Below are positions 1 through 64,000 of a stretch of 64,000 nucleotides of DNA, piece after piece. The stretch is taken from assembly GCA_046546095.1 (NCBI GenBank), contig JBKGYK010000003.1:4220-68219 (forward strand), read 5' to 3'. The notes beneath the pieces were generated by a model that was not told where the DNA came from, searched no databases, and worked only from the letters and a program-made list of their open reading frames with translations. Each line of letters starts with the position of its first letter. Within the stretch, counting starts at the first letter, position 1. The translations under genes were made by a program, and so were the position numbers. This DNA comes from Bacteroidales bacterium. GTDB lineage: Bacteria; Bacteroidota; Bacteroidia; Bacteroidales; ML635J-15.

Positions 1-2
1 TG

Positions 3-788
3 CGTGGCGGATTTGAAGCCCAATACCTCAACCCGTTCATCTTTTTCCGCCCGGTTGAATTTTCCCTGGGCAGCTCCGACAATGCCTTGCTCGGACTAAA
101 TCTGTCATGGAATCCCTTTGGCAAGTGCGTTTTATACGGGCAGTTTGTGCTGGATGACATGAAAGTGGGTGAGCTGGCCATGGACATCCGGCACCGGTTG
201 AATCCGGATGATGACAGCTTCGATTACGGCTGGTTTGCCAACAAATACGGAGGTCAGATTGGCATCAAACTTTATGATGCCTTTGGTCTTGACGGTTTGT
301 TCTTGCAGGCAGAAGCCAATGCGGTAAGGCCATTTGTGTATGCCCACAACAACATCAGCCAGACATACACGCATCAGTATCAGTCGCTGGCTCATCCTCT
401 GGGAGCAAATTTTGCAGAAATCCTTGGCCATATCAATTATCGGTTCAAAATGTACCGCCTCAGTTTTACAGGGATCTACGCCATTCAGGGTGAAAGTTCA
501 TCAGGTACAAACATGGGTGAAAACATTTTTTATCCGGTCAGCGACGGGCCAAACATGGGCTACATTCCCGCCTCAACATACGGCAATGAAATTCTGCAGG
601 GCAACAAGCGACGTATGATGTACCTTGAATCTGAATTTTGCTGGCAGGCTGCCCCACAGGGCAGTCTGGAGCTTTTTGCCAGGGGTTTTTTCCGGCAGAC
701 TTATGGATCCAGCATTATCGGGCTCACAAATTACGGCATCATGCTGGGTGCGAGAACGCATCCTTCACAATTGAGCCGGTATTTTTAA
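3..788 (+). CDS. Outer-membrane beta-barrel protein, possibly Wzi/RemB-like capsule-assembly family; C-terminal part only (5-prime end is left of the window)
   Basis: Frame 3 is open from the window edge (RGGFEAQYLNPFIFFRPVEFSLGSSDNALLGLN precedes the listed TTG at 87). It has a beta-strand-like alternating pattern and a C-terminal aromatic residue (LSRYF) typical of OMPs. The family name is from recalled similarity only. Confidence 0.45.
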   Translation, partial: RGGFEAQYLNPFIFFRPVEFSLGSSDNALLGLNLSWNPFGKCVLYGQFVLDDMKVGELAMDIRHRLNPDDDSFDYGWFANKYGGQIGIKLYDAFGLDGLFLQAEANAVRPFVYAHNNISQTYTHQYQSLAHPLGANFAEILGHINYRFKMYRLSFTGIYAIQGESSSGTNMGENIFYPVSDGPNMGYIPASTYGNEILQGNKRRMMYLESEFCWQAAPQGSLELFARGFFRQTYGSSIIGLTNYGIMLGARTHPSQLSRYF

Positions 789-791
789 AAA

Positions 792-1712
792 TTATCCGGA
801 AAGCTTTCGTTTCTTTCGAAACCTGACAAACCAAATCAGTATAGCTGTGTAGCCCAGTATGGAAATATACAACCATACAGAAGAGGGATCTGCACCGAAT
901 TCATCGGGATTGGGAGCAGACTCGTTGGATTTGAAATATATATAGTACCAGATTGCTGCCAGGGCATTGTTGGTAAAATGTGCAATAACCGGCACCCACA
1001 AGGAACCGGTCCAATACAACAAATAACCGAACATCACGCCAAGGAAAAGCCGTGGCAGAAAGCCATAAAACTGAAAATGTACAAAGGAAAACAGAATGGC
1101 TGCTACCAAAATGGCAATGTGAATATTGTTGGTCCATTCTTTCAGGAGTCGCTGAATAACACCGCGGAAAAGCAATTCTTCACAAACGGCAGGAACAAGG
1201 GCAAGCACAAAAATATTCACCAGTAAACCACCAATATTGGCAGCATCAAGCATTCTCTCCTGAAGCTTCCGGGCAGATTCCTCCATCCGGATAATCATCT
1301 GTTCAATCTGCTCCATGCCATCAGGAAGGTTGAGCGAAGCATTCCATGAGGCCATCAGATTTACCAGTCCGATGCTGGCAATTACCCAAAGAATGGTAAA
1401 AATAATTTCTTTGTTCCCGGGAATACGACGCATCTTGAGGTGATATACCGGATCCGGACTGGAGATCACAGCTACTACATAAGCTGGCAGAAGCAATACA
1501 AACACCGAATTGATAAGCTGAACGATTTTCAGAACATTGATATTCACATTTTCTATGCACACCTCTGTGATAGCCAGCTCCGAGGAAGTGGCGCTATATA
1601 ATATAATACCGGAAATAATCTGAGAAATAAACAAACCAATGAACACCAGGGTAAAAACGATCATTAGCCTGATTCCGGGATGTATATTTACAAATGTATT
1701 TCTTAAACTCAT
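792..1712 (-). CDS. CPBP family intramembrane glutamic endopeptidase (CAAX protease-like)
   Basis: Multi-TM protein with the EELLFRG Glu-Glu motif, FSFVHF and HFTNN His motifs. ATG at 1712. It overlaps the ribD stop by 4 nt. Confidence 0.8.
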   Translation of the reverse strand: MSLRNTFVNIHPGIRLMIVFTLVFIGLFISQIISGIILYSATSSELAITEVCIENVNINVLKIVQLINSVFVLLLPAYVVAVISSPDPVYHLKMRRIPGNKEIIFTILWVIASIGLVNLMASWNASLNLPDGMEQIEQMIIRMEESARKLQERMLDAANIGGLLVNIFVLALVPAVCEELLFRGVIQRLLKEWTNNIHIAILVAAILFSFVHFQFYGFLPRLFLGVMFGYLLYWTGSLWVPVIAHFTNNALAAIWYYIYFKSNESAPNPDEFGADPSSVWLYISILGYTAILIWFVRFRKKRKLSG

Positions 1713-2752
1713 TGTCTTAGTATTTTCAATTCACTGTTTCCAAATTGCTTATAGTGGGTTTTTATCCCTTTAATGCGCGGTGCTTCAACGCCTTCACCAA
1801 AATAATGGTCTCCGGTAAATATTCTGGCCTCATCCCACAATCCTTTTCTAATAAAGGAATTCAGCAATTCGGCACCTCCTTCTACGACAAGAGACTGTTG
1901 ATTTTGTTGATAAAGAAGTCTTACTATTTCCTCTATATTATCTTGCCGGCTACTGATTTTGAGACGTTTCAATCTACCCGTGGCGACCTTTATTTTGTCT
2001 GTAAAAACAATGCTGTCGGCCTCGTCATTGAACAGAAATAAATCCTCAGGTAGTTTTCCATCATAATCTATGGTTACTCTAAGCGGATTTCTGCCTGTCC
2101 ATTCCCTCACTGTGAGCTGCGGATTATCCATGATGGCCGTGTGTGTTCCCACCATAAAGGCATCCTCCTCAGAACGCCACTTGTGTACCAGCAATTTGCC
2201 GAATTTATTGGTAATCCAGCTCGGATAACTGTTTCGGTCAACTGTACGTTTGACATCAATAAAACCATCGCGGGTTTCTGCCCATTTCAGAATAATGTAT
2301 GGTCGTTTTTCCGTAAAAAATGTAACAAACCGCCGGTTCAATTCCACAGCTTCCTTTTCAAGCACACCGGTAATTACCTCCACTCCGTGATTCCGGAGTT
2401 TAGCCACACCTCTACCACTGACCTGTGGATTGGGGTCTGTCATTCCGATCACTACCCTGGAAATTCCTTTGCGGATGATCAGATCAGTGCAGGGCGGAGT
2501 TTTGCCATGATGTACACAAGGCTCAAGATTAACATAAATAGTGGATGATTTCAGGTCTTCCTGTTGTTTTACAGATGCAATGGCATTTACTTCAGCGTGG
2601 GCTTCGCCAATTTTTTGGTGGTAACCTTCGCCTATGATACAATCATCCTTAACGATCACAGCACCAACCAATGGATTTGGACTTACATGCCCCAGGCCGG
2701 ATTTTGCTATATCAAGGCACCTTCTCAAGTATATTTCATCCTTGCTCATCAT
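1709..2752 (-). CDS. ribD: Bifunctional riboflavin biosynthesis protein RibD (pyrimidine deaminase / uracil reductase)
   Basis: HAEVNAI and LEPCVHHGKTPPC zinc-deaminase motifs followed by a reductase domain; 347 aa. Confidence 0.92.
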   Translation of the reverse strand: MMSKDEIYLRRCLDIAKSGLGHVSPNPLVGAVIVKDDCIIGEGYHQKIGEAHAEVNAIASVKQQEDLKSSTIYVNLEPCVHHGKTPPCTDLIIRKGISRVVIGMTDPNPQVSGRGVAKLRNHGVEVITGVLEKEAVELNRRFVTFFTEKRPYIILKWAETRDGFIDVKRTVDRNSYPSWITNKFGKLLVHKWRSEEDAFMVGTHTAIMDNPQLTVREWTGRNPLRVTIDYDGKLPEDLFLFNDEADSIVFTDKIKVATGRLKRLKISSRQDNIEEIVRLLYQQNQQSLVVEGGAELLNSFIRKGLWDEARIFTGDHYFGEGVEAPRIKGIKTHYKQFGNSELKILRQ

Positions 2753-2834
2753 ATCCGCAACAAAATTAGTAAACTTAAGAGATTCACGGTCTTAATTCCC
2801 ACTCTTTAACCATAAATTAAGACTTCAGGATAAG

Positions 2835-3236
2835 TCAGAGCCACATAATAAATTGCGAATTATCGGTATACCTGTTCAGATCAGGGGTAAAAATGATGAC
2901 AAACAGATCAGCCAGAGGCAAAAAACCCATTCCACCTCCAAGTGTAAAAGCATATACCACAGGCACCCATGGCTCAGTACCCAGATAAATTCTGTGTCCG
3001 CCAAGAGGTCCGGTAAGTATATCAGCTGCGATGGCAATGAGTTTACTCCTCTTCTTCATCTGCTGGTTATCATCGCTATAGGATATCATCATTCTGTAGT
3101 TGCCCAGTCGTATTGTGTCCTTCATTTCCAGGCCGGAAACACTGATTTCATTTGCGCCTGCGGATGGTGTGGCGACACTTTTGGACGGAGGCAGCAGCAT
3201 CAGCACAAACACACAATATACAGGCAGCATTTTCAT
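2835..3236 (-). CDS. TM2 domain-containing membrane protein
   Basis: N-terminal signal sequence. The C-terminal pattern LTGPLGGHRIYLG...VVYAFTLGGGMGFLPLADLF resembles the two-helix TM2 domain. Its start overlaps the upstream phosphatase gene by 4 nt. Confidence 0.6.
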   Translation of the reverse strand: MKMLPVYCVFVLMLLPPSKSVATPSAGANEISVSGLEMKDTIRLGNYRMMISYSDDNQQMKKRSKLIAIAADILTGPLGGHRIYLGTEPWVPVVYAFTLGGGMGFLPLADLFVIIFTPDLNRYTDNSQFIMWL

Positions 3237-3961
3237 AAGCTCTGGTTGTATGTCCCCGACTGAATAACCGACTGTATGGTTTTGTTTTCTATGCTGGTGC
3301 TTATCAGATCAATGGCAGTGGGTGAATGAGCATCTGTACCCAGAAATTCTATCCAGCCCTCTGCTGCAATCAACTCAATATTGCGTTTGGGAATCTGCCC
3401 ATAAAAACCTTCAGCAGCATGCATATTTGATTGAAACAGATAGCCCATGTTTCTCAGCCTTTCAAACATGTTTTTATTGCCGTGCCAGTATTCATAGCGC
3501 TCCGGGTGTGCAAGCACTGGTTGATAGCCATTCGCTTTCAGGGAATCAGCAACCATTTCAGCACCAACCGGCGGCATATGAAAGCTGAATTCACACAGAA
3601 CATAATTTGTCCCGAATGTCAAAACATCACCTGTATCTATCAATTTCAGCAGGTGCCGGTCAGCAAAATACTCGGCCGCGTAATCAAGCTCTATGTTGAT
3701 ATTTTCTTTTTCTTTTGCCTCCATTACCTGCTCATAAGCATTCCTGATGTTTTCTGTATCATTCATGTATCGTTCGGAATGTACATGTGGTGTAGTAATC
3801 ACTTTTGTATAGCCCTGCATCTCAAATGCACGCAACATATACATGCTTTCACTGATATCGCGTGAGCCATCATCTATTCCCGGTAGCACATGCGAATGAA
3901 TGTCGATTTGCAAACGCATTACGGGCAATTTTACTTTACTTTTTCTGGAAAATAAGCCCAT
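3233..3961 (-). CDS. PHP-family protein-tyrosine phosphatase (CpsB/CapC/YwqE-like)
   Basis: N-terminal IDIHSHVLPGIDDGSRD metal-binding motif, later TPH and HPERY motifs, about 240 aa, typical of Mn-dependent capsule-locus tyrosine phosphatases. Confidence 0.8.
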   Translation of the reverse strand: MGLFSRKSKVKLPVMRLQIDIHSHVLPGIDDGSRDISESMYMLRAFEMQGYTKVITTPHVHSERYMNDTENIRNAYEQVMEAKEKENINIELDYAAEYFADRHLLKLIDTGDVLTFGTNYVLCEFSFHMPPVGAEMVADSLKANGYQPVLAHPERYEYWHGNKNMFERLRNMGYLFQSNMHAAEGFYGQIPKRNIELIAAEGWIEFLGTDAHSPTAIDLISTSIENKTIQSVIQSGTYNQSL

Positions 3962-3962
3962 G

Positions 3963-5018
3963 TCAGTTATTCCCGTACATCTTTTCGTAGTAGGTTATGT
4001 AATCACCACTCACTACCCTGTCCATCCATTCCTGATTGGCAAGATACCAGTCCACGGTTTTTTCCAGTCCTTCTTCGAAATCAAGGGAAGGTTCCCATCC
4101 AAGTTCTCCGGCAATTTTCGATGAGTCAATAGCGTAACGCATATCATGTCCGGCGCGATCTTTGACAAAAATGATGAGTTTTTCGGAGGTACCGGGTTTG
4201 CGATCCAGTTTTTTGTCCATAATCTTGCATAGCAAGCGGATCAGGTCAATATTTTTCCATTCATTGTTTCCGCCGATATTGTAGGTTTCACCTTTTTTAC
4301 CTTTTCTGTAGATAAGTTCGATGGCAGTAGCATGATCCTCAACATAAAGCCAGTCACGGATATTTTCACCTTTACCATATATGGGAATGGGTTTCATGTT
4401 TTGTATATTGTTGATAGCCAAAGGCAGCAGCTTTTCAGGAAACTGGTAGGGCCCGTAATTATTTGAGCAATTGCTGATAACTACAGGTAAACCATAGGTA
4501 TTGTGATATGCTCTTACCAGGTGGTCAGAGCTGGCTTTGGATGCAGAATAAGGTGACTTGGGATCGTATGGCGTATCTTCGGTAAAAAGCCCGGTATCAC
4601 CAAGTGAACCATACACCTCATCTGTAGAAATATGGTAAAAACATTTGCCTTCAAAGTCGTTTTCCCAGTATTTTTTGGCATGATTCAACAAAACCACGGT
4701 TCCTACAATGTTGGAACGGATAAATTCCATAGGATTGGATATGCTGCGATCAACATGGGATTCAGCCGCCAGGTGAATAACACCTTCAAAATTATACTTA
4801 TCAAATAAGGCAGCCACGAAATCTTCATCTGCAATATCGCCCTTTTCAAAACGATAATTGGGTTTATCATCCACATCGGTGAGATTCTCCAGATTGCCTG
4901 CGTAAGTAAGCTTATCCAGATTAACAATCAGGGTATCCGGATGATTATTGACCATGCGGCGTACTACATGTGAACCAATGAATCCGGCACCGCCGGTAAT
5001 GAGAATTGCCTTGTCCAT
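3963..5018 (-). CDS. rfbB: dTDP-glucose 4,6-dehydratase
   Basis: GGAGFIGS Rossmann motif, YSASKASSD catalytic Y-x3-K, full-length RmlB-like sequence of 351 aa. Confidence 0.92.
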   Translation of the reverse strand: MDKAILITGGAGFIGSHVVRRMVNNHPDTLIVNLDKLTYAGNLENLTDVDDKPNYRFEKGDIADEDFVAALFDKYNFEGVIHLAAESHVDRSISNPMEFIRSNIVGTVVLLNHAKKYWENDFEGKCFYHISTDEVYGSLGDTGLFTEDTPYDPKSPYSASKASSDHLVRAYHNTYGLPVVISNCSNNYGPYQFPEKLLPLAINNIQNMKPIPIYGKGENIRDWLYVEDHATAIELIYRKGKKGETYNIGGNNEWKNIDLIRLLCKIMDKKLDRKPGTSEKLIIFVKDRAGHDMRYAIDSSKIAGELGWEPSLDFEEGLEKTVDWYLANQEWMDRVVSGDYITYYEKMYGNN

Positions 5019-5032
5019 AGATTATTTTTTTT

Positions 5033-5040
5033 CAAAAATA
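5033..5040 (-). promoter_or_regulatory. Candidate -7 box (TATTTTTG on the minus strand) upstream of rfbB
   Basis: The reverse complement of CAAAAATA is a TAnnTTTG match 14 nt upstream of the rfbB ATG (5018). GTTG lies 20 nt further upstream. Confidence 0.3.
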
Positions 5041-5156
5041 AGCAAATAATACACAATTTCCAACGGAAATATTATATAACAACACATTCTTGCGGATTTT
5101 AACCCGCACACTGCCTGACAATATCAATCAAGTCATGCGCTGCGGTTCAGAATACA

Positions 5157-6497
5157 TTAACTTCCGCAATTCAGCAAGCAGTGTTCACATGCCACCTCAT
5201 CGCCACGAAGTCTCTTGCTAACAAGGTCTTCCACACGCTCACGCAATGGATCGATTTTGATTTTACGCACCACTTCATTGGCAAAAGCATACATCATCAT
5301 AAAACGCGCCTCAGCCTTGTCTATGCCACGGGTACGCAAGTAGAACATCGCCTCTTCATCCAACTGACCGACTGTTGCTCCATGGGAACATTTCACGTCA
5401 TCTGCATAAATTTCCAGCTGAGGTTTGGTGCGCATACGGGCAGAATCTGTCAAACAGATGTTGTTGTTGGTCTGGTAGGCATTGGTGTTTTGTGCATCTT
5501 TCCGCACAAGAATGCGACCACTGAATGCCCCACGTGAATTATCATCCAGAATTGATTTAAAAAATTCATTGCTCGTACAATTGGGAACCGCATGATCCAT
5601 AAAGACAAAATTATCCATACGCTGCTCGTTGTCGCTGAGTACAAGGCCGTATATATTGCTATCAGCACCTTCTCCCGCAAGTTTCACATGAATATTGTTC
5701 CGGATAGTTCCTCCATGCAGGGAAAATGCAAGATTAATCAAACGTGAATTGGCTTCCTGATGAAATGCCATATGATTGAAAATATTGGTCACGTCCGGTT
5801 CATTTTGCAGATCATAAACCTGCAGGTCACCGTTCTCTCCAACATATGCTTCAGATGCAACATGAGAAACATTTTTAGCCATGGTCAGACTGTGATCACA
5901 AAGCACAAGCTGTAGTGAGGCATTATCACCGACAACAAAAAGATTGCGCTGGAATATTTCTTTTTCACCAAAACCATGGGTAAGATTAACCACCTGTATG
6001 GGCTTGGGAATCTGCGTATTGTCAGGCACATAAATAAACACCCCATCACCTGAAAGCAATGTATTGAGATCTGCCCATCCGTTTTTGCTTTCCTTCAGAT
6101 ATTTGTTGTAGTGTCTGGAAACCAGCTCAGGATATTTATTCATGGCTTCACGCATGCTGCAAACAATAACTGATTCCGGGAGATTGCTGTCTATTATGCT
6201 ATCCTGATAATACCATCCGTTGGACAGCAGAATCAGTTCAGTGTCCATGCCTTCCACTTCGCATTGAAAGAAGGCATTCAGGTCCGTTTTGACATCCGGT
6301 TTTTCCAGAACTTTCTGAAAGGGCATATTGAAAACATGATCAAAATCCAGGTACCGGTAACGTTCGTCCCCTTTACCAGGCAGCCCACGTGACATGAGAT
6401 TCTGCAAGGCTTCCTGTTTTTCAGTCTTTACTGCTTCGGGAAGCTTTTCCTGCTGTTTTATTTGCTGATAGGCTTCAATATATTCGCGGGTTTGCAT
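5157..6497 (-). CDS. sufD: Fe-S cluster assembly protein SufD
   Basis: SufB/D-family C-terminal region (QLEIYADDVKCSHGATVGQLDEEAMFYLRTRG) directly downstream of sufC. The start is trimmed to the ATG at 6497, 10 nt after the sufC stop. The listed longer ORF would overlap sufC by 68 nt. Confidence 0.88.
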   Translation of the reverse strand: MQTREYIEAYQQIKQQEKLPEAVKTEKQEALQNLMSRGLPGKGDERYRYLDFDHVFNMPFQKVLEKPDVKTDLNAFFQCEVEGMDTELILLSNGWYYQDSIIDSNLPESVIVCSMREAMNKYPELVSRHYNKYLKESKNGWADLNTLLSGDGVFIYVPDNTQIPKPIQVVNLTHGFGEKEIFQRNLFVVGDNASLQLVLCDHSLTMAKNVSHVASEAYVGENGDLQVYDLQNEPDVTNIFNHMAFHQEANSRLINLAFSLHGGTIRNNIHVKLAGEGADSNIYGLVLSDNEQRMDNFVFMDHAVPNCTSNEFFKSILDDNSRGAFSGRILVRKDAQNTNAYQTNNNICLTDSARMRTKPQLEIYADDVKCSHGATVGQLDEEAMFYLRTRGIDKAEARFMMMYAFANEVVRKIKIDPLRERVEDLVSKRLRGDEVACEHCLLNCGS

Positions 6498-6507
6498 ATT
6501 CTTTCCT

Positions 6508-7257
6508 TTAAGACAATTCATTTTTAATCCAGTCGTAACCTTTATCTTCCAACTCCAATGCCAGATCCCGGCCACCTGATTTCACAATACGGCCCTGATA
6601 AAGGACATGGACGACATCGGGAACAATATAATCCAGAAGTCGCTGGTAGTGGGTAATGACAATACTGGCGTTATCATCAGATTTCAGAGCATTGACACCA
6701 TTGGCCACGATACGCAGGGCATCAATATCCAGCCCGGAGTCTGTTTCATCCAGAATGGAAAGCTTTGGTTCCAGCATTGCCATTTGGAAAATTTCATTTT
6801 TCTTCTTTTCACCTCCTGAAAAACCTTCGTTCACAGAACGGTTGGTTAGGTTGGAATCAATTTCCACAAGGGCTTTGCGTTCGCGCATAAACTTCAGAAA
6901 TTCTGCTGAGGAAAGTTCTTTCTGTCCGCGGTGTTCCCGGATTTGATTGACAGCAGTTTTCATGAAGTTCATCATACCAACGCCGGGAATCTCTACGGGA
7001 TACTGAAAACTCAGGAACAAGCCTTCACGGGCAAGTTCTTCCGGTTCCATTTCAAGCAGATTTTTGCCCCTGTACTCAACACTTCCCTTGGTTACTTTGA
7101 AAAGATCGCGTCCGGTAAGAACCGAAGCCAGGGTTGATTTCCCGCTCCCGTTGGGACCCATGATGGCATGGATTTCACCAGGTTTAACTTCCAGATTTAT
7201 TCCATTGAGGATTTTTTTTCCCTCTATTTCTGCGTGTAAGTTATTAATTTTAAGCAT
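6508..7257 (-). CDS. sufC: Fe-S cluster assembly ATPase SufC
   Basis: Walker A GPNGSGKST, ABC signature FSGGEKKK, Walker B LSILDETDSGLD; 249 aa. Confidence 0.95.
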   Translation of the reverse strand: MLKINNLHAEIEGKKILNGINLEVKPGEIHAIMGPNGSGKSTLASVLTGRDLFKVTKGSVEYRGKNLLEMEPEELAREGLFLSFQYPVEIPGVGMMNFMKTAVNQIREHRGQKELSSAEFLKFMRERKALVEIDSNLTNRSVNEGFSGGEKKKNEIFQMAMLEPKLSILDETDSGLDIDALRIVANGVNALKSDDNASIVITHYQRLLDYIVPDVVHVLYQGRIVKSGGRDLALELEDKGYDWIKNELS

Positions 7258-7268
7258 GCTACTATAGT

Positions 7269-7823
7269 TTAATCCAAATGTAAATATTTGTTTTCCATGA
7301 TGTTCATTCTTCGCTCACAGGACATTCTGACGCCCTTGCTTAACTGATGTTTTATCAATTCAAAGGATGCCTGAATTTCACCCAGCAACAGTGGCTCTTC
7401 TGCAGCAAATTTCAAGAGTATCTGAAGGCCAATGCTGCGTGTTCCCGGCTGTTTATCCGAATCCTGAAGTACTGACATACAAAAATCAAACAAACTGCCC
7501 TGCACCTCTTCCGGCCAGTCGCTGATGGCCGTATCTTTGAAAAGTTTCAAAAGCTCGCGTATCTGACCATCGCGCTTTATTTCAGGCAGACGGCACATGA
7601 TTTCCGGCAGCCGGGAGATTATGCGGCCAGGGTTTGTCTTCACGCTGTTTGCCAGTGCCCAGGCAGAACGCCATGCTGCCGGCTGGTCATTTGACAAAGC
7701 AAGCCTCATACACTGCTCAAAATTGACTGCAGGAATCGTGGCTTCAACAGCTTGTTCTTTGTCAAGCTGAGCCGATTCATAAAAGGCTTTGAGATGCTGA
7801 TATGTTTTGTCCTGTTTGTCCAT
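7269..7823 (-). CDS. Hypothetical alpha-helical (HEAT/ARM-like?) protein embedded in the suf operon
   Basis: 184-aa ORF with an ATG start, 6 nt after the sufB stop and 11 nt before the sufC start. No signal peptide or TM segment. No motif of SufA/SufE/SufS/SufT recognised. Confidence 0.55.
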   Translation of the reverse strand: MDKQDKTYQHLKAFYESAQLDKEQAVEATIPAVNFEQCMRLALSNDQPAAWRSAWALANSVKTNPGRIISRLPEIMCRLPEIKRDGQIRELLKLFKDTAISDWPEEVQGSLFDFCMSVLQDSDKQPGTRSIGLQILLKFAAEEPLLLGEIQASFELIKHQLSKGVRMSCERRMNIMENKYLHLD

Positions 7824-7829
7824 ATCTGA

Positions 7830-9284
7830 TTAACCAACGCTGCCTTCCAGGGTTATCTGCAGCAGTTTCTGAGCCTCTACAGCAAATTCCATCGGTAGTT
7901 TATTGATCACATCCTTGGCATAGCCATTGACAATCAAACCAATGGCGTCTTCTTCTGATATACCTCGCTGTTTGCAGTAAAACACCTGATCTTCTGAAAT
8001 TTTTGATGTTGTGGCTTCATGCTCCACCACAGCCGAATCATTGTCTGTACTGATGTACGGAAATGTGTGAGCTCCACACTTGTCACCCAAAAGCAGGCTG
8101 TCACATTGTGAAAAGTTTCTTGCATTTTCAGCATTTTTGGAAACCTTCACCAATCCCCTGTATGAATTCTGGCTGTATCCGGCCGAAATTCCCTTGGAAA
8201 TAATCGTACTTCTGGTGTTTTTTCCCAGATGAATCATTTTGGTACCTGTATCTGCCTGCTGATAATTGTTGGTAACGGCCACACTATAAAATTCCGAAAC
8301 TGAATTATCTCCTTTCAGAATGGTGGATGGGTATTTCCAGGTAATGGCTGAACCGGTTTCTACCTGTGCCCAACTAATTTTTGAATTGTCACCCCGGCAC
8401 ATGCCCCGCTTGGTTACAAAATTGTAAACACCTCCTTTGCCTTGCTTATTGCCGGGATACCAATTCTGCACGGTAGAATATTTCACTTCAGCATCCTCTT
8501 CGGCAATGATTTCCACAATGGCAGCATGAAGCTGATTTTCATCACGCTGAGGGGCAGTACATCCCTCAAGATAGGAAACATACGAACCGGCTTCAGCAAT
8601 AATTAAGGTGCGCTCAAATTGTCCTGTGTTGGCAGCATTTATTCTAAAATAGGTACTCAGTTCCATGGGAGACCTCACCCCTTTTGGAATGTAGCAAAAC
8701 GACCCATCACTAAAAACAGCGGAGTTGAGTGCGGCAAAATAATTATCTCCTTTGGGGACAATGGTACCCAGGTATTTTTTTACCAAATCCGGATGTTTTT
8801 GTACCGCATCGCTGAAAGAACAAAATATGATGCCCTTTTCTGCCAGCTTTTCCTGAAATGTGGTTTTTACCGATACTGAATCCATCACAGCATCAACGGC
8901 GATACCGGAAAGCTGCTTTTGTTCATCAAGCGGGATACCCAATTTATCAAAAGTTTCCCGGATATCGGGATCCACTTCATCAAGGGATGCGGGGCCTGCC
9001 TTTTGCTTTGGAGCTGAATAATAGATGATTTCCTGATAATCTATTTCAGGAATATTCAGATGCGCCCAGCCGGGCATTTTCATGCTTTTCCATTTGCGGT
9101 AAGCATCCAGACGGAATTCGAGCATCCATTCGGGTTCGTTCTTTTTCTTTGATATTATGCGGACAACATCCTCACTCAATCCTTTGGCTATATTATCTTC
9201 ATCCAGCTTTGTTGTAAAACCGTATTTATATTCGTTCTGTGTTAAGTCTTGTAAGACTTTATCCTGTTCTGCTTCTTTGCCCAT
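7830..9284 (-). CDS. sufB: Fe-S cluster assembly scaffold protein SufB
   Basis: 484 aa, full-length SufB-like sequence ([46 protein letters not shown]), first gene of the suf string. Confidence 0.95.
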
Positions 9285-9319
9285 TTTTATTAATATTTAG
9301 AGTTATTCTAAATCATTTA

Positions 9320-9350
9320 CAAAATTACGATTAAGTTTTTTAATCTCAAA
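9320..9350 (-). promoter_or_regulatory. Bacteroidota-type sigma-A promoter for the suf operon (TTTG-N19-TAATTTTG)
   Basis: On the minus strand, TTTG (9350..9347), a 19-nt spacer, then TAATTTTG (9327..9320), 35 nt upstream of the sufB ATG. This matches the -33 TTTG / -7 TAnnTTTG consensus. Confidence 0.5.
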
Positions 9351-9447
9351 TTACAATTGTCAGTACCACGGGTTAAGCAAACAATGAAGGAAAAGCATTG
9401 TTTAGAATTTTCAACTTTTCAGGCCAGACCAGCCTCCCTGCAATATG

Positions 9448-9508
9448 GAAAAATCATGCTGCCTGCAAGTGTGCGATTTTCAAAGAACAATTATATCCGC
9501 ACAGGCAG
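9448..9508 (-). terminator. Imperfect hairpin downstream of the giant OMP gene
   Basis: Plus-strand CTGCC...TGTGCG (9459..9475) pairs with CGCACAGGCAG (9498..9508) with a bulge and a 22-nt loop. The minus strand continues CATGATTTTTCC. Confidence 0.3.
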
Positions 9509-9549
9509 TTGCATGTGGTGGTGCAAATTATCCCATCCATAAACAGCAT

Positions 9550-12500
9550 TTAAAAATAAGCCCTGAGCTGCACTCCTCCGGTATGAATGGTTTTTTCTCC
9601 GGCAGGTTTTCTTCCCTGATAATTCAGATTCAACTGTAACCCATTGCTCAAACGCTTCTGAAAGCTCAGATTCCAGCGATAGTTGTCACCGGGCTGAAGC
9701 GACTCGAGCATTTGCCACGCCAGTGATGTTCCTGTTTCTCCGGAATACACCACCCATACATATTCTAAACGCACGCTCAGCATACCATTGATAAGAGCAT
9801 TGTTACGATATTCCACGCCAGGGCTCAGGCTTCGCGAGAAAACATCATTCAGGCTATTCTCCCGGTGAGAAAAATCAAAAAAACCACGCAGCCGCACATT
9901 AACATCCGGCTGCACCCTGATATCCAGCAAATTGCTCTCTTCGTTGATATGGTAATTTTTGTTGCTAAAAAACTGAGAATCATAAAACTGACTACCCAGG
10001 CCGGTTGTATTGCTTATGCTGACTTCTCTGCTGATATTCCATCGCCACTGCAGTTTCCAGTTTTCGGATTCTCTGCTTTCTTCTCCACTGACAAGTTGTG
10101 AGCGACTGTCCTGGCGTTGGTAAATGATATCAGCGGTAAATACAGAGCTGAGCCGGTTCCATGAAAGCACATTCCGCAAATTATTGTTGTAGAAAACAAG
10201 TGCGGTATCGGCAATCAGGTAACTGACCGGGAGATACCTCATTCCTGTCCGGGAGGCGGTATTTTTTCCTGCCAGATTCATATTAAACCTGTTGGATAGC
10301 TTTGTCAAAACAGAAGAAAGTCCTGTATTACTGTCAATCACACGTTCCGGGCGCAGATTCAGGCTAAAGTTCAGGCTGTTATTAAAGGATTTGATGTAAT
10401 CATTGCCGGGCATGTATATTCTTATGTAGTCAGCCTGGTCCTGGTAAACGGCCTCTTCAAATTCGTCAAGTTCCTCCACACCATTTCCGTTGTAATCTGT
10501 CCAGGTATAAATTCCTTGTCCTTCCGGAACTTTCAGATAGGAATACTCTTTTTTAAGCTCCAGGCCGGAACCTGACTGATAGTACAGGTTTCCCGTGAGA
10601 AAGCCGTTAAATGACTCATGGCGGTACCGCAACTGTCCTGCAAAATTATCCTGTGCCCGGGTATCTTCAAGCTCAGTTTGCCGCAACACATCCAACTTAC
10701 GATATTGCAATCCGGCATCCAGTTTGTTTGCTTTGGTTTTCAGCAGCCTGTAATCCATACCCAGTTTATATGCTTCGCTGCTTCCTGAAAGCCGGTTTTG
10801 TCCGGGCAATTCATCTTTACGGTAGAGATAAGATAGTTTCCATTCATTGTCCGATTGCCGACCCTGCTTTACCCAGGATTCCAACTCGTAAAACCGGAAA
10901 CTGTTCCCTGTCAATTCCCCGGTATCCGGGATTTTCCCTTCCTGCCACTCCTGCTTAAAACGACCAAACACCTGCCATTTGGAAAATAATTTTCCCAGAG
11001 TGATGTTATTTTTCAGAAAAAAACCATCATAACCTGTTTGGCGGGTATTGAGCAAATCTCCTGAAAGCAGAATATCCCATTTTCGGTTTCGCAGCGAAGC
11101 ATTCAGCACTTGCCTCCCGCCACTGTATTCTCCGGGCCGGTACATCACGGAAGACTGAAAATCTGCCGTCAGGAAAGCAAAGGCATCATATTGCAATCTC
11201 AATTGTCCTGCATGCTCATTGACGCCTGCCAGTTCGTTTTCCACAATCCAGTTTCGGGTAAATTCTGCCTCTCTGAATCGCTCCAGACTGCTAAAGTTTC
11301 TTTGAATAAAATCATAAGCCAGTGAAAAACGCAGATTTTGCAATGAATCCTTAATCAATTGCTGATTTATGCCTCCCCGCAGTGCCAGACCCTTGTCATC
11401 ACCGGCATCCTGGTTTGAATAGGTATTCACATCTTTTTCAGAAAAACTCATCACATAAAACAATTCCGTGCTGTTGGTGAGCTGATAATCCCCTCCCATA
11501 CTCAGCATTTGTTGCTTTTTTGGAGTAATCAGGCGGCTCACCGGAGCGTAATTTCCGGATGGTGTGCCGTCCACCGGCGCAACCCACCTAAAAACACGGC
11601 CATTGGCAGCACCATTGACTTTGATGTAATTTCCCTGATTTTCACCGACATTTGAAAAATTTATCTGATAAAATGCAGAGTCCGGATTGGTGGAATGTAC
11701 AAAAATGGAATCATACACCTCCCCGTTAACCACAGTATCGGTAAGCCGGTATCGCACCTGTGCAGACTCAAAACCCACAGAATCCCATGCAGGATAAAGA
11801 GCATCAGAGAGTTCATCTCCGATATTGCTGAGAAATTGTCTTTGGTCTATGTCCAGGCGCTGGTCAACAGGTTGGTTTTTCCCATCTGATTCGTGAAAAT
11901 ATCTGACAAAAAATCGTGATTTTTTCGTTTCAACCTCGTGATTGGTTGATAGCATCAGGCGGTTGTAACTGCTGGCCCGGTATTCAAATTCTGCAATGAT
12001 GCGGCTGTCTTTGGTGATTAACCTGTTGGCTGTAAAGCTGAGTTCGCCTGTATTGTAATCAATGATATAATCTTTGGTTTGTCCGCGTGTAAGCAATTCG
12101 CCGTCAAGGTAGATTCTTTCGCTTCCCGATACAATGACAATATAACTTTCATTGTTGTTTCCCTGTAGCTTATATGGTCCCTGGTTGCCCTCTTCTCCCT
12201 GGATTTCCATCCGTTGATAATTGCCCCGGCTCACAGAAGCACCAAAATCTGATAATATTTTTGTTCTTTCTGCATCAAACCTGCCGGAGAGGCTTGCTCC
12301 CCGGGCTTTCTTGGCATATTGCATAAAATAATCATCCTGCTGCTTCAGGACAATGTCCCCTGCGCTCATCCTGAAAGCATCATTATAAACTTCTATGAAC
12401 ACCTTGTCAAATTCCTGCAATTTCTGGCTTGTCCCGTCCGGCTGTATGGGAATATTCCGGTCTGTAAGTGCTGCTCTAACTTTCAGATCAGAAGTCAGAT

Positions 12501-13014
12501 CACCTTCAATCTGCAGGTTGAGATTTGAGTTTAATACAGCATTCTGCCTGTTGCCCATGCTGACCCCTCTGGCAATACTACCTGTGGTTTTCAGCCGGCT
12601 TTCATCTGTACTACTTCGCCGGATATCACCCGGACTGTATGCTATTTCAGGCTCTGATGAAGATCGTGATGTACTGTCAGAAGAAGAGGCAAACAACCAG
12701 GGCTGCTCTGTGGTACTGCCGGAAAAATCATACGGAAAAATCCGGTACGTACAATGCAGGCTTTCTCCACAGATACTATCATCAAGATAAACCAGACCTT
12801 CCCTGTGGTTTATCGTGTAGAGATTTTCCGCCAGTTTGCTGTTCTCTGCATTGTACAGGATAAAGCTACCCGGCACAAGTGGTGCAGCTTTCAGTTTATG
12901 CTTCCCGCCAGAGCAGCTGACAGTCTCAGAACGATGCAGTACAAGTTTCTGTGCCTGAATGTTCACGCTGGTAAGCATGAGAAAAACATATATGAGGATG
13001 CGCAGGTAATGCAT
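9550..13014 (-). CDS. Very large predicted outer-membrane beta-barrel protein of unknown function
   Basis: Start trimmed to the ATG at 13014 (MHYLRILIYVFLMLTSVNIQAQ signal peptide), giving 1154 aa. It has a Ser-rich linker, then long Y/N/S/R-rich beta-type sequence ending GGVQLRAYF. I recognised no plug/TonB box, POTRA or OstA motif. Confidence 0.6.
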   Translation of the reverse strand: MHYLRILIYVFLMLTSVNIQAQKLVLHRSETVSCSGGKHKLKAAPLVPGSFILYNAENSKLAENLYTINHREGLVYLDDSICGESLHCTYRIFPYDFSGSTTEQPWLFASSSDSTSRSSSEPEIAYSPGDIRRSSTDESRLKTTGSIARGVSMGNRQNAVLNSNLNLQIEGDLTSDLKVRAALTDRNIPIQPDGTSQKLQEFDKVFIEVYNDAFRMSAGDIVLKQQDDYFMQYAKKARGASLSGRFDAERTKILSDFGASVSRGNYQRMEIQGEEGNQGPYKLQGNNNESYIVIVSGSERIYLDGELLTRGQTKDYIIDYNTGELSFTANRLITKDSRIIAEFEYRASSYNRLMLSTNHEVETKKSRFFVRYFHESDGKNQPVDQRLDIDQRQFLSNIGDELSDALYPAWDSVGFESAQVRYRLTDTVVNGEVYDSIFVHSTNPDSAFYQINFSNVGENQGNYIKVNGAANGRVFRWVAPVDGTPSGNYAPVSRLITPKKQQMLSMGGDYQLTNSTELFYVMSFSEKDVNTYSNQDAGDDKGLALRGGINQQLIKDSLQNLRFSLAYDFIQRNFSSLERFREAEFTRNWIVENELAGVNEHAGQLRLQYDAFAFLTADFQSSVMYRPGEYSGGRQVLNASLRNRKWDILLSGDLLNTRQTGYDGFFLKNNITLGKLFSKWQVFGRFKQEWQEGKIPDTGELTGNSFRFYELESWVKQGRQSDNEWKLSYLYRKDELPGQNRLSGSSEAYKLGMDYRLLKTKANKLDAGLQYRKLDVLRQTELEDTRAQDNFAGQLRYRHESFNGFLTGNLYYQSGSGLELKKEYSYLKVPEGQGIYTWTDYNGNGVEELDEFEEAVYQDQADYIRIYMPGNDYIKSFNNSLNFSLNLRPERVIDSNTGLSSVLTKLSNRFNMNLAGKNTASRTGMRYLPVSYLIADTALVFYNNNLRNVLSWNRLSSVFTADIIYQRQDSRSQLVSGEESRESENWKLQWRWNISREVSISNTTGLGSQFYDSQFFSNKNYHINEESNLLDIRVQPDVNVRLRGFFDFSHRENSLNDVFSRSLSPGVEYRNNALINGMLSVRLEYVWVVYSGETGTSLAWQMLESLQPGDNYRWNLSFQKRLSNGLQLNLNYQGRKPAGEKTIHTGGVQLRAYF

Positions 13015-13106
13015 TATTTTTACGAATTTACTCCTTTTTTCCAGTTTTCCTGATGCAATCCACTCAATATTTGATAAAGAACTTCGTTTGTTTTTAACAA
13101 TAATAC

Positions 13107-13114
13107 TACTTTTG
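13107..13114 (+). promoter_or_regulatory. Candidate -7 box (TACTTTTG) for the small OMP / waaA unit
   Basis: TAnnTTTG match 18 nt upstream of the ATG at 13133. The TTTG at 13087..13090 has only a 16-nt spacer. Confidence 0.35.
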
Positions 13115-13132
13115 CACAAAGCTTTAACAATT

Positions 13133-13879
13133 ATGCGGCTTAAAATTTCTTTACTGTTTTTATTAATAATACCGGCAATGGCCAGTGCTCAATTAAATGA
13201 CACGTCCATCAACATGTTTAAGGTAAATCTCAATTACTCCTTTCATGTGCCGGGGGGCGACATTGCTGAACGATTTGGTGTGAGCTCAACCATAGGTGCT
13301 TCTCTTGAATACAAACACAAAAGCAACTGGACCATAGGGCTTGAATATGCCTATCTTTTCGGAGGAATGGTAAAAGACAGTACCATACTTGATCACCTAA
13401 AGGATGAAAACGGCGGAGTCATCAATGAATATGGGGAATATGGTACGATTTTGCTCACCCAACGCGGTTTTTATGCCGGCGGACACATTGGCAAACTCTT
13501 TCCTGTCTGGGGGCCAAACCCCAATTCCGGCATCAAAATACAACTGGGAGCCGGTTTGCTTGAACATCATATTCACATTGAAAATAAGGACAACAACATA
13601 CCGGGAGTCCTTGGTGATTATAACAAAGGTTATGATCATCGCACAAACGGATTGAGTTTAAAACAGTTTATCGGCTACGAATACCTGGATCCCAATGGCT
13701 ATTTTAATTTTTATGCCGGACTTGAATTTCATCAGGCCTGGACCTACAACCGCAGGGATCTGAATTACAATACAGGAGAACGAGACACGGAGCTTAAACG
13801 TGATTTCCTTTCCGGCTTCCGCGTTGGATGGATATTACCACTATATCAAAAAGAACCTGATTCATTCTACTATCATTGA
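13133..13879 (+). CDS. Small predicted outer-membrane beta-barrel protein of unknown function
   Basis: Start trimmed to the ATG at 13133 (MRLKISLLFLLIIPAMASAQ signal peptide), 248 aa, alternating-residue beta pattern. Its stop lies 4 nt before the waaA ATG. Confidence 0.55.
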   Translation: MRLKISLLFLLIIPAMASAQLNDTSINMFKVNLNYSFHVPGGDIAERFGVSSTIGASLEYKHKSNWTIGLEYAYLFGGMVKDSTILDHLKDENGGVINEYGEYGTILLTQRGFYAGGHIGKLFPVWGPNPNSGIKIQLGAGLLEHHIHIENKDNNIPGVLGDYNKGYDHRTNGLSLKQFIGYEYLDPNGYFNFYAGLEFHQAWTYNRRDLNYNTGERDTELKRDFLSGFRVGWILPLYQKEPDSFYYH

Positions 13880-13883
13880 TTTC

Positions 13884-15137
13884 ATGGGCCGGATTCTATA
13901 CAGCACAGCAATATATATATACGGTGCATTGATAAGAATTGCCGCATTGTTTCACCCCAAAGCCAAAGCTTTCATTCGGGGAAGAAAAAACTGGACATCT
14001 GAATTAAAGCAGCTTACAAGCAATGATAATGATTGGATATGGATACATTGTTCTTCACTTGGTGAGTTTGAGCAGGGACGACCTGTCATAGAAAAAATCA
14101 AAAAAGAACATCCCGGGCAGGCTGTACTTCTGAGTTTTTTCTCTCCCTCCGGCTATGAAGTAAAAAAAGATTACGAACATGCTGATGCAGTGGTTTATAT
14201 GCCATTGGACACTCCACGGAACGCCAGGAAATTTGTCAATATCGTAAAACCCCGTGCAACTTTGTTTATCAAATATGAATTCTGGTATCATCATCTGCGT
14301 CATCTTCATAAGGCAGGAATTCCCATCTATCTGATATCAGCAAGTTTCCGAAAATCTCAAATGTTTTTTCGCTGGTATGGTGGATTTTTCAGGCGGATGC
14401 TGAGATTTTACGATACAATATTTGTACAGGACAATCGCTCTGCCAAATTGTTGTCCGGCATAAATACCGATACAAAGATTTCCGGTGACACACGTTTTGA
14501 CCGCGTTTGGGAAATCACTCATGAAACCTGTCCCGGGAATGATGTCAGTTATTTTGCTGAACAGGCAGGTACGGTTTTGGTAGCAGGCAGCACCTGGCTT
14601 CCGGATGAGGAAATCATTGAAACCACCCTGGAACATTTTCCGGATATGAAATTGATACTCGCTCCTCATGAGACAGATCAAACACGCATAGTAAAAATAC
14701 AGGAAATTTTCCGGAACCATCAGCTATGCTGTCTTTCAGCTTCTGATCCTGAAAATCTGAAAAACTGCAGGGTATTGATTGTTGACAGCATCGGTCATCT
14801 GGCAAAAATTTATCGCTATGCTGACTTTGCTTACATAGGAGGCGGGTTTGGTAAGGGTATACACAACACACTTGAAGCGGCATGCTATGGATTGCCGGTA
14901 ATTTTCGGCCCCAATCACCAACGATTCAATGAAGCCTGCGAATTAATCAGGAATAACGCAGCATTCAGCATCAATAGCGCAGAAGACCTCCACGCAACTC
15001 TTGAAAAATTGTATGCAAAGAAAAAAAGAAAAACTGTCGGGGAAAATGCACGCAATTATGTTAAAAATAACCTTGGTGCCAGTGAAAAAATTCTGCGTGC
15101 TTTGGAAAAATCTGACGTTTTTTCGAGACAGTCCTGA
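13884..15137 (+). CDS. waaA: 3-deoxy-D-manno-octulosonic acid (Kdo) transferase
   Basis: IWIHCSSLGEFEQGRP motif near the N-terminus and a GT-B C-terminal half (GGGFGKGIHNTLEAACYGLPVIFGP). Start trimmed to the ATG at 13884. Confidence 0.88.
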   Translation: MGRILYSTAIYIYGALIRIAALFHPKAKAFIRGRKNWTSELKQLTSNDNDWIWIHCSSLGEFEQGRPVIEKIKKEHPGQAVLLSFFSPSGYEVKKDYEHADAVVYMPLDTPRNARKFVNIVKPRATLFIKYEFWYHHLRHLHKAGIPIYLISASFRKSQMFFRWYGGFFRRMLRFYDTIFVQDNRSAKLLSGINTDTKISGDTRFDRVWEITHETCPGNDVSYFAEQAGTVLVAGSTWLPDEEIIETTLEHFPDMKLILAPHETDQTRIVKIQEIFRNHQLCCLSASDPENLKNCRVLIVDSIGHLAKIYRYADFAYIGGGFGKGIHNTLEAACYGLPVIFGPNHQRFNEACELIRNNAAFSINSAEDLHATLEKLYAKKKRKTVGENARNYVKNNLGASEKILRALEKSDVFSRQS

Positions 15138-15514
15138 ACGTTACAATGCATAGTTTTTCATCCAGTGTGGAAAATTAAAATATTGGAAAAATCACAAAAA
15201 ACACTGAATAATAAGCATTTGCCATAACAAACCACTTAGCGGTCAAATTTTTAACATCCTATTGTTTATAAGTTCCATGAAATGATGTTGTATGTGCTGT
15301 AATCAAACCGGATAGAAAGATTTTAAGCATGTTTAAAAAAATATTTGTATCTGTATATTTTCTTGTTTTACAGTCACTTTCAAGCACTTTAAAAAGATGT
15401 TGAAAATCTTGTTGATAACCAAAATGGGGAAAAAGAATAATCTCTTTATGGATACTTTATATTAGTGGTGGAAATTTTGCCCCGCAAATATCCGCGAACC
15501 AAAACCCATTGCTT

Positions 15515-18094
15515 ATGTTAACAGAAGAGAAAATATTGAAAAAAGCTGCTATGCAGGAAGATAAAGAGAAGTCATACACTGACGAAGAGGCTTATAGCGC
15601 TAGTCTTGAATACTTTAAGGGTGATGATCTGGCCGCACGTGTGTGGATCAATAAATATGCCTTAAAAGATTCTGATGGAAAGTTGTATGAGCTGACCCCG
15701 GATGATATGCACCGGAGATTGGCCAGGGAACTGTCCAGGATTGAGCAGAAATATGCCAACCCCATGGACGAAGAGCATATTTATCAGTTGCTAAAAGATT
15801 TCAGATACGTCATCCCCCAGGGTGGCCCGATGTCAGGCATTGGCAATAACCGTCAGATTGTTTCTCTATCAAATTGCTTTGTCATAGGTCATGAGAAACC
15901 AAGTGACTCATACGGAGGGATATTAAAGATGGACCAGGAGCAGGTTCAACTAATGAAACGCCGTGGTGGTGTGGGACATGATTTATCACATTTGCGCCCC
16001 AAAGGCAGCCCGGTAAAAAATTCCGCACTGACTTCCACGGGAATTGTTCCTTTCATGGAGCGATATTCCAACACAACCCGTGAGGTTGCACAGGATGGCC
16101 GGCGCGGAGCACTTATGCTGTCGGTTTCCGTGAAGCATCCGGATGCTGAAGACTTCATTGATGCCAAAATGCAAACGGGCAAAGTTACCGGCGCCAATGT
16201 TTCAGTTAAAATTCATGATGATTTCATGCATGCTGTAAATGAAGACGCAGAATACATGCAGCATTTCCCCATAGACTCCAAACAACCGAATTATCAGAAA
16301 AAAATCAGAGCCAAAGACCTTTGGAACAAGATTATCCACAACGCATGGAAATCTGCAGAACCCGGAATTTTATTCTGGGACACCATCACCAATGAGTCGG
16401 TTGCAGATTGTTATGCTGATCTTGGCTTTAAAACGGTTTCTACCAATCCCTGTGGTGAGATTCCCCTTTGTCCGTATGACAGCTGCCGCTTACTGGCCAT
16501 CAATTTGTATTCCTATGTTGACAAGCCTTTTACCAAAGATGCTGTATTCAATTTCGACAAATTCAGAGATCACGTGGCCGCAGCCCAACGCATCATGGAT
16601 GATATTATCGACCTCGAGGTTGAAAAAATTGATGCCATACTTGCCAAAATTGCCTCAGACCCTGAAGATGGAGAAACCAAGAGAACAGAACAAAAGCTGT
16701 GGGAAAAGATTAAACAAAAAGCCCTGCAGGGTCGTCGTACAGGCCTTGGCATCACTGCCGAAGGCGATATGCTGGCTGCACTGAACCTAAGATACGGAAC
16801 TGATGAAGCCACCGACTTTTCGGAAGAAGTACACAAGACCATCGCAATTGAAGCATACAGGTCTTCTGTAACTATGGCAAAAGACCGCGGTGCATTTCAG
16901 GTGTTTGATCCCCAACGGGAAAAAGACAATCCCTTCATCAACCGATTGCGAGAACAGGATCCTGAGCTCGTTGAGAATATGGAACAGTGGGGTCGACGCA
17001 ACATTTCCCTGCTTACCATTGCCCCGACAGGCACAACCAGCCTCATGACACAAACAAGTTCAGGCATAGAACCGGTTTTTATGCCTGTTTACAGACGTCG
17101 CAGAAAAGTAAATCCCAATGATCCCAATGTTCGTGTCGATTTTGTTGATGAAATGGGTGACAAGTGGGAAGAGTATGTCGTGTTCCATCCCAAATTTGCT
17201 ACCTGGCTGAAAGTAAATGGCCATGACCCCGACGCTGTCAGGAAAATGGAAGACAAGGACATTGATAAACTGATTGAAAAATCACCTTATCACAAAGCAA
17301 GCTCAAAAGATGTTGATTATGTACACAAGGTAAGAATGCAGGGCAAAATCCAAAAGTGGGTTGACCACTCCATCTCGGTTACCATCAACCTGCCGGAAAA
17401 AGCCACTGAAGAGCTTGTGGACGAACTATACCGTGAAGCATGGGAAGTAGGATGTAAAGGAGTAACCGTTTATCGCGAAGGTTCCAGGGATGGTGTCTTG
17501 CTGGCGGGCTCCAAGTCTGACAAAAAAGAAGAACGCAAAATCGGCATCAAGCGGCCAAAAGTACTGGAGGCTGATGTTGTTCGTTTCCATAACAACAAAG
17601 AAAAATGGATTGCCTTTGTAGGACTGCTGGATGGCAAACCTTATGAAATATTTACAGGGCGTGTGGAAGATGATGTTCTGCCTGTTCCCCAATCTGTCAA
17701 CAAAGGTCAGATCATTAAAAATAAATCCGACGACGGCACAAGCCGTTATGATTTCCAATACAAAAACCGATATGGTTACAGTACCACATTTGAAGGCCTG
17801 TCACATCAGTTTAATACAGAATACTGGAATTACGCAAAACTGATTTCCAGTGTACTCAGATACGGTATGCCGATTGAGAAGGCGGTAGAACTGGTGGCAT
17901 CATTAAAACTTGACAGCGAAGCCATCAACACATGGAAAAATGGCGTTGAACGAGCGTTGAAACGTTACATCCCCAATGGCACAAAAGCAGCCAAAGAAGG
18001 AGCAAAATGTCCTGAATGCAGGGAAAGTGACAGCCTGGTTTACCAGGACGGCTGTGTTATATGCACTTCCTGCGGATACTCTAAATGCGGTTAG
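15515..18094 (+). CDS. nrdJ: Class II (adenosylcobalamin-dependent) ribonucleotide reductase
   Basis: NPCGEIPL active-site loop, TIAPTGTTS, C-terminal CPEC...CTSCGYSKCG cysteine tail. First ATG at 15515 (the listed start at 15509 is TTG). Confidence 0.9.
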   Translation: MLTEEKILKKAAMQEDKEKSYTDEEAYSASLEYFKGDDLAARVWINKYALKDSDGKLYELTPDDMHRRLARELSRIEQKYANPMDEEHIYQLLKDFRYVIPQGGPMSGIGNNRQIVSLSNCFVIGHEKPSDSYGGILKMDQEQVQLMKRRGGVGHDLSHLRPKGSPVKNSALTSTGIVPFMERYSNTTREVAQDGRRGALMLSVSVKHPDAEDFIDAKMQTGKVTGANVSVKIHDDFMHAVNEDAEYMQHFPIDSKQPNYQKKIRAKDLWNKIIHNAWKSAEPGILFWDTITNESVADCYADLGFKTVSTNPCGEIPLCPYDSCRLLAINLYSYVDKPFTKDAVFNFDKFRDHVAAAQRIMDDIIDLEVEKIDAILAKIASDPEDGETKRTEQKLWEKIKQKALQGRRTGLGITAEGDMLAALNLRYGTDEATDFSEEVHKTIAIEAYRSSVTMAKDRGAFQVFDPQREKDNPFINRLREQDPELVENMEQWGRRNISLLTIAPTGTTSLMTQTSSGIEPVFMPVYRRRRKVNPNDPNVRVDFVDEMGDKWEEYVVFHPKFATWLKVNGHDPDAVRKMEDKDIDKLIEKSPYHKASSKDVDYVHKVRMQGKIQKWVDHSISVTINLPEKATEELVDELYREAWEVGCKGVTVYREGSRDGVLLAGSKSDKKEERKIGIKRPKVLEADVVRFHNNKEKWIAFVGLLDGKPYEIFTGRVEDDVLPVPQSVNKGQIIKNKSDDGTSRYDFQYKNRYGYSTTFEGLSHQFNTEYWNYAKLISSVLRYGMPIEKAVELVASLKLDSEAINTWKNGVERALKRYIPNGTKAAKEGAKCPECRESDSLVYQDGCVICTSCGYSKCG

Positions 18095-18127
18095 TAAGCT
18101 GAATAAACATATTTTTGACATTGAAAG

Positions 18128-18161
18128 AAGGACAGGTAAGTAAGTATCTGTCCTTTTTTTT
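18128..18161 (+). terminator. Rho-independent terminator after nrdJ
   Basis: AAGGACAG (18128..18135) pairs with CTGTCCTT (18148..18155) around a 12-nt loop, and the T run continues to 18161. It lies 34 nt after the stop codon. Confidence 0.7.
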
Positions 18162-18192
18162 AAATCCTGCTGGTATGTCAGAATAGAATTGC

Positions 18193-18200
18193 TATTTTTG
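18193..18200 (+). promoter_or_regulatory. Candidate -7 box (TATTTTTG) upstream of ruvA
   Basis: TAnnTTTG match 24 nt upstream of the ATG at 18225, just downstream of the nrdJ terminator. Confidence 0.35.
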
Positions 18201-18224
18201 CTTTTTCTATCAGCATTTTACACT

Positions 18225-18809
18225 ATGTATGAATATATCAAAGGACGTATCAGTGAGTTGAATCCCAGTTACGCGGTGATTGAAAACAACGGCATCGGCT
18301 GGTTTCTGCATATATCGGTCAACACCTATTCCAGGCTCAAGGAAGGTCAGGAATGTATGTTGTTCCTGCATCATGTTGTCAGAGAGGATGCAGAAATATT
18401 GTTTGGTTTTGACACAAAAAATGAACGTGAGATTTTCAGGCTGTTGATAAGTGTCAATGGGGTTGGCCCCAACACAGCACGCACAATGATATCAACACTT
18501 TCACCTGATGATATGATACAGGCCATTCAGACAGACAATGTCAGTCAGCTAAAAAGCGTTAAGGGCATCGGCCTCAAAACGGCACAGCGCATCATTGTTG
18601 ATTTGAGAGACAAGATCGCTGAAAAAACAGCAGGCATTGAAGACAAATCTGTAGCAAGAGACAATACAATTGAAAAAGAAGCGTTTGAAGCATTAGTTAT
18701 GTTGGGTTTTAACAAAAAGCAAGTTGAGAAAGCTTTGAAAAAAGTCATCTCCGCAGAACCCGATATTACAGTGGAAAAACTGGTGAAAATGACATTGAAG
18801 CAACTATAA
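18225..18809 (+). CDS. ruvA: Holliday junction DNA helicase subunit RuvA
   Basis: MYEYIKGRI N-terminus, HhH motifs (VNGVGPNTARTMI, VKGIGLKTAQRI), about 194 aa. Start trimmed to the ATG at 18225. Confidence 0.93.
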   Translation: MYEYIKGRISELNPSYAVIENNGIGWFLHISVNTYSRLKEGQECMLFLHHVVREDAEILFGFDTKNEREIFRLLISVNGVGPNTARTMISTLSPDDMIQAIQTDNVSQLKSVKGIGLKTAQRIIVDLRDKIAEKTAGIEDKSVARDNTIEKEAFEALVMLGFNKKQVEKALKKVISAEPDITVEKLVKMTLKQL

Positions 18810-18820
18810 AGATTGCGGAC

Positions 18821-21800
18821 TTGAAGCGAATTTATAAATATCTGACCGATACTCTACTGGCGGGGGGCCTTGCATTGCTGTTTCTGTTTCCATTTGCAGG
18901 AACATCATCTGCATTCAGCCAAAACAACAATGATAGTCCCGTACCTGATACCACATTGCATTCAGCAGATACCATTGAAATTGATGAAGTGGATTTGCCA
19001 TGGGATTTTCAGCCGGACGATAACAACCCTCTCACTGCCGACCCCGAGTCTCCTCTTTTTGGAAAAGATCCGGACAACATCAACAGCCAGATTGAATACG
19101 ATCCGGAAACAGATTCTTATGTTTTCAAAAAGACCCTGGGCGACTCTCTTGAATTGGGCACACCATACAGTCTTCCCTTTCAGGATTATATGCAGTACGA
19201 TTTTGAAAAAGGCATGCAGGATTATTGGCGGCAGCGGGTAGAAAACGCAAATTTTGAAACAAGATCAAGCCTGATTCCCAAACTGGAAGTGGGAGGTGAA
19301 GCTTTCGACAGAATTTTTGGCAGCAACACCATAGATATTAAACCTCAGGGATCAGCTGAATTGAGTTTCGGCCTGAATATATCAAAAGTGGAAAATCCCA
19401 ACCTTCCGGTTAAACTACAACGAACAACCACCTTTGATTTTGATGAGAAGATTCAGATGAATGTAGTCGGCCAGATTGGTGACAAAATGAAGCTCAATGT
19501 CCAGTATGATACCGAAGCTTCTTTTGATTTTGAAAACTCTGTCAAAATTGAATATACCGGACATGAGGATGAAATCATACAGAAAATTGAAGCCGGTAAT
19601 GTCTCACTACCTCTTACAGGATCACTGATTCAGGGCAGTCAGTCATTGTTTGGGTTCAAAACCGAACTCAAATTCGGGAAACTTACTATGACCAGTATTT
19701 TTTCCCAACAAAAAGGCGAAACCAGCACAATCACAGTTGAAGGCGGTGCCCAAAGGCAAGATTTTGAAATTGATGCTGATGAATATGAAAAAGATAAACA
19801 CTTTTTCCTGGCGCATTACTTTAAGGAAAATTACGATAAATCACTGGAAAATCTACCTGTTATCAACTCCGGGGTGAATATCACCAAAGTGGAAGTATGG
19901 ATAACCAATACCAGCGGAAATTTTGAGGATGCACGTAACATTGTGGCCTTTACGGATCTTGCAGAATCAAATGATGAAAATATTCAGAGTGATTACATTA
20001 CCGGGATTTCACAGACAATGTTGCCAAACGATTCGGTCAACAGTCTTTTTAACATCGAAGAACAATATCCCTTAGTCAGGGATATTAACCAAACCACCTC
20101 ACTTCTTTCCGGTGAACCTTTCAGTATGCAGGGAGGTGTGGATTATCAGAAGATCGAATCTGCCCGCAAGCTGGATGCCTCAGAATACACCCTCAACTCA
20201 CAACTGGGTTACATTTCTCTCGATTCACGTCTGCAATCAGACCAGGTGCTTGCTGTGGCCTTTGAATATACTGTTGGTGGTGAAACATACCGAGTGGGAG
20301 AATTTGCCAATAGTGGTGTCAGTGCTCCTGATGCACTTATTGTTAAGCTGATCAAAGGGACCTCACTCACTCCCGACCAGACCACCTGGGATTTGATGAT
20401 GAAAAACATTTATTCCATTGGTGCTTATCAGCTCAGTTCAGAAGATTTTATCCTGGATGTCATGTACCAGAATGATAAAACAGGAACAGCCATCAACTAT
20501 ATTCCAGCCGGCGATGTTGACAAAACCATATTACTCAGGGTAATGAACCTTGATAATCTCAACCAGCAGCTGGATCCCTATCCTGATGGTAGATTCGATT
20601 TTGTAAATAACATCACCATCAGGCCGGAAAACGGCAGGGTTATTTTCCCTGTCAGGGAACCATTCGGGAGTCATCTCAGGCAGCAAATCACATCCGGAGA
20701 CCCTTCACTTGATGATGTGGCTGATGAATATGTATTTCAGGAACTCTACGACTCCACGCAGAGTACAGCACGACAAATTGCCGAAAAGAATAAGTATTAC
20801 ATGGCAGGGCAATATAAATCAAGCTCAGGCTCGGAAATCAGGCTCAATGCCATCAACATACCCGAGGGCTCAGTAAAAGTAACGGCCGGAGGCATGGAGT
20901 TGACAGAAAATCAGGACTACACAGTAGATTACAACCTTGGCCGGGTAAAAATCATCAACGAAGGCATACTGGAATCAGGCACGCCAATCAATATTTCACT
21001 GGAAAGCAATTCCATGTTCAGTGTACAAACCAAAACCCTTGTGGGTACACACCTGAATTATGAGATAAGCAAAGATTTCAATCTGGGTGCCACCATATTA
21101 AATCTCACTGAACGCCCTCTGACACAAAAAGTAAGCATTGGGGATGAACCCATATCCAATACCATCTGGGGTGTGAACGGATCATACCGCAGCGAAGTCC
21201 CGGAAATCACCAAGGCCATTGACTGGCTGCCTTTTATTGAAACCAAGGAACAATCCACCATTACACTCACAGGTGAATTTGCCCATTTGATACCGGGACA
21301 CTCCAGAGCCATCGAAAAGGAAGGCAATGCTTATATTGATGACTTTGAGGGCAGCGAAACCAGCATTGACATCAAAATGTTCAATGCCTGGTCGATTGCA
21401 AGCACACCTACCGGCCAGGAAAACCTTTTTCCCTATGGTGAATTGATGGACAGCCTTCGCTATGGATTCAACCGTGCCAAGCTGGCATGGTATGTCATTG
21501 ATCCACTGTTCCAGCGCAACAACAGTCCGGTAAGTGTGGAACAGCAATCCAGCCATTATGTACGTGAAGTTCAGGAGCAGGAAATATTCCCCAACAAAGA
21601 AAGTGAAACCGGAGCCATCCCTGCCACACTGGCCGTACTCAACCTGGCATATTATCCAAATCTGAAAGGCCCGTACAACTACAATACAGATGAACTAAAT
21701 CCGGATGGTACCTTGATGAATCCCGAAAAACGTTGGGGCGGAATTATGCGGGAGCTTTCAACAAATGACTTTGAAGAAGCCAATATTGAATATATCGAAT

Positions 21801-24800
21801 TCTGGCTAATGGATCCCTTTGTTGAGGATGAAGACAATCCCGGTGGTGATTTGCTTATCAACCTGGGTAATGTTTCAGAAGACGTTTTAAAAGATTCCAG
21901 GAAATCATTTGAAAACGGCCTGCCCGCACCGGCTGTGGACAACCCGGTAGATACCACTGTTTGGGGCCTGGTGCCTCGGGTACAGTCCCTGGTCAACGCA
22001 TTTGACACTGATCCTGAAAGCAGGGAGGCACAGGATGTGGGACTTGATGGATTGTCATCAGAAGATGAAGTAGAATTCTTTGCAGATTACCTCTCTGACC
22101 TGGCTGCCAATTATGGCACGGACTCAGAAGTATATCAACAAGCAGTCAATGATCCCTCACTTGATGACTATCACCACTTCAGGGGTGAAGATTATGATGA
22201 TGAAAACATTGGCATCCTGGAACGGTACATGGATTATAACGGCCTTGAAGGCAACAGCCCTGTCTCCCAGCCCGGCGAAGAATACTCTACATCTGCAACA
22301 TCTCAGCCGGATGTAGAAGACATCAATGAGGATAATACCCTGAGCGAAAACGAGTCTTATTTTCAATATCGCATCAGTATCCGCCCCAACGAAATGGAAA
22401 TCGGCGAAAACTACATCACCGACAAAGTTAAACATAAAGCAGAAATGGCCAATGATCAGGAAAGTGAAGTTACCTGGTATCAGTTTAAGATTCCCATTTC
22501 AGATTATGACAAAGCCATAGGCCGGATAGAAGATTTTAAATCCATCCGTTTTATGCGTATGATTACCACCAATTTTTCACAACCAACCATCATGCGCTTT
22601 GGCACACTGGATCTGGTTCGTAGCGATTGGAGAAAATACGACAAATCATTCATACAGCCGGGAGAGTATATACCCGATGAACTCAGCAAAACACCATTTG
22701 AGGTGTCTGCTGTAAACATTGAAGAAAATGCAAACAAATCACCGGTCAACTATGTGTTGCCACCAGAGATTGATCGTGTCATTGATCCGCAGAACCCACA
22801 GCTCCGCCAACTGAATGAACAGGCAATGGTACTGAAGGTAATAGATCTTGCCGACGGTGATGCCCGCGCCGTGTACAAAAACATTGACATGGATGTCAGA
22901 AAATACAGAAAACTGAAAATGTTTATCCATGCAGAAGAAGTACCCGGTTATGATTTGAATGATGATGACCTGGAAATATTTGTCAGATTGGGCTCTGATT
23001 ATCAAAACAATTATTATGAATATGAATTGCCTGTGAAAGTCACCCCCGCCGGCAATTACGACAACGACTCCCCTGATGACAGACTGATTGTATGGCCTGA
23101 AGAAAACAACCTGGAACTGGAATTTGATTTGCTGCAACTGGTAAAACAAACCCGCAACGATGAAATGCGCTCAGCAGGGTCAGGTGTTACCCTGACACGC
23201 CTGTATTCCATGGCTGACGGTGAAAGAACAGTAAGCATCATGGGAAATCCCAACCTCAGCAATGTCCGCACCATCATGATTGGCGTACGCAACCCCAAGA
23301 AACAAACAGCAGCTGATCATGACGACGGTATGGAGAAAACAGCAGAAATCTGGGTCAATGAGCTTCGTCTTACTGACTTTGATGAAAAAGGCGGCTGGGC
23401 TGCACGTGCCAGGATGACCACAAAGCTTGCTGACTTTGGCTCCATCACGGTAACAGGGGAAACATCAAAACCCGGATTTGGAAGCATTGAGCAAAAGGTC
23501 AGTGAACGCCAGAAAGAAGAAATCAATTCATACAACATTTCTTCCAATCTGGAATTGGGCAAGTTTTTCCCGGAAAAGTCTGGTGTCAGAATTCCTATGT
23601 ATGTCAGCTACTCCGAATCTGTCAGCAATCCAGAATACAATCCGCTGGATCCCGACATCCCGTTTAAAGTTGCTCTGAACGACCCCAACCGGCCACAGGA
23701 AGAAAAAGATTCCATTAAGCGCATAGCCCAGGATTACACCCAGCGAAAAAGCCTCAACTTTACCAATGTTAAGGTGAATAAAATGAAAGGTCAACCAAAA
23801 ATTTACGACCTTTCCAATTGGTCAGTGAGCTATACGTACAATGAGATTTTCAACCGGAACATCAATACGGAATTTGACACCAGGAAAGACATTTCCGGAG
23901 CCATCAATTACAACTACAATGCAACGCCTCAAAATGTGGAACCGTTCAAAAATGTGAGCTTTCTTAACAAACCATCATTCCGTCTGATCAAAGATTTTAA
24001 CTTTTACTATCTGCCCTCTCAGTTGAGTTTCCGTACAAACCTCAACCGTCAGTACAATGAAAGTCAAACACGAAATATCAACAATCCGTACATGCAGATT
24101 CCACTGAACGTAAATAAGAATTTTAACTGGATCAGGCAGTACGACTTTAAATACAACTTTTCCCGCAGTCTGAAATTTGACTTTTCTGCCACCAACAATG
24201 CCAGGATAGATGAGCCGGAAGGCCGCCTGTGGGAAGGAGATCCATACTATGATCAAAAAATGGATACAATCTGGACTAACCTGAGAGACTTTGGCCGCAA
24301 TACACAGTATAACCACAGTCTGAATCTGAATTATCAGTTGCCAATCAACAAAATACCAATTCTAAGCTGGGTATCTGCCAATGCACGCTATAATGGAAAT
24401 TACGACTGGATTGCCGGGCCGATTACTGCTGACACAATTGAACTGGGGAATACCATACAGAACAACAATACCATGTCTATGAGCAGTCAGTTCAATCTGA
24501 TGTCCCTGTACAACAAAATCGATTATCTGAAAAAAGTAAACCAGGAATACAAAGGTAGAAAACGGAGAAGACCACAAAAACCGGAAATGGAGACAGTCAC
24601 ATACACTGAAGATGTGAAATCTCTGGAGAAAGAAAAGCGAAAACGGATTGTCCATAAGCTAAAAACGGAGAATGTCACGGTCAAAGCCACCAACAAAAAA
24701 GGAGCTGTAGTACCTGGTGATACAAGGATAGTTGATGACAAAATCGTATATTTCACACCGCGGAAAGATTCTGACAGTGCAAAAATTATTGTCTCGGGTC

Positions 24801-26278
24801 AACGTGAGGTGAAAGAAAGTATTCTTAAGAAGATTGTTGACAATACCCTGGCCATGGCCATGAGTACCAAAAATATTTCCATATCATATTCCGGTACCAA
24901 CGCCACCTCACTTCCGGGCTATCTTCCTGAGCCTCAACTCCTGGGGATAACCAATTATACACCGGACGAGGCTACCTTCGGCCAACAAAACACCATACAG
25001 TCACCCGGCGCACCTTTTGTTCTGGGCTGGCAGGACAAAAACTTTGGCCGCTGGGCATCTGACAACTATCTGATTACACGCGACTCCATGCTCAACCAGC
25101 CATACACCATGAGTGAAAATGAAACCTGGAATATAAGGGCATCTCTTGAGCCTGTAAGACAAATGCGCCTCGATCTCAACCTGAACCGCACACATACCGT
25201 AAATACCAGTGAATATTATACCTGGACAATTGATGATCCGACTACCGGCGAAGGCTATTTTAAAACAGGAACAGAGCAAATACAGGGAAATTTTTCCATG
25301 ACAACAATTACCATCGCTTCAGCCTTCGAACCTTTTGGGCAGGATGGCAATTATGATTCCGATGTTTTTGAACTGTTTGCATCAAACAGAAAAGTAATTG
25401 CCGCAAGGCTTGCACAAGATCGCCCTGACTACGATCCCTCCGCTATAGATGAAGATGGCTACCCCGAAGGTTATGGAAAATTATCCCAGGACGTGCTAAT
25501 GCCGGCATTCAGGGCTGCATACTCCGGAATGGATCCCAAAACCATATCGCTGGAGGAATTCCCTGAAATCACCAGTGTATTGCCAAACTGGCGAATGACT
25601 TACGACGGACTGTCGCAGGTGCCATTCATCAAAGATTACATCCGTACCGCAAACATTACACACACGTATCGTTCCACCTACAACATCGGTCAATACCAGA
25701 ATAATTTGCGTGACCTCTGGGATCCTGAAAATGGTTTTAATTATATCACCGATTCCGACGGTAACTATTATTCTCAATACACTTTCAATTCTGTCAGTAT
25801 TACAGAGCAATTCTCACCCCTGATTGGTATTGATCTGAACTGGAAAAATTCTCTCATCACCAAATTGGAATTCAAAAAATCCAGAAACCTGGACATGAGT
25901 TTCAGCAACAACCAACTCACTGAACAACGTACAGATGAATACATCATCGGAGCCGGATACAGAATCAAAGATGTACAAATTACCATTGGAACACAGGGCG
26001 GCAGAAAACGCACATTCAAATCTGACCTCAACCTCAGGCTGGACTTCTCAATCAGAAACAATTTAACTGTTATCCGTAAACTGGAAGAAGAAGTAAATCA
26101 GGCAACTGCAGGTAATGGAATAGTAACCATCAAAGCATCTGCCGATTATGTTTTGAGTGACAGGTTTAATCTAAGATTATTCTATGACCATGTCATCAAT
26201 ACACCAAAAGTATCAATCTCCTATCCGACATCAAATATAGATTTTGGTGTAAGTGTAAGATTTACCCTGGCTTCCTAA
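18821..26278 (+). CDS. sprA: T9SS outer-membrane translocon SprA (Sov)
   Basis: 2485 aa with a signal peptide at the extreme N-terminus. It carries the conserved SprA N-terminal region as I recall it (IKPQGSAELSFG, FDFDEKIQMNVVGQIGDKMKLNVQYDTEASFDFEN, GNVSLPL, SLFGFKTELKFGKLTMTSIFSQQKGE) and a beta-rich remainder. The only available start is TTG at 18821, 11 nt after the ruvA stop. Confidence 0.9.
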   Translation: MKRIYKYLTDTLLAGGLALLFLFPFAGTSSAFSQNNNDSPVPDTTLHSADTIEIDEVDLPWDFQPDDNNPLTADPESPLFGKDPDNINSQIEYDPETDSYVFKKTLGDSLELGTPYSLPFQDYMQYDFEKGMQDYWRQRVENANFETRSSLIPKLEVGGEAFDRIFGSNTIDIKPQGSAELSFGLNISKVENPNLPVKLQRTTTFDFDEKIQMNVVGQIGDKMKLNVQYDTEASFDFENSVKIEYTGHEDEIIQKIEAGNVSLPLTGSLIQGSQSLFGFKTELKFGKLTMTSIFSQQKGETSTITVEGGAQRQDFEIDADEYEKDKHFFLAHYFKENYDKSLENLPVINSGVNITKVEVWITNTSGNFEDARNIVAFTDLAESNDENIQSDYITGISQTMLPNDSVNSLFNIEEQYPLVRDINQTTSLLSGEPFSMQGGVDYQKIESARKLDASEYTLNSQLGYISLDSRLQSDQVLAVAFEYTVGGETYRVGEFANSGVSAPDALIVKLIKGTSLTPDQTTWDLMMKNIYSIGAYQLSSEDFILDVMYQNDKTGTAINYIPAGDVDKTILLRVMNLDNLNQQLDPYPDGRFDFVNNITIRPENGRVIFPVREPFGSHLRQQITSGDPSLDDVADEYVFQELYDSTQSTARQIAEKNKYYMAGQYKSSSGSEIRLNAINIPEGSVKVTAGGMELTENQDYTVDYNLGRVKIINEGILESGTPINISLESNSMFSVQTKTLVGTHLNYEISKDFNLGATILNLTERPLTQKVSIGDEPISNTIWGVNGSYRSEVPEITKAIDWLPFIETKEQSTITLTGEFAHLIPGHSRAIEKEGNAYIDDFEGSETSIDIKMFNAWSIASTPTGQENLFPYGELMDSLRYGFNRAKLAWYVIDPLFQRNNSPVSVEQQSSHYVREVQEQEIFPNKESETGAIPATLAVLNLAYYPNLKGPYNYNTDELNPDGTLMNPEKRWGGIMRELSTNDFEEANIEYIEFWLMDPFVEDEDNPGGDLLINLGNVSEDVLKDSRKSFENGLPAPAVDNPVDTTVWGLVPRVQSLVNAFDTDPESREAQDVGLDGLSSEDEVEFFADYLSDLAANYGTDSEVYQQAVNDPSLDDYHHFRGEDYDDENIGILERYMDYNGLEGNSPVSQPGEEYSTSATSQPDVEDINEDNTLSENESYFQYRISIRPNEMEIGENYITDKVKHKAEMANDQESEVTWYQFKIPISDYDKAIGRIEDFKSIRFMRMITTNFSQPTIMRFGTLDLVRSDWRKYDKSFIQPGEYIPDELSKTPFEVSAVNIEENANKSPVNYVLPPEIDRVIDPQNPQLRQLNEQAMVLKVIDLADGDARAVYKNIDMDVRKYRKLKMFIHAEEVPGYDLNDDDLEIFVRLGSDYQNNYYEYELPVKVTPAGNYDNDSPDDRLIVWPEENNLELEFDLLQLVKQTRNDEMRSAGSGVTLTRLYSMADGERTVSIMGNPNLSNVRTIMIGVRNPKKQTAADHDDGMEKTAEIWVNELRLTDFDEKGGWAARARMTTKLADFGSITVTGETSKPGFGSIEQKVSERQKEEINSYNISSNLELGKFFPEKSGVRIPMYVSYSESVSNPEYNPLDPDIPFKVALNDPNRPQEEKDSIKRIAQDYTQRKSLNFTNVKVNKMKGQPKIYDLSNWSVSYTYNEIFNRNINTEFDTRKDISGAINYNYNATPQNVEPFKNVSFLNKPSFRLIKDFNFYYLPSQLSFRTNLNRQYNESQTRNINNPYMQIPLNVNKNFNWIRQYDFKYNFSRSLKFDFSATNNARIDEPEGRLWEGDPYYDQKMDTIWTNLRDFGRNTQYNHSLNLNYQLPINKIPILSWVSANARYNGNYDWIAGPITADTIELGNTIQNNNTMSMSSQFNLMSLYNKIDYLKKVNQEYKGRKRRRPQKPEMETVTYTEDVKSLEKEKRKRIVHKLKTENVTVKATNKKGAVVPGDTRIVDDKIVYFTPRKDSDSAKIIVSGQREVKESILKKIVDNTLAMAMSTKNISISYSGTNATSLPGYLPEPQLLGITNYTPDEATFGQQNTIQSPGAPFVLGWQDKNFGRWASDNYLITRDSMLNQPYTMSENETWNIRASLEPVRQMRLDLNLNRTHTVNTSEYYTWTIDDPTTGEGYFKTGTEQIQGNFSMTTITIASAFEPFGQDGNYDSDVFELFASNRKVIAARLAQDRPDYDPSAIDEDGYPEGYGKLSQDVLMPAFRAAYSGMDPKTISLEEFPEITSVLPNWRMTYDGLSQVPFIKDYIRTANITHTYRSTYNIGQYQNNLRDLWDPENGFNYITDSDGNYYSQYTFNSVSITEQFSPLIGIDLNWKNSLITKLEFKKSRNLDMSFSNNQLTEQRTDEYIIGAGYRIKDVQITIGTQGGRKRTFKSDLNLRLDFSIRNNLTVIRKLEEEVNQATAGNGIVTIKASADYVLSDRFNLRLFYDHVINTPKVSISYPTSNIDFGVSVRFTLAS

Positions 26279-26351
26279 GCCGATACATGTACATAATTAT
26301 GCATTTTGATCAGTATGTTGCCAAACAATTCAATATCCTGATCATTTTTTT

Positions 26352-26359
26352 TACATTTG
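26352..26359 (+). promoter_or_regulatory. Candidate -7 box (TACATTTG) upstream of gcvH
   Basis: TAnnTTTG match 27 nt upstream of the ATG at 26387. Confidence 0.35.
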
Positions 26360-26386
26360 TAACTTAACTACTAAAAAACTTGGTAT

Positions 26387-26767
26387 ATGAAAATACAGGA
26401 AGATTACAAGTACAGCAAAACCCACGAATGGGTAAAAGTTGACGGTGATGAGGCTTATATTGGTGTTTCCGACTACGCTCAGCAGCAGCTTGGAGATGTT
26501 GTTTTTGTTGAGGTGGAAACCGAAGGCGAAGAGCTTGACAAAGAAGAGGCTTTTGGCACAATTGAAGCAGTAAAGACCGTTTCTGACATTTATATGCCCA
26601 TTGGCGGTGAAGTCCTTGCCTTTAATGAAAAACTCGAAGACAGTCCCGACCTGGTAAACAAAGACCCATACGGTGACGGCTGGATCATTAAAGTAAAAAT
26701 CAGTGACAAATCAGAACTTGATGATCTGATGGATGCTGAAGCATACAAAAAAGAAGCAGAAGAGTAA
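26387..26767 (+). CDS. gcvH: Glycine cleavage system protein H
   Basis: 126 aa, lipoyl-lysine motif EAVKTVSD, GDGWIIKV near the C-terminus. Confidence 0.95.
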   Translation: MKIQEDYKYSKTHEWVKVDGDEAYIGVSDYAQQQLGDVVFVEVETEGEELDKEEAFGTIEAVKTVSDIYMPIGGEVLAFNEKLEDSPDLVNKDPYGDGWIIKVKISDKSELDDLMDAEAYKKEAEE

Positions 26768-26875
26768 ATTCTATGTAAAAGCACCCTGTCCTGCAAGTAA
26801 AAGTAGTTCACAAACTTTCCTGCCTGCGCCGGAAAAGCATTGTCCTTATTTTTCCTTTCAGGATGGGGCTTGTCT

Positions 26876-27577
26876 ATGAAATATATTGCGGTGATACTGG
26901 CCGGAGGCTCCGGCAAACGCATGGGCGCAAGCCTTCCAAAACAATTCATGGAACTTGCAGGTAAGCCCGTTATACAGCACAGCATGGAACGCTTTGCAAA
27001 TTCAGGTTGTATAGATGAAATCATCATCGTTTCGCATCCTGATTTTAAAAGTTTACTTCCAGTTGAAAGTTTAAAACTCAGCATGCCTGCCCATGTTATT
27101 CCCGGTGGCAGCAGCAGAAATATGTCCACATGGCAGGCCATCAACTTTGCCAAAAACCATTACAGAAATCAGGAAACATCCTTATTATTTCACGATGCTG
27201 CACGCCCGAATCCCGACCCGAAGGTAATCAGAAACATTACCACAATGCTCATGACCCACAGCGCTGTAGCCACGGTAAATCCTGTAACAGACACACTTTA
27301 CCGGCTTAATGAGCAGAATGAGTTCTCCGGGCTGGCCGACCGTAGTAAACTCCTGCGGGCTCACACACCACAAGGCTTCAGGTTGAGGACAATCAGTCAG
27401 GCATATGATGCACGTCAGATGAATGGTAATCCGGAATTCACCGACGATATCAGCATTGTCAATCACTACCTGCCGGAAGTAAAAATTGGTATGGTAAAAG
27501 ACAACCCCCTGAATCTGAAAATCAGTTTCCCCGAGGATCTCAAGCTTATGGAAGCTATTCTGGCAAAGAAAAAATAG
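26876..27577 (+). CDS. ispD: 2-C-methyl-D-erythritol 4-phosphate cytidylyltransferase (IspD family)
   Basis: AVILAGGSGKRMG...PKQF, HDAARP, TPQGF motifs. Start trimmed to the ATG at 26876. Confidence 0.8.
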   Translation: MKYIAVILAGGSGKRMGASLPKQFMELAGKPVIQHSMERFANSGCIDEIIIVSHPDFKSLLPVESLKLSMPAHVIPGGSSRNMSTWQAINFAKNHYRNQETSLLFHDAARPNPDPKVIRNITTMLMTHSAVATVNPVTDTLYRLNEQNEFSGLADRSKLLRAHTPQGFRLRTISQAYDARQMNGNPEFTDDISIVNHYLPEVKIGMVKDNPLNLKISFPEDLKLMEAILAKKK

Positions 27578-27593
27578 ATGGTACTTCCCTGCT

Positions 27594-28601
27594 TTATGAT
27601 AAACTGTTGCAGGGATTTTCTTTCAACTCCCTGAGTAAATCATCACGCATTACCGGCACAACACCCGAATACTCACACACCAGTCCGCCTGCCATATTTG
27701 CAATATAGGCTATGTCACGCCTGTCTAATCCACAAACCAAACACAGTGTGGCTGTGGCAATAACAGTATCTCCCGCACCGGAAACATCAGAAATATTCCG
27801 TATTTCTGCAGGAAGAAAATCCTCCCCATTCTCCGATGCTATCACTGCTCCTGCTTCAGCAAGAGTTAATAAAACCTGCTCAACCTTCAGGTCTTTTATC
27901 AGTTTTTGAAGCAGCCCGCGGATCATGGCTTTATCACTTTTGGCAAACTCGGTTTTCATGCCTTCCTTCATTTCCCGGTAGTTGGGCTTAAACAGGGTGA
28001 CACCTTTATAAGCCATAAAGTTGCGTTTCTTCGGATCAACACTTACCGGTATTTTACAATCCGCAGCCAGAGCTACCACATGCTCAATAAGCTCCGGGGT
28101 AATTATTCCCTTATCATAATCTTCAAATATTATGGCATCCGGGGATTCACTTTCACAGATTGCCGTAATCTTAGAAGCCAGTTTATTCACTGTATCAATG
28201 GTCAATACATTCGTGTTTTCCTCATCCACTCTCAACAGATGCTGGCCATTGCTTATGATACGGGTTTTTACACTGGTGGGTCTGTCTTCAATGCGCAGTA
28301 TACCATCTGTACGCATGCCTTCTTCATTGAGCAAGCGTATGAATTCGTCGCCATTGGAATCATTGCCGATAACACTGCACATCAGGGGTTCTGCGCCAAG
28401 TGACCGGATATTTCTCGCCACATTGGAGGCACCTCCCAGACGGTTTTCCCTTCCGCTGATACAGACAATTGGTATGGGAGCTTCCGGGCTGATTCGATCA
28501 ACCCCTCCCCACATATAAGAATCAATCATCACATCACCGATAATCAGAATTTTTTTATCTCCGAAGCATTCAAAAACATGCTCAATATTTTCAATTTTCA
28601 T
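27594..28601 (-). CDS. PfkB-family sugar kinase resembling HldE domain I (heptose-7-phosphate kinase); no adenylyltransferase domain
   Basis: KILIIGDVMIDSY N-terminus, C-terminal DVSGAGDTV anion-hole motif, about 336 aa. Start trimmed to the ATG at 28601. Confidence 0.7.
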   Translation of the reverse strand: MKIENIEHVFECFGDKKILIIGDVMIDSYMWGGVDRISPEAPIPIVCISGRENRLGGASNVARNIRSLGAEPLMCSVIGNDSNGDEFIRLLNEEGMRTDGILRIEDRPTSVKTRIISNGQHLLRVDEENTNVLTIDTVNKLASKITAICESESPDAIIFEDYDKGIITPELIEHVVALAADCKIPVSVDPKKRNFMAYKGVTLFKPNYREMKEGMKTEFAKSDKAMIRGLLQKLIKDLKVEQVLLTLAEAGAVIASENGEDFLPAEIRNISDVSGAGDTVIATATLCLVCGLDRRDIAYIANMAGGLVCEYSGVVPVMRDDLLRELKENPCNSLS

Positions 28602-28728
28602 AGGCAATGACTTATCATCATTCAAATTTAGACAAATTAATGAAAGAAAAAAGCAGTATTCCTTTTCGGTCACGATCAAACAGCTGTTTTTTTTAGCGCT
28701 CACATGCTATTTTCATTACATTTGTTGT

Positions 28729-29844
28729 ATGCCTGGTATATATGTACATATTCCCTTCTGCCGCAGAAAGTGCCATTATTGTGATTTCTATTCTCTGGCA
28801 CTTTTATCCAAAGAGCAGGATTTTGTTGATGCTCTTTGCCGGGAAATAGCACAGGCTTCTCCCGATAAAGAAACTGCTGAAACAATTTACTTTGGTGGTG
28901 GCACGCCGTCTCTTCTTTCAGACAAATCTCTGGAACGCATCATGCTTAGCATCCGGCAGAATTTTGAAATCACAAAGGGAGCTGAAATAAGCCTTGAGGC
29001 AAACCCCGAGGACATCCGGCCTGAATCTCTGAAAATATGGAAGGAGCTCGGATTTAATCGCCTGAGCATAGGCATTCAGTCCACTGATGATAGGATTTTA
29101 TCTTTCCTGGGCCGGAAACACAGCAGCCGTGAAAGTCTGAAAAGCCTGGAAGAAGCCCAAAAATCAGGTTTTGAAAATGTTTCTGCAGATTTGATTTATG
29201 GCATTCCCGGGCTTAATCATTCCATCTGGGAAAAATGCATCAAAACAATACTGTCCACAGGAATTCAACATCTTTCTGCTTATCACCTTACCATAGAACC
29301 GGGCACTCTGCTGAATCGCCGCTTAAAACAAAATCACTTTGCATTGCCGGCAGATGAAGAATCTTACCATCAGTTCATGTTGCTTTTTGACATCACGGAA
29401 AAAGAAGGTTTTCCCTGGTATGAAATTTCAAATTTTGCAAAAAAAGACTTTCACAGCAGGCACAATGCTGCATATTGGGATGACACTGCATATTATGGTT
29501 TTGGTCCGTCTGCACATTCTTATGATGGTGAGAACATCCGGAGCTGGAATCTTTCAGATCTGAATGACTATATTGCAAAGGGAGGCATTAATGCAGAACA
29601 GGAATATCTGGACGGCAAAGATAAATTCAATGATTACCTGATTACCCGTTTACGGACACGACGCGGTCTTGAGTTTGGTGAAATGGAAAAGCGCTTTGGC
29701 AGCACAAAATTATCCGCACTAAAACGTAAACTTCGTGTATACACAGACACAGGGAAAGCGAAAATTGAGGGGGATTGCTTCAGGCTGAAGCCGGAATCTT
29801 TGTTTATTTCGGACAGTATCCTGAAAGATATTATCTATATTTAA
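28729..29844 (+). CDS. hemW: Radical SAM heme chaperone HemW (HemN-like, oxygen-independent coproporphyrinogen oxidase family)
   Basis: MPGIYVHIPFCRRKCHYCDF (CxxxCxxC at the N-terminus), GGGTPS; 371 aa. Confidence 0.9.
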   Translation: MPGIYVHIPFCRRKCHYCDFYSLALLSKEQDFVDALCREIAQASPDKETAETIYFGGGTPSLLSDKSLERIMLSIRQNFEITKGAEISLEANPEDIRPESLKIWKELGFNRLSIGIQSTDDRILSFLGRKHSSRESLKSLEEAQKSGFENVSADLIYGIPGLNHSIWEKCIKTILSTGIQHLSAYHLTIEPGTLLNRRLKQNHFALPADEESYHQFMLLFDITEKEGFPWYEISNFAKKDFHSRHNAAYWDDTAYYGFGPSAHSYDGENIRSWNLSDLNDYIAKGGINAEQEYLDGKDKFNDYLITRLRTRRGLEFGEMEKRFGSTKLSALKRKLRVYTDTGKAKIEGDCFRLKPESLFISDSILKDIIYI

Positions 29845-29867
29845 CCAAAATTATTGACCCTGCGTTT

Positions 29868-31031
29868 ATGAATAAGAAAAAGATTAACCCTGCTTTTGCA
29901 TCTGTCCCTGTCTTTCTGGCTTTTCTGTGTATGGGTTTTGGTGATGTCGCCGGAACACTTACCGATCTTGTAAAGGATGAATATCATCTTACCAACTTCA
30001 TGGCCGGCTTTGTTCCCGCCTCGGGGTTTGTAATGTTTGGTCTCTTGTCTGTTCCTTTCAGTTTAATCATGGCACGACAGGGTAAAAAGAAGATTCTGGC
30101 CATTGGGCTTATCCTTGCCTTACTTGGCCTTGTAATTCCGCTTGTGTCTGGTTTTTCTCTTTTCAGCGTTTTATTGCTTTCTATACTACTGCTGGGTGCC
30201 GGTGCAGCATTGTTGCAGGTTGCCGGTAATCCCATCATGCGGGATGTTTCCCCGGAAGGAAAATATTCCAGAAACCTCAGTTTTGGCCAGTTTGTAAAAG
30301 CCATAGGTTCTCTGTCCGGAGCTCTGATTCCTGCAGCCGCAGCAGCCTGGTTTGGTATGGACTGGAAGCTGCTTTTCCCCATATATGCTATTGCTATCGG
30401 CATCACAACAGTCATTCTTCTGTTGATACCCATCCGTGAAAAAGCCATGCCCGATGTCCCTCCCAGTTTACTTTCCTGTTTGAATTTACTGAGAAAGCCG
30501 GGCATTGCCATCATGGTACTGGCGATCTTTTTGTATGTGGGAGCAGAAGTAAGCATGGCATCAAAACTGCCCAGCTATCTGGAAAACAACTACGGTCTGG
30601 ATATTGACAAACTGGGAGTGGCCAGTGTAGGTTTGTTTTTTCTGACAATCATGATAGGCCGTTTCCTTGGTGGCATCATACTCAACTGGATAAAGGCACC
30701 GGTGTTTTTGCTGATTACTACCATTATCGCCCTGCTGGGGATTGGCGGTCTTTTTCTCCAATCACAGACTGTGGCAATCAGTGCCATAATACTGATTGGC
30801 CTGGGTTTTGCCAATATCTTCCCACTGATATTCTCCATTACAGTGGACAAACATCCGGAATATACCAATGAGCTATCCGGCCTGATGGTCACTGCAATTA
30901 TCGGAGGTGCTGTTTTGCCTCTCATCATGGGAAAAGTTGCCGATATCACAAGTGTTACTTTTAGTTTTATAGTCCCCGGCATTGCCATACTATACACGAT
31001 TTTTGTCGCATTGAAAACCCAAAATGCCTGA
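29868..31031 (+). CDS. Sugar MFS transporter (FucP / glucose-galactose transporter-like)
   Basis: About 12 predicted TM segments with MFS-like loops. Start trimmed to the ATG at 29868, after the hemW stop. It is followed 5 nt later by a sugar kinase gene. Confidence 0.7.
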   Translation: MNKKKINPAFASVPVFLAFLCMGFGDVAGTLTDLVKDEYHLTNFMAGFVPASGFVMFGLLSVPFSLIMARQGKKKILAIGLILALLGLVIPLVSGFSLFSVLLLSILLLGAGAALLQVAGNPIMRDVSPEGKYSRNLSFGQFVKAIGSLSGALIPAAAAAWFGMDWKLLFPIYAIAIGITTVILLLIPIREKAMPDVPPSLLSCLNLLRKPGIAIMVLAIFLYVGAEVSMASKLPSYLENNYGLDIDKLGVASVGLFFLTIMIGRFLGGIILNWIKAPVFLLITTIIALLGIGGLFLQSQTVAISAIILIGLGFANIFPLIFSITVDKHPEYTNELSGLMVTAIIGGAVLPLIMGKVADITSVTFSFIVPGIAILYTIFVALKTQNA

Positions 31032-31036
31032 TTAAT

Positions 31037-32125
31037 ATGAACAATAACCCACTCATTCTCAGTCTGGATGCAGGAGGCACCAATTTTGTGTTTTCTGCTG
31101 TTAAAAACGGAAAAATCATAGGAGAAAGCATTCGCAAGCCCTCCCATGGAGATGATCTTGACAGGAGTCTGCAAACCATTGTGGATGGCTTTTCTACACT
31201 GACCGAAGCACATCAGGAGACAGTCGCTGCACTGAGCTTTGCTTTTCCCGGGCCTTCGGATTATGAACATGGTGTTATTGGTGATTTGGGAAACCTTCCG
31301 GCCTACCGGGGTGGAATTGCACTGGGTCCTATGTTGCAAAAAAAATTTGGCATACCGGTATTTATCAACAATGATGCTGACCTGTTTGCACTTGGAGAAG
31401 CCAGGGAGGGTTCACTCCCCCGGCTCAATCAAAAGCTGCAGGACGCCGGCAGTCAGAAAACATACAAGAATCTCATCGGCCTGACCCTGGGCACAGGATT
31501 TGGCCTGGGTGTTGTAATCCGTGGAAAACTGATTCGTGGTGACAATTCCCTGCCCAATGAAGTATGGTTGATGCGTAATCCCGAATACACAAAGGCAAAC
31601 ATTGAAGAATCTGTTAGTATTCGCGGCATTCAGCGTTCCTACCGGAAAATCGCCAAAAGTGATGAGATGCTCACTCCAAAAGACATATATGATATTGCCA
31701 TTGACGGCAAAGGGAGCAAAAAATCAGCTGCCCGGGAGACATTCCGTATTTTTGGAAAAAATCTGGGCGATACCATCGCCAGTTTAATCAGCCTTTATGA
31801 TGCCAATATTTCAATAGGCGGTGGATTATCCAAAGCCTGGGATTTATTTATGCCGGCACTCATGGAACAGATAAATTCCGAATTCATCACGCCCGAAGGA
31901 AAACGTCTGCCACGATTAACACATCAGGTGTTTAATCTGGAAAATCACAATGAATTTGACAAATTCGCTCACGGAGATAAAAAGTTTATTCCTCTGCCCG
32001 GCGAATCTGAAGCAAAATACCCCTATATCCCCAAACCACGGGTTGGCATCATGAAATCAAGCATGGGCACATCTGAAGCAGCCATGATTGGAGCTTACCA
32101 TTTTGCTTTGTCAAAGCTTAAATAA
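31037..32125 (+). CDS. ROK/ASKHA-fold sugar kinase (glucokinase-like)
   Basis: ILSLDAGGTNFVFS phosphate-1 motif, INNDADLFALGE, GLTLGTGFGLGVV. The classical ROK Cys zinc motif was not seen. Confidence 0.6.
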   Translation: MNNNPLILSLDAGGTNFVFSAVKNGKIIGESIRKPSHGDDLDRSLQTIVDGFSTLTEAHQETVAALSFAFPGPSDYEHGVIGDLGNLPAYRGGIALGPMLQKKFGIPVFINNDADLFALGEAREGSLPRLNQKLQDAGSQKTYKNLIGLTLGTGFGLGVVIRGKLIRGDNSLPNEVWLMRNPEYTKANIEESVSIRGIQRSYRKIAKSDEMLTPKDIYDIAIDGKGSKKSAARETFRIFGKNLGDTIASLISLYDANISIGGGLSKAWDLFMPALMEQINSEFITPEGKRLPRLTHQVFNLENHNEFDKFAHGDKKFIPLPGESEAKYPYIPKPRVGIMKSSMGTSEAAMIGAYHFALSKLK

Positions 32126-32134
32126 AAAAAAGGT

Positions 32135-32815
32135 TTAAAGGTCATGCCTGAACAAACTCCTGGCTTTACCATTTTCAACAACCAGGGAGTCCCCTTCCTG
32201 ATTGTACAATGCACAACTGAATTGTGACTCTACCAATAAGGCGGGTTCACCGTCCGGATCTTCAGCGAGACGGACAGACTCAATCCGGTAAATGAAATTA
32301 TCATAATCAGGATTTACCGGTTTATCCTCATCGGCACAAACATTAACCGGTGTAGACCATTTGGTCATATTTTCATCTTGCCATTCAATGTAAATACCCT
32401 TCTGTCTTAATAAGCACAAATACCGGATAAACGATTTATCCCCGGTGTAAAACAAGCTTTCAAAATATGCAAAATCCGGGGCATTGTTTACACTGTCCAA
32501 ACTCTGCCTGTGGACATAATCCACCAGGGAAAAACTCATTTGAGGCCATGACTGACTGCTGCTTTCACGACAGATGGAGGTGTAAACTTTTCTTACTGTA
32601 TCACTCCCCTCTGCAAATCCGGTACTGATTCCGTACGAAAATACACCAGGAACACTCATTCTATCACCCACATATTCAACACGCTCGCCATCCAAATCAA
32701 AGACAAGGTAATAATCATATTCCGTGTAATGAGGGCTGATATCATTATCTTCACATGAGCACAGTATGAACCCCGGAAGGAATAGCATCAAAAAATAAAC
32801 GGTTTTTTGCTTCAT
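32135..32815 (-). CDS. Hypothetical lipoprotein
   Basis: Start trimmed to the ATG at 32815: MKQKTVYFLMLFLPGFILCSCEDN is lipobox-like, with Cys after a hydrophobic stretch. No recognised domain. Confidence 0.5.
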   Translation of the reverse strand: MKQKTVYFLMLFLPGFILCSCEDNDISPHYTEYDYYLVFDLDGERVEYVGDRMSVPGVFSYGISTGFAEGSDTVRKVYTSICRESSSQSWPQMSFSLVDYVHRQSLDSVNNAPDFAYFESLFYTGDKSFIRYLCLLRQKGIYIEWQDENMTKWSTPVNVCADEDKPVNPDYDNFIYRIESVRLAEDPDGEPALLVESQFSCALYNQEGDSLVVENGKARSLFRHDL

Positions 32816-32987
32816 GGCTGTTTTTTGTAAATATAATGATTTTGCAAATACAATTCTACTATTCAAGGCACGCTCATATTACACTTTCAGCAAACCGACG
32901 TTATGCATACCATAAAACAAAAACAGCATGTTGCAGATTTCCCACAGTTTACTTACTTTTACGGGTTATAAGAGATATAATGTTATT

Positions 32988-34151
32988 ATGAGCAGGATAC
33001 TTGTCATAGACGACGAAAAAAGCATCCGGAATGTACTGAAAGATATTCTGGAATACGAGAAATATAAAGTAGAACTTGCAGTGGACGGAAAGGATGGTTT
33101 ACAAAAAATCAAGGACAATGGGATTGACCTGGTACTTTGTGACATCAAAATGCCTGAAATGGATGGCATGGAGGTGCTTGAAAAAGCCTTAAAAAGCAAT
33201 CCCGAACTCCCTTTTATTATGATTTCCGGTCATGGTGACATTGACACCGCAGTTTCAAGCATCAAACAGGGTGCATACGACTTCATACAAAAGCCCATAG
33301 ACCTTCAGCGCCTGCAGATAACCGTTAAAAATGCACTGGAACGCAGTAGCCTGGTAACTGAAACCAAAAAGCTAAAAAAGAAAGTCAGTAAGCGTTATGA
33401 GATGGTGGGTAATTCCAGGCCTATGCAACATATCCGCGAGTTGATTGACAAAGTTGCCCCCACTGATGCCCGTGTACTGATAACAGGTGAAAACGGTACC
33501 GGTAAAGAACTTGTGGCACATCATCTGCACGAAAAGAGCGAACGTGCCAAAGCTCCTTTTGTGGAAGTAAACTGCGCAGCCATTCCTTCCGAGCTGATAG
33601 AGTCCGAACTTTTTGGCCATGAAAAAGGCGCTTTCACATCTGCACACAAGCAGCGAAAAGGAAAATTTGAACAGGCCAACGGTGGCACCATTTTCCTAGA
33701 CGAAATCGGGGACATGAGTCTTTCGGCACAGGCAAAGGTATTGCGTGCCCTGCAGGAAAATAAAATCAGCCGCGTTGGCAGTGATAAGGACATCAATGTA
33801 GATGTTCGGCTGATAGCAGCCACGAATAAGGATTTAAGCAAAGAAATTGAAAAAAACAACTTCAGGGAAGACTTGTATCATCGCATCAGTGTGATCCTGA
33901 TTCATGTACCGTCGCTTTCAGAACGCAAGGATGATATCCCGCAGCTGGCTGACCATTTTCTCACAGAAATTTGTCTTGAACATGGCATTCCAAAAATGCA
34001 AATTACCGATGATGCCATAAAAGAACTGAAGAATTATTCATGGAGCGGCAATATACGTGAATTCAGAAATATGATTGAACGCCTGGTCATTTTATGTTCA
34101 GACAAGATCACAGGAAAAGACATCAAAACATATGCACAACCATTAGAATAA
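32988..34151 (+). CDS. Response regulator with a sigma-54-interaction AAA+ domain (NtrC family) lacking a C-terminal HTH
   Basis: Receiver domain (ILVIDDE, LVLCDIKMPEMDG). AAA+ domain has Walker A GENGTGKE, Walker B GGTIFLDEIG and a GAFTSA loop (33627..33644). The protein ends right after the AAA+ lid (388 aa). Confidence 0.85.
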   Translation: MSRILVIDDEKSIRNVLKDILEYEKYKVELAVDGKDGLQKIKDNGIDLVLCDIKMPEMDGMEVLEKALKSNPELPFIMISGHGDIDTAVSSIKQGAYDFIQKPIDLQRLQITVKNALERSSLVTETKKLKKKVSKRYEMVGNSRPMQHIRELIDKVAPTDARVLITGENGTGKELVAHHLHEKSERAKAPFVEVNCAAIPSELIESELFGHEKGAFTSAHKQRKGKFEQANGGTIFLDEIGDMSLSAQAKVLRALQENKISRVGSDKDINVDVRLIAATNKDLSKEIEKNNFREDLYHRISVILIHVPSLSERKDDIPQLADHFLTEICLEHGIPKMQITDDAIKELKNYSWSGNIREFRNMIERLVILCSDKITGKDIKTYAQPLE

Positions 34152-34152
34152 A

Positions 34153-35613
34153 ATGCGCACTGAAAAAGATTTCATAGGTGAAGTTAAGTTATCTGATGAT
34201 GCACTATATGGCATTCATGCATGGCGTGCCTGTGAGAATTTTCCCAACAGGACAAAATTCAATCAGCGCTGGTACAAGAGCATGGGAAGTGTAAAACTTG
34301 CTGTTTATCATACAATTCGTCGCTACCAGGAAGAACTGCAAAAAAAATATCCTGAGCTTTCAGAACTACAAAGAATCAGCAAGGACAAGCTGGATGCTCT
34401 GATTCAGGCAGCAGTAGAAGTAAGCGAAGGTAAGCATTTTACTCATTTCATTGTGCCGGCGGTTCAGGGTGGAGCAGGCACGAGCATCAACATGAATATC
34501 AATGAAATTATCACCAACCGGGCTTTGACTTTACTGACTAAACAAGCCGGTGATTATAACATTCTGGACCCCATTGAATCTGCCAACCTCTTTCAGTCAA
34601 CCAATGATGTTGTGCCCACAGCGCTAAAAACGGCGGTCATGCATGCCCTCACTGAACTGGAAGAGCATATAAATCAATTGCGTTTTGCACTTGAGCAACA
34701 GGAAAACGATCACAGAAATTCACTGCGAAACAGCTATACACAGATGCAAACTGCCGTTCCAAGCTCGTTTGGCCGCTTGTTCAGTGCATACAATGATGCC
34801 CTTAGCCGTGACTGGTGGAGGGTGTCAAAATGCTTTGAACGTATTAAGCAGGTAAACCTGGGAGGCAGTGCCATTGGTACCGGCATAACTGTACCCCGCT
34901 TTGTGATTATGGAAGCGGTCAGGGAGCTGCAGAAACTATCCGGCCTGCCTCTTACCCGTAGCGAAAACATGGTGGATACGACCAGCAACCTGGACAGCTG
35001 GACAGAAATTCACGCTAGCCTGAAAGCTCATGCAGTAAATATGGAAAAAATTAGCAATGACCTTAGACTACTCGCCTCTGACATTGCAGGAAACGGAAAT
35101 CTGGAAATTCCCCAAAAGCAAACCGGCAGCTCAATCATGCCGGGAAAAGTAAACCCTGTAATCCCTGAATACATCATCAGCACTGCCCATCAGGTATATG
35201 CTAACGACCAGCTGATATCCTCTCTCAGTGCACAATCTGTCCTGGAATTAAATCCATATCTGCCATCCATTGGCCATGCCGTACTCAACAGTCTTGACTT
35301 GCTGATAGCTGCATGCAAAAGCATGAAAAACGGACTGATAACAGGACTGAAAGTAAATACAGATGATGCCTGGAAGCAATTGCTACACAGCCCATCTCTG
35401 GCAACCGTTTTTGTGCCCTATATCGGATATCATAAAGCAGGAGAAATTGCAGGCATCATGAAAAATGACAAATGCGGCATTTTCGATGCCTGCGAAAAAA
35501 GTGGGCATGTAACAAAAGCACAGGCAGAAGAAATACTAAAACCCGAAAACCTGTTAAAACTTGGATTTTCGGTAAAAGACTATATTAATTTTAAGAATAA
35601 AAGTAAAAAATAA
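34153..35613 (+). CDS. Aspartate ammonia-lyase / class II fumarase superfamily lyase (divergent)
   Basis: GSSIMPGKVNP signature loop, QSTNDV, GGAGTSINMN. The usual GRTxLQDA segment reads SYTQMQTA. The ATG begins 1 nt after the upstream regulator stop. Confidence 0.75.
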   Translation: MRTEKDFIGEVKLSDDALYGIHAWRACENFPNRTKFNQRWYKSMGSVKLAVYHTIRRYQEELQKKYPELSELQRISKDKLDALIQAAVEVSEGKHFTHFIVPAVQGGAGTSINMNINEIITNRALTLLTKQAGDYNILDPIESANLFQSTNDVVPTALKTAVMHALTELEEHINQLRFALEQQENDHRNSLRNSYTQMQTAVPSSFGRLFSAYNDALSRDWWRVSKCFERIKQVNLGGSAIGTGITVPRFVIMEAVRELQKLSGLPLTRSENMVDTTSNLDSWTEIHASLKAHAVNMEKISNDLRLLASDIAGNGNLEIPQKQTGSSIMPGKVNPVIPEYIISTAHQVYANDQLISSLSAQSVLELNPYLPSIGHAVLNSLDLLIAACKSMKNGLITGLKVNTDDAWKQLLHSPSLATVFVPYIGYHKAGEIAGIMKNDKCGIFDACEKSGHVTKAQAEEILKPENLLKLGFSVKDYINFKNKSKK

Positions 35614-35668
35614 CCAAGTGTCCGGATAATGCAGACGCATTTCAGGATCGCAACAATAATCTCAGCAT

Positions 35669-36247
35669 ATGAAAGAATATTTTGCACACGAAACAGCAGT
35701 CATTGATGAAGGATGTAAAATTGGTAATGGCACAAAAATCTGGCATTTTTCTCATGTCATGAAAGATGCTGTCATCGGTGAAGGATGCAATTTGGGACAA
35801 AACATAGTGGTGTCTCCTGAGGTTGTACTTGGCAACAATGTCAAGGTTCAGAATAATGTATCCATTTACTCAGGCGTAATTTGTGAAGACGATGTGTTTC
35901 TGGGACCCTCCATGGTGTTCACCAACATTACAAACCCCCGGTCAGCAATCAACAGGCGCAGTCAGTACGAAAAGACCCTGGTAAAGAAAGGGGCAAGCAT
36001 TGGCGCCAATGCTACCATCGTGTGCGGCCATGATATTGGTGAATATGCATTTATTGGTGCCGGAGCAGTAATCACCAAAACAGTAAAACCCTATGCTCTG
36101 ATGGTGGGCAATCCGGCACGTCAAATTGGCTGGATGAGCGAGTACGGCCATCGCCTCCATTTTGATAATAAGGGCATGGCTATTTGCCCCGAAAGTGAAG
36201 AAAAATACAAACTGGAAAATAATTTTGTACAAAAAATAAAGGCATAA
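35669..36247 (+). CDS. Left-handed beta-helix N-acetyltransferase (WbpD/WlbB-like, UDP-2-acetamido-3-amino-2,3-dideoxy-glucuronate N-acetyltransferase family)
   Basis: Hexapeptide repeats, 192 aa, WbpD-like tail (GNPARQIGWMSEYGHRL). Confidence 0.7.
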   Translation: MKEYFAHETAVIDEGCKIGNGTKIWHFSHVMKDAVIGEGCNLGQNIVVSPEVVLGNNVKVQNNVSIYSGVICEDDVFLGPSMVFTNITNPRSAINRRSQYEKTLVKKGASIGANATIVCGHDIGEYAFIGAGAVITKTVKPYALMVGNPARQIGWMSEYGHRLHFDNKGMAICPESEEKYKLENNFVQKIKA

Positions 36248-36250
36248 ATT

Positions 36251-37198
36251 ATGGAGAGCAAAGAAAATCGTTTTGCATTGATAGGTGTTGCCGGATACAT
36301 TGCCATCAGGCACGTAAAAGCCATTAAAGAAACAGGAAACAATCTGGCAGCAACCATGGACTTATTTGATTCCGTTGGTTTTTTGGATGCCTATTTTCCC
36401 AATGCAGATTTTTTCCACGAGTATGAACGATTTGACCGTCACGTGGATAAACTCAGGCGCAAAAACAAAAAAATTGATTATGTCAGCATTTGCACACCAA
36501 ACTACCTGCATGATTCTCACATACGGTTTGCTTTGAAAAATGATGCACATGCTATCTGTGAGAAGCCCCTGGTTCTGAATCCCTGGAATATCGACGGCTT
36601 GTCTGAAATTGAAAAAGAAACAGGGAAAAAAATCAATACCATTCTTCAATTGCGTCTGCATCCTACCATCATTGCATTAAAGGAAAAAATCGCCAATGGC
36701 CCCAAAGACAAAATATATGATGTTGATCTTGCTTACCTGACCAGCCGTGGAAACTGGTACCATTACTCATGGAAAGGAGATCCCAACAAATCCGGTGGCA
36801 TTTCAACCAACATCGGTATTCACTTTTATGATATGCTGACATGGATTTTTGGTGATGTGAAAGAAAGCATTGTCCATGAACACGGGGAAAAACGCGCCGC
36901 CGGATTTTTACATCTTGAAAAGGCCCGGGTCCGCTGGGTATTGAGTGTGGATGAAAATGACCTGCCTGACAATATAAAGGCACAAGGACAACGGACATTC
37001 CGTTCCATCACGGTAGAAGGAGAAGAAATCGAGTTCAGCAAAGGATTTACGGATTTACACACACTCAGTTATCAGGAAATTCTTAAAGGCAACGGCTTTG
37101 GCCTCAAGGATGCACGTAAAAGCATAGAGGTTGTTTATGATATCCGCAATGCCAGTCCAACAGGACTTAAGGGTGACTACCATCCCTTGTGTAAGTAA
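36251..37198 (+). CDS. Gfo/Idh/MocA family oxidoreductase (WbpB-like UDP-sugar 3-dehydrogenase)
   Basis: N-terminal Rossmann fold (FALIGVAGYIAIRH), EKP motif (ICEKPL), 315 aa, 3 nt after the acetyltransferase gene. Confidence 0.72.
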   Translation: MESKENRFALIGVAGYIAIRHVKAIKETGNNLAATMDLFDSVGFLDAYFPNADFFHEYERFDRHVDKLRRKNKKIDYVSICTPNYLHDSHIRFALKNDAHAICEKPLVLNPWNIDGLSEIEKETGKKINTILQLRLHPTIIALKEKIANGPKDKIYDVDLAYLTSRGNWYHYSWKGDPNKSGGISTNIGIHFYDMLTWIFGDVKESIVHEHGEKRAAGFLHLEKARVRWVLSVDENDLPDNIKAQGQRTFRSITVEGEEIEFSKGFTDLHTLSYQEILKGNGFGLKDARKSIEVVYDIRNASPTGLKGDYHPLCK

Positions 37199-37269
37199 AG
37201 CCTGCGTAAAATCATTTTTTACCATTCGGAATAAAACTATTTTAGCTCCGAAAACCAAAATTATTGCAG

Positions 37270-38556
37270 ATGTACAATGCTATTATCAGGAAAGAAAAGA
37301 AAATTGCCGTTATCGGTCTGGGTTATGTAGGGCTTCCCATTGCCCTGGAATTTGCAAAACACGTACCAGTTATCGGGTTTGATATCAAGCCGGACCGGGT
37401 GGATATGATGAAAAATGGCAAAGATCCCAGCAACGAGCTTGAATCCAAAGAATTTGAGAACAAAGACATTATCTTTACATCTGATGTTGAAGACCTTAGG
37501 GACGCAAGTTTTTACATTGTTGCCGTTCCAACTCCCATCAACGAACACAAACTTCCTGAACTCACCCCGGTATTGAAGGCTTCTGAAACCGTTGGCAAAG
37601 TAATGAGTAAAGGCGATTATGTGGTTTTTGAATCAACAGTTTATCCCGGTTGCACGGAAGAAGATTGTGTCCCTGTGCTGGAGCAGCATTCCGGCCTGAA
37701 ATATATTGATGATTTTAAAGTGGGTTACTCGCCGGAGCGCATCAATCCGGGAGATAAGGTTCACACCCTTACAAGCATTGCCAAAGTTTCCTCTGGTTGC
37801 GATGCCATGTCGGCGGAAAATATTGCAAAAGTGTATGAACTTGTAATTGAAGCAGGAGTACACAGGGCAAGCTCAATCAAAGTAGCTGAGGCCGCAAAAA
37901 TCATTGAGAATACCCAGCGGGATGTCAACATTGCTCTGATGAATGAGCTTTCAATGATATTCAATAAAATTGGCATCAATACTTTTGAGGTACTCGAAGC
38001 AGCTGGCACAAAGTGGAATTTCCTGCCGTTTATCCCCGGGCTTGTAGGGGGTCACTGCATTGGCGTTGATCCGTACTACCTGTTGCATAAAGCCAAACAA
38101 CTCGGCTATCATGCACAAATCATCAACTCAGGCCGTGCCATCAATGACGGTATGGGTGCGCATGTCACAAAACAAACAATAAAACTGATGCTTGCAAAAG
38201 GCAAAGTATTGCATCAGTCAAAAGTACTGGTAATGGGTCTTACATTCAAGGAAAATGTTGCTGACATCCGCAACACCCGTGTGGTAGACATACTGCATGA
38301 ACTGGATGACTATAAAGTGGATTATGATATTGTGGACCCCTATGCCAGCCCCAAAGAAGTCAGAGAAGAATACAATATTGAACTGAATGAAATCAGGAAT
38401 AATTACGATGCTGTTATCCTGGCTGTCAATCATGAAGAATACACCAAACTTGATGAGGCTTTTTTCAGGTCAATCTCTGCAAAAGACGGCATTCTTATTG
38501 ATATCAAAGGCATCTTCAGAGGTCGCATCAAAGAAATGACATACTGGAGCCTTTAA
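37270..38556 (+). CDS. Nucleotide-sugar 6-dehydrogenase (UDP-GlcNAc/UDP-ManNAc dehydrogenase family, WbpA/TviB-like)
   Basis: IAVIGLGYVGLPIA Rossmann motif, catalytic GGHCIGVDP. First ATG at 37270 (the listed start at 37264 is TTG). Confidence 0.85.
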   Translation: MYNAIIRKEKKIAVIGLGYVGLPIALEFAKHVPVIGFDIKPDRVDMMKNGKDPSNELESKEFENKDIIFTSDVEDLRDASFYIVAVPTPINEHKLPELTPVLKASETVGKVMSKGDYVVFESTVYPGCTEEDCVPVLEQHSGLKYIDDFKVGYSPERINPGDKVHTLTSIAKVSSGCDAMSAENIAKVYELVIEAGVHRASSIKVAEAAKIIENTQRDVNIALMNELSMIFNKIGINTFEVLEAAGTKWNFLPFIPGLVGGHCIGVDPYYLLHKAKQLGYHAQIINSGRAINDGMGAHVTKQTIKLMLAKGKVLHQSKVLVMGLTFKENVADIRNTRVVDILHELDDYKVDYDIVDPYASPKEVREEYNIELNEIRNNYDAVILAVNHEEYTKLDEAFFRSISAKDGILIDIKGIFRGRIKEMTYWSL

Positions 38557-38570
38557 GGAACGGAAATAAT

Positions 38571-38601
38571 CAAGGGGATGCCTTAAAAAAGCACCCCCTT
38601 G
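38571..38601 (+). terminator. Hairpin just after the sugar dehydrogenase gene
   Basis: CAAGGGGATGC pairs with GCACCCCCTTG (one mismatch) around a 9-nt A-rich loop, 15 nt after the stop. No T tract follows. Confidence 0.4.
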
Positions 38602-38631
38602 AGAAACCACATGAAAACTATCACTTGAATC

Positions 38632-38663
38632 CGGTTTTATCCAGTTGGGAAAACCGTTTTTTT
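38632..38663 (+). terminator. Canonical rho-independent terminator in the long convergent spacer
   Basis: CGGTTTT (38632..38638) pairs with AAAACCG (38650..38656) around an 11-nt loop, followed by T7 (38657..38663). Confidence 0.55.
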
Positions 38664-38876
38664 GGAATAGCTACAGAGTAAACAGGTTTTTGTCAAAATG
38701 GTTCATGTTCATTTCGTAAATGGTTTTGCAAAAGCCAGATTTTCTTTTGTTTTGGCAGTAGCCGATAATTCTTACACTAGCTTATCTATCACAAATATAA
38801 CATCCTATACTCTACCAGCAGTCCACTAACCGGGCAACTAAACAAAAGATATTATTGTAACAAAAATGGTGGATGA

Positions 38877-39686
38877 TCAGACCAGGACCATCATTTCTTT
38901 CATCAGCAGTGTCATTTTTTTCTCTGCTTTGGATGCCACTTTTTGCACCTCTTCGTGCGAAACCTCAACAATTTTTCCGGGCACACCCAGGTCGGTAATG
39001 ATGGAAATAGCAAAACACGGAATCCCCATTTGCCGGGCCACAATAACTTCAGGTACCGTACTCATTCCAACGGCATCAGATCCGATAATCCGAAAGTATC
39101 TATATTCAGAGGGAGTTTCAAATGTGGGGCCGGTTACTGCAGTATAAACACCTTCCTGCAGCTTAATATCATGTCTGGCAGCAATTTTTTTCACTATTTC
39201 AATGAGTCCTGGATCATAAGCCTGGCTCATATCGGGAAAACGGTCTCCGAATTCCGGCTCATGTTTTCCGATGAGGGGATTTGGTATCAGGTTGATATGG
39301 TCGTTGAGCACCATAAGATCGCCAATTTCAAAATCGGGATTCACACCACCACTTGCATTGCTGACAAATAAATGTTTGATACCCAGCTTTTTCATCACCC
39401 TTACAGGAAATGTGATTTTTTCAGCAGAATATCCCTCGTAATAATGGAACCTGCCCTGCATAGCCACAATTGGCTTATCGTTAAGTGTACCAAAAATCAG
39501 GCGACCGTGATGACCTTCAACGGTACTTACCGGAAAATCCGGGATATCGTCATAAGCAATGGTCTCATTAATATCTATCTCATCCACCAGGCCACCCAGA
39601 CCTGTTCCGAGAATAATACCTGCTTCAGGACTTAGGGAAATCCTGTTCTTTATAAAGTTTGCTGTACCTTCGATTTGTTTTAACAT
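38877..39686 (-). CDS. punA: Purine nucleoside phosphorylase (PunA/DeoD-II, trimeric PNP family)
   Basis: Aligns from the first residue with recalled PunA (MLKQIEGTANFIKNR...GIILGTGLG, VSTVEGHHG, GSDAVGMSTVPE). Start trimmed to the ATG at 39686. Confidence 0.88.
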   Translation of the reverse strand: MLKQIEGTANFIKNRISLSPEAGIILGTGLGGLVDEIDINETIAYDDIPDFPVSTVEGHHGRLIFGTLNDKPIVAMQGRFHYYEGYSAEKITFPVRVMKKLGIKHLFVSNASGGVNPDFEIGDLMVLNDHINLIPNPLIGKHEPEFGDRFPDMSQAYDPGLIEIVKKIAARHDIKLQEGVYTAVTGPTFETPSEYRYFRIIGSDAVGMSTVPEVIVARQMGIPCFAISIITDLGVPGKIVEVSHEEVQKVASKAEKKMTLLMKEMMVLV

Positions 39687-40752
39687 AGCGAATAATTTGA
39701 TATTTAAATTCCTCTTCTTGTTCCTTGTTGCCCAAAAACACAACCTGGATTGGCAGGTAATATAAGTGTTTTTTCAGGGTTTCAGGAACCTCATCCATTT
39801 GTTTTATTTTTACTGCATCTTTTTCCGTTGTAATCAGGATCTTTTTCTGTGATTCAATTTTTTCAAATTGATTTGTGATGCGTTTAAGCTCTTCAGGTTT
39901 ATAATAATGATGATCAGGATACTTGAAGGTTTTCCGCAATGTACCCAGTTTATGCAATTTATTTTTGAATAATTTATTTCTTGCGATACCGGACAAACCG
40001 ATAATGTCATGGGGGGTGGAAGACAATTCTTCAAGCGTATATTCAACATCAGGATCAAAAACCTTTTTCAGGTTGCCGTATTCGTAGCTGGTAAAATACA
40101 AATACTGAAAAGGATATATTTTCAATTCCTTATCCATCAAGCGTTTTTCGATGGGCTTCATGTCTTTGGGACATTTTGTGATAATGATAATATGTGCTCT
40201 GCGGTGTTCGTGTGCATGTTCACGAAGCCTTCCAAAAGGCAAAAAATTATCGCGTGTAAAAGGCCGGTTATAATCAGATAAGAGAATATTCAGCCCCGCG
40301 TGGACTTTGCGATGTTGAAATCCATCATCAAGAATCACGGCATTCAAATCATCCATTTCAGACAGCTTTTCAATTCCCCTGACTCTTTTTTCGTCAACTG
40401 CTACAGTAACATCAGGAAACTTTTGTTTCATCTGCAAGGGTTCATCTCCGATAGTTTTCGCTGTATCAGCTTCACCGGCAAGCTTAAAACCTTTGGTTTT
40501 TCGTTTATAGCCCCGGCTTAATACAGCCACGCCAAATTCATTTTTCAGCAATCTGATAATATATTCAACATGGGGGGTTTTTCCGGTTCCGCCAACTGTC
40601 AAATTGCCCACACAGATTACCGGGAAATCAAAACTTTTTGATTTCAGAATTTTGTTTTCATACAGCGCATTCCGCACTGCTACAAGCATCCCATAGATCA
40701 GAGAAAGGGGATAAAGAAAAAACAGCCTGAGTATTTTGATACCTACTGACAT
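39625..40752 (-). CDS. lpxK: Tetraacyldisaccharide 4-prime-kinase
   Basis: GNLTVGGTGKTP P-loop, ILDDGFQH. ATG at 40752 preferred over the upstream TTG at 40773. Its last 62 nt overlap the punA start. Confidence 0.88.
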   Translation of the reverse strand: MSVGIKILRLFFLYPLSLIYGMLVAVRNALYENKILKSKSFDFPVICVGNLTVGGTGKTPHVEYIIRLLKNEFGVAVLSRGYKRKTKGFKLAGEADTAKTIGDEPLQMKQKFPDVTVAVDEKRVRGIEKLSEMDDLNAVILDDGFQHRKVHAGLNILLSDYNRPFTRDNFLPFGRLREHAHEHRRAHIIIITKCPKDMKPIEKRLMDKELKIYPFQYLYFTSYEYGNLKKVFDPDVEYTLEELSSTPHDIIGLSGIARNKLFKNKLHKLGTLRKTFKYPDHHYYKPEELKRITNQFEKIESQKKILITTEKDAVKIKQMDEVPETLKKHLYYLPIQVVFLGNKEQEEEFKYQIIRYVKTNRRYSKLYKEQDFPKS

Positions 40753-40814
40753 TGTTAAGCCCGAAAGTAACAATTATTTATCAAAAAATAAAAAATTAGT
40801 TTGTCTAATTTATT

Positions 40815-42107
40815 TTATGACAAATTAAAAGCCTTTTTAATCTTCTCAATATAGTCGAGTTTTTCCCAGGTAAAGAGTTCTACTTCGAGGTATGTTTCAC
40901 CGTTGTAAGGCGAATGAAAATGTTTCTTCACAACTCTTGGCGTACGCCCCAGGTGTCCATAGGTAGCTGTTTCCAGATATATTGGGTTTCTGAGTTTCAG
41001 GCGTGTTTCTATCGCATGCGGGGAGAGGGCGAAAATTTTCCGGATTTCACGTGCAATATCTCCGTCACTCATATTGATCTTTGCGCTGCCGTATGTATTG
41101 ACAAAAACGCTCACAGGTTCAGTAACACCAATGGCATAAGACAACTGTACCAGTATTTCATCAGCCACTCCTGCTGCCACCATGTTTTTTGCGATATGTC
41201 TTGCGGCATAGGCTGCGGATCTGTCTACTTTGGAGGGGTCTTTACCGGAAAAAGCACCACCTCCGTGAGCTCCCCGTCCACCATAGGTATCAACAATAAT
41301 TTTTCGGCCTGTAAGACCGGTATCCCCGTGCGGACCGCCAATAACAAATTTTCCGGTGGGATTGACATGAAGCTCGTAATCATGATCGAACAATTTTTGC
41401 ACCCGTTCGGACATGGAATTTACCACACGCGGGATAAGGATGTCTGATACATCTTCTCTTATTTTGGCAATCATTGCATTATCAGCTACTGCTGCTGCTT
41501 CCGGGCTGTCATTTTTGGGCTCAACAAATTCATCGTGCTGTGTGGAAACAACGATGGCATGGATTTTTATCGCTTTGTGCTGGTCATCATACTCCACACT
41601 AACCTGAGACTTTGAATCCGGACGCAGGTAAGTCATTTCTTTTCCTTCCCGACGTATTTCTGCAAGCTCCTGCAATAAACGATGGGAGAGCTCAAGAGGC
41701 AGGGGCATATAGTTGTCTGTTTCACGGCAGGCATAGCCGAACATCATTCCCTGGTCACCGGCACCCTGCTCTTCGGGTTTGGTTTTATCCACTCCACGGT
41801 TGATGTCCGGGGATTGCTCATGCAATGCAGTTAAAACACCGCATGAATTTCCGTCAAAGCGGTACTCTCCTTTGGTGTAGCCAATTTTGTTGACAATCCT
41901 GCGCACGGTTTCCTGCACATCTACATAGGTTTCAGACTTGACCTCACCGGCAACAACCACCTGGCCGGTAGTGACCAAAGTTTCGCATGCAACCTTCGAT
42001 TCAACATCAAAAGCAAGAAATTCATCAACCATTGCATCTGAAATCTGATCGGCAACTTTATCGGGATGTCCCTCAGATACAGATTCTGAAGTAAAAATAT
42101 AAGACAT
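40815..42107 (-). CDS. metK: S-adenosylmethionine synthase
   Basis: [12 protein letters not shown] and [16 protein letters not shown] signatures; 430 aa. Confidence 0.96.
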
Positions 42108-42140
42108 AGAAAGAATATTTTAGTTCGAAAAAATATTTCT

Positions 42141-42171
42141 CAAAATTACACAAGGATTTAATTAATCCAAA
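42141..42171 (-). promoter_or_regulatory. Bacteroidota-type promoter for metK (TTTG-N19-TAATTTTG)
   Basis: On the minus strand, TTTG (42171..42168), a 19-nt spacer, then TAATTTTG (42148..42141), 33 nt upstream of the metK ATG. Confidence 0.5.
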
Positions 42172-42197
42172 TTATTTCCAGATTCAGACCAGAATAT

Positions 42198-42205
42198 TAT
42201 CTTTG
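42198..42205 (+). promoter_or_regulatory. Candidate -7 box (TATCTTTG) for the bactofilin/ATP synthase operon
   Basis: TAnnTTTG match 26 nt upstream of the ATG at 42232. TTTC (3 of 4) lies 19 nt upstream, at 42175..42178. Confidence 0.4.
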
Positions 42206-42231
42206 CATAAAGCAGACAAAATACAAATACA

Positions 42232-42615
42232 ATGGCTAAAACACAGGAAACAGAAGCAAACCGCCTCAATGTTATAGGCGAAGGAACCACAGTAAACGGA
42301 GACATTAAATCCGACGGTGACGTTCGTATTGATGGACAGATCACCGGAAATATCAGTATAGAAGGCAAGCTTGTCATTGGAAAAAAAGGCAGTTTGAATG
42401 GTGAAATTCATTGTCAAAACTGCGAAATTTCCGGGACAATAGAGGGCAAAATTTTCGTCAGGGAATTATTAAGCCTCAAAGCAAGTTCTGTCATTAAGGG
42501 TGACATTAAAACACTCCGGCTGGCCATAGAGCCCAATGCCGTATTTACCGGCACCTGTAATATGGACCAGGGCAAAACAGCATCAGCCATTAAGGATGGA
42601 AAAACAAAAAAATAA
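42232..42615 (+). CDS. Bactofilin family polymer-forming cytoskeletal protein
   Basis: 127 aa with repeated beta-helix windings (VNGDIKSDGDVRIDGQITGNISIEGKLVIGKKGSLNGEIHCQNCEISGTIEGKI) typical of DUF583/bactofilin. Confidence 0.75.
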   Translation: MAKTQETEANRLNVIGEGTTVNGDIKSDGDVRIDGQITGNISIEGKLVIGKKGSLNGEIHCQNCEISGTIEGKIFVRELLSLKASSVIKGDIKTLRLAIEPNAVFTGTCNMDQGKTASAIKDGKTKK

Positions 42616-42823
42616 AAAGACAGATCCGGTTAAATCATACGCCCGGTTCTCGGGCATTGTGTTTGAGATGCTTGCCATTATTGGTGGCGGTGCATGGGCT
42701 GGCGTAAAGCTCGATGAATCCAGGGATGGAGATTTTCCTCTCTTTACAATCATACTCTCCCTTCTGGCAGTGGCCATAGCACTTTATGTTGTCATAAAAC
42801 AAGTCATAAACATGAATAAATGA
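42596..42823 (+). CDS. AtpZ/AtpI-like small membrane protein of the ATP synthase operon
   Basis: 75 aa from the ATG at 42596, Lys-rich N-terminus then two TM helices (FEMLAIIGGGAWAG, LFTIILSLLAVAIALYVVI). It overlaps the bactofilin stop by 20 nt. Confidence 0.6.
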   Translation: MEKQKNKKTDPVKSYARFSGIVFEMLAIIGGGAWAGVKLDESRDGDFPLFTIILSLLAVAIALYVVIKQVINMNK

Positions 42824-43212
42824 AACATAAATCTCCGGCCATAAAGTTTTGGTTGCAAATCACAGCACTTGCTTTCATTATTCTGGCACTGCAGTTTCTT
42901 GCTTCCTATCTGGCATTTGAAAACCTGCCCACACCACGGGAAGTTATTGGCAACATATATCTGTATGCCCTGACAGGACTATCCTTTAGCATCTTCATGA
43001 AACTAAAAAACAAATTCCCGACTTATATGGGTTTTATTTTCGGTGGACTGAGCCTGCTGAAAATGATGCTGGGGGTGGTATTTCTCCTGCCTGTGTTATT
43101 AAACAGCCATGATAAAGAACATTATTTTGTGATACAGTTTTTGTTAATTTATGTTATATATTTGTTTTTTGAATCATTTGTCTTGATTAAATACCTGCAA
43201 TCACAAGACTGA
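42820..43212 (+). CDS. Hypothetical 4-TM membrane protein (ATP synthase protein I-like position)
   Basis: 130 aa, hydrophobic. It shares an ATGA start/stop overlap with the preceding gene and lies directly upstream of atpB. Confidence 0.5.
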   Translation: MKHKSPAIKFWLQITALAFIILALQFLASYLAFENLPTPREVIGNIYLYALTGLSFSIFMKLKNKFPTYMGFIFGGLSLLKMMLGVVFLLPVLLNSHDKEHYFVIQFLLIYVIYLFFESFVLIKYLQSQD

Positions 43213-43274
43213 TTCAATTGAAAATAAAGTTTTTTACGGTTTTTTGTTTGCATTTTTTTTATCAATTTTGGTAC

Positions 43275-44372
43275 ATGATGAGTTTGAGATGTAACATACT
43301 TTTTTTACTGGTCTTTTTGCTTACTCCGCTTGCGATGATGGCTGAAGATCCGATTGAGGATATCCATGTTGATGATGAGGAGTTCGATGTTACCGAGATG
43401 GTGTTTGACCACATCATGGACAGTCACTCATGGCACATTGCTGATTACACAGATGATTCCGGTCACAAACATGCAATAAGCATTGCCTTACCTGTAATAC
43501 TATGGCACGAGGGACAACTGGATGTCTTTATGTCATCTGCTTTTGACCATGGTCATGCAACGGTTACCAAAGGCGATAACAATTACTTTTTATACCAAGG
43601 AGATATCTACCTTACAGACGAGGAAGGAAGCATCCATCATGAAATCAACGAAGAAACAGGCAAATCTGAAATAAGCAATGCAGCACCCCTGGATTTGTCT
43701 ATCACAAAAAATGTGGCCGCTATGATAATATCAGCCATAATTTTGTTGTTGGTTTTTCTTTCTGTAGCCCGTGCATATAAAAAACGCCCCGGCAAACCAG
43801 CCGGCCTTCAAGGTTTTATGGAGCCACTGTTTCTTTTTGTACGTGATGATATTGCAAAACCTAATATTGGCGAAAAATACGAGAAATACCTGCCATACAT
43901 CATGACGGTTTTCTTTTTTATTCTGTTCAACAATCTGCTGGGGCTGATTCCGTTTTTTCCCGGCGGAGCCAATGTTACCGGCAACATTTCTGTAACAATG
44001 ACACTGGCTGCTTTCACCATGGTAATTACCAATGTAAGCGGAACAAAACAATACTGGAAACACATTTTTGCAACCCCGGGTTTGCCCTTCTGGTTGTATC
44101 CTATCATGATACCTGTTGAACTCATTGGCATCATTACCAAACCCTTTGCCCTGATGGTACGTTTGTTTGCAAACATCACCGCAGGACATATTATTATATT
44201 GAGCCTGGTATCATTGATATTTATTTTTAAGACTGCCATGATGGGGTTTGTGTCAGTACCATTTGTTCTTTTTATGGACATACTGGAGCTGCTGGTAGCT
44301 GCCATTCAGGCGTATATTTTTACTCTGCTGTCGGCCCTGTTTATCGGCCTGGCACTGGAGGGAGATCACTAA
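43275..44372 (+). CDS. atpB: F0F1 ATP synthase subunit a
   Basis: Conserved Arg helix ALMVRLFANITAGH and a C-terminal TM bundle. ATG at 43275 (the listed start at 43218 is TTG). It has a roughly 130-aa acidic/His-rich N-terminal extension after a signal-like segment. Confidence 0.9.
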   Translation: MMSLRCNILFLLVFLLTPLAMMAEDPIEDIHVDDEEFDVTEMVFDHIMDSHSWHIADYTDDSGHKHAISIALPVILWHEGQLDVFMSSAFDHGHATVTKGDNNYFLYQGDIYLTDEEGSIHHEINEETGKSEISNAAPLDLSITKNVAAMIISAIILLLVFLSVARAYKKRPGKPAGLQGFMEPLFLFVRDDIAKPNIGEKYEKYLPYIMTVFFFILFNNLLGLIPFFPGGANVTGNISVTMTLAAFTMVITNVSGTKQYWKHIFATPGLPFWLYPIMIPVELIGIITKPFALMVRLFANITAGHIIILSLVSLIFIFKTAMMGFVSVPFVLFMDILELLVAAIQAYIFTLLSALFIGLALEGDH

Positions 44373-44404
44373 GGAAATTTAATGTTTAACCTAAATTATA
44401 TTTT

Positions 44405-44608
44405 ATGGTACAATTAGCAGCAATAGGTGCCGGACTTGCAGTGATAGGAGCTGCGATCGGCATTGGCAAAATCGGTGGACAGGCAATGGACGCTATTGCA
44501 CGTCAACCGGAAGCTTCAAACAAAATTCAGACAGCTATGATTATTTCTGCTGCACTTATCGAAGGTGTATCACTCTTTGCTGTTGTGGTTTCGTTACTTG
44601 TAGCTTAA
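44405..44608 (+). CDS. atpE: F0F1 ATP synthase subunit c
   Basis: 67-aa two-helix hairpin protein with an ARQPE loop and a conserved carboxylate in LIEGVSLFAVV. Confidence 0.95.
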   Translation: MVQLAAIGAGLAVIGAAIGIGKIGGQAMDAIARQPEASNKIQTAMIISAALIEGVSLFAVVVSLLVA

Positions 44609-44615
44609 GTAATTT

Positions 44616-44650
44616 ATTGTTTTCCGCAGCGGTTGGCTGCGGAAAACAAT
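44616..44650 (+). promoter_or_regulatory. Perfect 15-bp stem-loop between atpE and atpF (intra-operon RNA element)
   Basis: ATTGTTTTCCGCAGC (44616..44630), loop GGTTG, then GCTGCGGAAAACAAT (44636..44650). It starts 8 nt after the atpE stop and is not followed by a clean T tract. Confidence 0.6.
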
Positions 44651-44678
44651 TGATTTAATCATCTTAAACACAATTATT

Positions 44679-45173
44679 ATGGATCTGATTACCCCCGATG
44701 TTGGATTGATTATTTGGACCACTCTGGTTTTCTTAATACTACTGGTTATACTGGGTGTTTTTGCATGGAAGCCCATCAACAATGCCATCAACAATCGTAA
44801 TAATTCCATTGAACGGGCACTTAGTAAAGCTGAAAATGCCAGGGAGCAAATTAAACATCTCAAATCCGAGCAAAATGAAATCATTGACCTCGCAAAAAAG
44901 GAAAGAGATAATGTTCTGAAGGAAGCCAAGTCTATGCGGGAGGAAATGCTCGCCAAAGCAAGGGAAGAGACAAATTCCATAGTGGACAAAATGAAAAACG
45001 AAGCCCGGAAAGATATCGAAAATCAAAAGCAACAGGCGATTGATGAAATTAAGGATCAGATGGCTGACCTTTCCATTTCAATAGCAGAACGCCTCCTCCG
45101 TGAAGAGCTTCAGGACAAGGAAAAACAAAATAAGCTTGTTGAGAAATTGATAGACGAAGTTAAATTAAATTAA
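44679..45173 (+). CDS. atpF: F0F1 ATP synthase subunit b
   Basis: Single N-terminal TM helix followed by a long charged helix; 164 aa; operon position. Confidence 0.9.
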   Translation: MDLITPDVGLIIWTTLVFLILLVILGVFAWKPINNAINNRNNSIERALSKAENAREQIKHLKSEQNEIIDLAKKERDNVLKEAKSMREEMLAKAREETNSIVDKMKNEARKDIENQKQQAIDEIKDQMADLSISIAERLLREELQDKEKQNKLVEKLIDEVKLN

Positions 45174-45185
45174 GCGCTGCAAAGT

Positions 45186-45734
45186 ATGGATCATAGCAGA
45201 ATAGCCGTCAGATATGCCAGGGCAGCTTTCGAACTGGCACAGGAACAAGACAAAACCGATGTTTTCATCAAAGACATGCGGACACTGTCTGATTTACTGA
45301 ACACCAGCAGTGATATCATCGGATACCTGAACAACCCGGTTGTCAGGAAATCCGAAAAAGCAAAAACCATTGACCGGATATTTGCAAAACAGTTTGATAA
45401 ATTAAGCCTTGACTTTATCCACCTTGTTGTCGATCATAACCGCGAACGGCAACTGAAGGCCATTTGCATGAAAACCGAAAGCCTCTACAAGGAACTTAAA
45501 GGAATCAGCTCTCTGGAAATAAAATCAGCCAAAGTACTTGATGGGAACAGCCGTAAAAAGCTCACCGAAAACATCAAATCAGCCTTGGGCGCAAAGGAAA
45601 TAGAGCTGAAAGAAACCGTTGATGAATCTCTCATTGGAGGCTTTGTCCTGCGCACAGAAGATTTACAATATGATGCCAGTATCAAAACACAACTGGCCAG
45701 GTTAAAAAATGAATTAAAAGAAAACTCACATTGA
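45186..45734 (+). CDS. atpH: F0F1 ATP synthase subunit delta (OSCP)
   Basis: 182 aa, IAVRYARAAFELA N-terminus and GGFVLR...YDASIK C-terminal motif; operon position. Confidence 0.9.
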   Translation: MDHSRIAVRYARAAFELAQEQDKTDVFIKDMRTLSDLLNTSSDIIGYLNNPVVRKSEKAKTIDRIFAKQFDKLSLDFIHLVVDHNRERQLKAICMKTESLYKELKGISSLEIKSAKVLDGNSRKKLTENIKSALGAKEIELKETVDESLIGGFVLRTEDLQYDASIKTQLARLKNELKENSH

Positions 45735-45752
45735 TAAAAATAACAATACAAT

Positions 45753-47333
45753 ATGGCTCAGATTAATCCGGCAGAAGTATCAGAAATCCTGAAAAAACAA
45801 CTCAGTGGTCAAGACATTGATGCTGAATTACAGGAAGTAGGAACCGTCCTGGAAGTAGGAGACGGTATTGCGCGTATATATGGCCTCACCAAAGTACAGG
45901 CAAATGAACTGATTGAGTTTGAAAATGGTGTTAAAGGCATTGTTCTGAATATCGAAGAAGACAATATTGGTGCAGTATTGCTTGGGGCATCCCAGGGCAT
46001 CAAGGAAGGAGACTCTGTAAAACGCACCCGGCGGATTTCATCAATAAAAGTCGGTGAGAGCATGATGGGTCGTGTTGTCAATACACTGGGAGAACCCATT
46101 GACGGAAAAGGTCCAATCAAAGGCGAAAGATTTGATATGCCCCTGGAGCGAAAAGCACCCGGTGTGATTTATCGTCAGCCGGTAAACGAACCGCTGCAAA
46201 CAGGAATCAAGGCCATTGATGCAATGACACCCATTGGTCGCGGGCAAAGAGAATTGATTATCGGAGACCGTCAGACCGGAAAAACCGCAATCACCATTGA
46301 TACCATAATCAATCAACGCGAAAATTATGAAAAAGGCGAACCTGTCTTTTGCATTTATGTTGCCATCGGTCAAAAAGGCTCAACTGTAGCAAGTATTGCA
46401 GCCACCCTTGAGAAACATGGTGCCATGGACTATACATGCATTGTAGCAGCCAACGCATCTGACCCGGCAGCATTGCAGTTCTATGCTCCCTATGCAGGTG
46501 CTGCCATCGGTGAATACTACCGCGATACAGGCAGGGCAGCTCTGATTGTTTATGACGACTTGTCAAAACAAGCTGTTTCATACAGGGAAGTATCCCTTCT
46601 GCTCAGACGTCCGCCCGGACGTGAAGCTTTCCCCGGAGATGTATTTTATCTGCACTCACGTCTGCTGGAAAGGGCAGCCAAAATCATTGAGTCCGATAAG
46701 ATCGCCGGTCAAATGAATGATATTCCGGAAGTAATGCAGGGTAAAATCAAAGGAGGAGGGTCTCTCACTGCACTGCCAATCATTGAAACACAAGCAGGAG
46801 ACGTATCTGCTTACATCCCCACCAACGTAATCTCAATTACAGACGGCCAGATTTTCCTGGAATCAGACCTTTTCAATTCCGGTGTGAGGCCCGCCATTAA
46901 CGTTGGTATATCCGTTTCCCGTGTAGGTGGAAATGCACAGGTAAAATCAATGAAAAAAGTGGCAAGCCCCCTGAAATCAGCTCAGGCTCAGTACCGTGAA
47001 CTTGAGGCTTTTGCAAAATTCGGCTCTGATCTGGACAAATCAACACTGGCTACCATTGATGCCGGACGCAAAAATGTTGAGATACTCAAACAGGCACAAT
47101 ATTCACCGATGAAAGTATCGGAACAAATTGCCATCATTTACTGTGGTGTTAATAAATTGCTGCGAAATGTGCCTGAAGAAAAAGTAAAAGAATTTGAAGA
47201 AACTTTCCTTGATTACATGAACCTGAATCACAAGGAAGTATTGGATAAACTTGCTGAAGGTAAACTTACTGAAGAAATTGAAGATACTCTGAAAAACGCA
47301 GCTAAAGAAGTAAGCAGTCAGATTGTTAAATAA
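45753..47333 (+). CDS. atpA: F0F1 ATP synthase subunit alpha
   Basis: Walker A GDRQTGKT; 526 aa; full-length alpha-like sequence. Confidence 0.97.
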
Positions 47334-47341
47334 ATCTCTCT

Positions 47342-48202
47342 ATGGCCAATCTTAAAGAAATACGAACCAGAATCTCCTCCGTAAAATCAACACGGCAGAT
47401 TACCAGTGCCATGAAACTGGTTTCTGCTGCCAAATTACGTAAGGCTCAAAATCGTATCGAACAACTGAGGCCATACGCAGAACAATTGAAACATATCCTG
47501 TCCTACGCTTCACAAAGCATGGCAGACGACAAGGATTTTGTGTATGCTCAGCAGAGACCGGTAAACAAAGTTCTGATTGTAATGGTTTCATCAAACAAAG
47601 GCTTATGCGGAGGATTTAATGCCAATGTAGTTAAAAAAACTGTAGCTGAGATTAAAGAAAATTACCAGGATGCCAAGGTGGAAATCCTTGCTGTAGGTGG
47701 AAAAGGAGCTGACTTGTTCAAGAAACACCCCTGGGATATTATTGAAAAAGAGACAGAGATCTTTGATAAGCTCACCTTCAATCCTGTGGCGGAGATGGCT
47801 GAAAACTTAATGCAATCCTTTATCAATAAGGAATATGATAAAATAATCACAGTCTACAACAGCTTTGTTAACGCTGCAACCCAGAAAGTGAAAGCTGAAC
47901 AGTTTTTGCCGGTTCAAATTGAAGAAGAAGAGGAAGAAGTTTCAAATTATATTTATGAGCCGGACAAAAACACCATTGCCAGGGAACTCATCCCCAAATC
48001 GCTGAAAACTCAGTTCTACGAGGTTTTGCTGGACTCTAATGCTGCGGAACACGGTGCACGAATGACTTCCATGCAACAGGCAACAGACAACGCCTCAGAT
48101 CTGCTTGATGAAATCACACTGAAATACAACAAAGCACGTCAGGCTTCTATCACCAATGAAATACTGGAAATTGTAAGTGGAGCCAACGCCCTGGAAGGTT
48201 AA
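47342..48202 (+). CDS. atpG: F0F1 ATP synthase subunit gamma
   Basis: MANLKEIRTRISSVKSTRQITSAMKLVSAAKLRKAQ N-terminus and ITNEILEIVSGANAL C-terminus. Confidence 0.95.
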   Translation: MANLKEIRTRISSVKSTRQITSAMKLVSAAKLRKAQNRIEQLRPYAEQLKHILSYASQSMADDKDFVYAQQRPVNKVLIVMVSSNKGLCGGFNANVVKKTVAEIKENYQDAKVEILAVGGKGADLFKKHPWDIIEKETEIFDKLTFNPVAEMAENLMQSFINKEYDKIITVYNSFVNAATQKVKAEQFLPVQIEEEEEEVSNYIYEPDKNTIARELIPKSLKTQFYEVLLDSNAAEHGARMTSMQQATDNASDLLDEITLKYNKARQASITNEILEIVSGANALEG

Positions 48203-48221
48203 AATTAAATAACATATGGCC

Positions 48222-49904
48222 TCAATCCTGCAGTGCTTCTGAAATATTGATCAGATGATCACCCATATCTTCACACCGGGAAATAATATCCAGAAAGACT
48301 ACCCCGGCCTGATAAGGGTATTCTTTTTTGCGAATATTTTCCATGTTGACATCTTTGAGCCTATTCCTGTGTTTATTGATCTTTATTTCAATACTGTAAG
48401 CCTTTTCCATATCAGGAAGCCTGCCTTCTCTGTCCGCATGGAGATTGGCATGTAGACATGCAAATGCCTGATCCAGCAAATCAAACATATCCCAAACTTC
48501 TTTTCGCAAATCCGGTGTAAACCAGACCCTGTGCTCATTCTTTCTTTGAAGAATCCTCCCAAGATTATAACATGCATCAGCTATACTCTCCATATTATCA
48601 CTGATTTTCAGCAATGATCTGATCCTACGGCTGGCGGCTATTGACAAATCACTTTCTGAAAGTTTAGCCAGATAAGCAGCAATTTCAACCTCATTGCTAT
48701 CCATGCGTATTTCATTTTCCTCCAACTGAGCCAGCAACATACCTTGTTTTTCAGAATCAGTTTCAGCAAATAAATTTTTAGATATTGTATACATTGAATT
48801 TGTCAGATCAGCAAAATTCAGCACCTCTTTTCTTGCCTGCAACAAAGACATTTCCGATGTAGATAGCAGACCGGTGGCAATATATTTCAGGCCACTGCCC
48901 CTACCCGTATTTTCAGGGAAAATCCTGTTCATCAAACCTGCCCAGGGCTCAATAAACCACACAAGCAAAAGCAGATTGAAAAGATTGAAAAGTGTGTGAA
49001 ATACAGCAAGGCCAATTGGTATGGCAGCCAGATCATTCATGGGCGAAGAGTTCTCAATACTGAAGGTTAGGGATGATGAAAGCTTTACGAGATATGTAAA
49101 CAATAAAGTGCTAAACAATGCGGCCATAAGATTAAACATAAAATGTGAAAAGGCCGCTTTCTTTGCTTTTCTGTTCGCCACCAAAGCAGCAATATTTGCC
49201 GTTACGGTAGTTCCGATATTACTCCCGATAATCATGGCAGCGCCCATTTCAAAACCTATCCATCCATTGCCGCACATCACAATAATCAGGGCAAGCATAG
49301 CACTGGATGACTGTACAATCAAGGTAAGTACAACACCTACAAGTATAAACAAGAGCACACTTCCATTTCCGGCGGCAGTATAATTTGAAAGAAAAGACAG
49401 CACCTCCGGCTGATCATGTATATCCGGAACCGTAAGTTTCATAAAATCCAGGCCCAGAAACAAGAGGGAAAAACCGAACAAAACCTCACCCCAGGAGCGC
49501 AGCTTGCTTTTCCTGGAAAATAGCAGGGGAAAGCTAATGGCCATCATTGGCAAGCATATAGCTCCAATCTCAATTTTAAACCCAAGGATGCCAATCAACC
49601 ATGTGGTAATGGTTGTGCCGAGATTGGCCCCGAGAATCAGAGAAACACTTTCTGTCAGGCTAAGCAAACCGGCATTAACAAAAGAAACAAACATCACTGT
49701 GCTTGCTGAAGAAGACTGAATGATTGCAGTAACAAGCAAGCCTGACATAATGCCTGTAAAATGATTTTTTGTCATGCTACGTAGAATATTACGTAATCCT
49801 GCACCGGCAACCCGTTGCATAGATTCACTCAGCAAGCGCATACCATACAAAAACAGAACCACTGCTCCTGTGAGCTGTAATATTTGAAGTAAACCAAATT
49901 CCAT
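48222..49904 (-). CDS. Na/Pi cotransporter family protein with a C-terminal PhoU-like domain
   Basis: Two QSSSA repeats (IIQSSSASTVMFV, IVQSSSAMLALI) in the TM domain. The C-terminal helical region has PhoU-type motifs (ISDNMESIADA, RCEDMGDHLINISE). Confidence 0.85.
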   Translation of the reverse strand: MEFGLLQILQLTGAVVLFLYGMRLLSESMQRVAGAGLRNILRSMTKNHFTGIMSGLLVTAIIQSSSASTVMFVSFVNAGLLSLTESVSLILGANLGTTITTWLIGILGFKIEIGAICLPMMAISFPLLFSRKSKLRSWGEVLFGFSLLFLGLDFMKLTVPDIHDQPEVLSFLSNYTAAGNGSVLLFILVGVVLTLIVQSSSAMLALIIVMCGNGWIGFEMGAAMIIGSNIGTTVTANIAALVANRKAKKAAFSHFMFNLMAALFSTLLFTYLVKLSSSLTFSIENSSPMNDLAAIPIGLAVFHTLFNLFNLLLLVWFIEPWAGLMNRIFPENTGRGSGLKYIATGLLSTSEMSLLQARKEVLNFADLTNSMYTISKNLFAETDSEKQGMLLAQLEENEIRMDSNEVEIAAYLAKLSESDLSIAASRRIRSLLKISDNMESIADACYNLGRILQRKNEHRVWFTPDLRKEVWDMFDLLDQAFACLHANLHADREGRLPDMEKAYSIEIKINKHRNRLKDVNMENIRKKEYPYQAGVVFLDIISRCEDMGDHLINISEALQD

Positions 49905-50004
49905 GAGACCTTCAGAAAAGTTGCAATAATAATAAATGTGAGATTTTCATCTTAGCAAATCAGGTTAAGAAATGGTAAAGTCAGTACATAAAATCTGTAT
50001 AATA

Positions 50005-50021
50005 ATTAACGTTAAATTAAC
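50005..50021. promoter_or_regulatory. ATTAAC-N5-ATTAAC direct repeat (11-bp period) containing the 10-bp palindrome TTAACGTTAA; possible regulator site between two phosphate transporter genes
   Basis: ATTAAC occurs at 50005..50010 and 50016..50021, with the palindrome at 50006..50015. It sits where a -33 element for the PiT promoter would be. Confidence 0.2.
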
Positions 50022-50042
50022 ATGGCGCATCACCAATAATTT

Positions 50043-50050
50043 TAAGTTTG
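50043..50050 (+). promoter_or_regulatory. Candidate -7 box (TAAGTTTG) upstream of the PiT transporter gene
   Basis: TAnnTTTG match 22 nt upstream of the ATG at 50073. There is no TTTG at the -33 position, where an ATTAAC direct repeat sits instead. Confidence 0.35.
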
Positions 50051-50072
50051 CCTAACAACATAATCGAAAACA

Positions 50073-52295
50073 ATGGACATTTTTTTAATTATTGTAATCG
50101 TTCTTTTTGCACTGGCTATCACCGATTTGGTTGTAGGTGTCAGCAATGATGCAGTCAACTTTCTAAACTCCGCAATTGGAGCACGCGCAGCACGTTTCAG
50201 AAATTTAATGATTCTTACCACTATTGGTATTATCCTTGGTGCGGTTTTTTCCGGAGGGATGATGGAAGTAGCCAGGAAAGGCATTTTCCATCCTGAGCAT
50301 TTTTTCTTTGATGAGATTATGATCATGTTTCTCGCTGTCATGCTAACGGACATTATCCTTCTTGACACATTCAACTCAATAGGTCTGCCAACTTCTACTA
50401 CGGTATCCATTGTTTTTGAATTGCTCGGAGCGGCAGTCGGGATGTCAATAATTAAAATTTACAACAATCCGGAGTCTCTCCCCATAGGCGAGTATATCAA
50501 TACAGACAAAGCCCTTGCAATCATTTTGGGCATCCTGCTCTCGGTGGCCATCGCTTTTACGGTGGGTGCCTTGATACAGTACTTGTCCCGTCTGCTGTTT
50601 TCTTTCAATTTTGATAAGCGGATGAAGTATTTTGGCTCTGTTTTTGGCGGTCTGGCCATCACAGCAATTACATACTTCATGCTGATTAAGGGTGTTAAAA
50701 ATGCCCCTTTCATGACCGATGAGATCAAAAACAGTGTAGAAGGTAATTCTTTTCTGATAATGGCCGGGAGTTTTGTTTTCTGGACAATCCTGATGCAGAT
50801 TCTACACATGACTTTCAATATCAATATTCTGCGTTTCATTGTATTGATAGGTACAATAGCCCTGGCCATGGCTTTTGCCAGTAACGATCTCGTAAACTTC
50901 ATAGGTGTACCACTTGCCGGGCTGGATGCTTACCTGAATTTTACAAATGCCGGTGGAGAACCTTCCGAATTTGCCATGACATCCCTGTCGAAACCCGTAG
51001 AAACGAAAACCTACCTGCTTGTAATTGCCGGTATTATCATGGCAGCCACACTTTGGTTTTCCAAAAAAGCCCGATCTGTTGTAAAAACATCTGTCGATCT
51101 GTCAAGACAAGATGAAGGTGAAGAACGTTTCGGCGCTTCAGGATTTGCACGCTTTATTGTCAGAGGCAGTATAAGAATATCCAGAGGCAGCAACTTAATT
51201 CTTCCGAAAGGCCTCAAAAGAAGAATGAAAAAACAATTCAGGCCAAACAAAGAAATCGAAAAGCTTCCGGCAAAAGACCGCCCGGCCTTTGATATGCTGC
51301 GTGCTTCTGTTAATCTTTTTGTGGCCAGTATCCTGATATCCATCGGCACATCACTTAAATTGCCCTTGTCAACCACCTATGTTACTTTTATGGTAGCTAT
51401 GGGAACTTCCCTGGCCGACAATGCCTGGGGCCGTGAAAGTGCAGTTTACCGGATTACCGGTGTAATCTCCATTATCGGTGGCTGGTTCCTGACTGCCTTC
51501 TCTGCCTTTACCGTGACTTTCCTGATTGTATCCATTCTGCATTTTGGTGGCATCATTGCCCTCTTTGTTTTGATTCTTCTGGCAGCATTGCTGATCTACA
51601 AAACATACATGAGACACAGCTCAAAAGAAAAAGAACGTGCAAGAGAAACTGAATTATACAAAGGTGAGCGCAGTTTCTTTGAAGTTTGCAGAGATAATGT
51701 CAGTTTTACCATTTCCAACATGCAGGATCAATTTGAAGTTACCATCAACGCACTGATCAACAATGACAGAAAAGCACTGAAGAAAAACCTGAAAAGAATC
51801 AAGAAAACAAGCAATGAGAGTAAAGCACTCAAAAACAATCTGTTCAGCACAATCCAAAAGCTTGATAAAGAAGATATCACAACCGGTATGTATTATGTTC
51901 AGGTACTTGACTATATGCGGGAGGCAGCCCACAGCCTGACATACATCGGGGAACCTGCTCTGGTACATGTCGAAAATAAGCATAAGGAAATGTCAAAACC
52001 CCAGATTAAAGCACTAAACCGACTTGTTCAAACATACCTGCCCATTCATCAGGCATGCCGTGAAATGGTAATGAAAGGTGATTTTACTGCCGTTGATCAT
52101 GTGAAAGAACAACAGGATTATCTCTTCGATCTGATTGACGAGCTCAAAAAAGATCAGCTCAAGCGAATCAAAAATAAAATAGACGGAACAAAAGCCAGCG
52201 TGCTGTTTATCAACCTGCTTCAGGAAACCAAACTCTTGTCTATCAGCATTGTAAACACACTCAAATCATACAGGGATTTCACAGAAAAACCATAA
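50073..52295 (+). CDS. PiT (PHO4) family inorganic phosphate transporter fused to a C-terminal helical PhoU/DUF47-like domain
   Basis: PHO4 repeats GVSNDAVNFLNSAIG and ASNDLVNFIGVPLAG. About 228 aa of soluble helical sequence follow the last TM helix (about 51610..52295). Confidence 0.8.
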   Translation: MDIFLIIVIVLFALAITDLVVGVSNDAVNFLNSAIGARAARFRNLMILTTIGIILGAVFSGGMMEVARKGIFHPEHFFFDEIMIMFLAVMLTDIILLDTFNSIGLPTSTTVSIVFELLGAAVGMSIIKIYNNPESLPIGEYINTDKALAIILGILLSVAIAFTVGALIQYLSRLLFSFNFDKRMKYFGSVFGGLAITAITYFMLIKGVKNAPFMTDEIKNSVEGNSFLIMAGSFVFWTILMQILHMTFNINILRFIVLIGTIALAMAFASNDLVNFIGVPLAGLDAYLNFTNAGGEPSEFAMTSLSKPVETKTYLLVIAGIIMAATLWFSKKARSVVKTSVDLSRQDEGEERFGASGFARFIVRGSIRISRGSNLILPKGLKRRMKKQFRPNKEIEKLPAKDRPAFDMLRASVNLFVASILISIGTSLKLPLSTTYVTFMVAMGTSLADNAWGRESAVYRITGVISIIGGWFLTAFSAFTVTFLIVSILHFGGIIALFVLILLAALLIYKTYMRHSSKEKERARETELYKGERSFFEVCRDNVSFTISNMQDQFEVTINALINNDRKALKKNLKRIKKTSNESKALKNNLFSTIQKLDKEDITTGMYYVQVLDYMREAAHSLTYIGEPALVHVENKHKEMSKPQIKALNRLVQTYLPIHQACREMVMKGDFTAVDHVKEQQDYLFDLIDELKKDQLKRIKNKIDGTKASVLFINLLQETKLLSISIVNTLKSYRDFTEKP

Positions 52296-52385
52296 AAACC
52301 GGATTCAGCATATATTCCTGTTACTTTTTGCGTGTAATTTTACTATCTTTCGACCAAAAACAGGTATGAACCATACCATCCATTT

Positions 52386-53360
52386 ATGATAAACACCAAG
52401 CATTACAAACGCAAAATCCTGATTACCGGAGGTGCGGGTTTTATAGGTAGCGCTACTGCAAAAAAACTTATACAGGACAAAGATAATTATGTCGTTGTTG
52501 TGGATAATCTCAGTACCGGGCATATTGATAAGCTACCGGAAAAATCAGAAAACTTCACATTCATAAAAGCCAATGTCAATGATTACCGGGATATCCTGGA
52601 AATCATGCTTGCCTTTCACTTTACACACGTTTTTCATTATGCAGCAGTTGTGGGAGTGCAGCGTACACAAGAAAATCCCTCCATGGTTTTAGATGATATC
52701 AAAGGCATTGAAAACATTCTTTCTGTTTCTAAAAACATCGGAGTTAAACGCGTCTTTTTTGCATCCTCTTCTGAGATATATGGCGAACCCGTTGAAATCC
52801 CGCAAAATGTTTACACCACTCCGCTCAACTCCAGATTGCCTTATGCAATTGTTAAAAACCTGGGCGAAGCATATCTCAGATCATATCAAAAAGAATACGG
52901 TCTGGATTTTACCATATTCCGGTTTTTTAATACCTATGGCCCATTACAAAGCAAGGATTTTGTCATCAGCAGATTCCTATCACTTGCTTTAAAAAACAAG
53001 GACATCACCATTTATGGAGACGGACAGCAAACACGCACCTTTTGTTACATAGACGATAATGTTGATGCCTGCGTAAAAATTGCGTATGATGACCTTCTTG
53101 TGAATGATGTCATTAACATTGGTCAATCTAACGAAACCAGCATAAAAACACTGGCAGAAACAATCATCCGACTTTGTGGTTCCAGCTCAAAGCTAAAATA
53201 TTTGCCGCCACTCAAAGATGGTGACATGAAACGCAGATGCCCCGATAATTCCATGATGAAAAAAATACTGGACAGAGAACTGATAAGCCTGGAAGCGGGC
53301 ATCAAAAACATTCTTGACCAGGGATTATTTGAATTAAACCGTACTGATTGCGATGACTAG
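52386..53360 (+). CDS. Extended-SDR NAD-dependent epimerase/dehydratase (UDP-glucuronate decarboxylase-like)
   Basis: ILITGGAGFIGS, YAIVK catalytic Y-x3-K, GDGQQTRTFCYIDD motif typical of the UXS family. Confidence 0.72.
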   Translation: MINTKHYKRKILITGGAGFIGSATAKKLIQDKDNYVVVVDNLSTGHIDKLPEKSENFTFIKANVNDYRDILEIMLAFHFTHVFHYAAVVGVQRTQENPSMVLDDIKGIENILSVSKNIGVKRVFFASSSEIYGEPVEIPQNVYTTPLNSRLPYAIVKNLGEAYLRSYQKEYGLDFTIFRFFNTYGPLQSKDFVISRFLSLALKNKDITIYGDGQQTRTFCYIDDNVDACVKIAYDDLLVNDVINIGQSNETSIKTLAETIIRLCGSSSKLKYLPPLKDGDMKRRCPDNSMMKKILDRELISLEAGIKNILDQGLFELNRTDCDD

Positions 53361-54324
53361 TTTTGAAGACATACAAAAGCTCATAACAAAGCGTTTAGAA
53401 TCACTGGATTTTGAAATTGAGCCTTACAATCTGTATAAGCCGATTGAATACAGTTTATCAACCGGTGGGAAACGCATACGTCCGGCACTGACAATGATGG
53501 CATATGAATTATTCCGATATGATATTGAGAGCGCTGTAAACACTGCCGTTGGAATTGAGGTATTCCATAATTTCACACTATTGCATGATGATATCATGGA
53601 TAAATCAGAGATGCGCCGGGGACAAGCAACGGTTCACAACAAATGGAATCCTGACATTGCCCTGCTCTCAGGAGATGCCATGTCCATCATGGCCACTTCC
53701 CTTATTAACAAATCCCCCAGAAACCAGAAAGAGGTGATGGATGCCTTTACCAGGGCCGCCCTGGATGTTTGTGAAGGTCAGCAATATGACATGGATTTTG
53801 AAAATGCCCACAATACAACCGAAGATGATTATCTGAAAATGATAAGTCTCAAAACAGGCGCCCTTCTTGCTGTGAGCCTGAAAATAGGCGGGCTGATGGC
53901 CGATGCATCCAAACAGGACATTGAAAATCTATATAAGCTGGGCATTTCACTGGGAATAGGATTTCAACTTCAGGATGACTGGCTGGACTGTTACGGCAAT
54001 CAGGAAGAGTTTGGCAAACCAATAGGCAAAGACATTCTGAATAAAAAGAAAACATTCCTGTGGATAGAAGCCATGGAAAAAGCAGATTCCGGCCAGAGCA
54101 AACAGTTGCTGGATATGATGCAGAACAACAACATAGCGGACAAGGAAAAAATTGACAACATACTTCATGTTTATAAACAGCTGGGTATCCCCCAAAGCAC
54201 AAAAAATACCGTTGAGGCCTGTTTTAATGAAGCCATAAGTTATCTCGACAAGATCAAAGTAACTGAAACACAAAAAACTGTATTGAGGCAACTGCTGGCA
54301 AAACTCAAAAGCAGATCACACTGA
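53353..54324 (+). CDS. Polyprenyl diphosphate synthase (trans-isoprenyl synthase family)
   Basis: First and second Asp-rich motifs LLHDDIMD and FQLQDDWLD. 8-nt overlap with the upstream gene. Confidence 0.85.
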   Translation: MTSFEDIQKLITKRLESLDFEIEPYNLYKPIEYSLSTGGKRIRPALTMMAYELFRYDIESAVNTAVGIEVFHNFTLLHDDIMDKSEMRRGQATVHNKWNPDIALLSGDAMSIMATSLINKSPRNQKEVMDAFTRAALDVCEGQQYDMDFENAHNTTEDDYLKMISLKTGALLAVSLKIGGLMADASKQDIENLYKLGISLGIGFQLQDDWLDCYGNQEEFGKPIGKDILNKKKTFLWIEAMEKADSGQSKQLLDMMQNNNIADKEKIDNILHVYKQLGIPQSTKNTVEACFNEAISYLDKIKVTETQKTVLRQLLAKLKSRSH

Positions 54325-54340
54325 TTTTTTCAACCCCTGA

Positions 54341-55939
<1,599 letters not shown>

Positions 55940-55944
55940 GGCTT

Positions 55945-56187
55945 ATGTTGAATGTTGAAATCATATCACCGGAAAAATCCCTTTTTGAAGGAGAGTGTGA
56001 AATGGTGCAGGTCCCAGGTGCAAAAGGAGCTTTCCAGATTCTCAATATGCACGCACCCATTATTTCTACTCTCGTGGAAGGAAAAGTACGGGTACTTGGC
56101 GTCCGGGGAAAAGAAGAATTCTTTGAAATCAGCAGCGGCGTGGTGGAATGCCACGATAATAAAATCATTATTCTTGTAGAAAAATAA
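55945..56187 (+). CDS. atpC: F0F1 ATP synthase subunit epsilon, short form (beta-sandwich only)
   Basis: 80 aa, 5 nt after atpD. The N-terminal sandwich pattern (VEIISPEKSLFEGECEMVQVPGAKGAFQIL) is present, with no C-terminal helical hairpin. Confidence 0.85.
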   Translation: MLNVEIISPEKSLFEGECEMVQVPGAKGAFQILNMHAPIISTLVEGKVRVLGVRGKEEFFEISSGVVECHDNKIIILVEK

Positions 56188-56197
56188 AGATTGATAC

Positions 56198-56238
56198 AAA
56201 AAAAATGCCCGCCGGAATTACCTGCGGGCATTTTTTTT
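56198..56238. terminator. Bidirectional terminator between convergent atpC and the T9SS cargo gene
   Basis: ATGCCCGC (56205..56212) pairs with GCGGGCAT (56224..56231) around an 11-nt loop. It is flanked by an A run upstream and T8 downstream. Confidence 0.75.
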
Positions 56239-56250
56239 ACATAAGAATTT

Positions 56251-56970
56251 TTACTTTACAATCAGTTTCTGTGTATCCATCACCTCTCCATCAATTGAGT
56301 AGCGATAAAAATAAGTGCCTTTTTCAAGTTGATCTGCAGGAATGCTTAAGCTTCCGGATCCGCTTCGTTTATAATCCAGAACACGTTTTCCCAACATGTC
56401 ATAAACAGTAACAACCAGTTCAGCACCTGGCTTTAGATCATAATCCAGACTTGCCACACTGCTGGTGGGATTTGGATATATGTCACTAACAATCAAACCA
56501 CGCAGAGCGTCTTCCACGGAAGTTGTGGCATCATAAATCACGGTGAAAGAAACTGAATCAGAATTGTCATCAACATTAAACACATTATAATCAATGGTTG
56601 ACAGTCCGGGGTTTCCATTGGGATTGTATTCTACGTAAAAACCACCCAATTCTCCATCAGCGGGCACAACAAATTCCGGAGACAAATCAACCTGTGGCAT
56701 CAGACAGGTACCTGTCACACAAATAGAATTGATGGAACCGTCAACTACATCCTGATCAACACGTTCCATTCTGGCAGTAATATCACGACTGTCATTGTTT
56801 TTAATAACAAATTCCAATACCATCATATTCTCTGTATCACCAGCCAGGCTGATGTTAGACTCAAGCTCCTGACCGCTGTCTTCACTAATCAACTGAAGAT
56901 TCTGTGACTGTCCAATACGTACCGATATAATAATTATGGCAATAAAAAGTACAATTTGTTTCATATGCAT
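56251..56970 (-). CDS. Secreted protein of unknown function with a T9SS type-A C-terminal sorting domain
   Basis: Signal peptide. The C-terminus DIYPNPTSSVASLDY...VTVYDMLGKRVL...GTYFYRYSIDGEVMDTQKLIVK matches the Por secretion tail pattern. Confidence 0.75.
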   Translation of the reverse strand: MHMKQIVLFIAIIIISVRIGQSQNLQLISEDSGQELESNISLAGDTENMMVLEFVIKNNDSRDITARMERVDQDVVDGSINSICVTGTCLMPQVDLSPEFVVPADGELGGFYVEYNPNGNPGLSTIDYNVFNVDDNSDSVSFTVIYDATTSVEDALRGLIVSDIYPNPTSSVASLDYDLKPGAELVVTVYDMLGKRVLDYKRSGSGSLSIPADQLEKGTYFYRYSIDGEVMDTQKLIVK

Positions 56971-57258
56971 TTTTTTTCTTTAACAAAAATACGCTTTTTT
57001 TTCATGCAGCCATTTCCCACGCTGCAACTGACACTTTAGCCTCAAAAAACATGCCAGCCTCCGAATCAGGTGCCACAGCATTTACCAAGGCATAGCGAAG
57101 AAATGCAAAAAAAACAAAAGCAACTCGCTTATGGAAAATTACACGCATTTATACTGTCACTTATTATCTATCCTATAATTTTATTCGAGACCAGTATTAA
57201 TTCATGAACCTGCATAGAACTTAATATTATCTTGCTGCAGTAACAAAAAAACATTCTT

Positions 57259-59322
57259 ATGAAAAAATCTTTACTTTTGATTAGCTTAATTAGCCTTACA
57301 CTTCTCTCCTTTGGCCAAAGCAAAAAAAACGGTTTAATCTGCACTCAACCTTCCCAAACAACCAAAAGCACCACCGCCGAATGGGCGCAGGTTGTTGACT
57401 TCACCTCCACCGACATTGACGGCGTTGAGCACCATCTTCAGAGCTACCTTGATGCAGGTAAATATGTCATCGTAGATCTTTCAGCCACCTGGTGCCCACC
57501 ATGTTGGAATCTTCATCAGTCCGGTGTATTTGAAGACCTTCACAACAATTATGGTCCGGACGGGACAGATGAACTCGTTGTGCTTTGGGTAGAAAATGAC
57601 GCATCAACAACCCTGGCCGATATCGAAGGTACCGGGTCTAACACCCAGGGAGACTGGACCAATGGCGGGGATTTTCCTGTACCTATTATTGATGATGCCA
57701 GCATCACTGCAAGTTTTTCCGAACTTTATGAAAATGCAGTGCCTACCGTATTTATGGTATGTCCCTCAGGCATGTATAAAGATGTTACCGAAGAAGCCTG
57801 GACAAGCGCAACAGCAGTATATAATACCATCACCGGATGCCCTGACGAGAACAACGACATGGAAATGACCAGCGTTTCAACAACCAATTCAACAACGGAT
57901 TGCGCTTTGGGTGCAAACGAAAATGTTGTGATCGAAATTACAAACATCGGGATTGATGATGTTTCAAATGTTGATGTTTCCTATACCATCAACGGCGGAA
58001 CTGCTGTTACAGAAACCATCGCAGGCCCGATTCCTGCTACAGAAACATCTACCTATACTTTCAACCAGACTGAAGATTTATCAGCTATGGGTGCCTATGA
58101 AATCGAAGCAACTGTCAACTGGCCAGAAGACCCTGAACCAGCCAACAATACAAAAACCGGTATGGCTATTTCCGGTGACAGTGAAATTACACTTGATTTA
58201 ACTACAGATGATTATCCCGGAGAAACAAGCTGGGATATTGTCGATAATGCAACTGGTACTGTAATTGCTGAATCACCAGTGTATGAAGGTGAAAACACAT
58301 CCTATACAGAATCAATTTGCATTCTCAGTAGCAACTGTTACACCTTCACCATTTATGATGAGTATGGTGACGGAATATGCTGCAGCTACGGAGATGGTTC
58401 TTATACCCTGACAGTAGATGGAACTCAAGTAGGAAGCGGTGGTGATTTCGATTCATCAGAATCTGTAGAGATTGATGCACAAACACCAGGTTTTTCAGAC
58501 CTCACGTTCTGTACAGGCGAAACCATTGACTGGGATACAAATGTTGATGGAACATTCTCAGCTTTACCCGGAGACATTGATAACAGCACTACCGGTGAAT
58601 ATACGATAACCTATACCATCAATGAAGGCGAAACATGCGAAGCTTCCGAAACTTTTACCGTTTCAGTTGTTGACGATATTATTACACTTGATATCACGCC
58701 TGAAGATATTACTGTCTGCCAGGGCGATAGCATTAACTTTCCTACAGGTTTCGGTACATTTTCACCTGCAACGGTTGACAATAGCACTATCGGCACAACC
58801 ACTGTCACTTATTACATATCTCAGGGCACCTATTGCGAAAACTCCACAACCTTTGATGTTACTGTACTCGAAGCACCGGATGCAAGCATTACCCAGGACG
58901 GTTTTGTACTCTCAACCACAGCTTCTGGCGACCTGCAATGGTACCTGAACGGCGATCCAATTGAGGGTGCAACAGAATCTACCTACACCTGCACAGAAGA
59001 CGGTGATTACTATATGATTGCAACAGGTTCAAATGATTGCACTGACCAATCAAATACAATCAGTATTAGTGGTACAGATGTTGAAAGCCACAGCCTGGCC
59101 GACTTCAAAATATATCCAAATCCCGCTGTAAATCAGGTATATATCGAAGTCCCACAAAATTCTGTACACCTTAGTATTTATGATATCACCGGCAAAGTAT
59201 TGATCAAAAAAGATGATTTCAATACCAGCAGCCTGGATATTTCTGTTTTGAATGCCGGCGTTTATATGATTGAAATACAAAAAGATAACGCAAAAAGTGT
59301 GAGAAAACTTCTTGTTAAATAA
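57259..59322 (+). CDS. T9SS-sorted multidomain protein with an N-terminal thioredoxin-like (WCPPC) domain
   Basis: Signal peptide, then a Trx-like segment DLSATWCPPCW (CPPC at 57493..57504). Next come a CARDB-like segment, a Cys-rich YGDGICC module and two Ig-like repeats. It ends in a CTD (FKIYPNPAVNQVYIE...GVYMIEIQKDNAKSVRKLLVK). Confidence 0.78.
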   Translation: MKKSLLLISLISLTLLSFGQSKKNGLICTQPSQTTKSTTAEWAQVVDFTSTDIDGVEHHLQSYLDAGKYVIVDLSATWCPPCWNLHQSGVFEDLHNNYGPDGTDELVVLWVENDASTTLADIEGTGSNTQGDWTNGGDFPVPIIDDASITASFSELYENAVPTVFMVCPSGMYKDVTEEAWTSATAVYNTITGCPDENNDMEMTSVSTTNSTTDCALGANENVVIEITNIGIDDVSNVDVSYTINGGTAVTETIAGPIPATETSTYTFNQTEDLSAMGAYEIEATVNWPEDPEPANNTKTGMAISGDSEITLDLTTDDYPGETSWDIVDNATGTVIAESPVYEGENTSYTESICILSSNCYTFTIYDEYGDGICCSYGDGSYTLTVDGTQVGSGGDFDSSESVEIDAQTPGFSDLTFCTGETIDWDTNVDGTFSALPGDIDNSTTGEYTITYTINEGETCEASETFTVSVVDDIITLDITPEDITVCQGDSINFPTGFGTFSPATVDNSTIGTTTVTYYISQGTYCENSTTFDVTVLEAPDASITQDGFVLSTTASGDLQWYLNGDPIEGATESTYTCTEDGDYYMIATGSNDCTDQSNTISISGTDVESHSLADFKIYPNPAVNQVYIEVPQNSVHLSIYDITGKVLIKKDDFNTSSLDISVLNAGVYMIEIQKDNAKSVRKLLVK

Positions 59323-59336
59323 GATAATATTACCTG

Positions 59337-59374
59337 CTAAGGCCGGCAAATTGTCGGCCTTAGTTATTTGTTTT
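59337..59374 (+). terminator. Terminator-like hairpin after the T9SS thioredoxin-domain gene
   Basis: CTAAGGCCG (59337..59345) pairs with CGGCCTTAG (59355..59363) and is followed by TTATTTGTTTT. Confidence 0.6.
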
Positions 59375-59447
59375 ACGTATACACCAGATTTATACCGGCT
59401 TTTTGGTGCAATATTTGTTAAGTATTGATAAATAAAGAAATTTACTT

Positions 59448-59942
59448 ATGAAACGACTGATTCTTTTCACATTATTTTTTGGCCTGGCCATGATGCTAAA
59501 TGCCCAGGAACTGGCCAATGTTCAATTAAAAACCCTCGAAAGGCAAACTGTACAATCCCATGATGTCATTCAAAACGAAGACGGACCCATACTTCTCTGT
59601 TTCTGGGCAACCTGGTGCAAGCCCTGTATTAAAGAACTCAGTGCATATAACGAGATGTATCCTGACTGGGAAGAAGAAACCGGTGTAAAAATCATTCTCA
59701 TTTCCACCGACAATGCCAGAAGCATGCACCGCGTTGGCCCTTTTGTCAACGGTAAAGGCTGGGAATTTGATGTTTATGTGGATGCCAATTCTGACCTGAA
59801 GCGTGCCATGAATGTGGTCAATGTCCCTCACACATTTCTTCTCAATAATGATGGTGAAGTTGTATGGCAACACACATCATATATGGAGGGTGATGAAGAT
59901 AAAGTTTATGAAGAACTTCAAAAACTCACTGAATCTGAATAG
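59448..59942 (+). CDS. TlpA/ResA-like periplasmic thiol-disulfide oxidoreductase
   Basis: Signal peptide, FWATWCKPCIKE active site (CKPC at 59616..59627), 164 aa. Confidence 0.85.
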   Translation: MKRLILFTLFFGLAMMLNAQELANVQLKTLERQTVQSHDVIQNEDGPILLCFWATWCKPCIKELSAYNEMYPDWEEETGVKIILISTDNARSMHRVGPFVNGKGWEFDVYVDANSDLKRAMNVVNVPHTFLLNNDGEVVWQHTSYMEGDEDKVYEELQKLTESE

Positions 59943-59982
59943 GCTTTGATTATTTTAAAGTTCAGCAAAATCCGATCAATTC

Positions 59983-61629
59983 ATGAAAAATTTCTTCAGG
60001 TATCTGCCTTTCCTGTTTATCCTGATAACAGGTAAGCTCACAGCTCAGGAAGGCAGAATAACGGGCAATTTTCAGGGTGATTTTCAGTACTACTTATCTG
60101 ATTCCAGCATCAATGCTGTAGCCCCTGATGAACAATTACTGATGAATTCATACGCCAATTTCACCTTTACCAAAGGCAACTTCAGCGCCGGACTTCGTTA
60201 TGAAGGCTATTTGAATACCCTTGCAGGTTTTCCCGGCGAAGATGGGAGAAATGACGGTATTGGCATCCCTCACAGATGGGCAACATTTTCAAAAAACGGA
60301 CTGCAAATTACCGCTGGTAATTTTTATGAACAATTTGGCAATGGGCTTGCCCTGAGAACATACGAAGAGAAAAACCTGGGTATCGACAATTCCCTGGATG
60401 GAGTACGTGTTAAGTACAATCCAATCTTTGGCATCAACCTGACCGGTCTGGTGGGAAAACAACGACATTATTTTGACTATGGCCCTGGTATTGTCCGTGG
60501 TTTTGACGGAGAAATCGGCATCAATGACATCATCCCTTCACTGATGGACAAACGACTTAGATTAACAATGGGTGGAAGCTTTGTCAGCAAATTCCAGGAA
60601 GATAATGACCCGGTATATGTGCTCCCGGAAAATGTAGCGACATCAGCAGCACGCCTCAACATCAACTACGGGCTGCTTAACCTGGCAACGGAATACGCCT
60701 ACAAAATCAATGATCCCAGTCAGGAAAACAATTACATCTACCGGCCGGGGCAGGCATTCCTGGCCACAGCAACCTATTCAAAAAGTGGGTTGGGAGTTTT
60801 TCTTACCACCAAATGGGTTGACAACATGTCTTATCGCAGCGATCGAAACGCAACACTTACCGACCTCAACATCAACCACCTGCCGGAAATAAGCAAGAAT
60901 CATGCTTATACCCTTTCTGCTTATTATCCTTATGCTACTCAACCCAACGGTGAATGGGGAATTCAGGCCGAAGTTTTTTATAAATTTAAGCGTAAATCAA
61001 CGCTCGGCGGCAAATACGGAACCATGCTGGCCTTGAATTATACCAGGGTACATGATATTAGTCGCCAGCAAATTTCAGACTCCATTCCCATTGGTGCCAG
61101 AGGAACAAAAGGTTACAAAACAGATTTTTTCAGCATGGGTGAAGAATTATTTTTTCAGGACATCAATGTAGAAATCAATAAAAAAGTGTCCAAAGATTTC
61201 AAGATGATCCTCACCTGGCAAAACATTATACTGAATAATGAGGTTTTAAAACAGTCTGATTATCACGACATGATCAAAGCAAACATTGCCATAGCTGACC
61301 TTACTTATAAATTCAATTCAAGGAAAAGCCTCAGAGGAGAATTTCAAACCATGTTTACCGAACAGGATAAAGGTGACTGGGCCATGGTGTTGTTTGAATA
61401 CAGCATGCCGCATTTTTTCTTCAGCATTATGGACAACTGGAATTACGGCAATCCCAACAAAAACGAACGATTTCATTATTACACGGCAGGTCTGGGTTAC
61501 GTCAATGGCGGGAATCGTATTCAGATTTCCTACGGGAAACAACGTCAGGGTGTCATGTGTGTAGGCGGTGTCTGTCGTACCGTTCCTGCATCCAATGGCG
61601 TCATGCTTTCAATATCCAGTACTTTTTAA
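59983..61629 (+). CDS. Predicted outer-membrane beta-barrel protein (I recall this type as DUF6029 family)
   Basis: Signal peptide (LFILITGKLTAQ), GNFYEQFGNGLALRTYEEKNLGIDNSLDG segment, C-terminal MCVGGVCRTVPA (C-x4-C at 61558..61575), ends SISSTF. Confidence 0.6.
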   Translation: MKNFFRYLPFLFILITGKLTAQEGRITGNFQGDFQYYLSDSSINAVAPDEQLLMNSYANFTFTKGNFSAGLRYEGYLNTLAGFPGEDGRNDGIGIPHRWATFSKNGLQITAGNFYEQFGNGLALRTYEEKNLGIDNSLDGVRVKYNPIFGINLTGLVGKQRHYFDYGPGIVRGFDGEIGINDIIPSLMDKRLRLTMGGSFVSKFQEDNDPVYVLPENVATSAARLNINYGLLNLATEYAYKINDPSQENNYIYRPGQAFLATATYSKSGLGVFLTTKWVDNMSYRSDRNATLTDLNINHLPEISKNHAYTLSAYYPYATQPNGEWGIQAEVFYKFKRKSTLGGKYGTMLALNYTRVHDISRQQISDSIPIGARGTKGYKTDFFSMGEELFFQDINVEINKKVSKDFKMILTWQNIILNNEVLKQSDYHDMIKANIAIADLTYKFNSRKSLRGEFQTMFTEQDKGDWAMVLFEYSMPHFFFSIMDNWNYGNPNKNERFHYYTAGLGYVNGGNRIQISYGKQRQGVMCVGGVCRTVPASNGVMLSISSTF

Positions 61630-61641
61630 TTATTATCAGTC

Positions 61642-62502
61642 ATGAAACAGTTACTCAAATACCTAAGCATAGTTTTGATTGCAGGCAGTGTGTTTATTGC
61701 CTGCGACAAAATAGAAGAACCCTATGTAGAAGAAAATGCAAACATATGGAACGGAAGAAAGGTACTGATGCTTGATCTCACAGGACATCACTGCCCAAAC
61801 TGCCCTGAGGGACACCGCACATTAGAAGATTTGCAAAATTCCTTTGGAGAAGCCATCGTTCCTGTGGCAATTCATGCAACCTATTTTGCACGACACGGCA
61901 ATGATTCTACTGAACCTTTTTACTACGACTTCACCTGCCCTACAGGCATAGAGCTTGGAGGAGACACACAGGGCGGTGCAGGCTATTTTAACATATTTGG
62001 TCTGCCGGTAGCTGCCGTCAATAATTTTAATCCCGAAGGACTCTCAAATCCCGGAGAATGGGGTGGAATCATATCTGACTTCCTCGGCCTGTATCCTGAA
62101 TTTACCATCGAAATCAGCAGTAATTACAATCCCAATAAGCTGGAAATAAGTGCTGATGTGGAGATTCAGGCAGAAGTGGCGTCTGTCAGGAATCTCAAGC
62201 TTGGTGTTTACCTCACCGAATCTCATATTATCAACTGGCAGGAAGACGATGCAGCCGAAGAATCTCCGGTGCCGGACTATGAACACAATCATGTGCTCAG
62301 AGCAAGTATGAACGGCAGTTTTGGCGAATCAGTCAATACTTCGAACAATGAAATTACTCCCGGAGACATGTTCAGCAAATCATACACAATTCAGCGTGGT
62401 GATGACTGGGTTCCGGAAAACATGCATGTTCTTGCCTTCGTTTATGATACCGATACATATGAAGTATTGCAGGCTGAAGAGATTCTCCTGATTGAAGAAT
62501 AA
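61642..62502 (+). CDS. Omp28-related outer-membrane lipoprotein with a thioredoxin-like CxxC
   Basis: Lipoprotein signal (LIAGSVFIAC), LDLTGHHCPNCPEGH (CPNC at 61792..61803), 286 aa, 12 nt after the barrel gene. Confidence 0.65.
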   Translation: MKQLLKYLSIVLIAGSVFIACDKIEEPYVEENANIWNGRKVLMLDLTGHHCPNCPEGHRTLEDLQNSFGEAIVPVAIHATYFARHGNDSTEPFYYDFTCPTGIELGGDTQGGAGYFNIFGLPVAAVNNFNPEGLSNPGEWGGIISDFLGLYPEFTIEISSNYNPNKLEISADVEIQAEVASVRNLKLGVYLTESHIINWQEDDAAEESPVPDYEHNHVLRASMNGSFGESVNTSNNEITPGDMFSKSYTIQRGDDWVPENMHVLAFVYDTDTYEVLQAEEILLIEE

Positions 62503-62545
62503 AACCGGCTGAACAAAATCTGTCATTTTTTATTATCTTCACCTT

Positions 62546-63193
62546 ATGAATCATTTGACAAGCACTATACTCATAGGGTTTATGGCAACCCTTCTGTCCT
62601 CCCCGGTTTTGTCCCAGGATTTTAGTGGTGGAATTTGCGCTGGTCCGGTAATTACCCAATACAACGGTGATAATGTTGGCGGATACAACAAAATCGGTCC
62701 GAAAGCCGGAATTTTTGTGCGCAGAGAGATGCCCGGCAAACTCGATTACCAGATTGACATGATTTTTGTCCAAAAGGGAAGTAAATACAAAAACAGGGAA
62801 ATCGTGGATTATTATAATCTGCGATTGCGCTATATTGAAGTACCCTTTACCCTGCAGTACCTCACTGACAAACTGGAAATACCGGGATTTTTTCGCTGGC
62901 AGCTTGAAAATGAAATCGGCCTGGAAGTTGGTTTGGGTGCAGCATACCTTCTGGAAGCCAAAGAAGATGACGATGGAGGAGGCTGGCTCAATGAGCCGGT
63001 AAAACCTTTCAGAAAATACGATATCACAGCCCATGCAGGTCTGGCATACTTTATCAATGAAAACTGGTTTTTGAATTTCCGATACAGTTACAGTATATTG
63101 CCTGTGCGGGATCATCCCGGGGGACAAACCTGGTTGATCGACTGGGGAGAATACAACAATGTGCTGCATTTTACTGTTAATTATGCATTCTGA
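62546..63193 (+). CDS. Small outer-membrane beta-barrel protein (PorT / OMP_b-brl_2-like)
   Basis: Signal peptide, LRLRYIEVPFTLQY strand typical of PorT-like barrels, ends HFTVNYAF; 215 aa. Confidence 0.65.
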   Translation: MNHLTSTILIGFMATLLSSPVLSQDFSGGICAGPVITQYNGDNVGGYNKIGPKAGIFVRREMPGKLDYQIDMIFVQKGSKYKNREIVDYYNLRLRYIEVPFTLQYLTDKLEIPGFFRWQLENEIGLEVGLGAAYLLEAKEDDDGGGWLNEPVKPFRKYDITAHAGLAYFINENWFLNFRYSYSILPVRDHPGGQTWLIDWGEYNNVLHFTVNYAF

Positions 63194-63194
63194 T

Positions 63195-63743
63195 ATGCAA
63201 AGAAAAATCGTGATAGCAATTACAGGAGCAAGTGGCAGCATTTATGCCCAACGCCTGATATCAAAACTGGAGCAGTTACCAAACCCACCGCAGTTGGCAC
63301 TGGTAATGTCGGAGGTTGCAATAAAAGTGTGGGAGACAGAATTGGAATCCCTTCCAAAATACAATCATCAGATTTTTGATGCCGGCGATTTCATGGCACC
63401 TTTTGCTTCCGGATCATCAGTTTGGAACAGTATGGTAATTGTACCCTGCACTATGGGCAGTCTGGGGAAAATTGCCAACGGTATAGCGGACAACCTGATT
63501 ACCCGTGCCGCAGATGTGTTTTTGAAAGAAAGAAAACAGTTGATACTGGTGCCACGCGAGACACCGTTCAATCACATTCACCTTGAAAACATGAAACATC
63601 TCAATCTGGCAGGTGCACTTATCATGCCGGCATCCCCTTCGTTTTATTCACGTCCGCAAAGTATTATTTCTCTGGTTGATACACTGGTGAACCGCATTAT
63701 GGATCATTTGGGTTATCCACCTGAAGATGCCCAGCGCTGGTAA
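63195..63743 (+). CDS. ubiX: Flavin prenyltransferase UbiX
   Basis: IVIAITGASGSIYA N-terminus, VIVPCTMGSLGKIANG. Start trimmed to the ATG at 63195, 1 nt after the preceding stop. Confidence 0.9.
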   Translation: MQRKIVIAITGASGSIYAQRLISKLEQLPNPPQLALVMSEVAIKVWETELESLPKYNHQIFDAGDFMAPFASGSSVWNSMVIVPCTMGSLGKIANGIADNLITRAADVFLKERKQLILVPRETPFNHIHLENMKHLNLAGALIMPASPSFYSRPQSIISLVDTLVNRIMDHLGYPPEDAQRW

Positions 63744-63750
63744 GTCAAAA

Positions 63751-64000
63751 TCAACTGTCTGCCATACCAATACTGGCAATACTAACCCTGGCATCTTTTG
63801 CCCCGAGCAAAGCATGCGCACACGCTTCGATGGTGGCTCCGGTGGTGATTACATCATCCACAAGCAAAACATGTTTACCGGAAAGCTCCTCAGGATTCCT
63901 GACAGCAAATACTTCAGAAACATTCTCCCAACGATCATAACGGCCTTTTTTTGTCTGGGTTTTTGTAAACACCTTGCGATAAAGGTTTTCATTGCTGACC
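63751..64000 (-). CDS. ComF family / phosphoribosyltransferase-domain protein, C-terminal part only (5-prime end is right of the window)
   Basis: [22 protein letters not shown]-binding loop. The reading frame stays open to the window edge. Confidence 0.7.

Follow-up and report, generated by a model that had tools for sequence, protein, structure and literature searches.

Thioredoxin-fold proteins of the ResA, CcmG and TlpA type serve specific periplasmic clients where their function is known; ResA and CcmG hold apocytochrome c reduced, and TlpA acts in this way on Sco proteins. At the outer membrane, LptD shows that a large barrel can depend on essential disulfides, and uptake systems of Bacteroidota usually pair a barrel with a surface lipoprotein, while PorA is known as a regulator of the T9SS. 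We know of no precedent for thiol-disulfide exchange across the outer membrane and, to our knowledge, thioredoxin-fold proteins on the cell surface are otherwise without a known electron source. One of these, HBP35, is a haemin-binding protein required for growth under haemin depletion, and its 27-kDa form, without the N-terminal part, still binds haemin (PMC2907840). Some OPX-linked Wzi-like barrels resemble DUF6029 by HHpred (PMC9603273), and our literature search found no paper giving DUF6029, or the gene cluster described below, a function. Here, we describe a conserved three-gene outer-membrane thiol-disulfide module across Bacteroidota, which joins a DUF6029 barrel to a TlpA-type reductase and an Omp28-family lipoprotein.

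The window is a 64,000-nucleotide stretch of a Bacteroidales contig, in which five ORFs on the + strand are separated by gaps of 40, 12, 43 and 1 nt: gene 1 (59448..59942, 164 aa), gene 2 (59983..61629, 548 aa), gene 3 (61642..62502, 286 aa), gene 4 (62546..63193, 215 aa) and the flavin prenyltransferase gene ubiX (63195..63743). All ORF, gap and motif coordinates of the initial annotation were reproduced, and its family guesses proved right, with profile matches to AhpC-TSA/Redoxin/Thioredoxin_8, DUF6029, Omp28, OMP_b-brl_2 and ubiX. A hairpin and motif scan of these intergenic gaps of the window found no terminator and no TAnnTTTG motif. The T9SS cargo gene with a WCPPC motif does lie directly upstream, as had been proposed, but a strong terminator-like hairpin (59336..59364, + strand, 13-bp stem, then a T-rich tail) separates it from gene 1, so it is probably a transcript of its own.

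The last two genes are variable neighbours. ubiX (TIGR00421, 195.6 bits, above the cut-off of 108.9) had been counted as a member of the gene string; it is found in 23 of 80 loci and is a neighbour outside the conserved module. Its start at 63195 is the one aligned with the UbiX family N-terminus, and an alternative in-frame ATG at 63159 would overlap gene 4. Gene 4 is a small barrel (OMP_b-brl_2, PF13568, 2.2e-10) for which the earlier label 'PorT-like' stands at the level of the shared Pfam family and no further. It is a variable accessory (27/80 loci), and conservation and cysteine counts revealed no conserved cysteine among its homologues. The gene 4-ubiX pair moves together, being displaced jointly in three loci (L016, L017 and L035), and in one distant locus (L081) gene 4 follows the trio without ubiX.

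Gene 1 encodes a Sec-exported ResA/TlpA-type protein with a signal peptide ending ...LNAQ and the active site W56-C57-K-P-C60, followed by E63 (CKPC at 59616-59627). It matches AhpC-TSA (7e-19), Redoxin and Thioredoxin_8 in Pfam, scores 81 bits with the NCBIfam ResA model, which is below the cut-off of 170, and finds 2m72 (E = 1.5e-39), ResA (4nmu, 3.5e-17) and StoA in the PDB. As in ResA, a Glu stands three residues past the second Cys of the CxPC motif, and by this arrangement gene 1 looks like a reductase. C57, C60 and E63 are kept in 76/76 cluster orthologues.

Gene 2 is a full-length match to DUF6029 (PF19494, 602.6 bits). The initial annotation had called it barrel-like, and its confident, all-beta AF2 model (pLDDT 89.3, pTM 0.81) is indeed a barrel, with about 24 strands as modelled. 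The fold matches are large barrels such as FimD, TonB-dependent transporters and MtrB, at a TM below 0.5. Its sole two cysteines, C526 and C531 (CVGGVC, 61558-61575), stand on either side of a GG turn in the final hairpin, close to the C-terminal SISSTF with its terminal Phe F548. The pair is invariant in 75 sequences, and CxGGxC is present in 129/131 full-length divergent 50%-cluster representatives, most of which carry exactly two cysteines. In the model, strand 511-527 of the last hairpin pairs with 530-547, and the lipid-facing matches are I513/I544, I515/L542 and Y517/V540, plus F548, which would place the cysteines approximately 9-10 residues past the membrane, extracellular and facing the pore. 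Such a placement argues against a simple picture of TlpA reducing the barrel in place, given that a periplasmic TlpA would be out of reach unless a partner fills the lumen. Moreover, a Cx4C pair stapling a tight GG hairpin has, as modelled, the geometry of a structural disulfide, unlike the classical redox-active CxxC.

Gene 3 encodes a lipoprotein with lipobox Cys21 (61702-61704), followed by D-K-I-E-E-P-Y, an HBP35-type thioredoxin-like domain with C51-P-N-C54-P (CPNC at 61792-61803) and H78, and a subsequent beta-sandwich with YEHNHVLR. It scores 96 bits with Pfam Omp28 and 135 bits with NCBIfam lipoprot_Omp28, below that model's cut-off of 150. The AF2 model (pLDDT 94.9) has HBP35 as its top fold match (5y1a, E = 5.7e-11, TM 0.59/0.54), the P. 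gingivalis Omp28 domain 2r2c is matched at E = 1.6e-28, and the FTxxxCxxCP...H signature is common to gene 3 and P. gingivalis HBP35. Among the orthologues, C21 is kept in 76/77 and C51, C54 and H78 each in 77/77. The mature N-terminus, C-D-K-I-E-E, in which +3 is K and +5/+6 are acidic, is a partial match to the lipoprotein export signal C-X-K-(D/E)2-X (PMC5080379), and a divergent branch has ...ESDFxE, near the F. johnsoniae consensus SDDFE. On these grounds the lipoprotein is predicted to be probably surface-exposed. Two NCBIfam models also bear the names 'Omp28-related selenoprotein' and 'ResA-like WAxxUGC motif-containing protein'; if selenocysteine stands in for an active-site Cys in such relatives, this would point to catalysis.

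Counted over independent species-representative loci, the TlpA-barrel-Omp28 trio is adjacent and on one strand in 67 of the 68 with enough flank, with TlpA upstream of the barrel in 74/75, Omp28 downstream in 70/71 and median gaps of 27 and 12 nt. Distant Omp28 homologues (33-37% identity) have the same context in three cases out of four, and in Chryseobacterium, Flavobacterium and Ferruginibacter the lipoprotein gene, although inverted (divergent), stays adjacent. Judged from the alignments, the three cysteine motifs hardly vary at all, and this, together with adjacency in 67/68 independent loci, exceeds chance. The thiol-disulfide relay suggested in the initial annotation survives in part: co-localisation in several Bacteroidota orders, conservation of the CxxC and Cx4C cysteines (76/76, 77/77 and 129/131) and the barrel model all agree with it, whereas ubiX drops out of the unit.

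The accessory genes lend weight to the idea of the initial annotation that three CxxC proteins occupy three envelope locations, given that a CxxC thioredoxin-fold T9SS cargo, homologous or analogous, adjoins the trio in 37/80 loci, roughly half of them. Here this cargo (57259..59322, + strand, 687 aa) has an N-terminal TlpA/Redoxin-type domain (Redoxin 5.8e-5, WCPPC at 57493-57504; PDB thiol-disulfide oxidoreductase 4k9z, 7e-5), CARDB and Ig-like domains, and a Por_Secre_tail C-terminal sorting domain (E = 1.6e-15). Adjoining cargo is of Redoxin/TlpA type in 10 loci and of Omp28 type in 19, hence the selected trait appears to be CxxC redox function and not one ligand pocket. No T9SS cargo is encoded within 6 kb in about 40% of the loci. 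A second frequent accessory is a PorA homologue (56251..56970, - strand, 239 aa), a small T9SS cargo whose N-domain is ~140 aa long and which has Por_Secre_tail (2.5e-10), an invariant Cys pair C84/C89 (56704-56721) and a promoter-like motif, TATTTTTG, 21 nt upstream of its ATG. Its family profile matches the 'N-terminal domain of PorA' (6kjk, E = 1.5e-7, 116 residues), with the Cys pairs lined up.

We tentatively prefer a reductant path that starts in the periplasm and ends at thioredoxin-fold proteins of the cell surface. The gene 1 reductase, which presumably would regain its electrons from an inner-membrane CcdA/DsbD-type protein, would donate them to an outer-membrane complex of barrel and lipoprotein, with the lipoprotein's thioredoxin domain at or in the barrel pore and the barrel Cys pair facing that pore from an extracellular hairpin. 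This complex would pass reducing equivalents to the lipoprotein itself and to T9SS-anchored HBP35-like or TlpA-like cargo. In favour of this path we count the synteny of the trio, the conserved redox sites, the reductase-like features of gene 1, the likeness of gene 3 to HBP35 and its probable surface exposure, the two thioredoxin subtypes that recur as cargo, the modelled topology of the barrel hairpin and, conditionally, the selenoprotein relatives. Counted against it are the structural look of Cx4C, the predicted extracellular position of the pair beyond the reach of periplasmic TlpA, the want of a precedent for thiol-disulfide exchange across an outer membrane, the lack of any conserved ccdA/dsbD gene in the neighbourhoods surveyed around the trio, the loci without cargo and the partial export-signal match.

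A somewhat less probable reading ends in the periplasm: the reductase would act, much as ResA and CcmG do, on Cys pairs of co-encoded proteins in transit (barrel, Omp28 lipoprotein, CxxC cargo and PorA-like cargo), the barrel disulfide would be structural, and no electrons would pass the outer membrane. The client-specific habit of gene 1's relatives, the need of all these Cys-pair proteins to cross the periplasm, the apparently structural hairpin and the LptD precedent agree with it, but it leaves unexplained the tight linkage, seen in 67/68 loci, between two oxidoreductases and a barrel whose hairpin disulfide is trivial, in the order TlpA-barrel-lipoprotein and at gaps of 12-27 nt, and what use surface thioredoxin-fold proteins would have after a single reduction. 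The second reading of the initial annotation, a dedicated folding module for the Cys-containing barrel, is a further alternative. Barrel and surface lipoprotein, with T9SS-anchored paralogues, could instead capture a nutrient that is thiophilic or sensitive to redox state, for example haem, copper, some other metal or a disulfide compound, and import it, with the TlpA-type protein keeping CxxC(+His) sites reduced. We regard this as unlikely: it fits the usual uptake design, the haemin phenotype of HBP35 (PMC2907840), the resemblance of CxxC plus invariant H78 to the CxxxC+His of Sco, and the Cleaved_Adhesin (haemagglutinin-type) domains of some neighbouring cargo, but Pfam searches found no Plug or TonB-dependent receptor domain in the barrel, the neighbourhoods surveyed have no conserved transporter of the inner membrane and no conserved TonB system, the sandwich HNH motif is lost in Flavobacterium and Ferruginibacter (YDGVLR instead), two unrelated thioredoxin subtypes act as cargo, and haemin binding survives in the truncated HBP35.

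Two further readings assign the barrel an export role. As a dedicated translocon it would export or surface-expose the lipoprotein and/or the PorA homologue, with the two oxidoreductases controlling cargo disulfides before and after passage. The PorA N-domain is FimH-lectin-like (PMC7712824) and FimD ushers are the best barrel fold matches; the PorA family is near the trio in 28/80 loci, including the present window, and in P. gingivalis the locus tags of porA (PG2172) and omp28 (PG2173) directly follow one another (PMC7712824 Table 2; PMC9722745; PMC5053529 supplement). This reading is nevertheless improbable, as the fold similarity is generic and the fold search found no usher plug or usher N/C-terminal domains, no PorA gene is near the trio in many loci, and a later paper argues that PorA uses the T9SS too (PMC12152298). 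The HHpred likeness noted above would allow a Wzi-like capsule or exopolysaccharide channel with the redox genes as bystanders, which we disfavour as highly improbable: across 90 neighbourhoods there is no conserved OPX/Wza, PCP or Wzx/Wzy gene, and the sole conserved partners of the barrel are thioredoxin-fold proteins. If the reductant path to the cell surface is the right reading, the module may be the means by which Bacteroidota carry out thiol chemistry at their surface.

Five same-strand genes separated by gaps of 40, 12, 43 and 1 nt were described in the initial annotation, and the list of open reading frames (ORFs) reproduces this arrangement exactly: gene 1 (59448-59942, 164 aa), gene 2 (59983-61629, 548 aa), gene 3 (61642-62502, 286 aa), gene 4 (62546-63193, 215 aa) and gene 5, ubiX, which starts at 63195. 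The cysteine motifs also lie where they had been placed (CKPC of gene 1 at 59616-59627, CVGGVC of gene 2 at 61558-61575 and CPNC of gene 3 at 61792-61803), and profile searches bore out every guessed family, that is, AhpC-TSA/Redoxin/Thioredoxin_8, DUF6029, Omp28, OMP_b-brl_2 and UbiX. A type IX secretion system (T9SS) cargo gene said to lie upstream of gene 1 is present at 57259-59322, with WCPPC at 57493-57504. A terminator-like hairpin with a 13-bp stem follows 3' of it (59336-59364), hence the cargo gene is probably transcribed apart from gene 1. The short gaps inside the gene string hold no terminator and no Bacteroidota promoter motif, and co-transcription of genes 1-5 is plausible from the sequence. 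The exact Bacteroidota -7 motif (TAnnTTTG) is lacking upstream of gene 1, where only the near match AATATTTG occurs; a generic sigma-70 scan gave a signal at background level, and an Rfam scan of the whole window returned no match.

Genes 1-3 travel together well beyond this genome. A one-genome-per-species scan yielded 586 DUF6029-encoding stretches, of which the best 80 were fetched. Among loci with enough flank, a TlpA-type gene lies directly upstream of the DUF6029 gene on the same strand in 74 of 75, an Omp28-type gene lies directly downstream in 70 of 71, and both partners are present in 67 of 68, with median gaps of 27 nt and 12 nt. The trio was thus found to be syntenic across Bacteroidota, as the initial annotation had suggested checking, with loci from Bacteroidales, Flavobacteriales, Cytophagales (Hymenobacter), Chitinophagales, Lentimicrobium and Marinilabiliales, together with two metagenome-assembled genomes labelled Chlorobiota. 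Starting in reverse from four Omp28 homologues (33-37% identity) led to the same trio in three cases and to a lone gene in one. In the most divergent branch reached (Chryseobacterium sp. 52, a Flavobacterium and Ferruginibacter yonginensis), the gene for the lipoprotein has the opposite orientation and is transcribed divergently from TlpA-DUF6029 yet still adjacent, and its product retains the lipobox, WCG[YN]C and the His. That the association survives rearrangement is strong evidence for a functional link. The Omp28-type lipoproteins of these Chryseobacterium, Flavobacterium and Ferruginibacter loci (L089 5247-8653, L090 5332-8644 and L091 5266-8662, respectively) are longer, at 350-362 aa, and have an additional N-terminal domain.

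The sole exception among the 68 loci, L070, has a DUF6029 gene (5890-7581, 57% identical) without either partner, and this gene may be a paralogue. A 709-aa T9SS cargo is encoded directly upstream of it, and a 290-aa protein encoded 5 kb upstream matches only the C-terminal (sandwich) domain of Omp28 and has a CTYC motif. We considered other recurrent neighbours of the trio as parts of the system and rejected them, as all are housekeeping genes (phosphomannose isomerase, malic enzyme, QueG, RuvA/B and SIR2).

Gene 1 matches the thioredoxin-fold families AhpC-TSA (7e-19), Redoxin and Thioredoxin_8. Its signal peptide ends ...NAQ and its active site reads W-C57-K-P-C60-I-K-E63; C57, C60, E63 and P127, at the cis-Pro position, are each found in 76/76 orthologues from related loci. 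CKPCEKE of ResA (4nmu) aligns with CKPCIKE of gene 1, and the Glu three residues past the second Cys is the ResA arrangement (ResA Glu80). The relatives in the PDB are the uncharacterised thioredoxin-like protein 2m72 (E 1.5e-39, 142 aligned residues), ResA and StoA. The 2m72 entry is an NMR structure named only 'Uncharacterized thioredoxin-like protein', with FFATNCKPC where gene 1 has FWATWCKPC; it is probably the gene 1 orthologue of another Bacteroidales genome, putatively PG_2175 of P. gingivalis. The TlpA/ResA-type assignment of the initial annotation holds for the fold, WCKPC, the Glu and the cis-Pro, but not at the level of a named subfamily, given that gene 1 stays under every named NCBIfam cut-off (81/170 bits for ResA, 71/210 for StoA, 38/123 for DsbE and 32/230 for TlpA). 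Judged by sequence, gene 1 is a member of the broad TlpA/ResA/CcmG family and of no named subfamily. No ccdA or dsbD gene is conserved in the examined neighbourhoods of the trio.

Gene 2 matches PF19494 (DUF6029) over its whole length (residues 1-548 on model positions 1-538) at 602.6 bits against a gathering score of 27. The idea that it is an outer-membrane barrel is strengthened by a signal peptide, an aromatic last residue (...SISSTF) and a confident all-beta AF2 model (pLDDT 89.3, pTM 0.81, 26 strand elements), from which it is predicted to be a barrel of about 24 strands. Its sequence has no match in the PDB, and a fold search returned large barrels only (FimD usher, TonB-dependent transporters and MtrB) with TM of about 0.5 or lower. 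These matches are generic and low-scoring, so no family can be assigned, and the model points to a large barrel of its own kind. A TonB-dependent or SusC-like transporter was rejected because there is no Plug or TonB_dep_Rec match and no PDB sequence match. A FimD-like chaperone-usher was also rejected: only the barrel aligned (TM 0.46-0.54), there are no usher Pfam matches, and no chaperone or pilin genes occur among the trio neighbours.

The barrel has exactly two cysteines, C526 and C531, which are invariant in 75 DUF6029 sequences that are 52-77% identical to it. When 1.84 billion cluster representatives were searched with a profile, 1,817 family members were obtained at E <= 0.001 and 444 at E <= 1e-30. 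Among the best 150 of the 1,817, C-x-G-G-[VIL]-C occurs within the last 45 residues of 129 of the 131 full-length proteins, and 90 of the 131 have just two cysteines. The CxxC and Cx4C cysteines of genes 1, 2 and 3 are all conserved in alignments, a check that the initial annotation had proposed. One full-length representative, P0360, has lost the first Cys of the pair (...ESAGGIC...); this natural variant could reveal whether the pair is essential. The C-terminal aromatic of outer-membrane barrels lies at the periplasmic face, which makes the turn between the last two strands extracellular. When the last elements of the gene 2 model are read as one long hairpin (511-527 and 530-547, turn G528-G529, register i + j = 1057), the lipid-facing I513/I544, I515/L542 and Y517/V540 are paired, with F548 at the end. 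We infer that the Cys pair would lie approximately 9-10 residues outside the membrane, extracellular and on the side alternating with the lipid-facing one, towards the pore axis, a placement drawn from the secondary structure of the model, strand-register reasoning and the sequence rather than from coordinates, and kinks at 521-522 and 535-536 could alter its facing.

Gene 3 scores 96.3 bits against PF11551 (Omp28; cut-off 34.9 bits), is under the NCBIfam lipoprot_Omp28 cut-off (135.3 versus 150 bits), and has close homologues named 'Omp28-related' by NCBI. The lipobox Cys, C21, is present in 76/77 orthologues, and C51, C54 and H78 in 77/77. In its model (pLDDT 94.9) a beta-sandwich follows a thioredoxin-like domain whose elements run beta1, helix 1 with CxxC at its start, beta2 with H78 at its end, and a loop with Pro122. 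The best fold match is P. gingivalis HBP35 (5y1a) over both domains (276 columns, E 5.7e-11, TM 0.59/0.54), followed by the DUF1223 protein 2axo and the Omp28 domain 2r2c. At the sequence level, the CxxC region and HBP35 have the signature FTxxxCxxCP...H in common, and homology to P. gingivalis Omp28 is clear in the C-terminal domain (2r2c, E 1.6e-28; common YEHNHVLR..NG.WGE). Gene 3 is hence predicted to combine a thioredoxin-like CxxC domain with a beta-sandwich in the manner of HBP35; it has no Por_Secre_tail and is thus without the T9SS sorting domain of HBP35. A metal site at the HNH motif was considered and is weakened by its loss in Flavobacterium and Ferruginibacter, where YEHNHVLR has become YDGVLR.

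The mature N-terminus of gene 3 is strongly conserved (C-D-K-I-[ED]-[ED]-P-Y). Compared with the experimentally defined lipoprotein export signal C-X-K-(D/E)2-X (PMC5080379), C-D-K-I-E-E appears to match in part, with K at +3 and E at +5/+6, but I at +4. Among homologues, 48/62 have at least two acidic residues in +2 to +6, and the divergent-branch lipoproteins carry ...ESDFxE, near the F. johnsoniae consensus SDDFE. Paralogues of gene 3 are T9SS cargo, certainly ending outside the cell, in many genomes. These features suggest that gene 3 is surface-exposed.

Genes 4 and 5 are looser companions. Gene 4 (OMP_b-brl_2) is present in 27/80 loci, and its cysteine is not conserved. Gene 5 is clearly UbiX (TIGR00421, 195.6 bits against a cut-off of 108.9) and occurs in 23/80 loci. 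The pair, an outer-membrane barrel gene with one for a cytoplasmic flavin prenyltransferase (62546-63743 in the window), stays together when displaced from the trio or inverted relative to it (L016 12092-13377; L017 1031-2213, minus strand; L035 2307-3502, minus strand), and the two genes often overlap (median gap -8 nt). Given these counts and the joint shifts, ubiX is a neighbour and not a component; it is joined to the string as described, on the same strand and 1 nt after gene 4, but does not belong to the module.

A 2485-aa ORF in the window (18821-26278, plus strand) matches SprA_N at E 7.8e-214 and encodes the T9SS translocon SprA/Sov, hence a T9SS is present in the organism. Another large ORF (9550-13119, minus strand, 1189 aa) has no Pfam family at E <= 1e-5. 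T9SS cargo genes adjoin the trio in about half of the 80 loci, and cargo of >300 aa with CxxC is encoded in 37 of them; by subtype, this CxxC cargo is Redoxin/TlpA-type in 10 loci, including the gene in the window, and Omp28/HBP35-type in 19/80. A family of small cargo proteins whose Cys pair is invariant occurs in 28/80 loci as well as in the window (56251-56970, minus strand, 239 aa; C84/C89 at 56704-56721). Its profile matches the PorA N-domain (PDB 6kjk) at E 1.5e-7 with the Cys pairs aligned, and its sorting domain is detected at 2.5e-10. With a signal peptide, a FimH-like N-domain bearing the Cys pair and a sorting domain, the 239-aa protein is a PorA homologue. It resembles PorA in architecture and size (239 aa versus 246 aa), and its Cys pair aligns with CfgqC of the PorA chain, which we take to be the Cys92 and Cys96 listed in PorA (PMC12152298). 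Identity is low, however, and the signalling role of PorA is known from P. gingivalis. Just upstream of the PorA-like gene are two plus-strand ORFs (54389-55939 and 55945-56187) that by translation look like genes for the ATP synthase beta and epsilon subunits; as listed, the beta-subunit ORF opens at TTG and has a short N-terminal extension ahead of MAKLTGE, which makes an internal ATG the probable true start.

A similar arrangement may exist in P. gingivalis W83. PG2172 is PorA (PMC7712824, Table 2) and PG2173 is the Omp28 lipoprotein (PMC9722745; PMC5053529 supplement), making porA and omp28 consecutive locus tags. PG2174 is a hypothetical protein in an outer-membrane-vesicle proteome comparison (PMC4335976) and within the total-membrane set (PMC5053529 supplement), and PG2175 is a conserved hypothetical periplasmic protein (PMC5053529 supplement); the literature found on these two consists of localisation data only. 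This pattern of annotation and localisation is what the cluster predicts, with PG2174 and PG2175 as candidate barrel and reductase. The recurrent adjacency of PorA homologues and the consecutive porA and omp28 tags tie the module to the T9SS, a link to redox neighbours that the PorA papers (PMC7712824, PMC12152298) do not mention.

The families are each known, and we agree with the initial annotation that their combination matches no characterised system. Gene 1 is like the ResA, CcmG and TlpA reductases in fold, CxPC, Glu, cis-Pro and Sec export, and it too is encoded beside presumed clients. The client of ResA is apocytochrome c and those of TlpA are ScoI/CoxB, whereas the partners of gene 1 are an outer-membrane barrel and an outer-membrane lipoprotein rather than factors for cytochrome or copper-centre assembly. 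HBP35 is a T9SS protein of the surface that binds haemin and has thioredoxin activity. It shares fold and signature with gene 3, but gene 3 is a lipoprotein that lacks a T9SS sorting domain and the sequence similarity is confined to approximately 50 residues around CxxC (E 1.1e-4). P. gingivalis Omp28 (PG2173, 2r2c) is likewise a lipoprotein with a homologous C-terminal domain, and the adjacency of its tag to porA mirrors the PorA homologue near the window cluster, although gene 3 is under the NCBIfam family cut-off. DsbD, CcdA and ScsB follow the logic of a thioredoxin-fold donor, a membrane Cys pair, a thioredoxin-fold acceptor and clients, as the proposed relay would. However, DsbD is alpha-helical and in the inner membrane, has no homology to the outer-membrane beta-barrel, and the modelled Cys pair of the barrel appears extracellular rather than mid-membrane. 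In MtrCAB of Shewanella, too, a large barrel is encoded together with a redox protein of the periplasm and a redox lipoprotein of the surface, and MtrB is among the fold matches of gene 2 (6r2q_B), a generic similarity. The cluster has no haem-binding CxxCH (its sites are CKPCI and CPNCP) and no cytochrome Pfam matches, and MtrCAB works by electron hopping, whereas thiol-disulfide exchange would need direct contact. LptD/LptE share a large barrel, functionally important disulfides and a lipoprotein partner, but there is no homology, there are no Lpt genes nearby, and the lipoprotein of the cluster is itself thioredoxin-fold. In its working, the cluster would be closest to a pair of TlpA and client that reaches the outer membrane; DsbD, MtrCAB and LptDE are parallels by analogy only.

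Genes 1-3 constitute a conserved module of a periplasmic reductase-type protein, a large barrel with a conserved Cys pair and a thioredoxin-fold lipoprotein, beside which surface thioredoxin-fold cargo and PorA are often encoded. We tentatively prefer to read it as a pathway that brings reductant to the surface through a barrel-lipoprotein complex. In favour of this possibility, in operon order the barrel is firmly tied to two oxidoreductases, no electron donor is known for surface thioredoxins such as HBP35, and thioredoxins of two unrelated subtypes recur among the cargo, an indication of CxxC chemistry and not of a ligand pocket. Against it, the Cx4C hairpin of the barrel looks structural and there is no known precedent. 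That the Cys pairs are serviced in the periplasm only is a somewhat unlikely account. Were the system to import haem, a metal or a disulfide compound, TlpA would have the role that it plays for Sco proteins; such uptake would fit the haemin binding by HBP35 and the CxxC+His site of the lipoprotein, but the barrel is without a plug, no inner-membrane transport genes are conserved nearby and the HNH motif is lost in some lineages, making uptake unlikely. PorA, a surface T9SS cargo that signals to PorXY-SigP, has been reported at the surface without the T9SS translocon (PMC7712824, PMC12152298), and we regard it as quite improbable that the barrel is a translocon for PorA or the lipoprotein. An HHpred resemblance of DUF6029 to Wzi-like barrels has been noted in the only paper we found to mention the family (PMC9603273). 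A role in polysaccharide export is nevertheless very improbable: the expected OPX neighbours are absent, and an OPX-linked porin was rejected since neither the conserved neighbour clusters nor the annotated contexts hold OPX, PCP or Wzx-Wzy.

The reductant pathway could take a more specific form, which we consider doubtful, in which DUF6029 and the lipoprotein make up a plug-and-barrel complex, within which reducing equivalents cross the outer membrane through direct thiol-disulfide exchange. TlpA in the periplasm would hand them to the CxxC of the lipoprotein within the pore, from where they would go on to the pore-facing Cx4C of the barrel and then to surface T9SS thioredoxin-fold proteins. 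Such a relay would correspond to DsbD at the outer membrane, or to the Mtr conduit in a thiol version, and it may be tied to T9SS status because porA adjoins the cluster.

The cluster offers a first functional handle on DUF6029, and strains of Chryseobacterium, Kaistella and Ferruginibacter, and probably P. gingivalis with PG2172-PG2175, are available for testing. For the surface thioredoxin-fold proteins of Bacteroidota, of which HBP35 is the studied case, we know of no electron source outside the periplasm, and a phylum-wide set of closely linked genes for reductase, barrel and thioredoxin-fold lipoprotein is the obvious candidate for the missing link. Should the relay be untrue, the cluster remains a conserved envelope system worth a knockout; if the relay is real, a thiol-disulfide pathway would for the first time be shown across an outer membrane, something categorically new.
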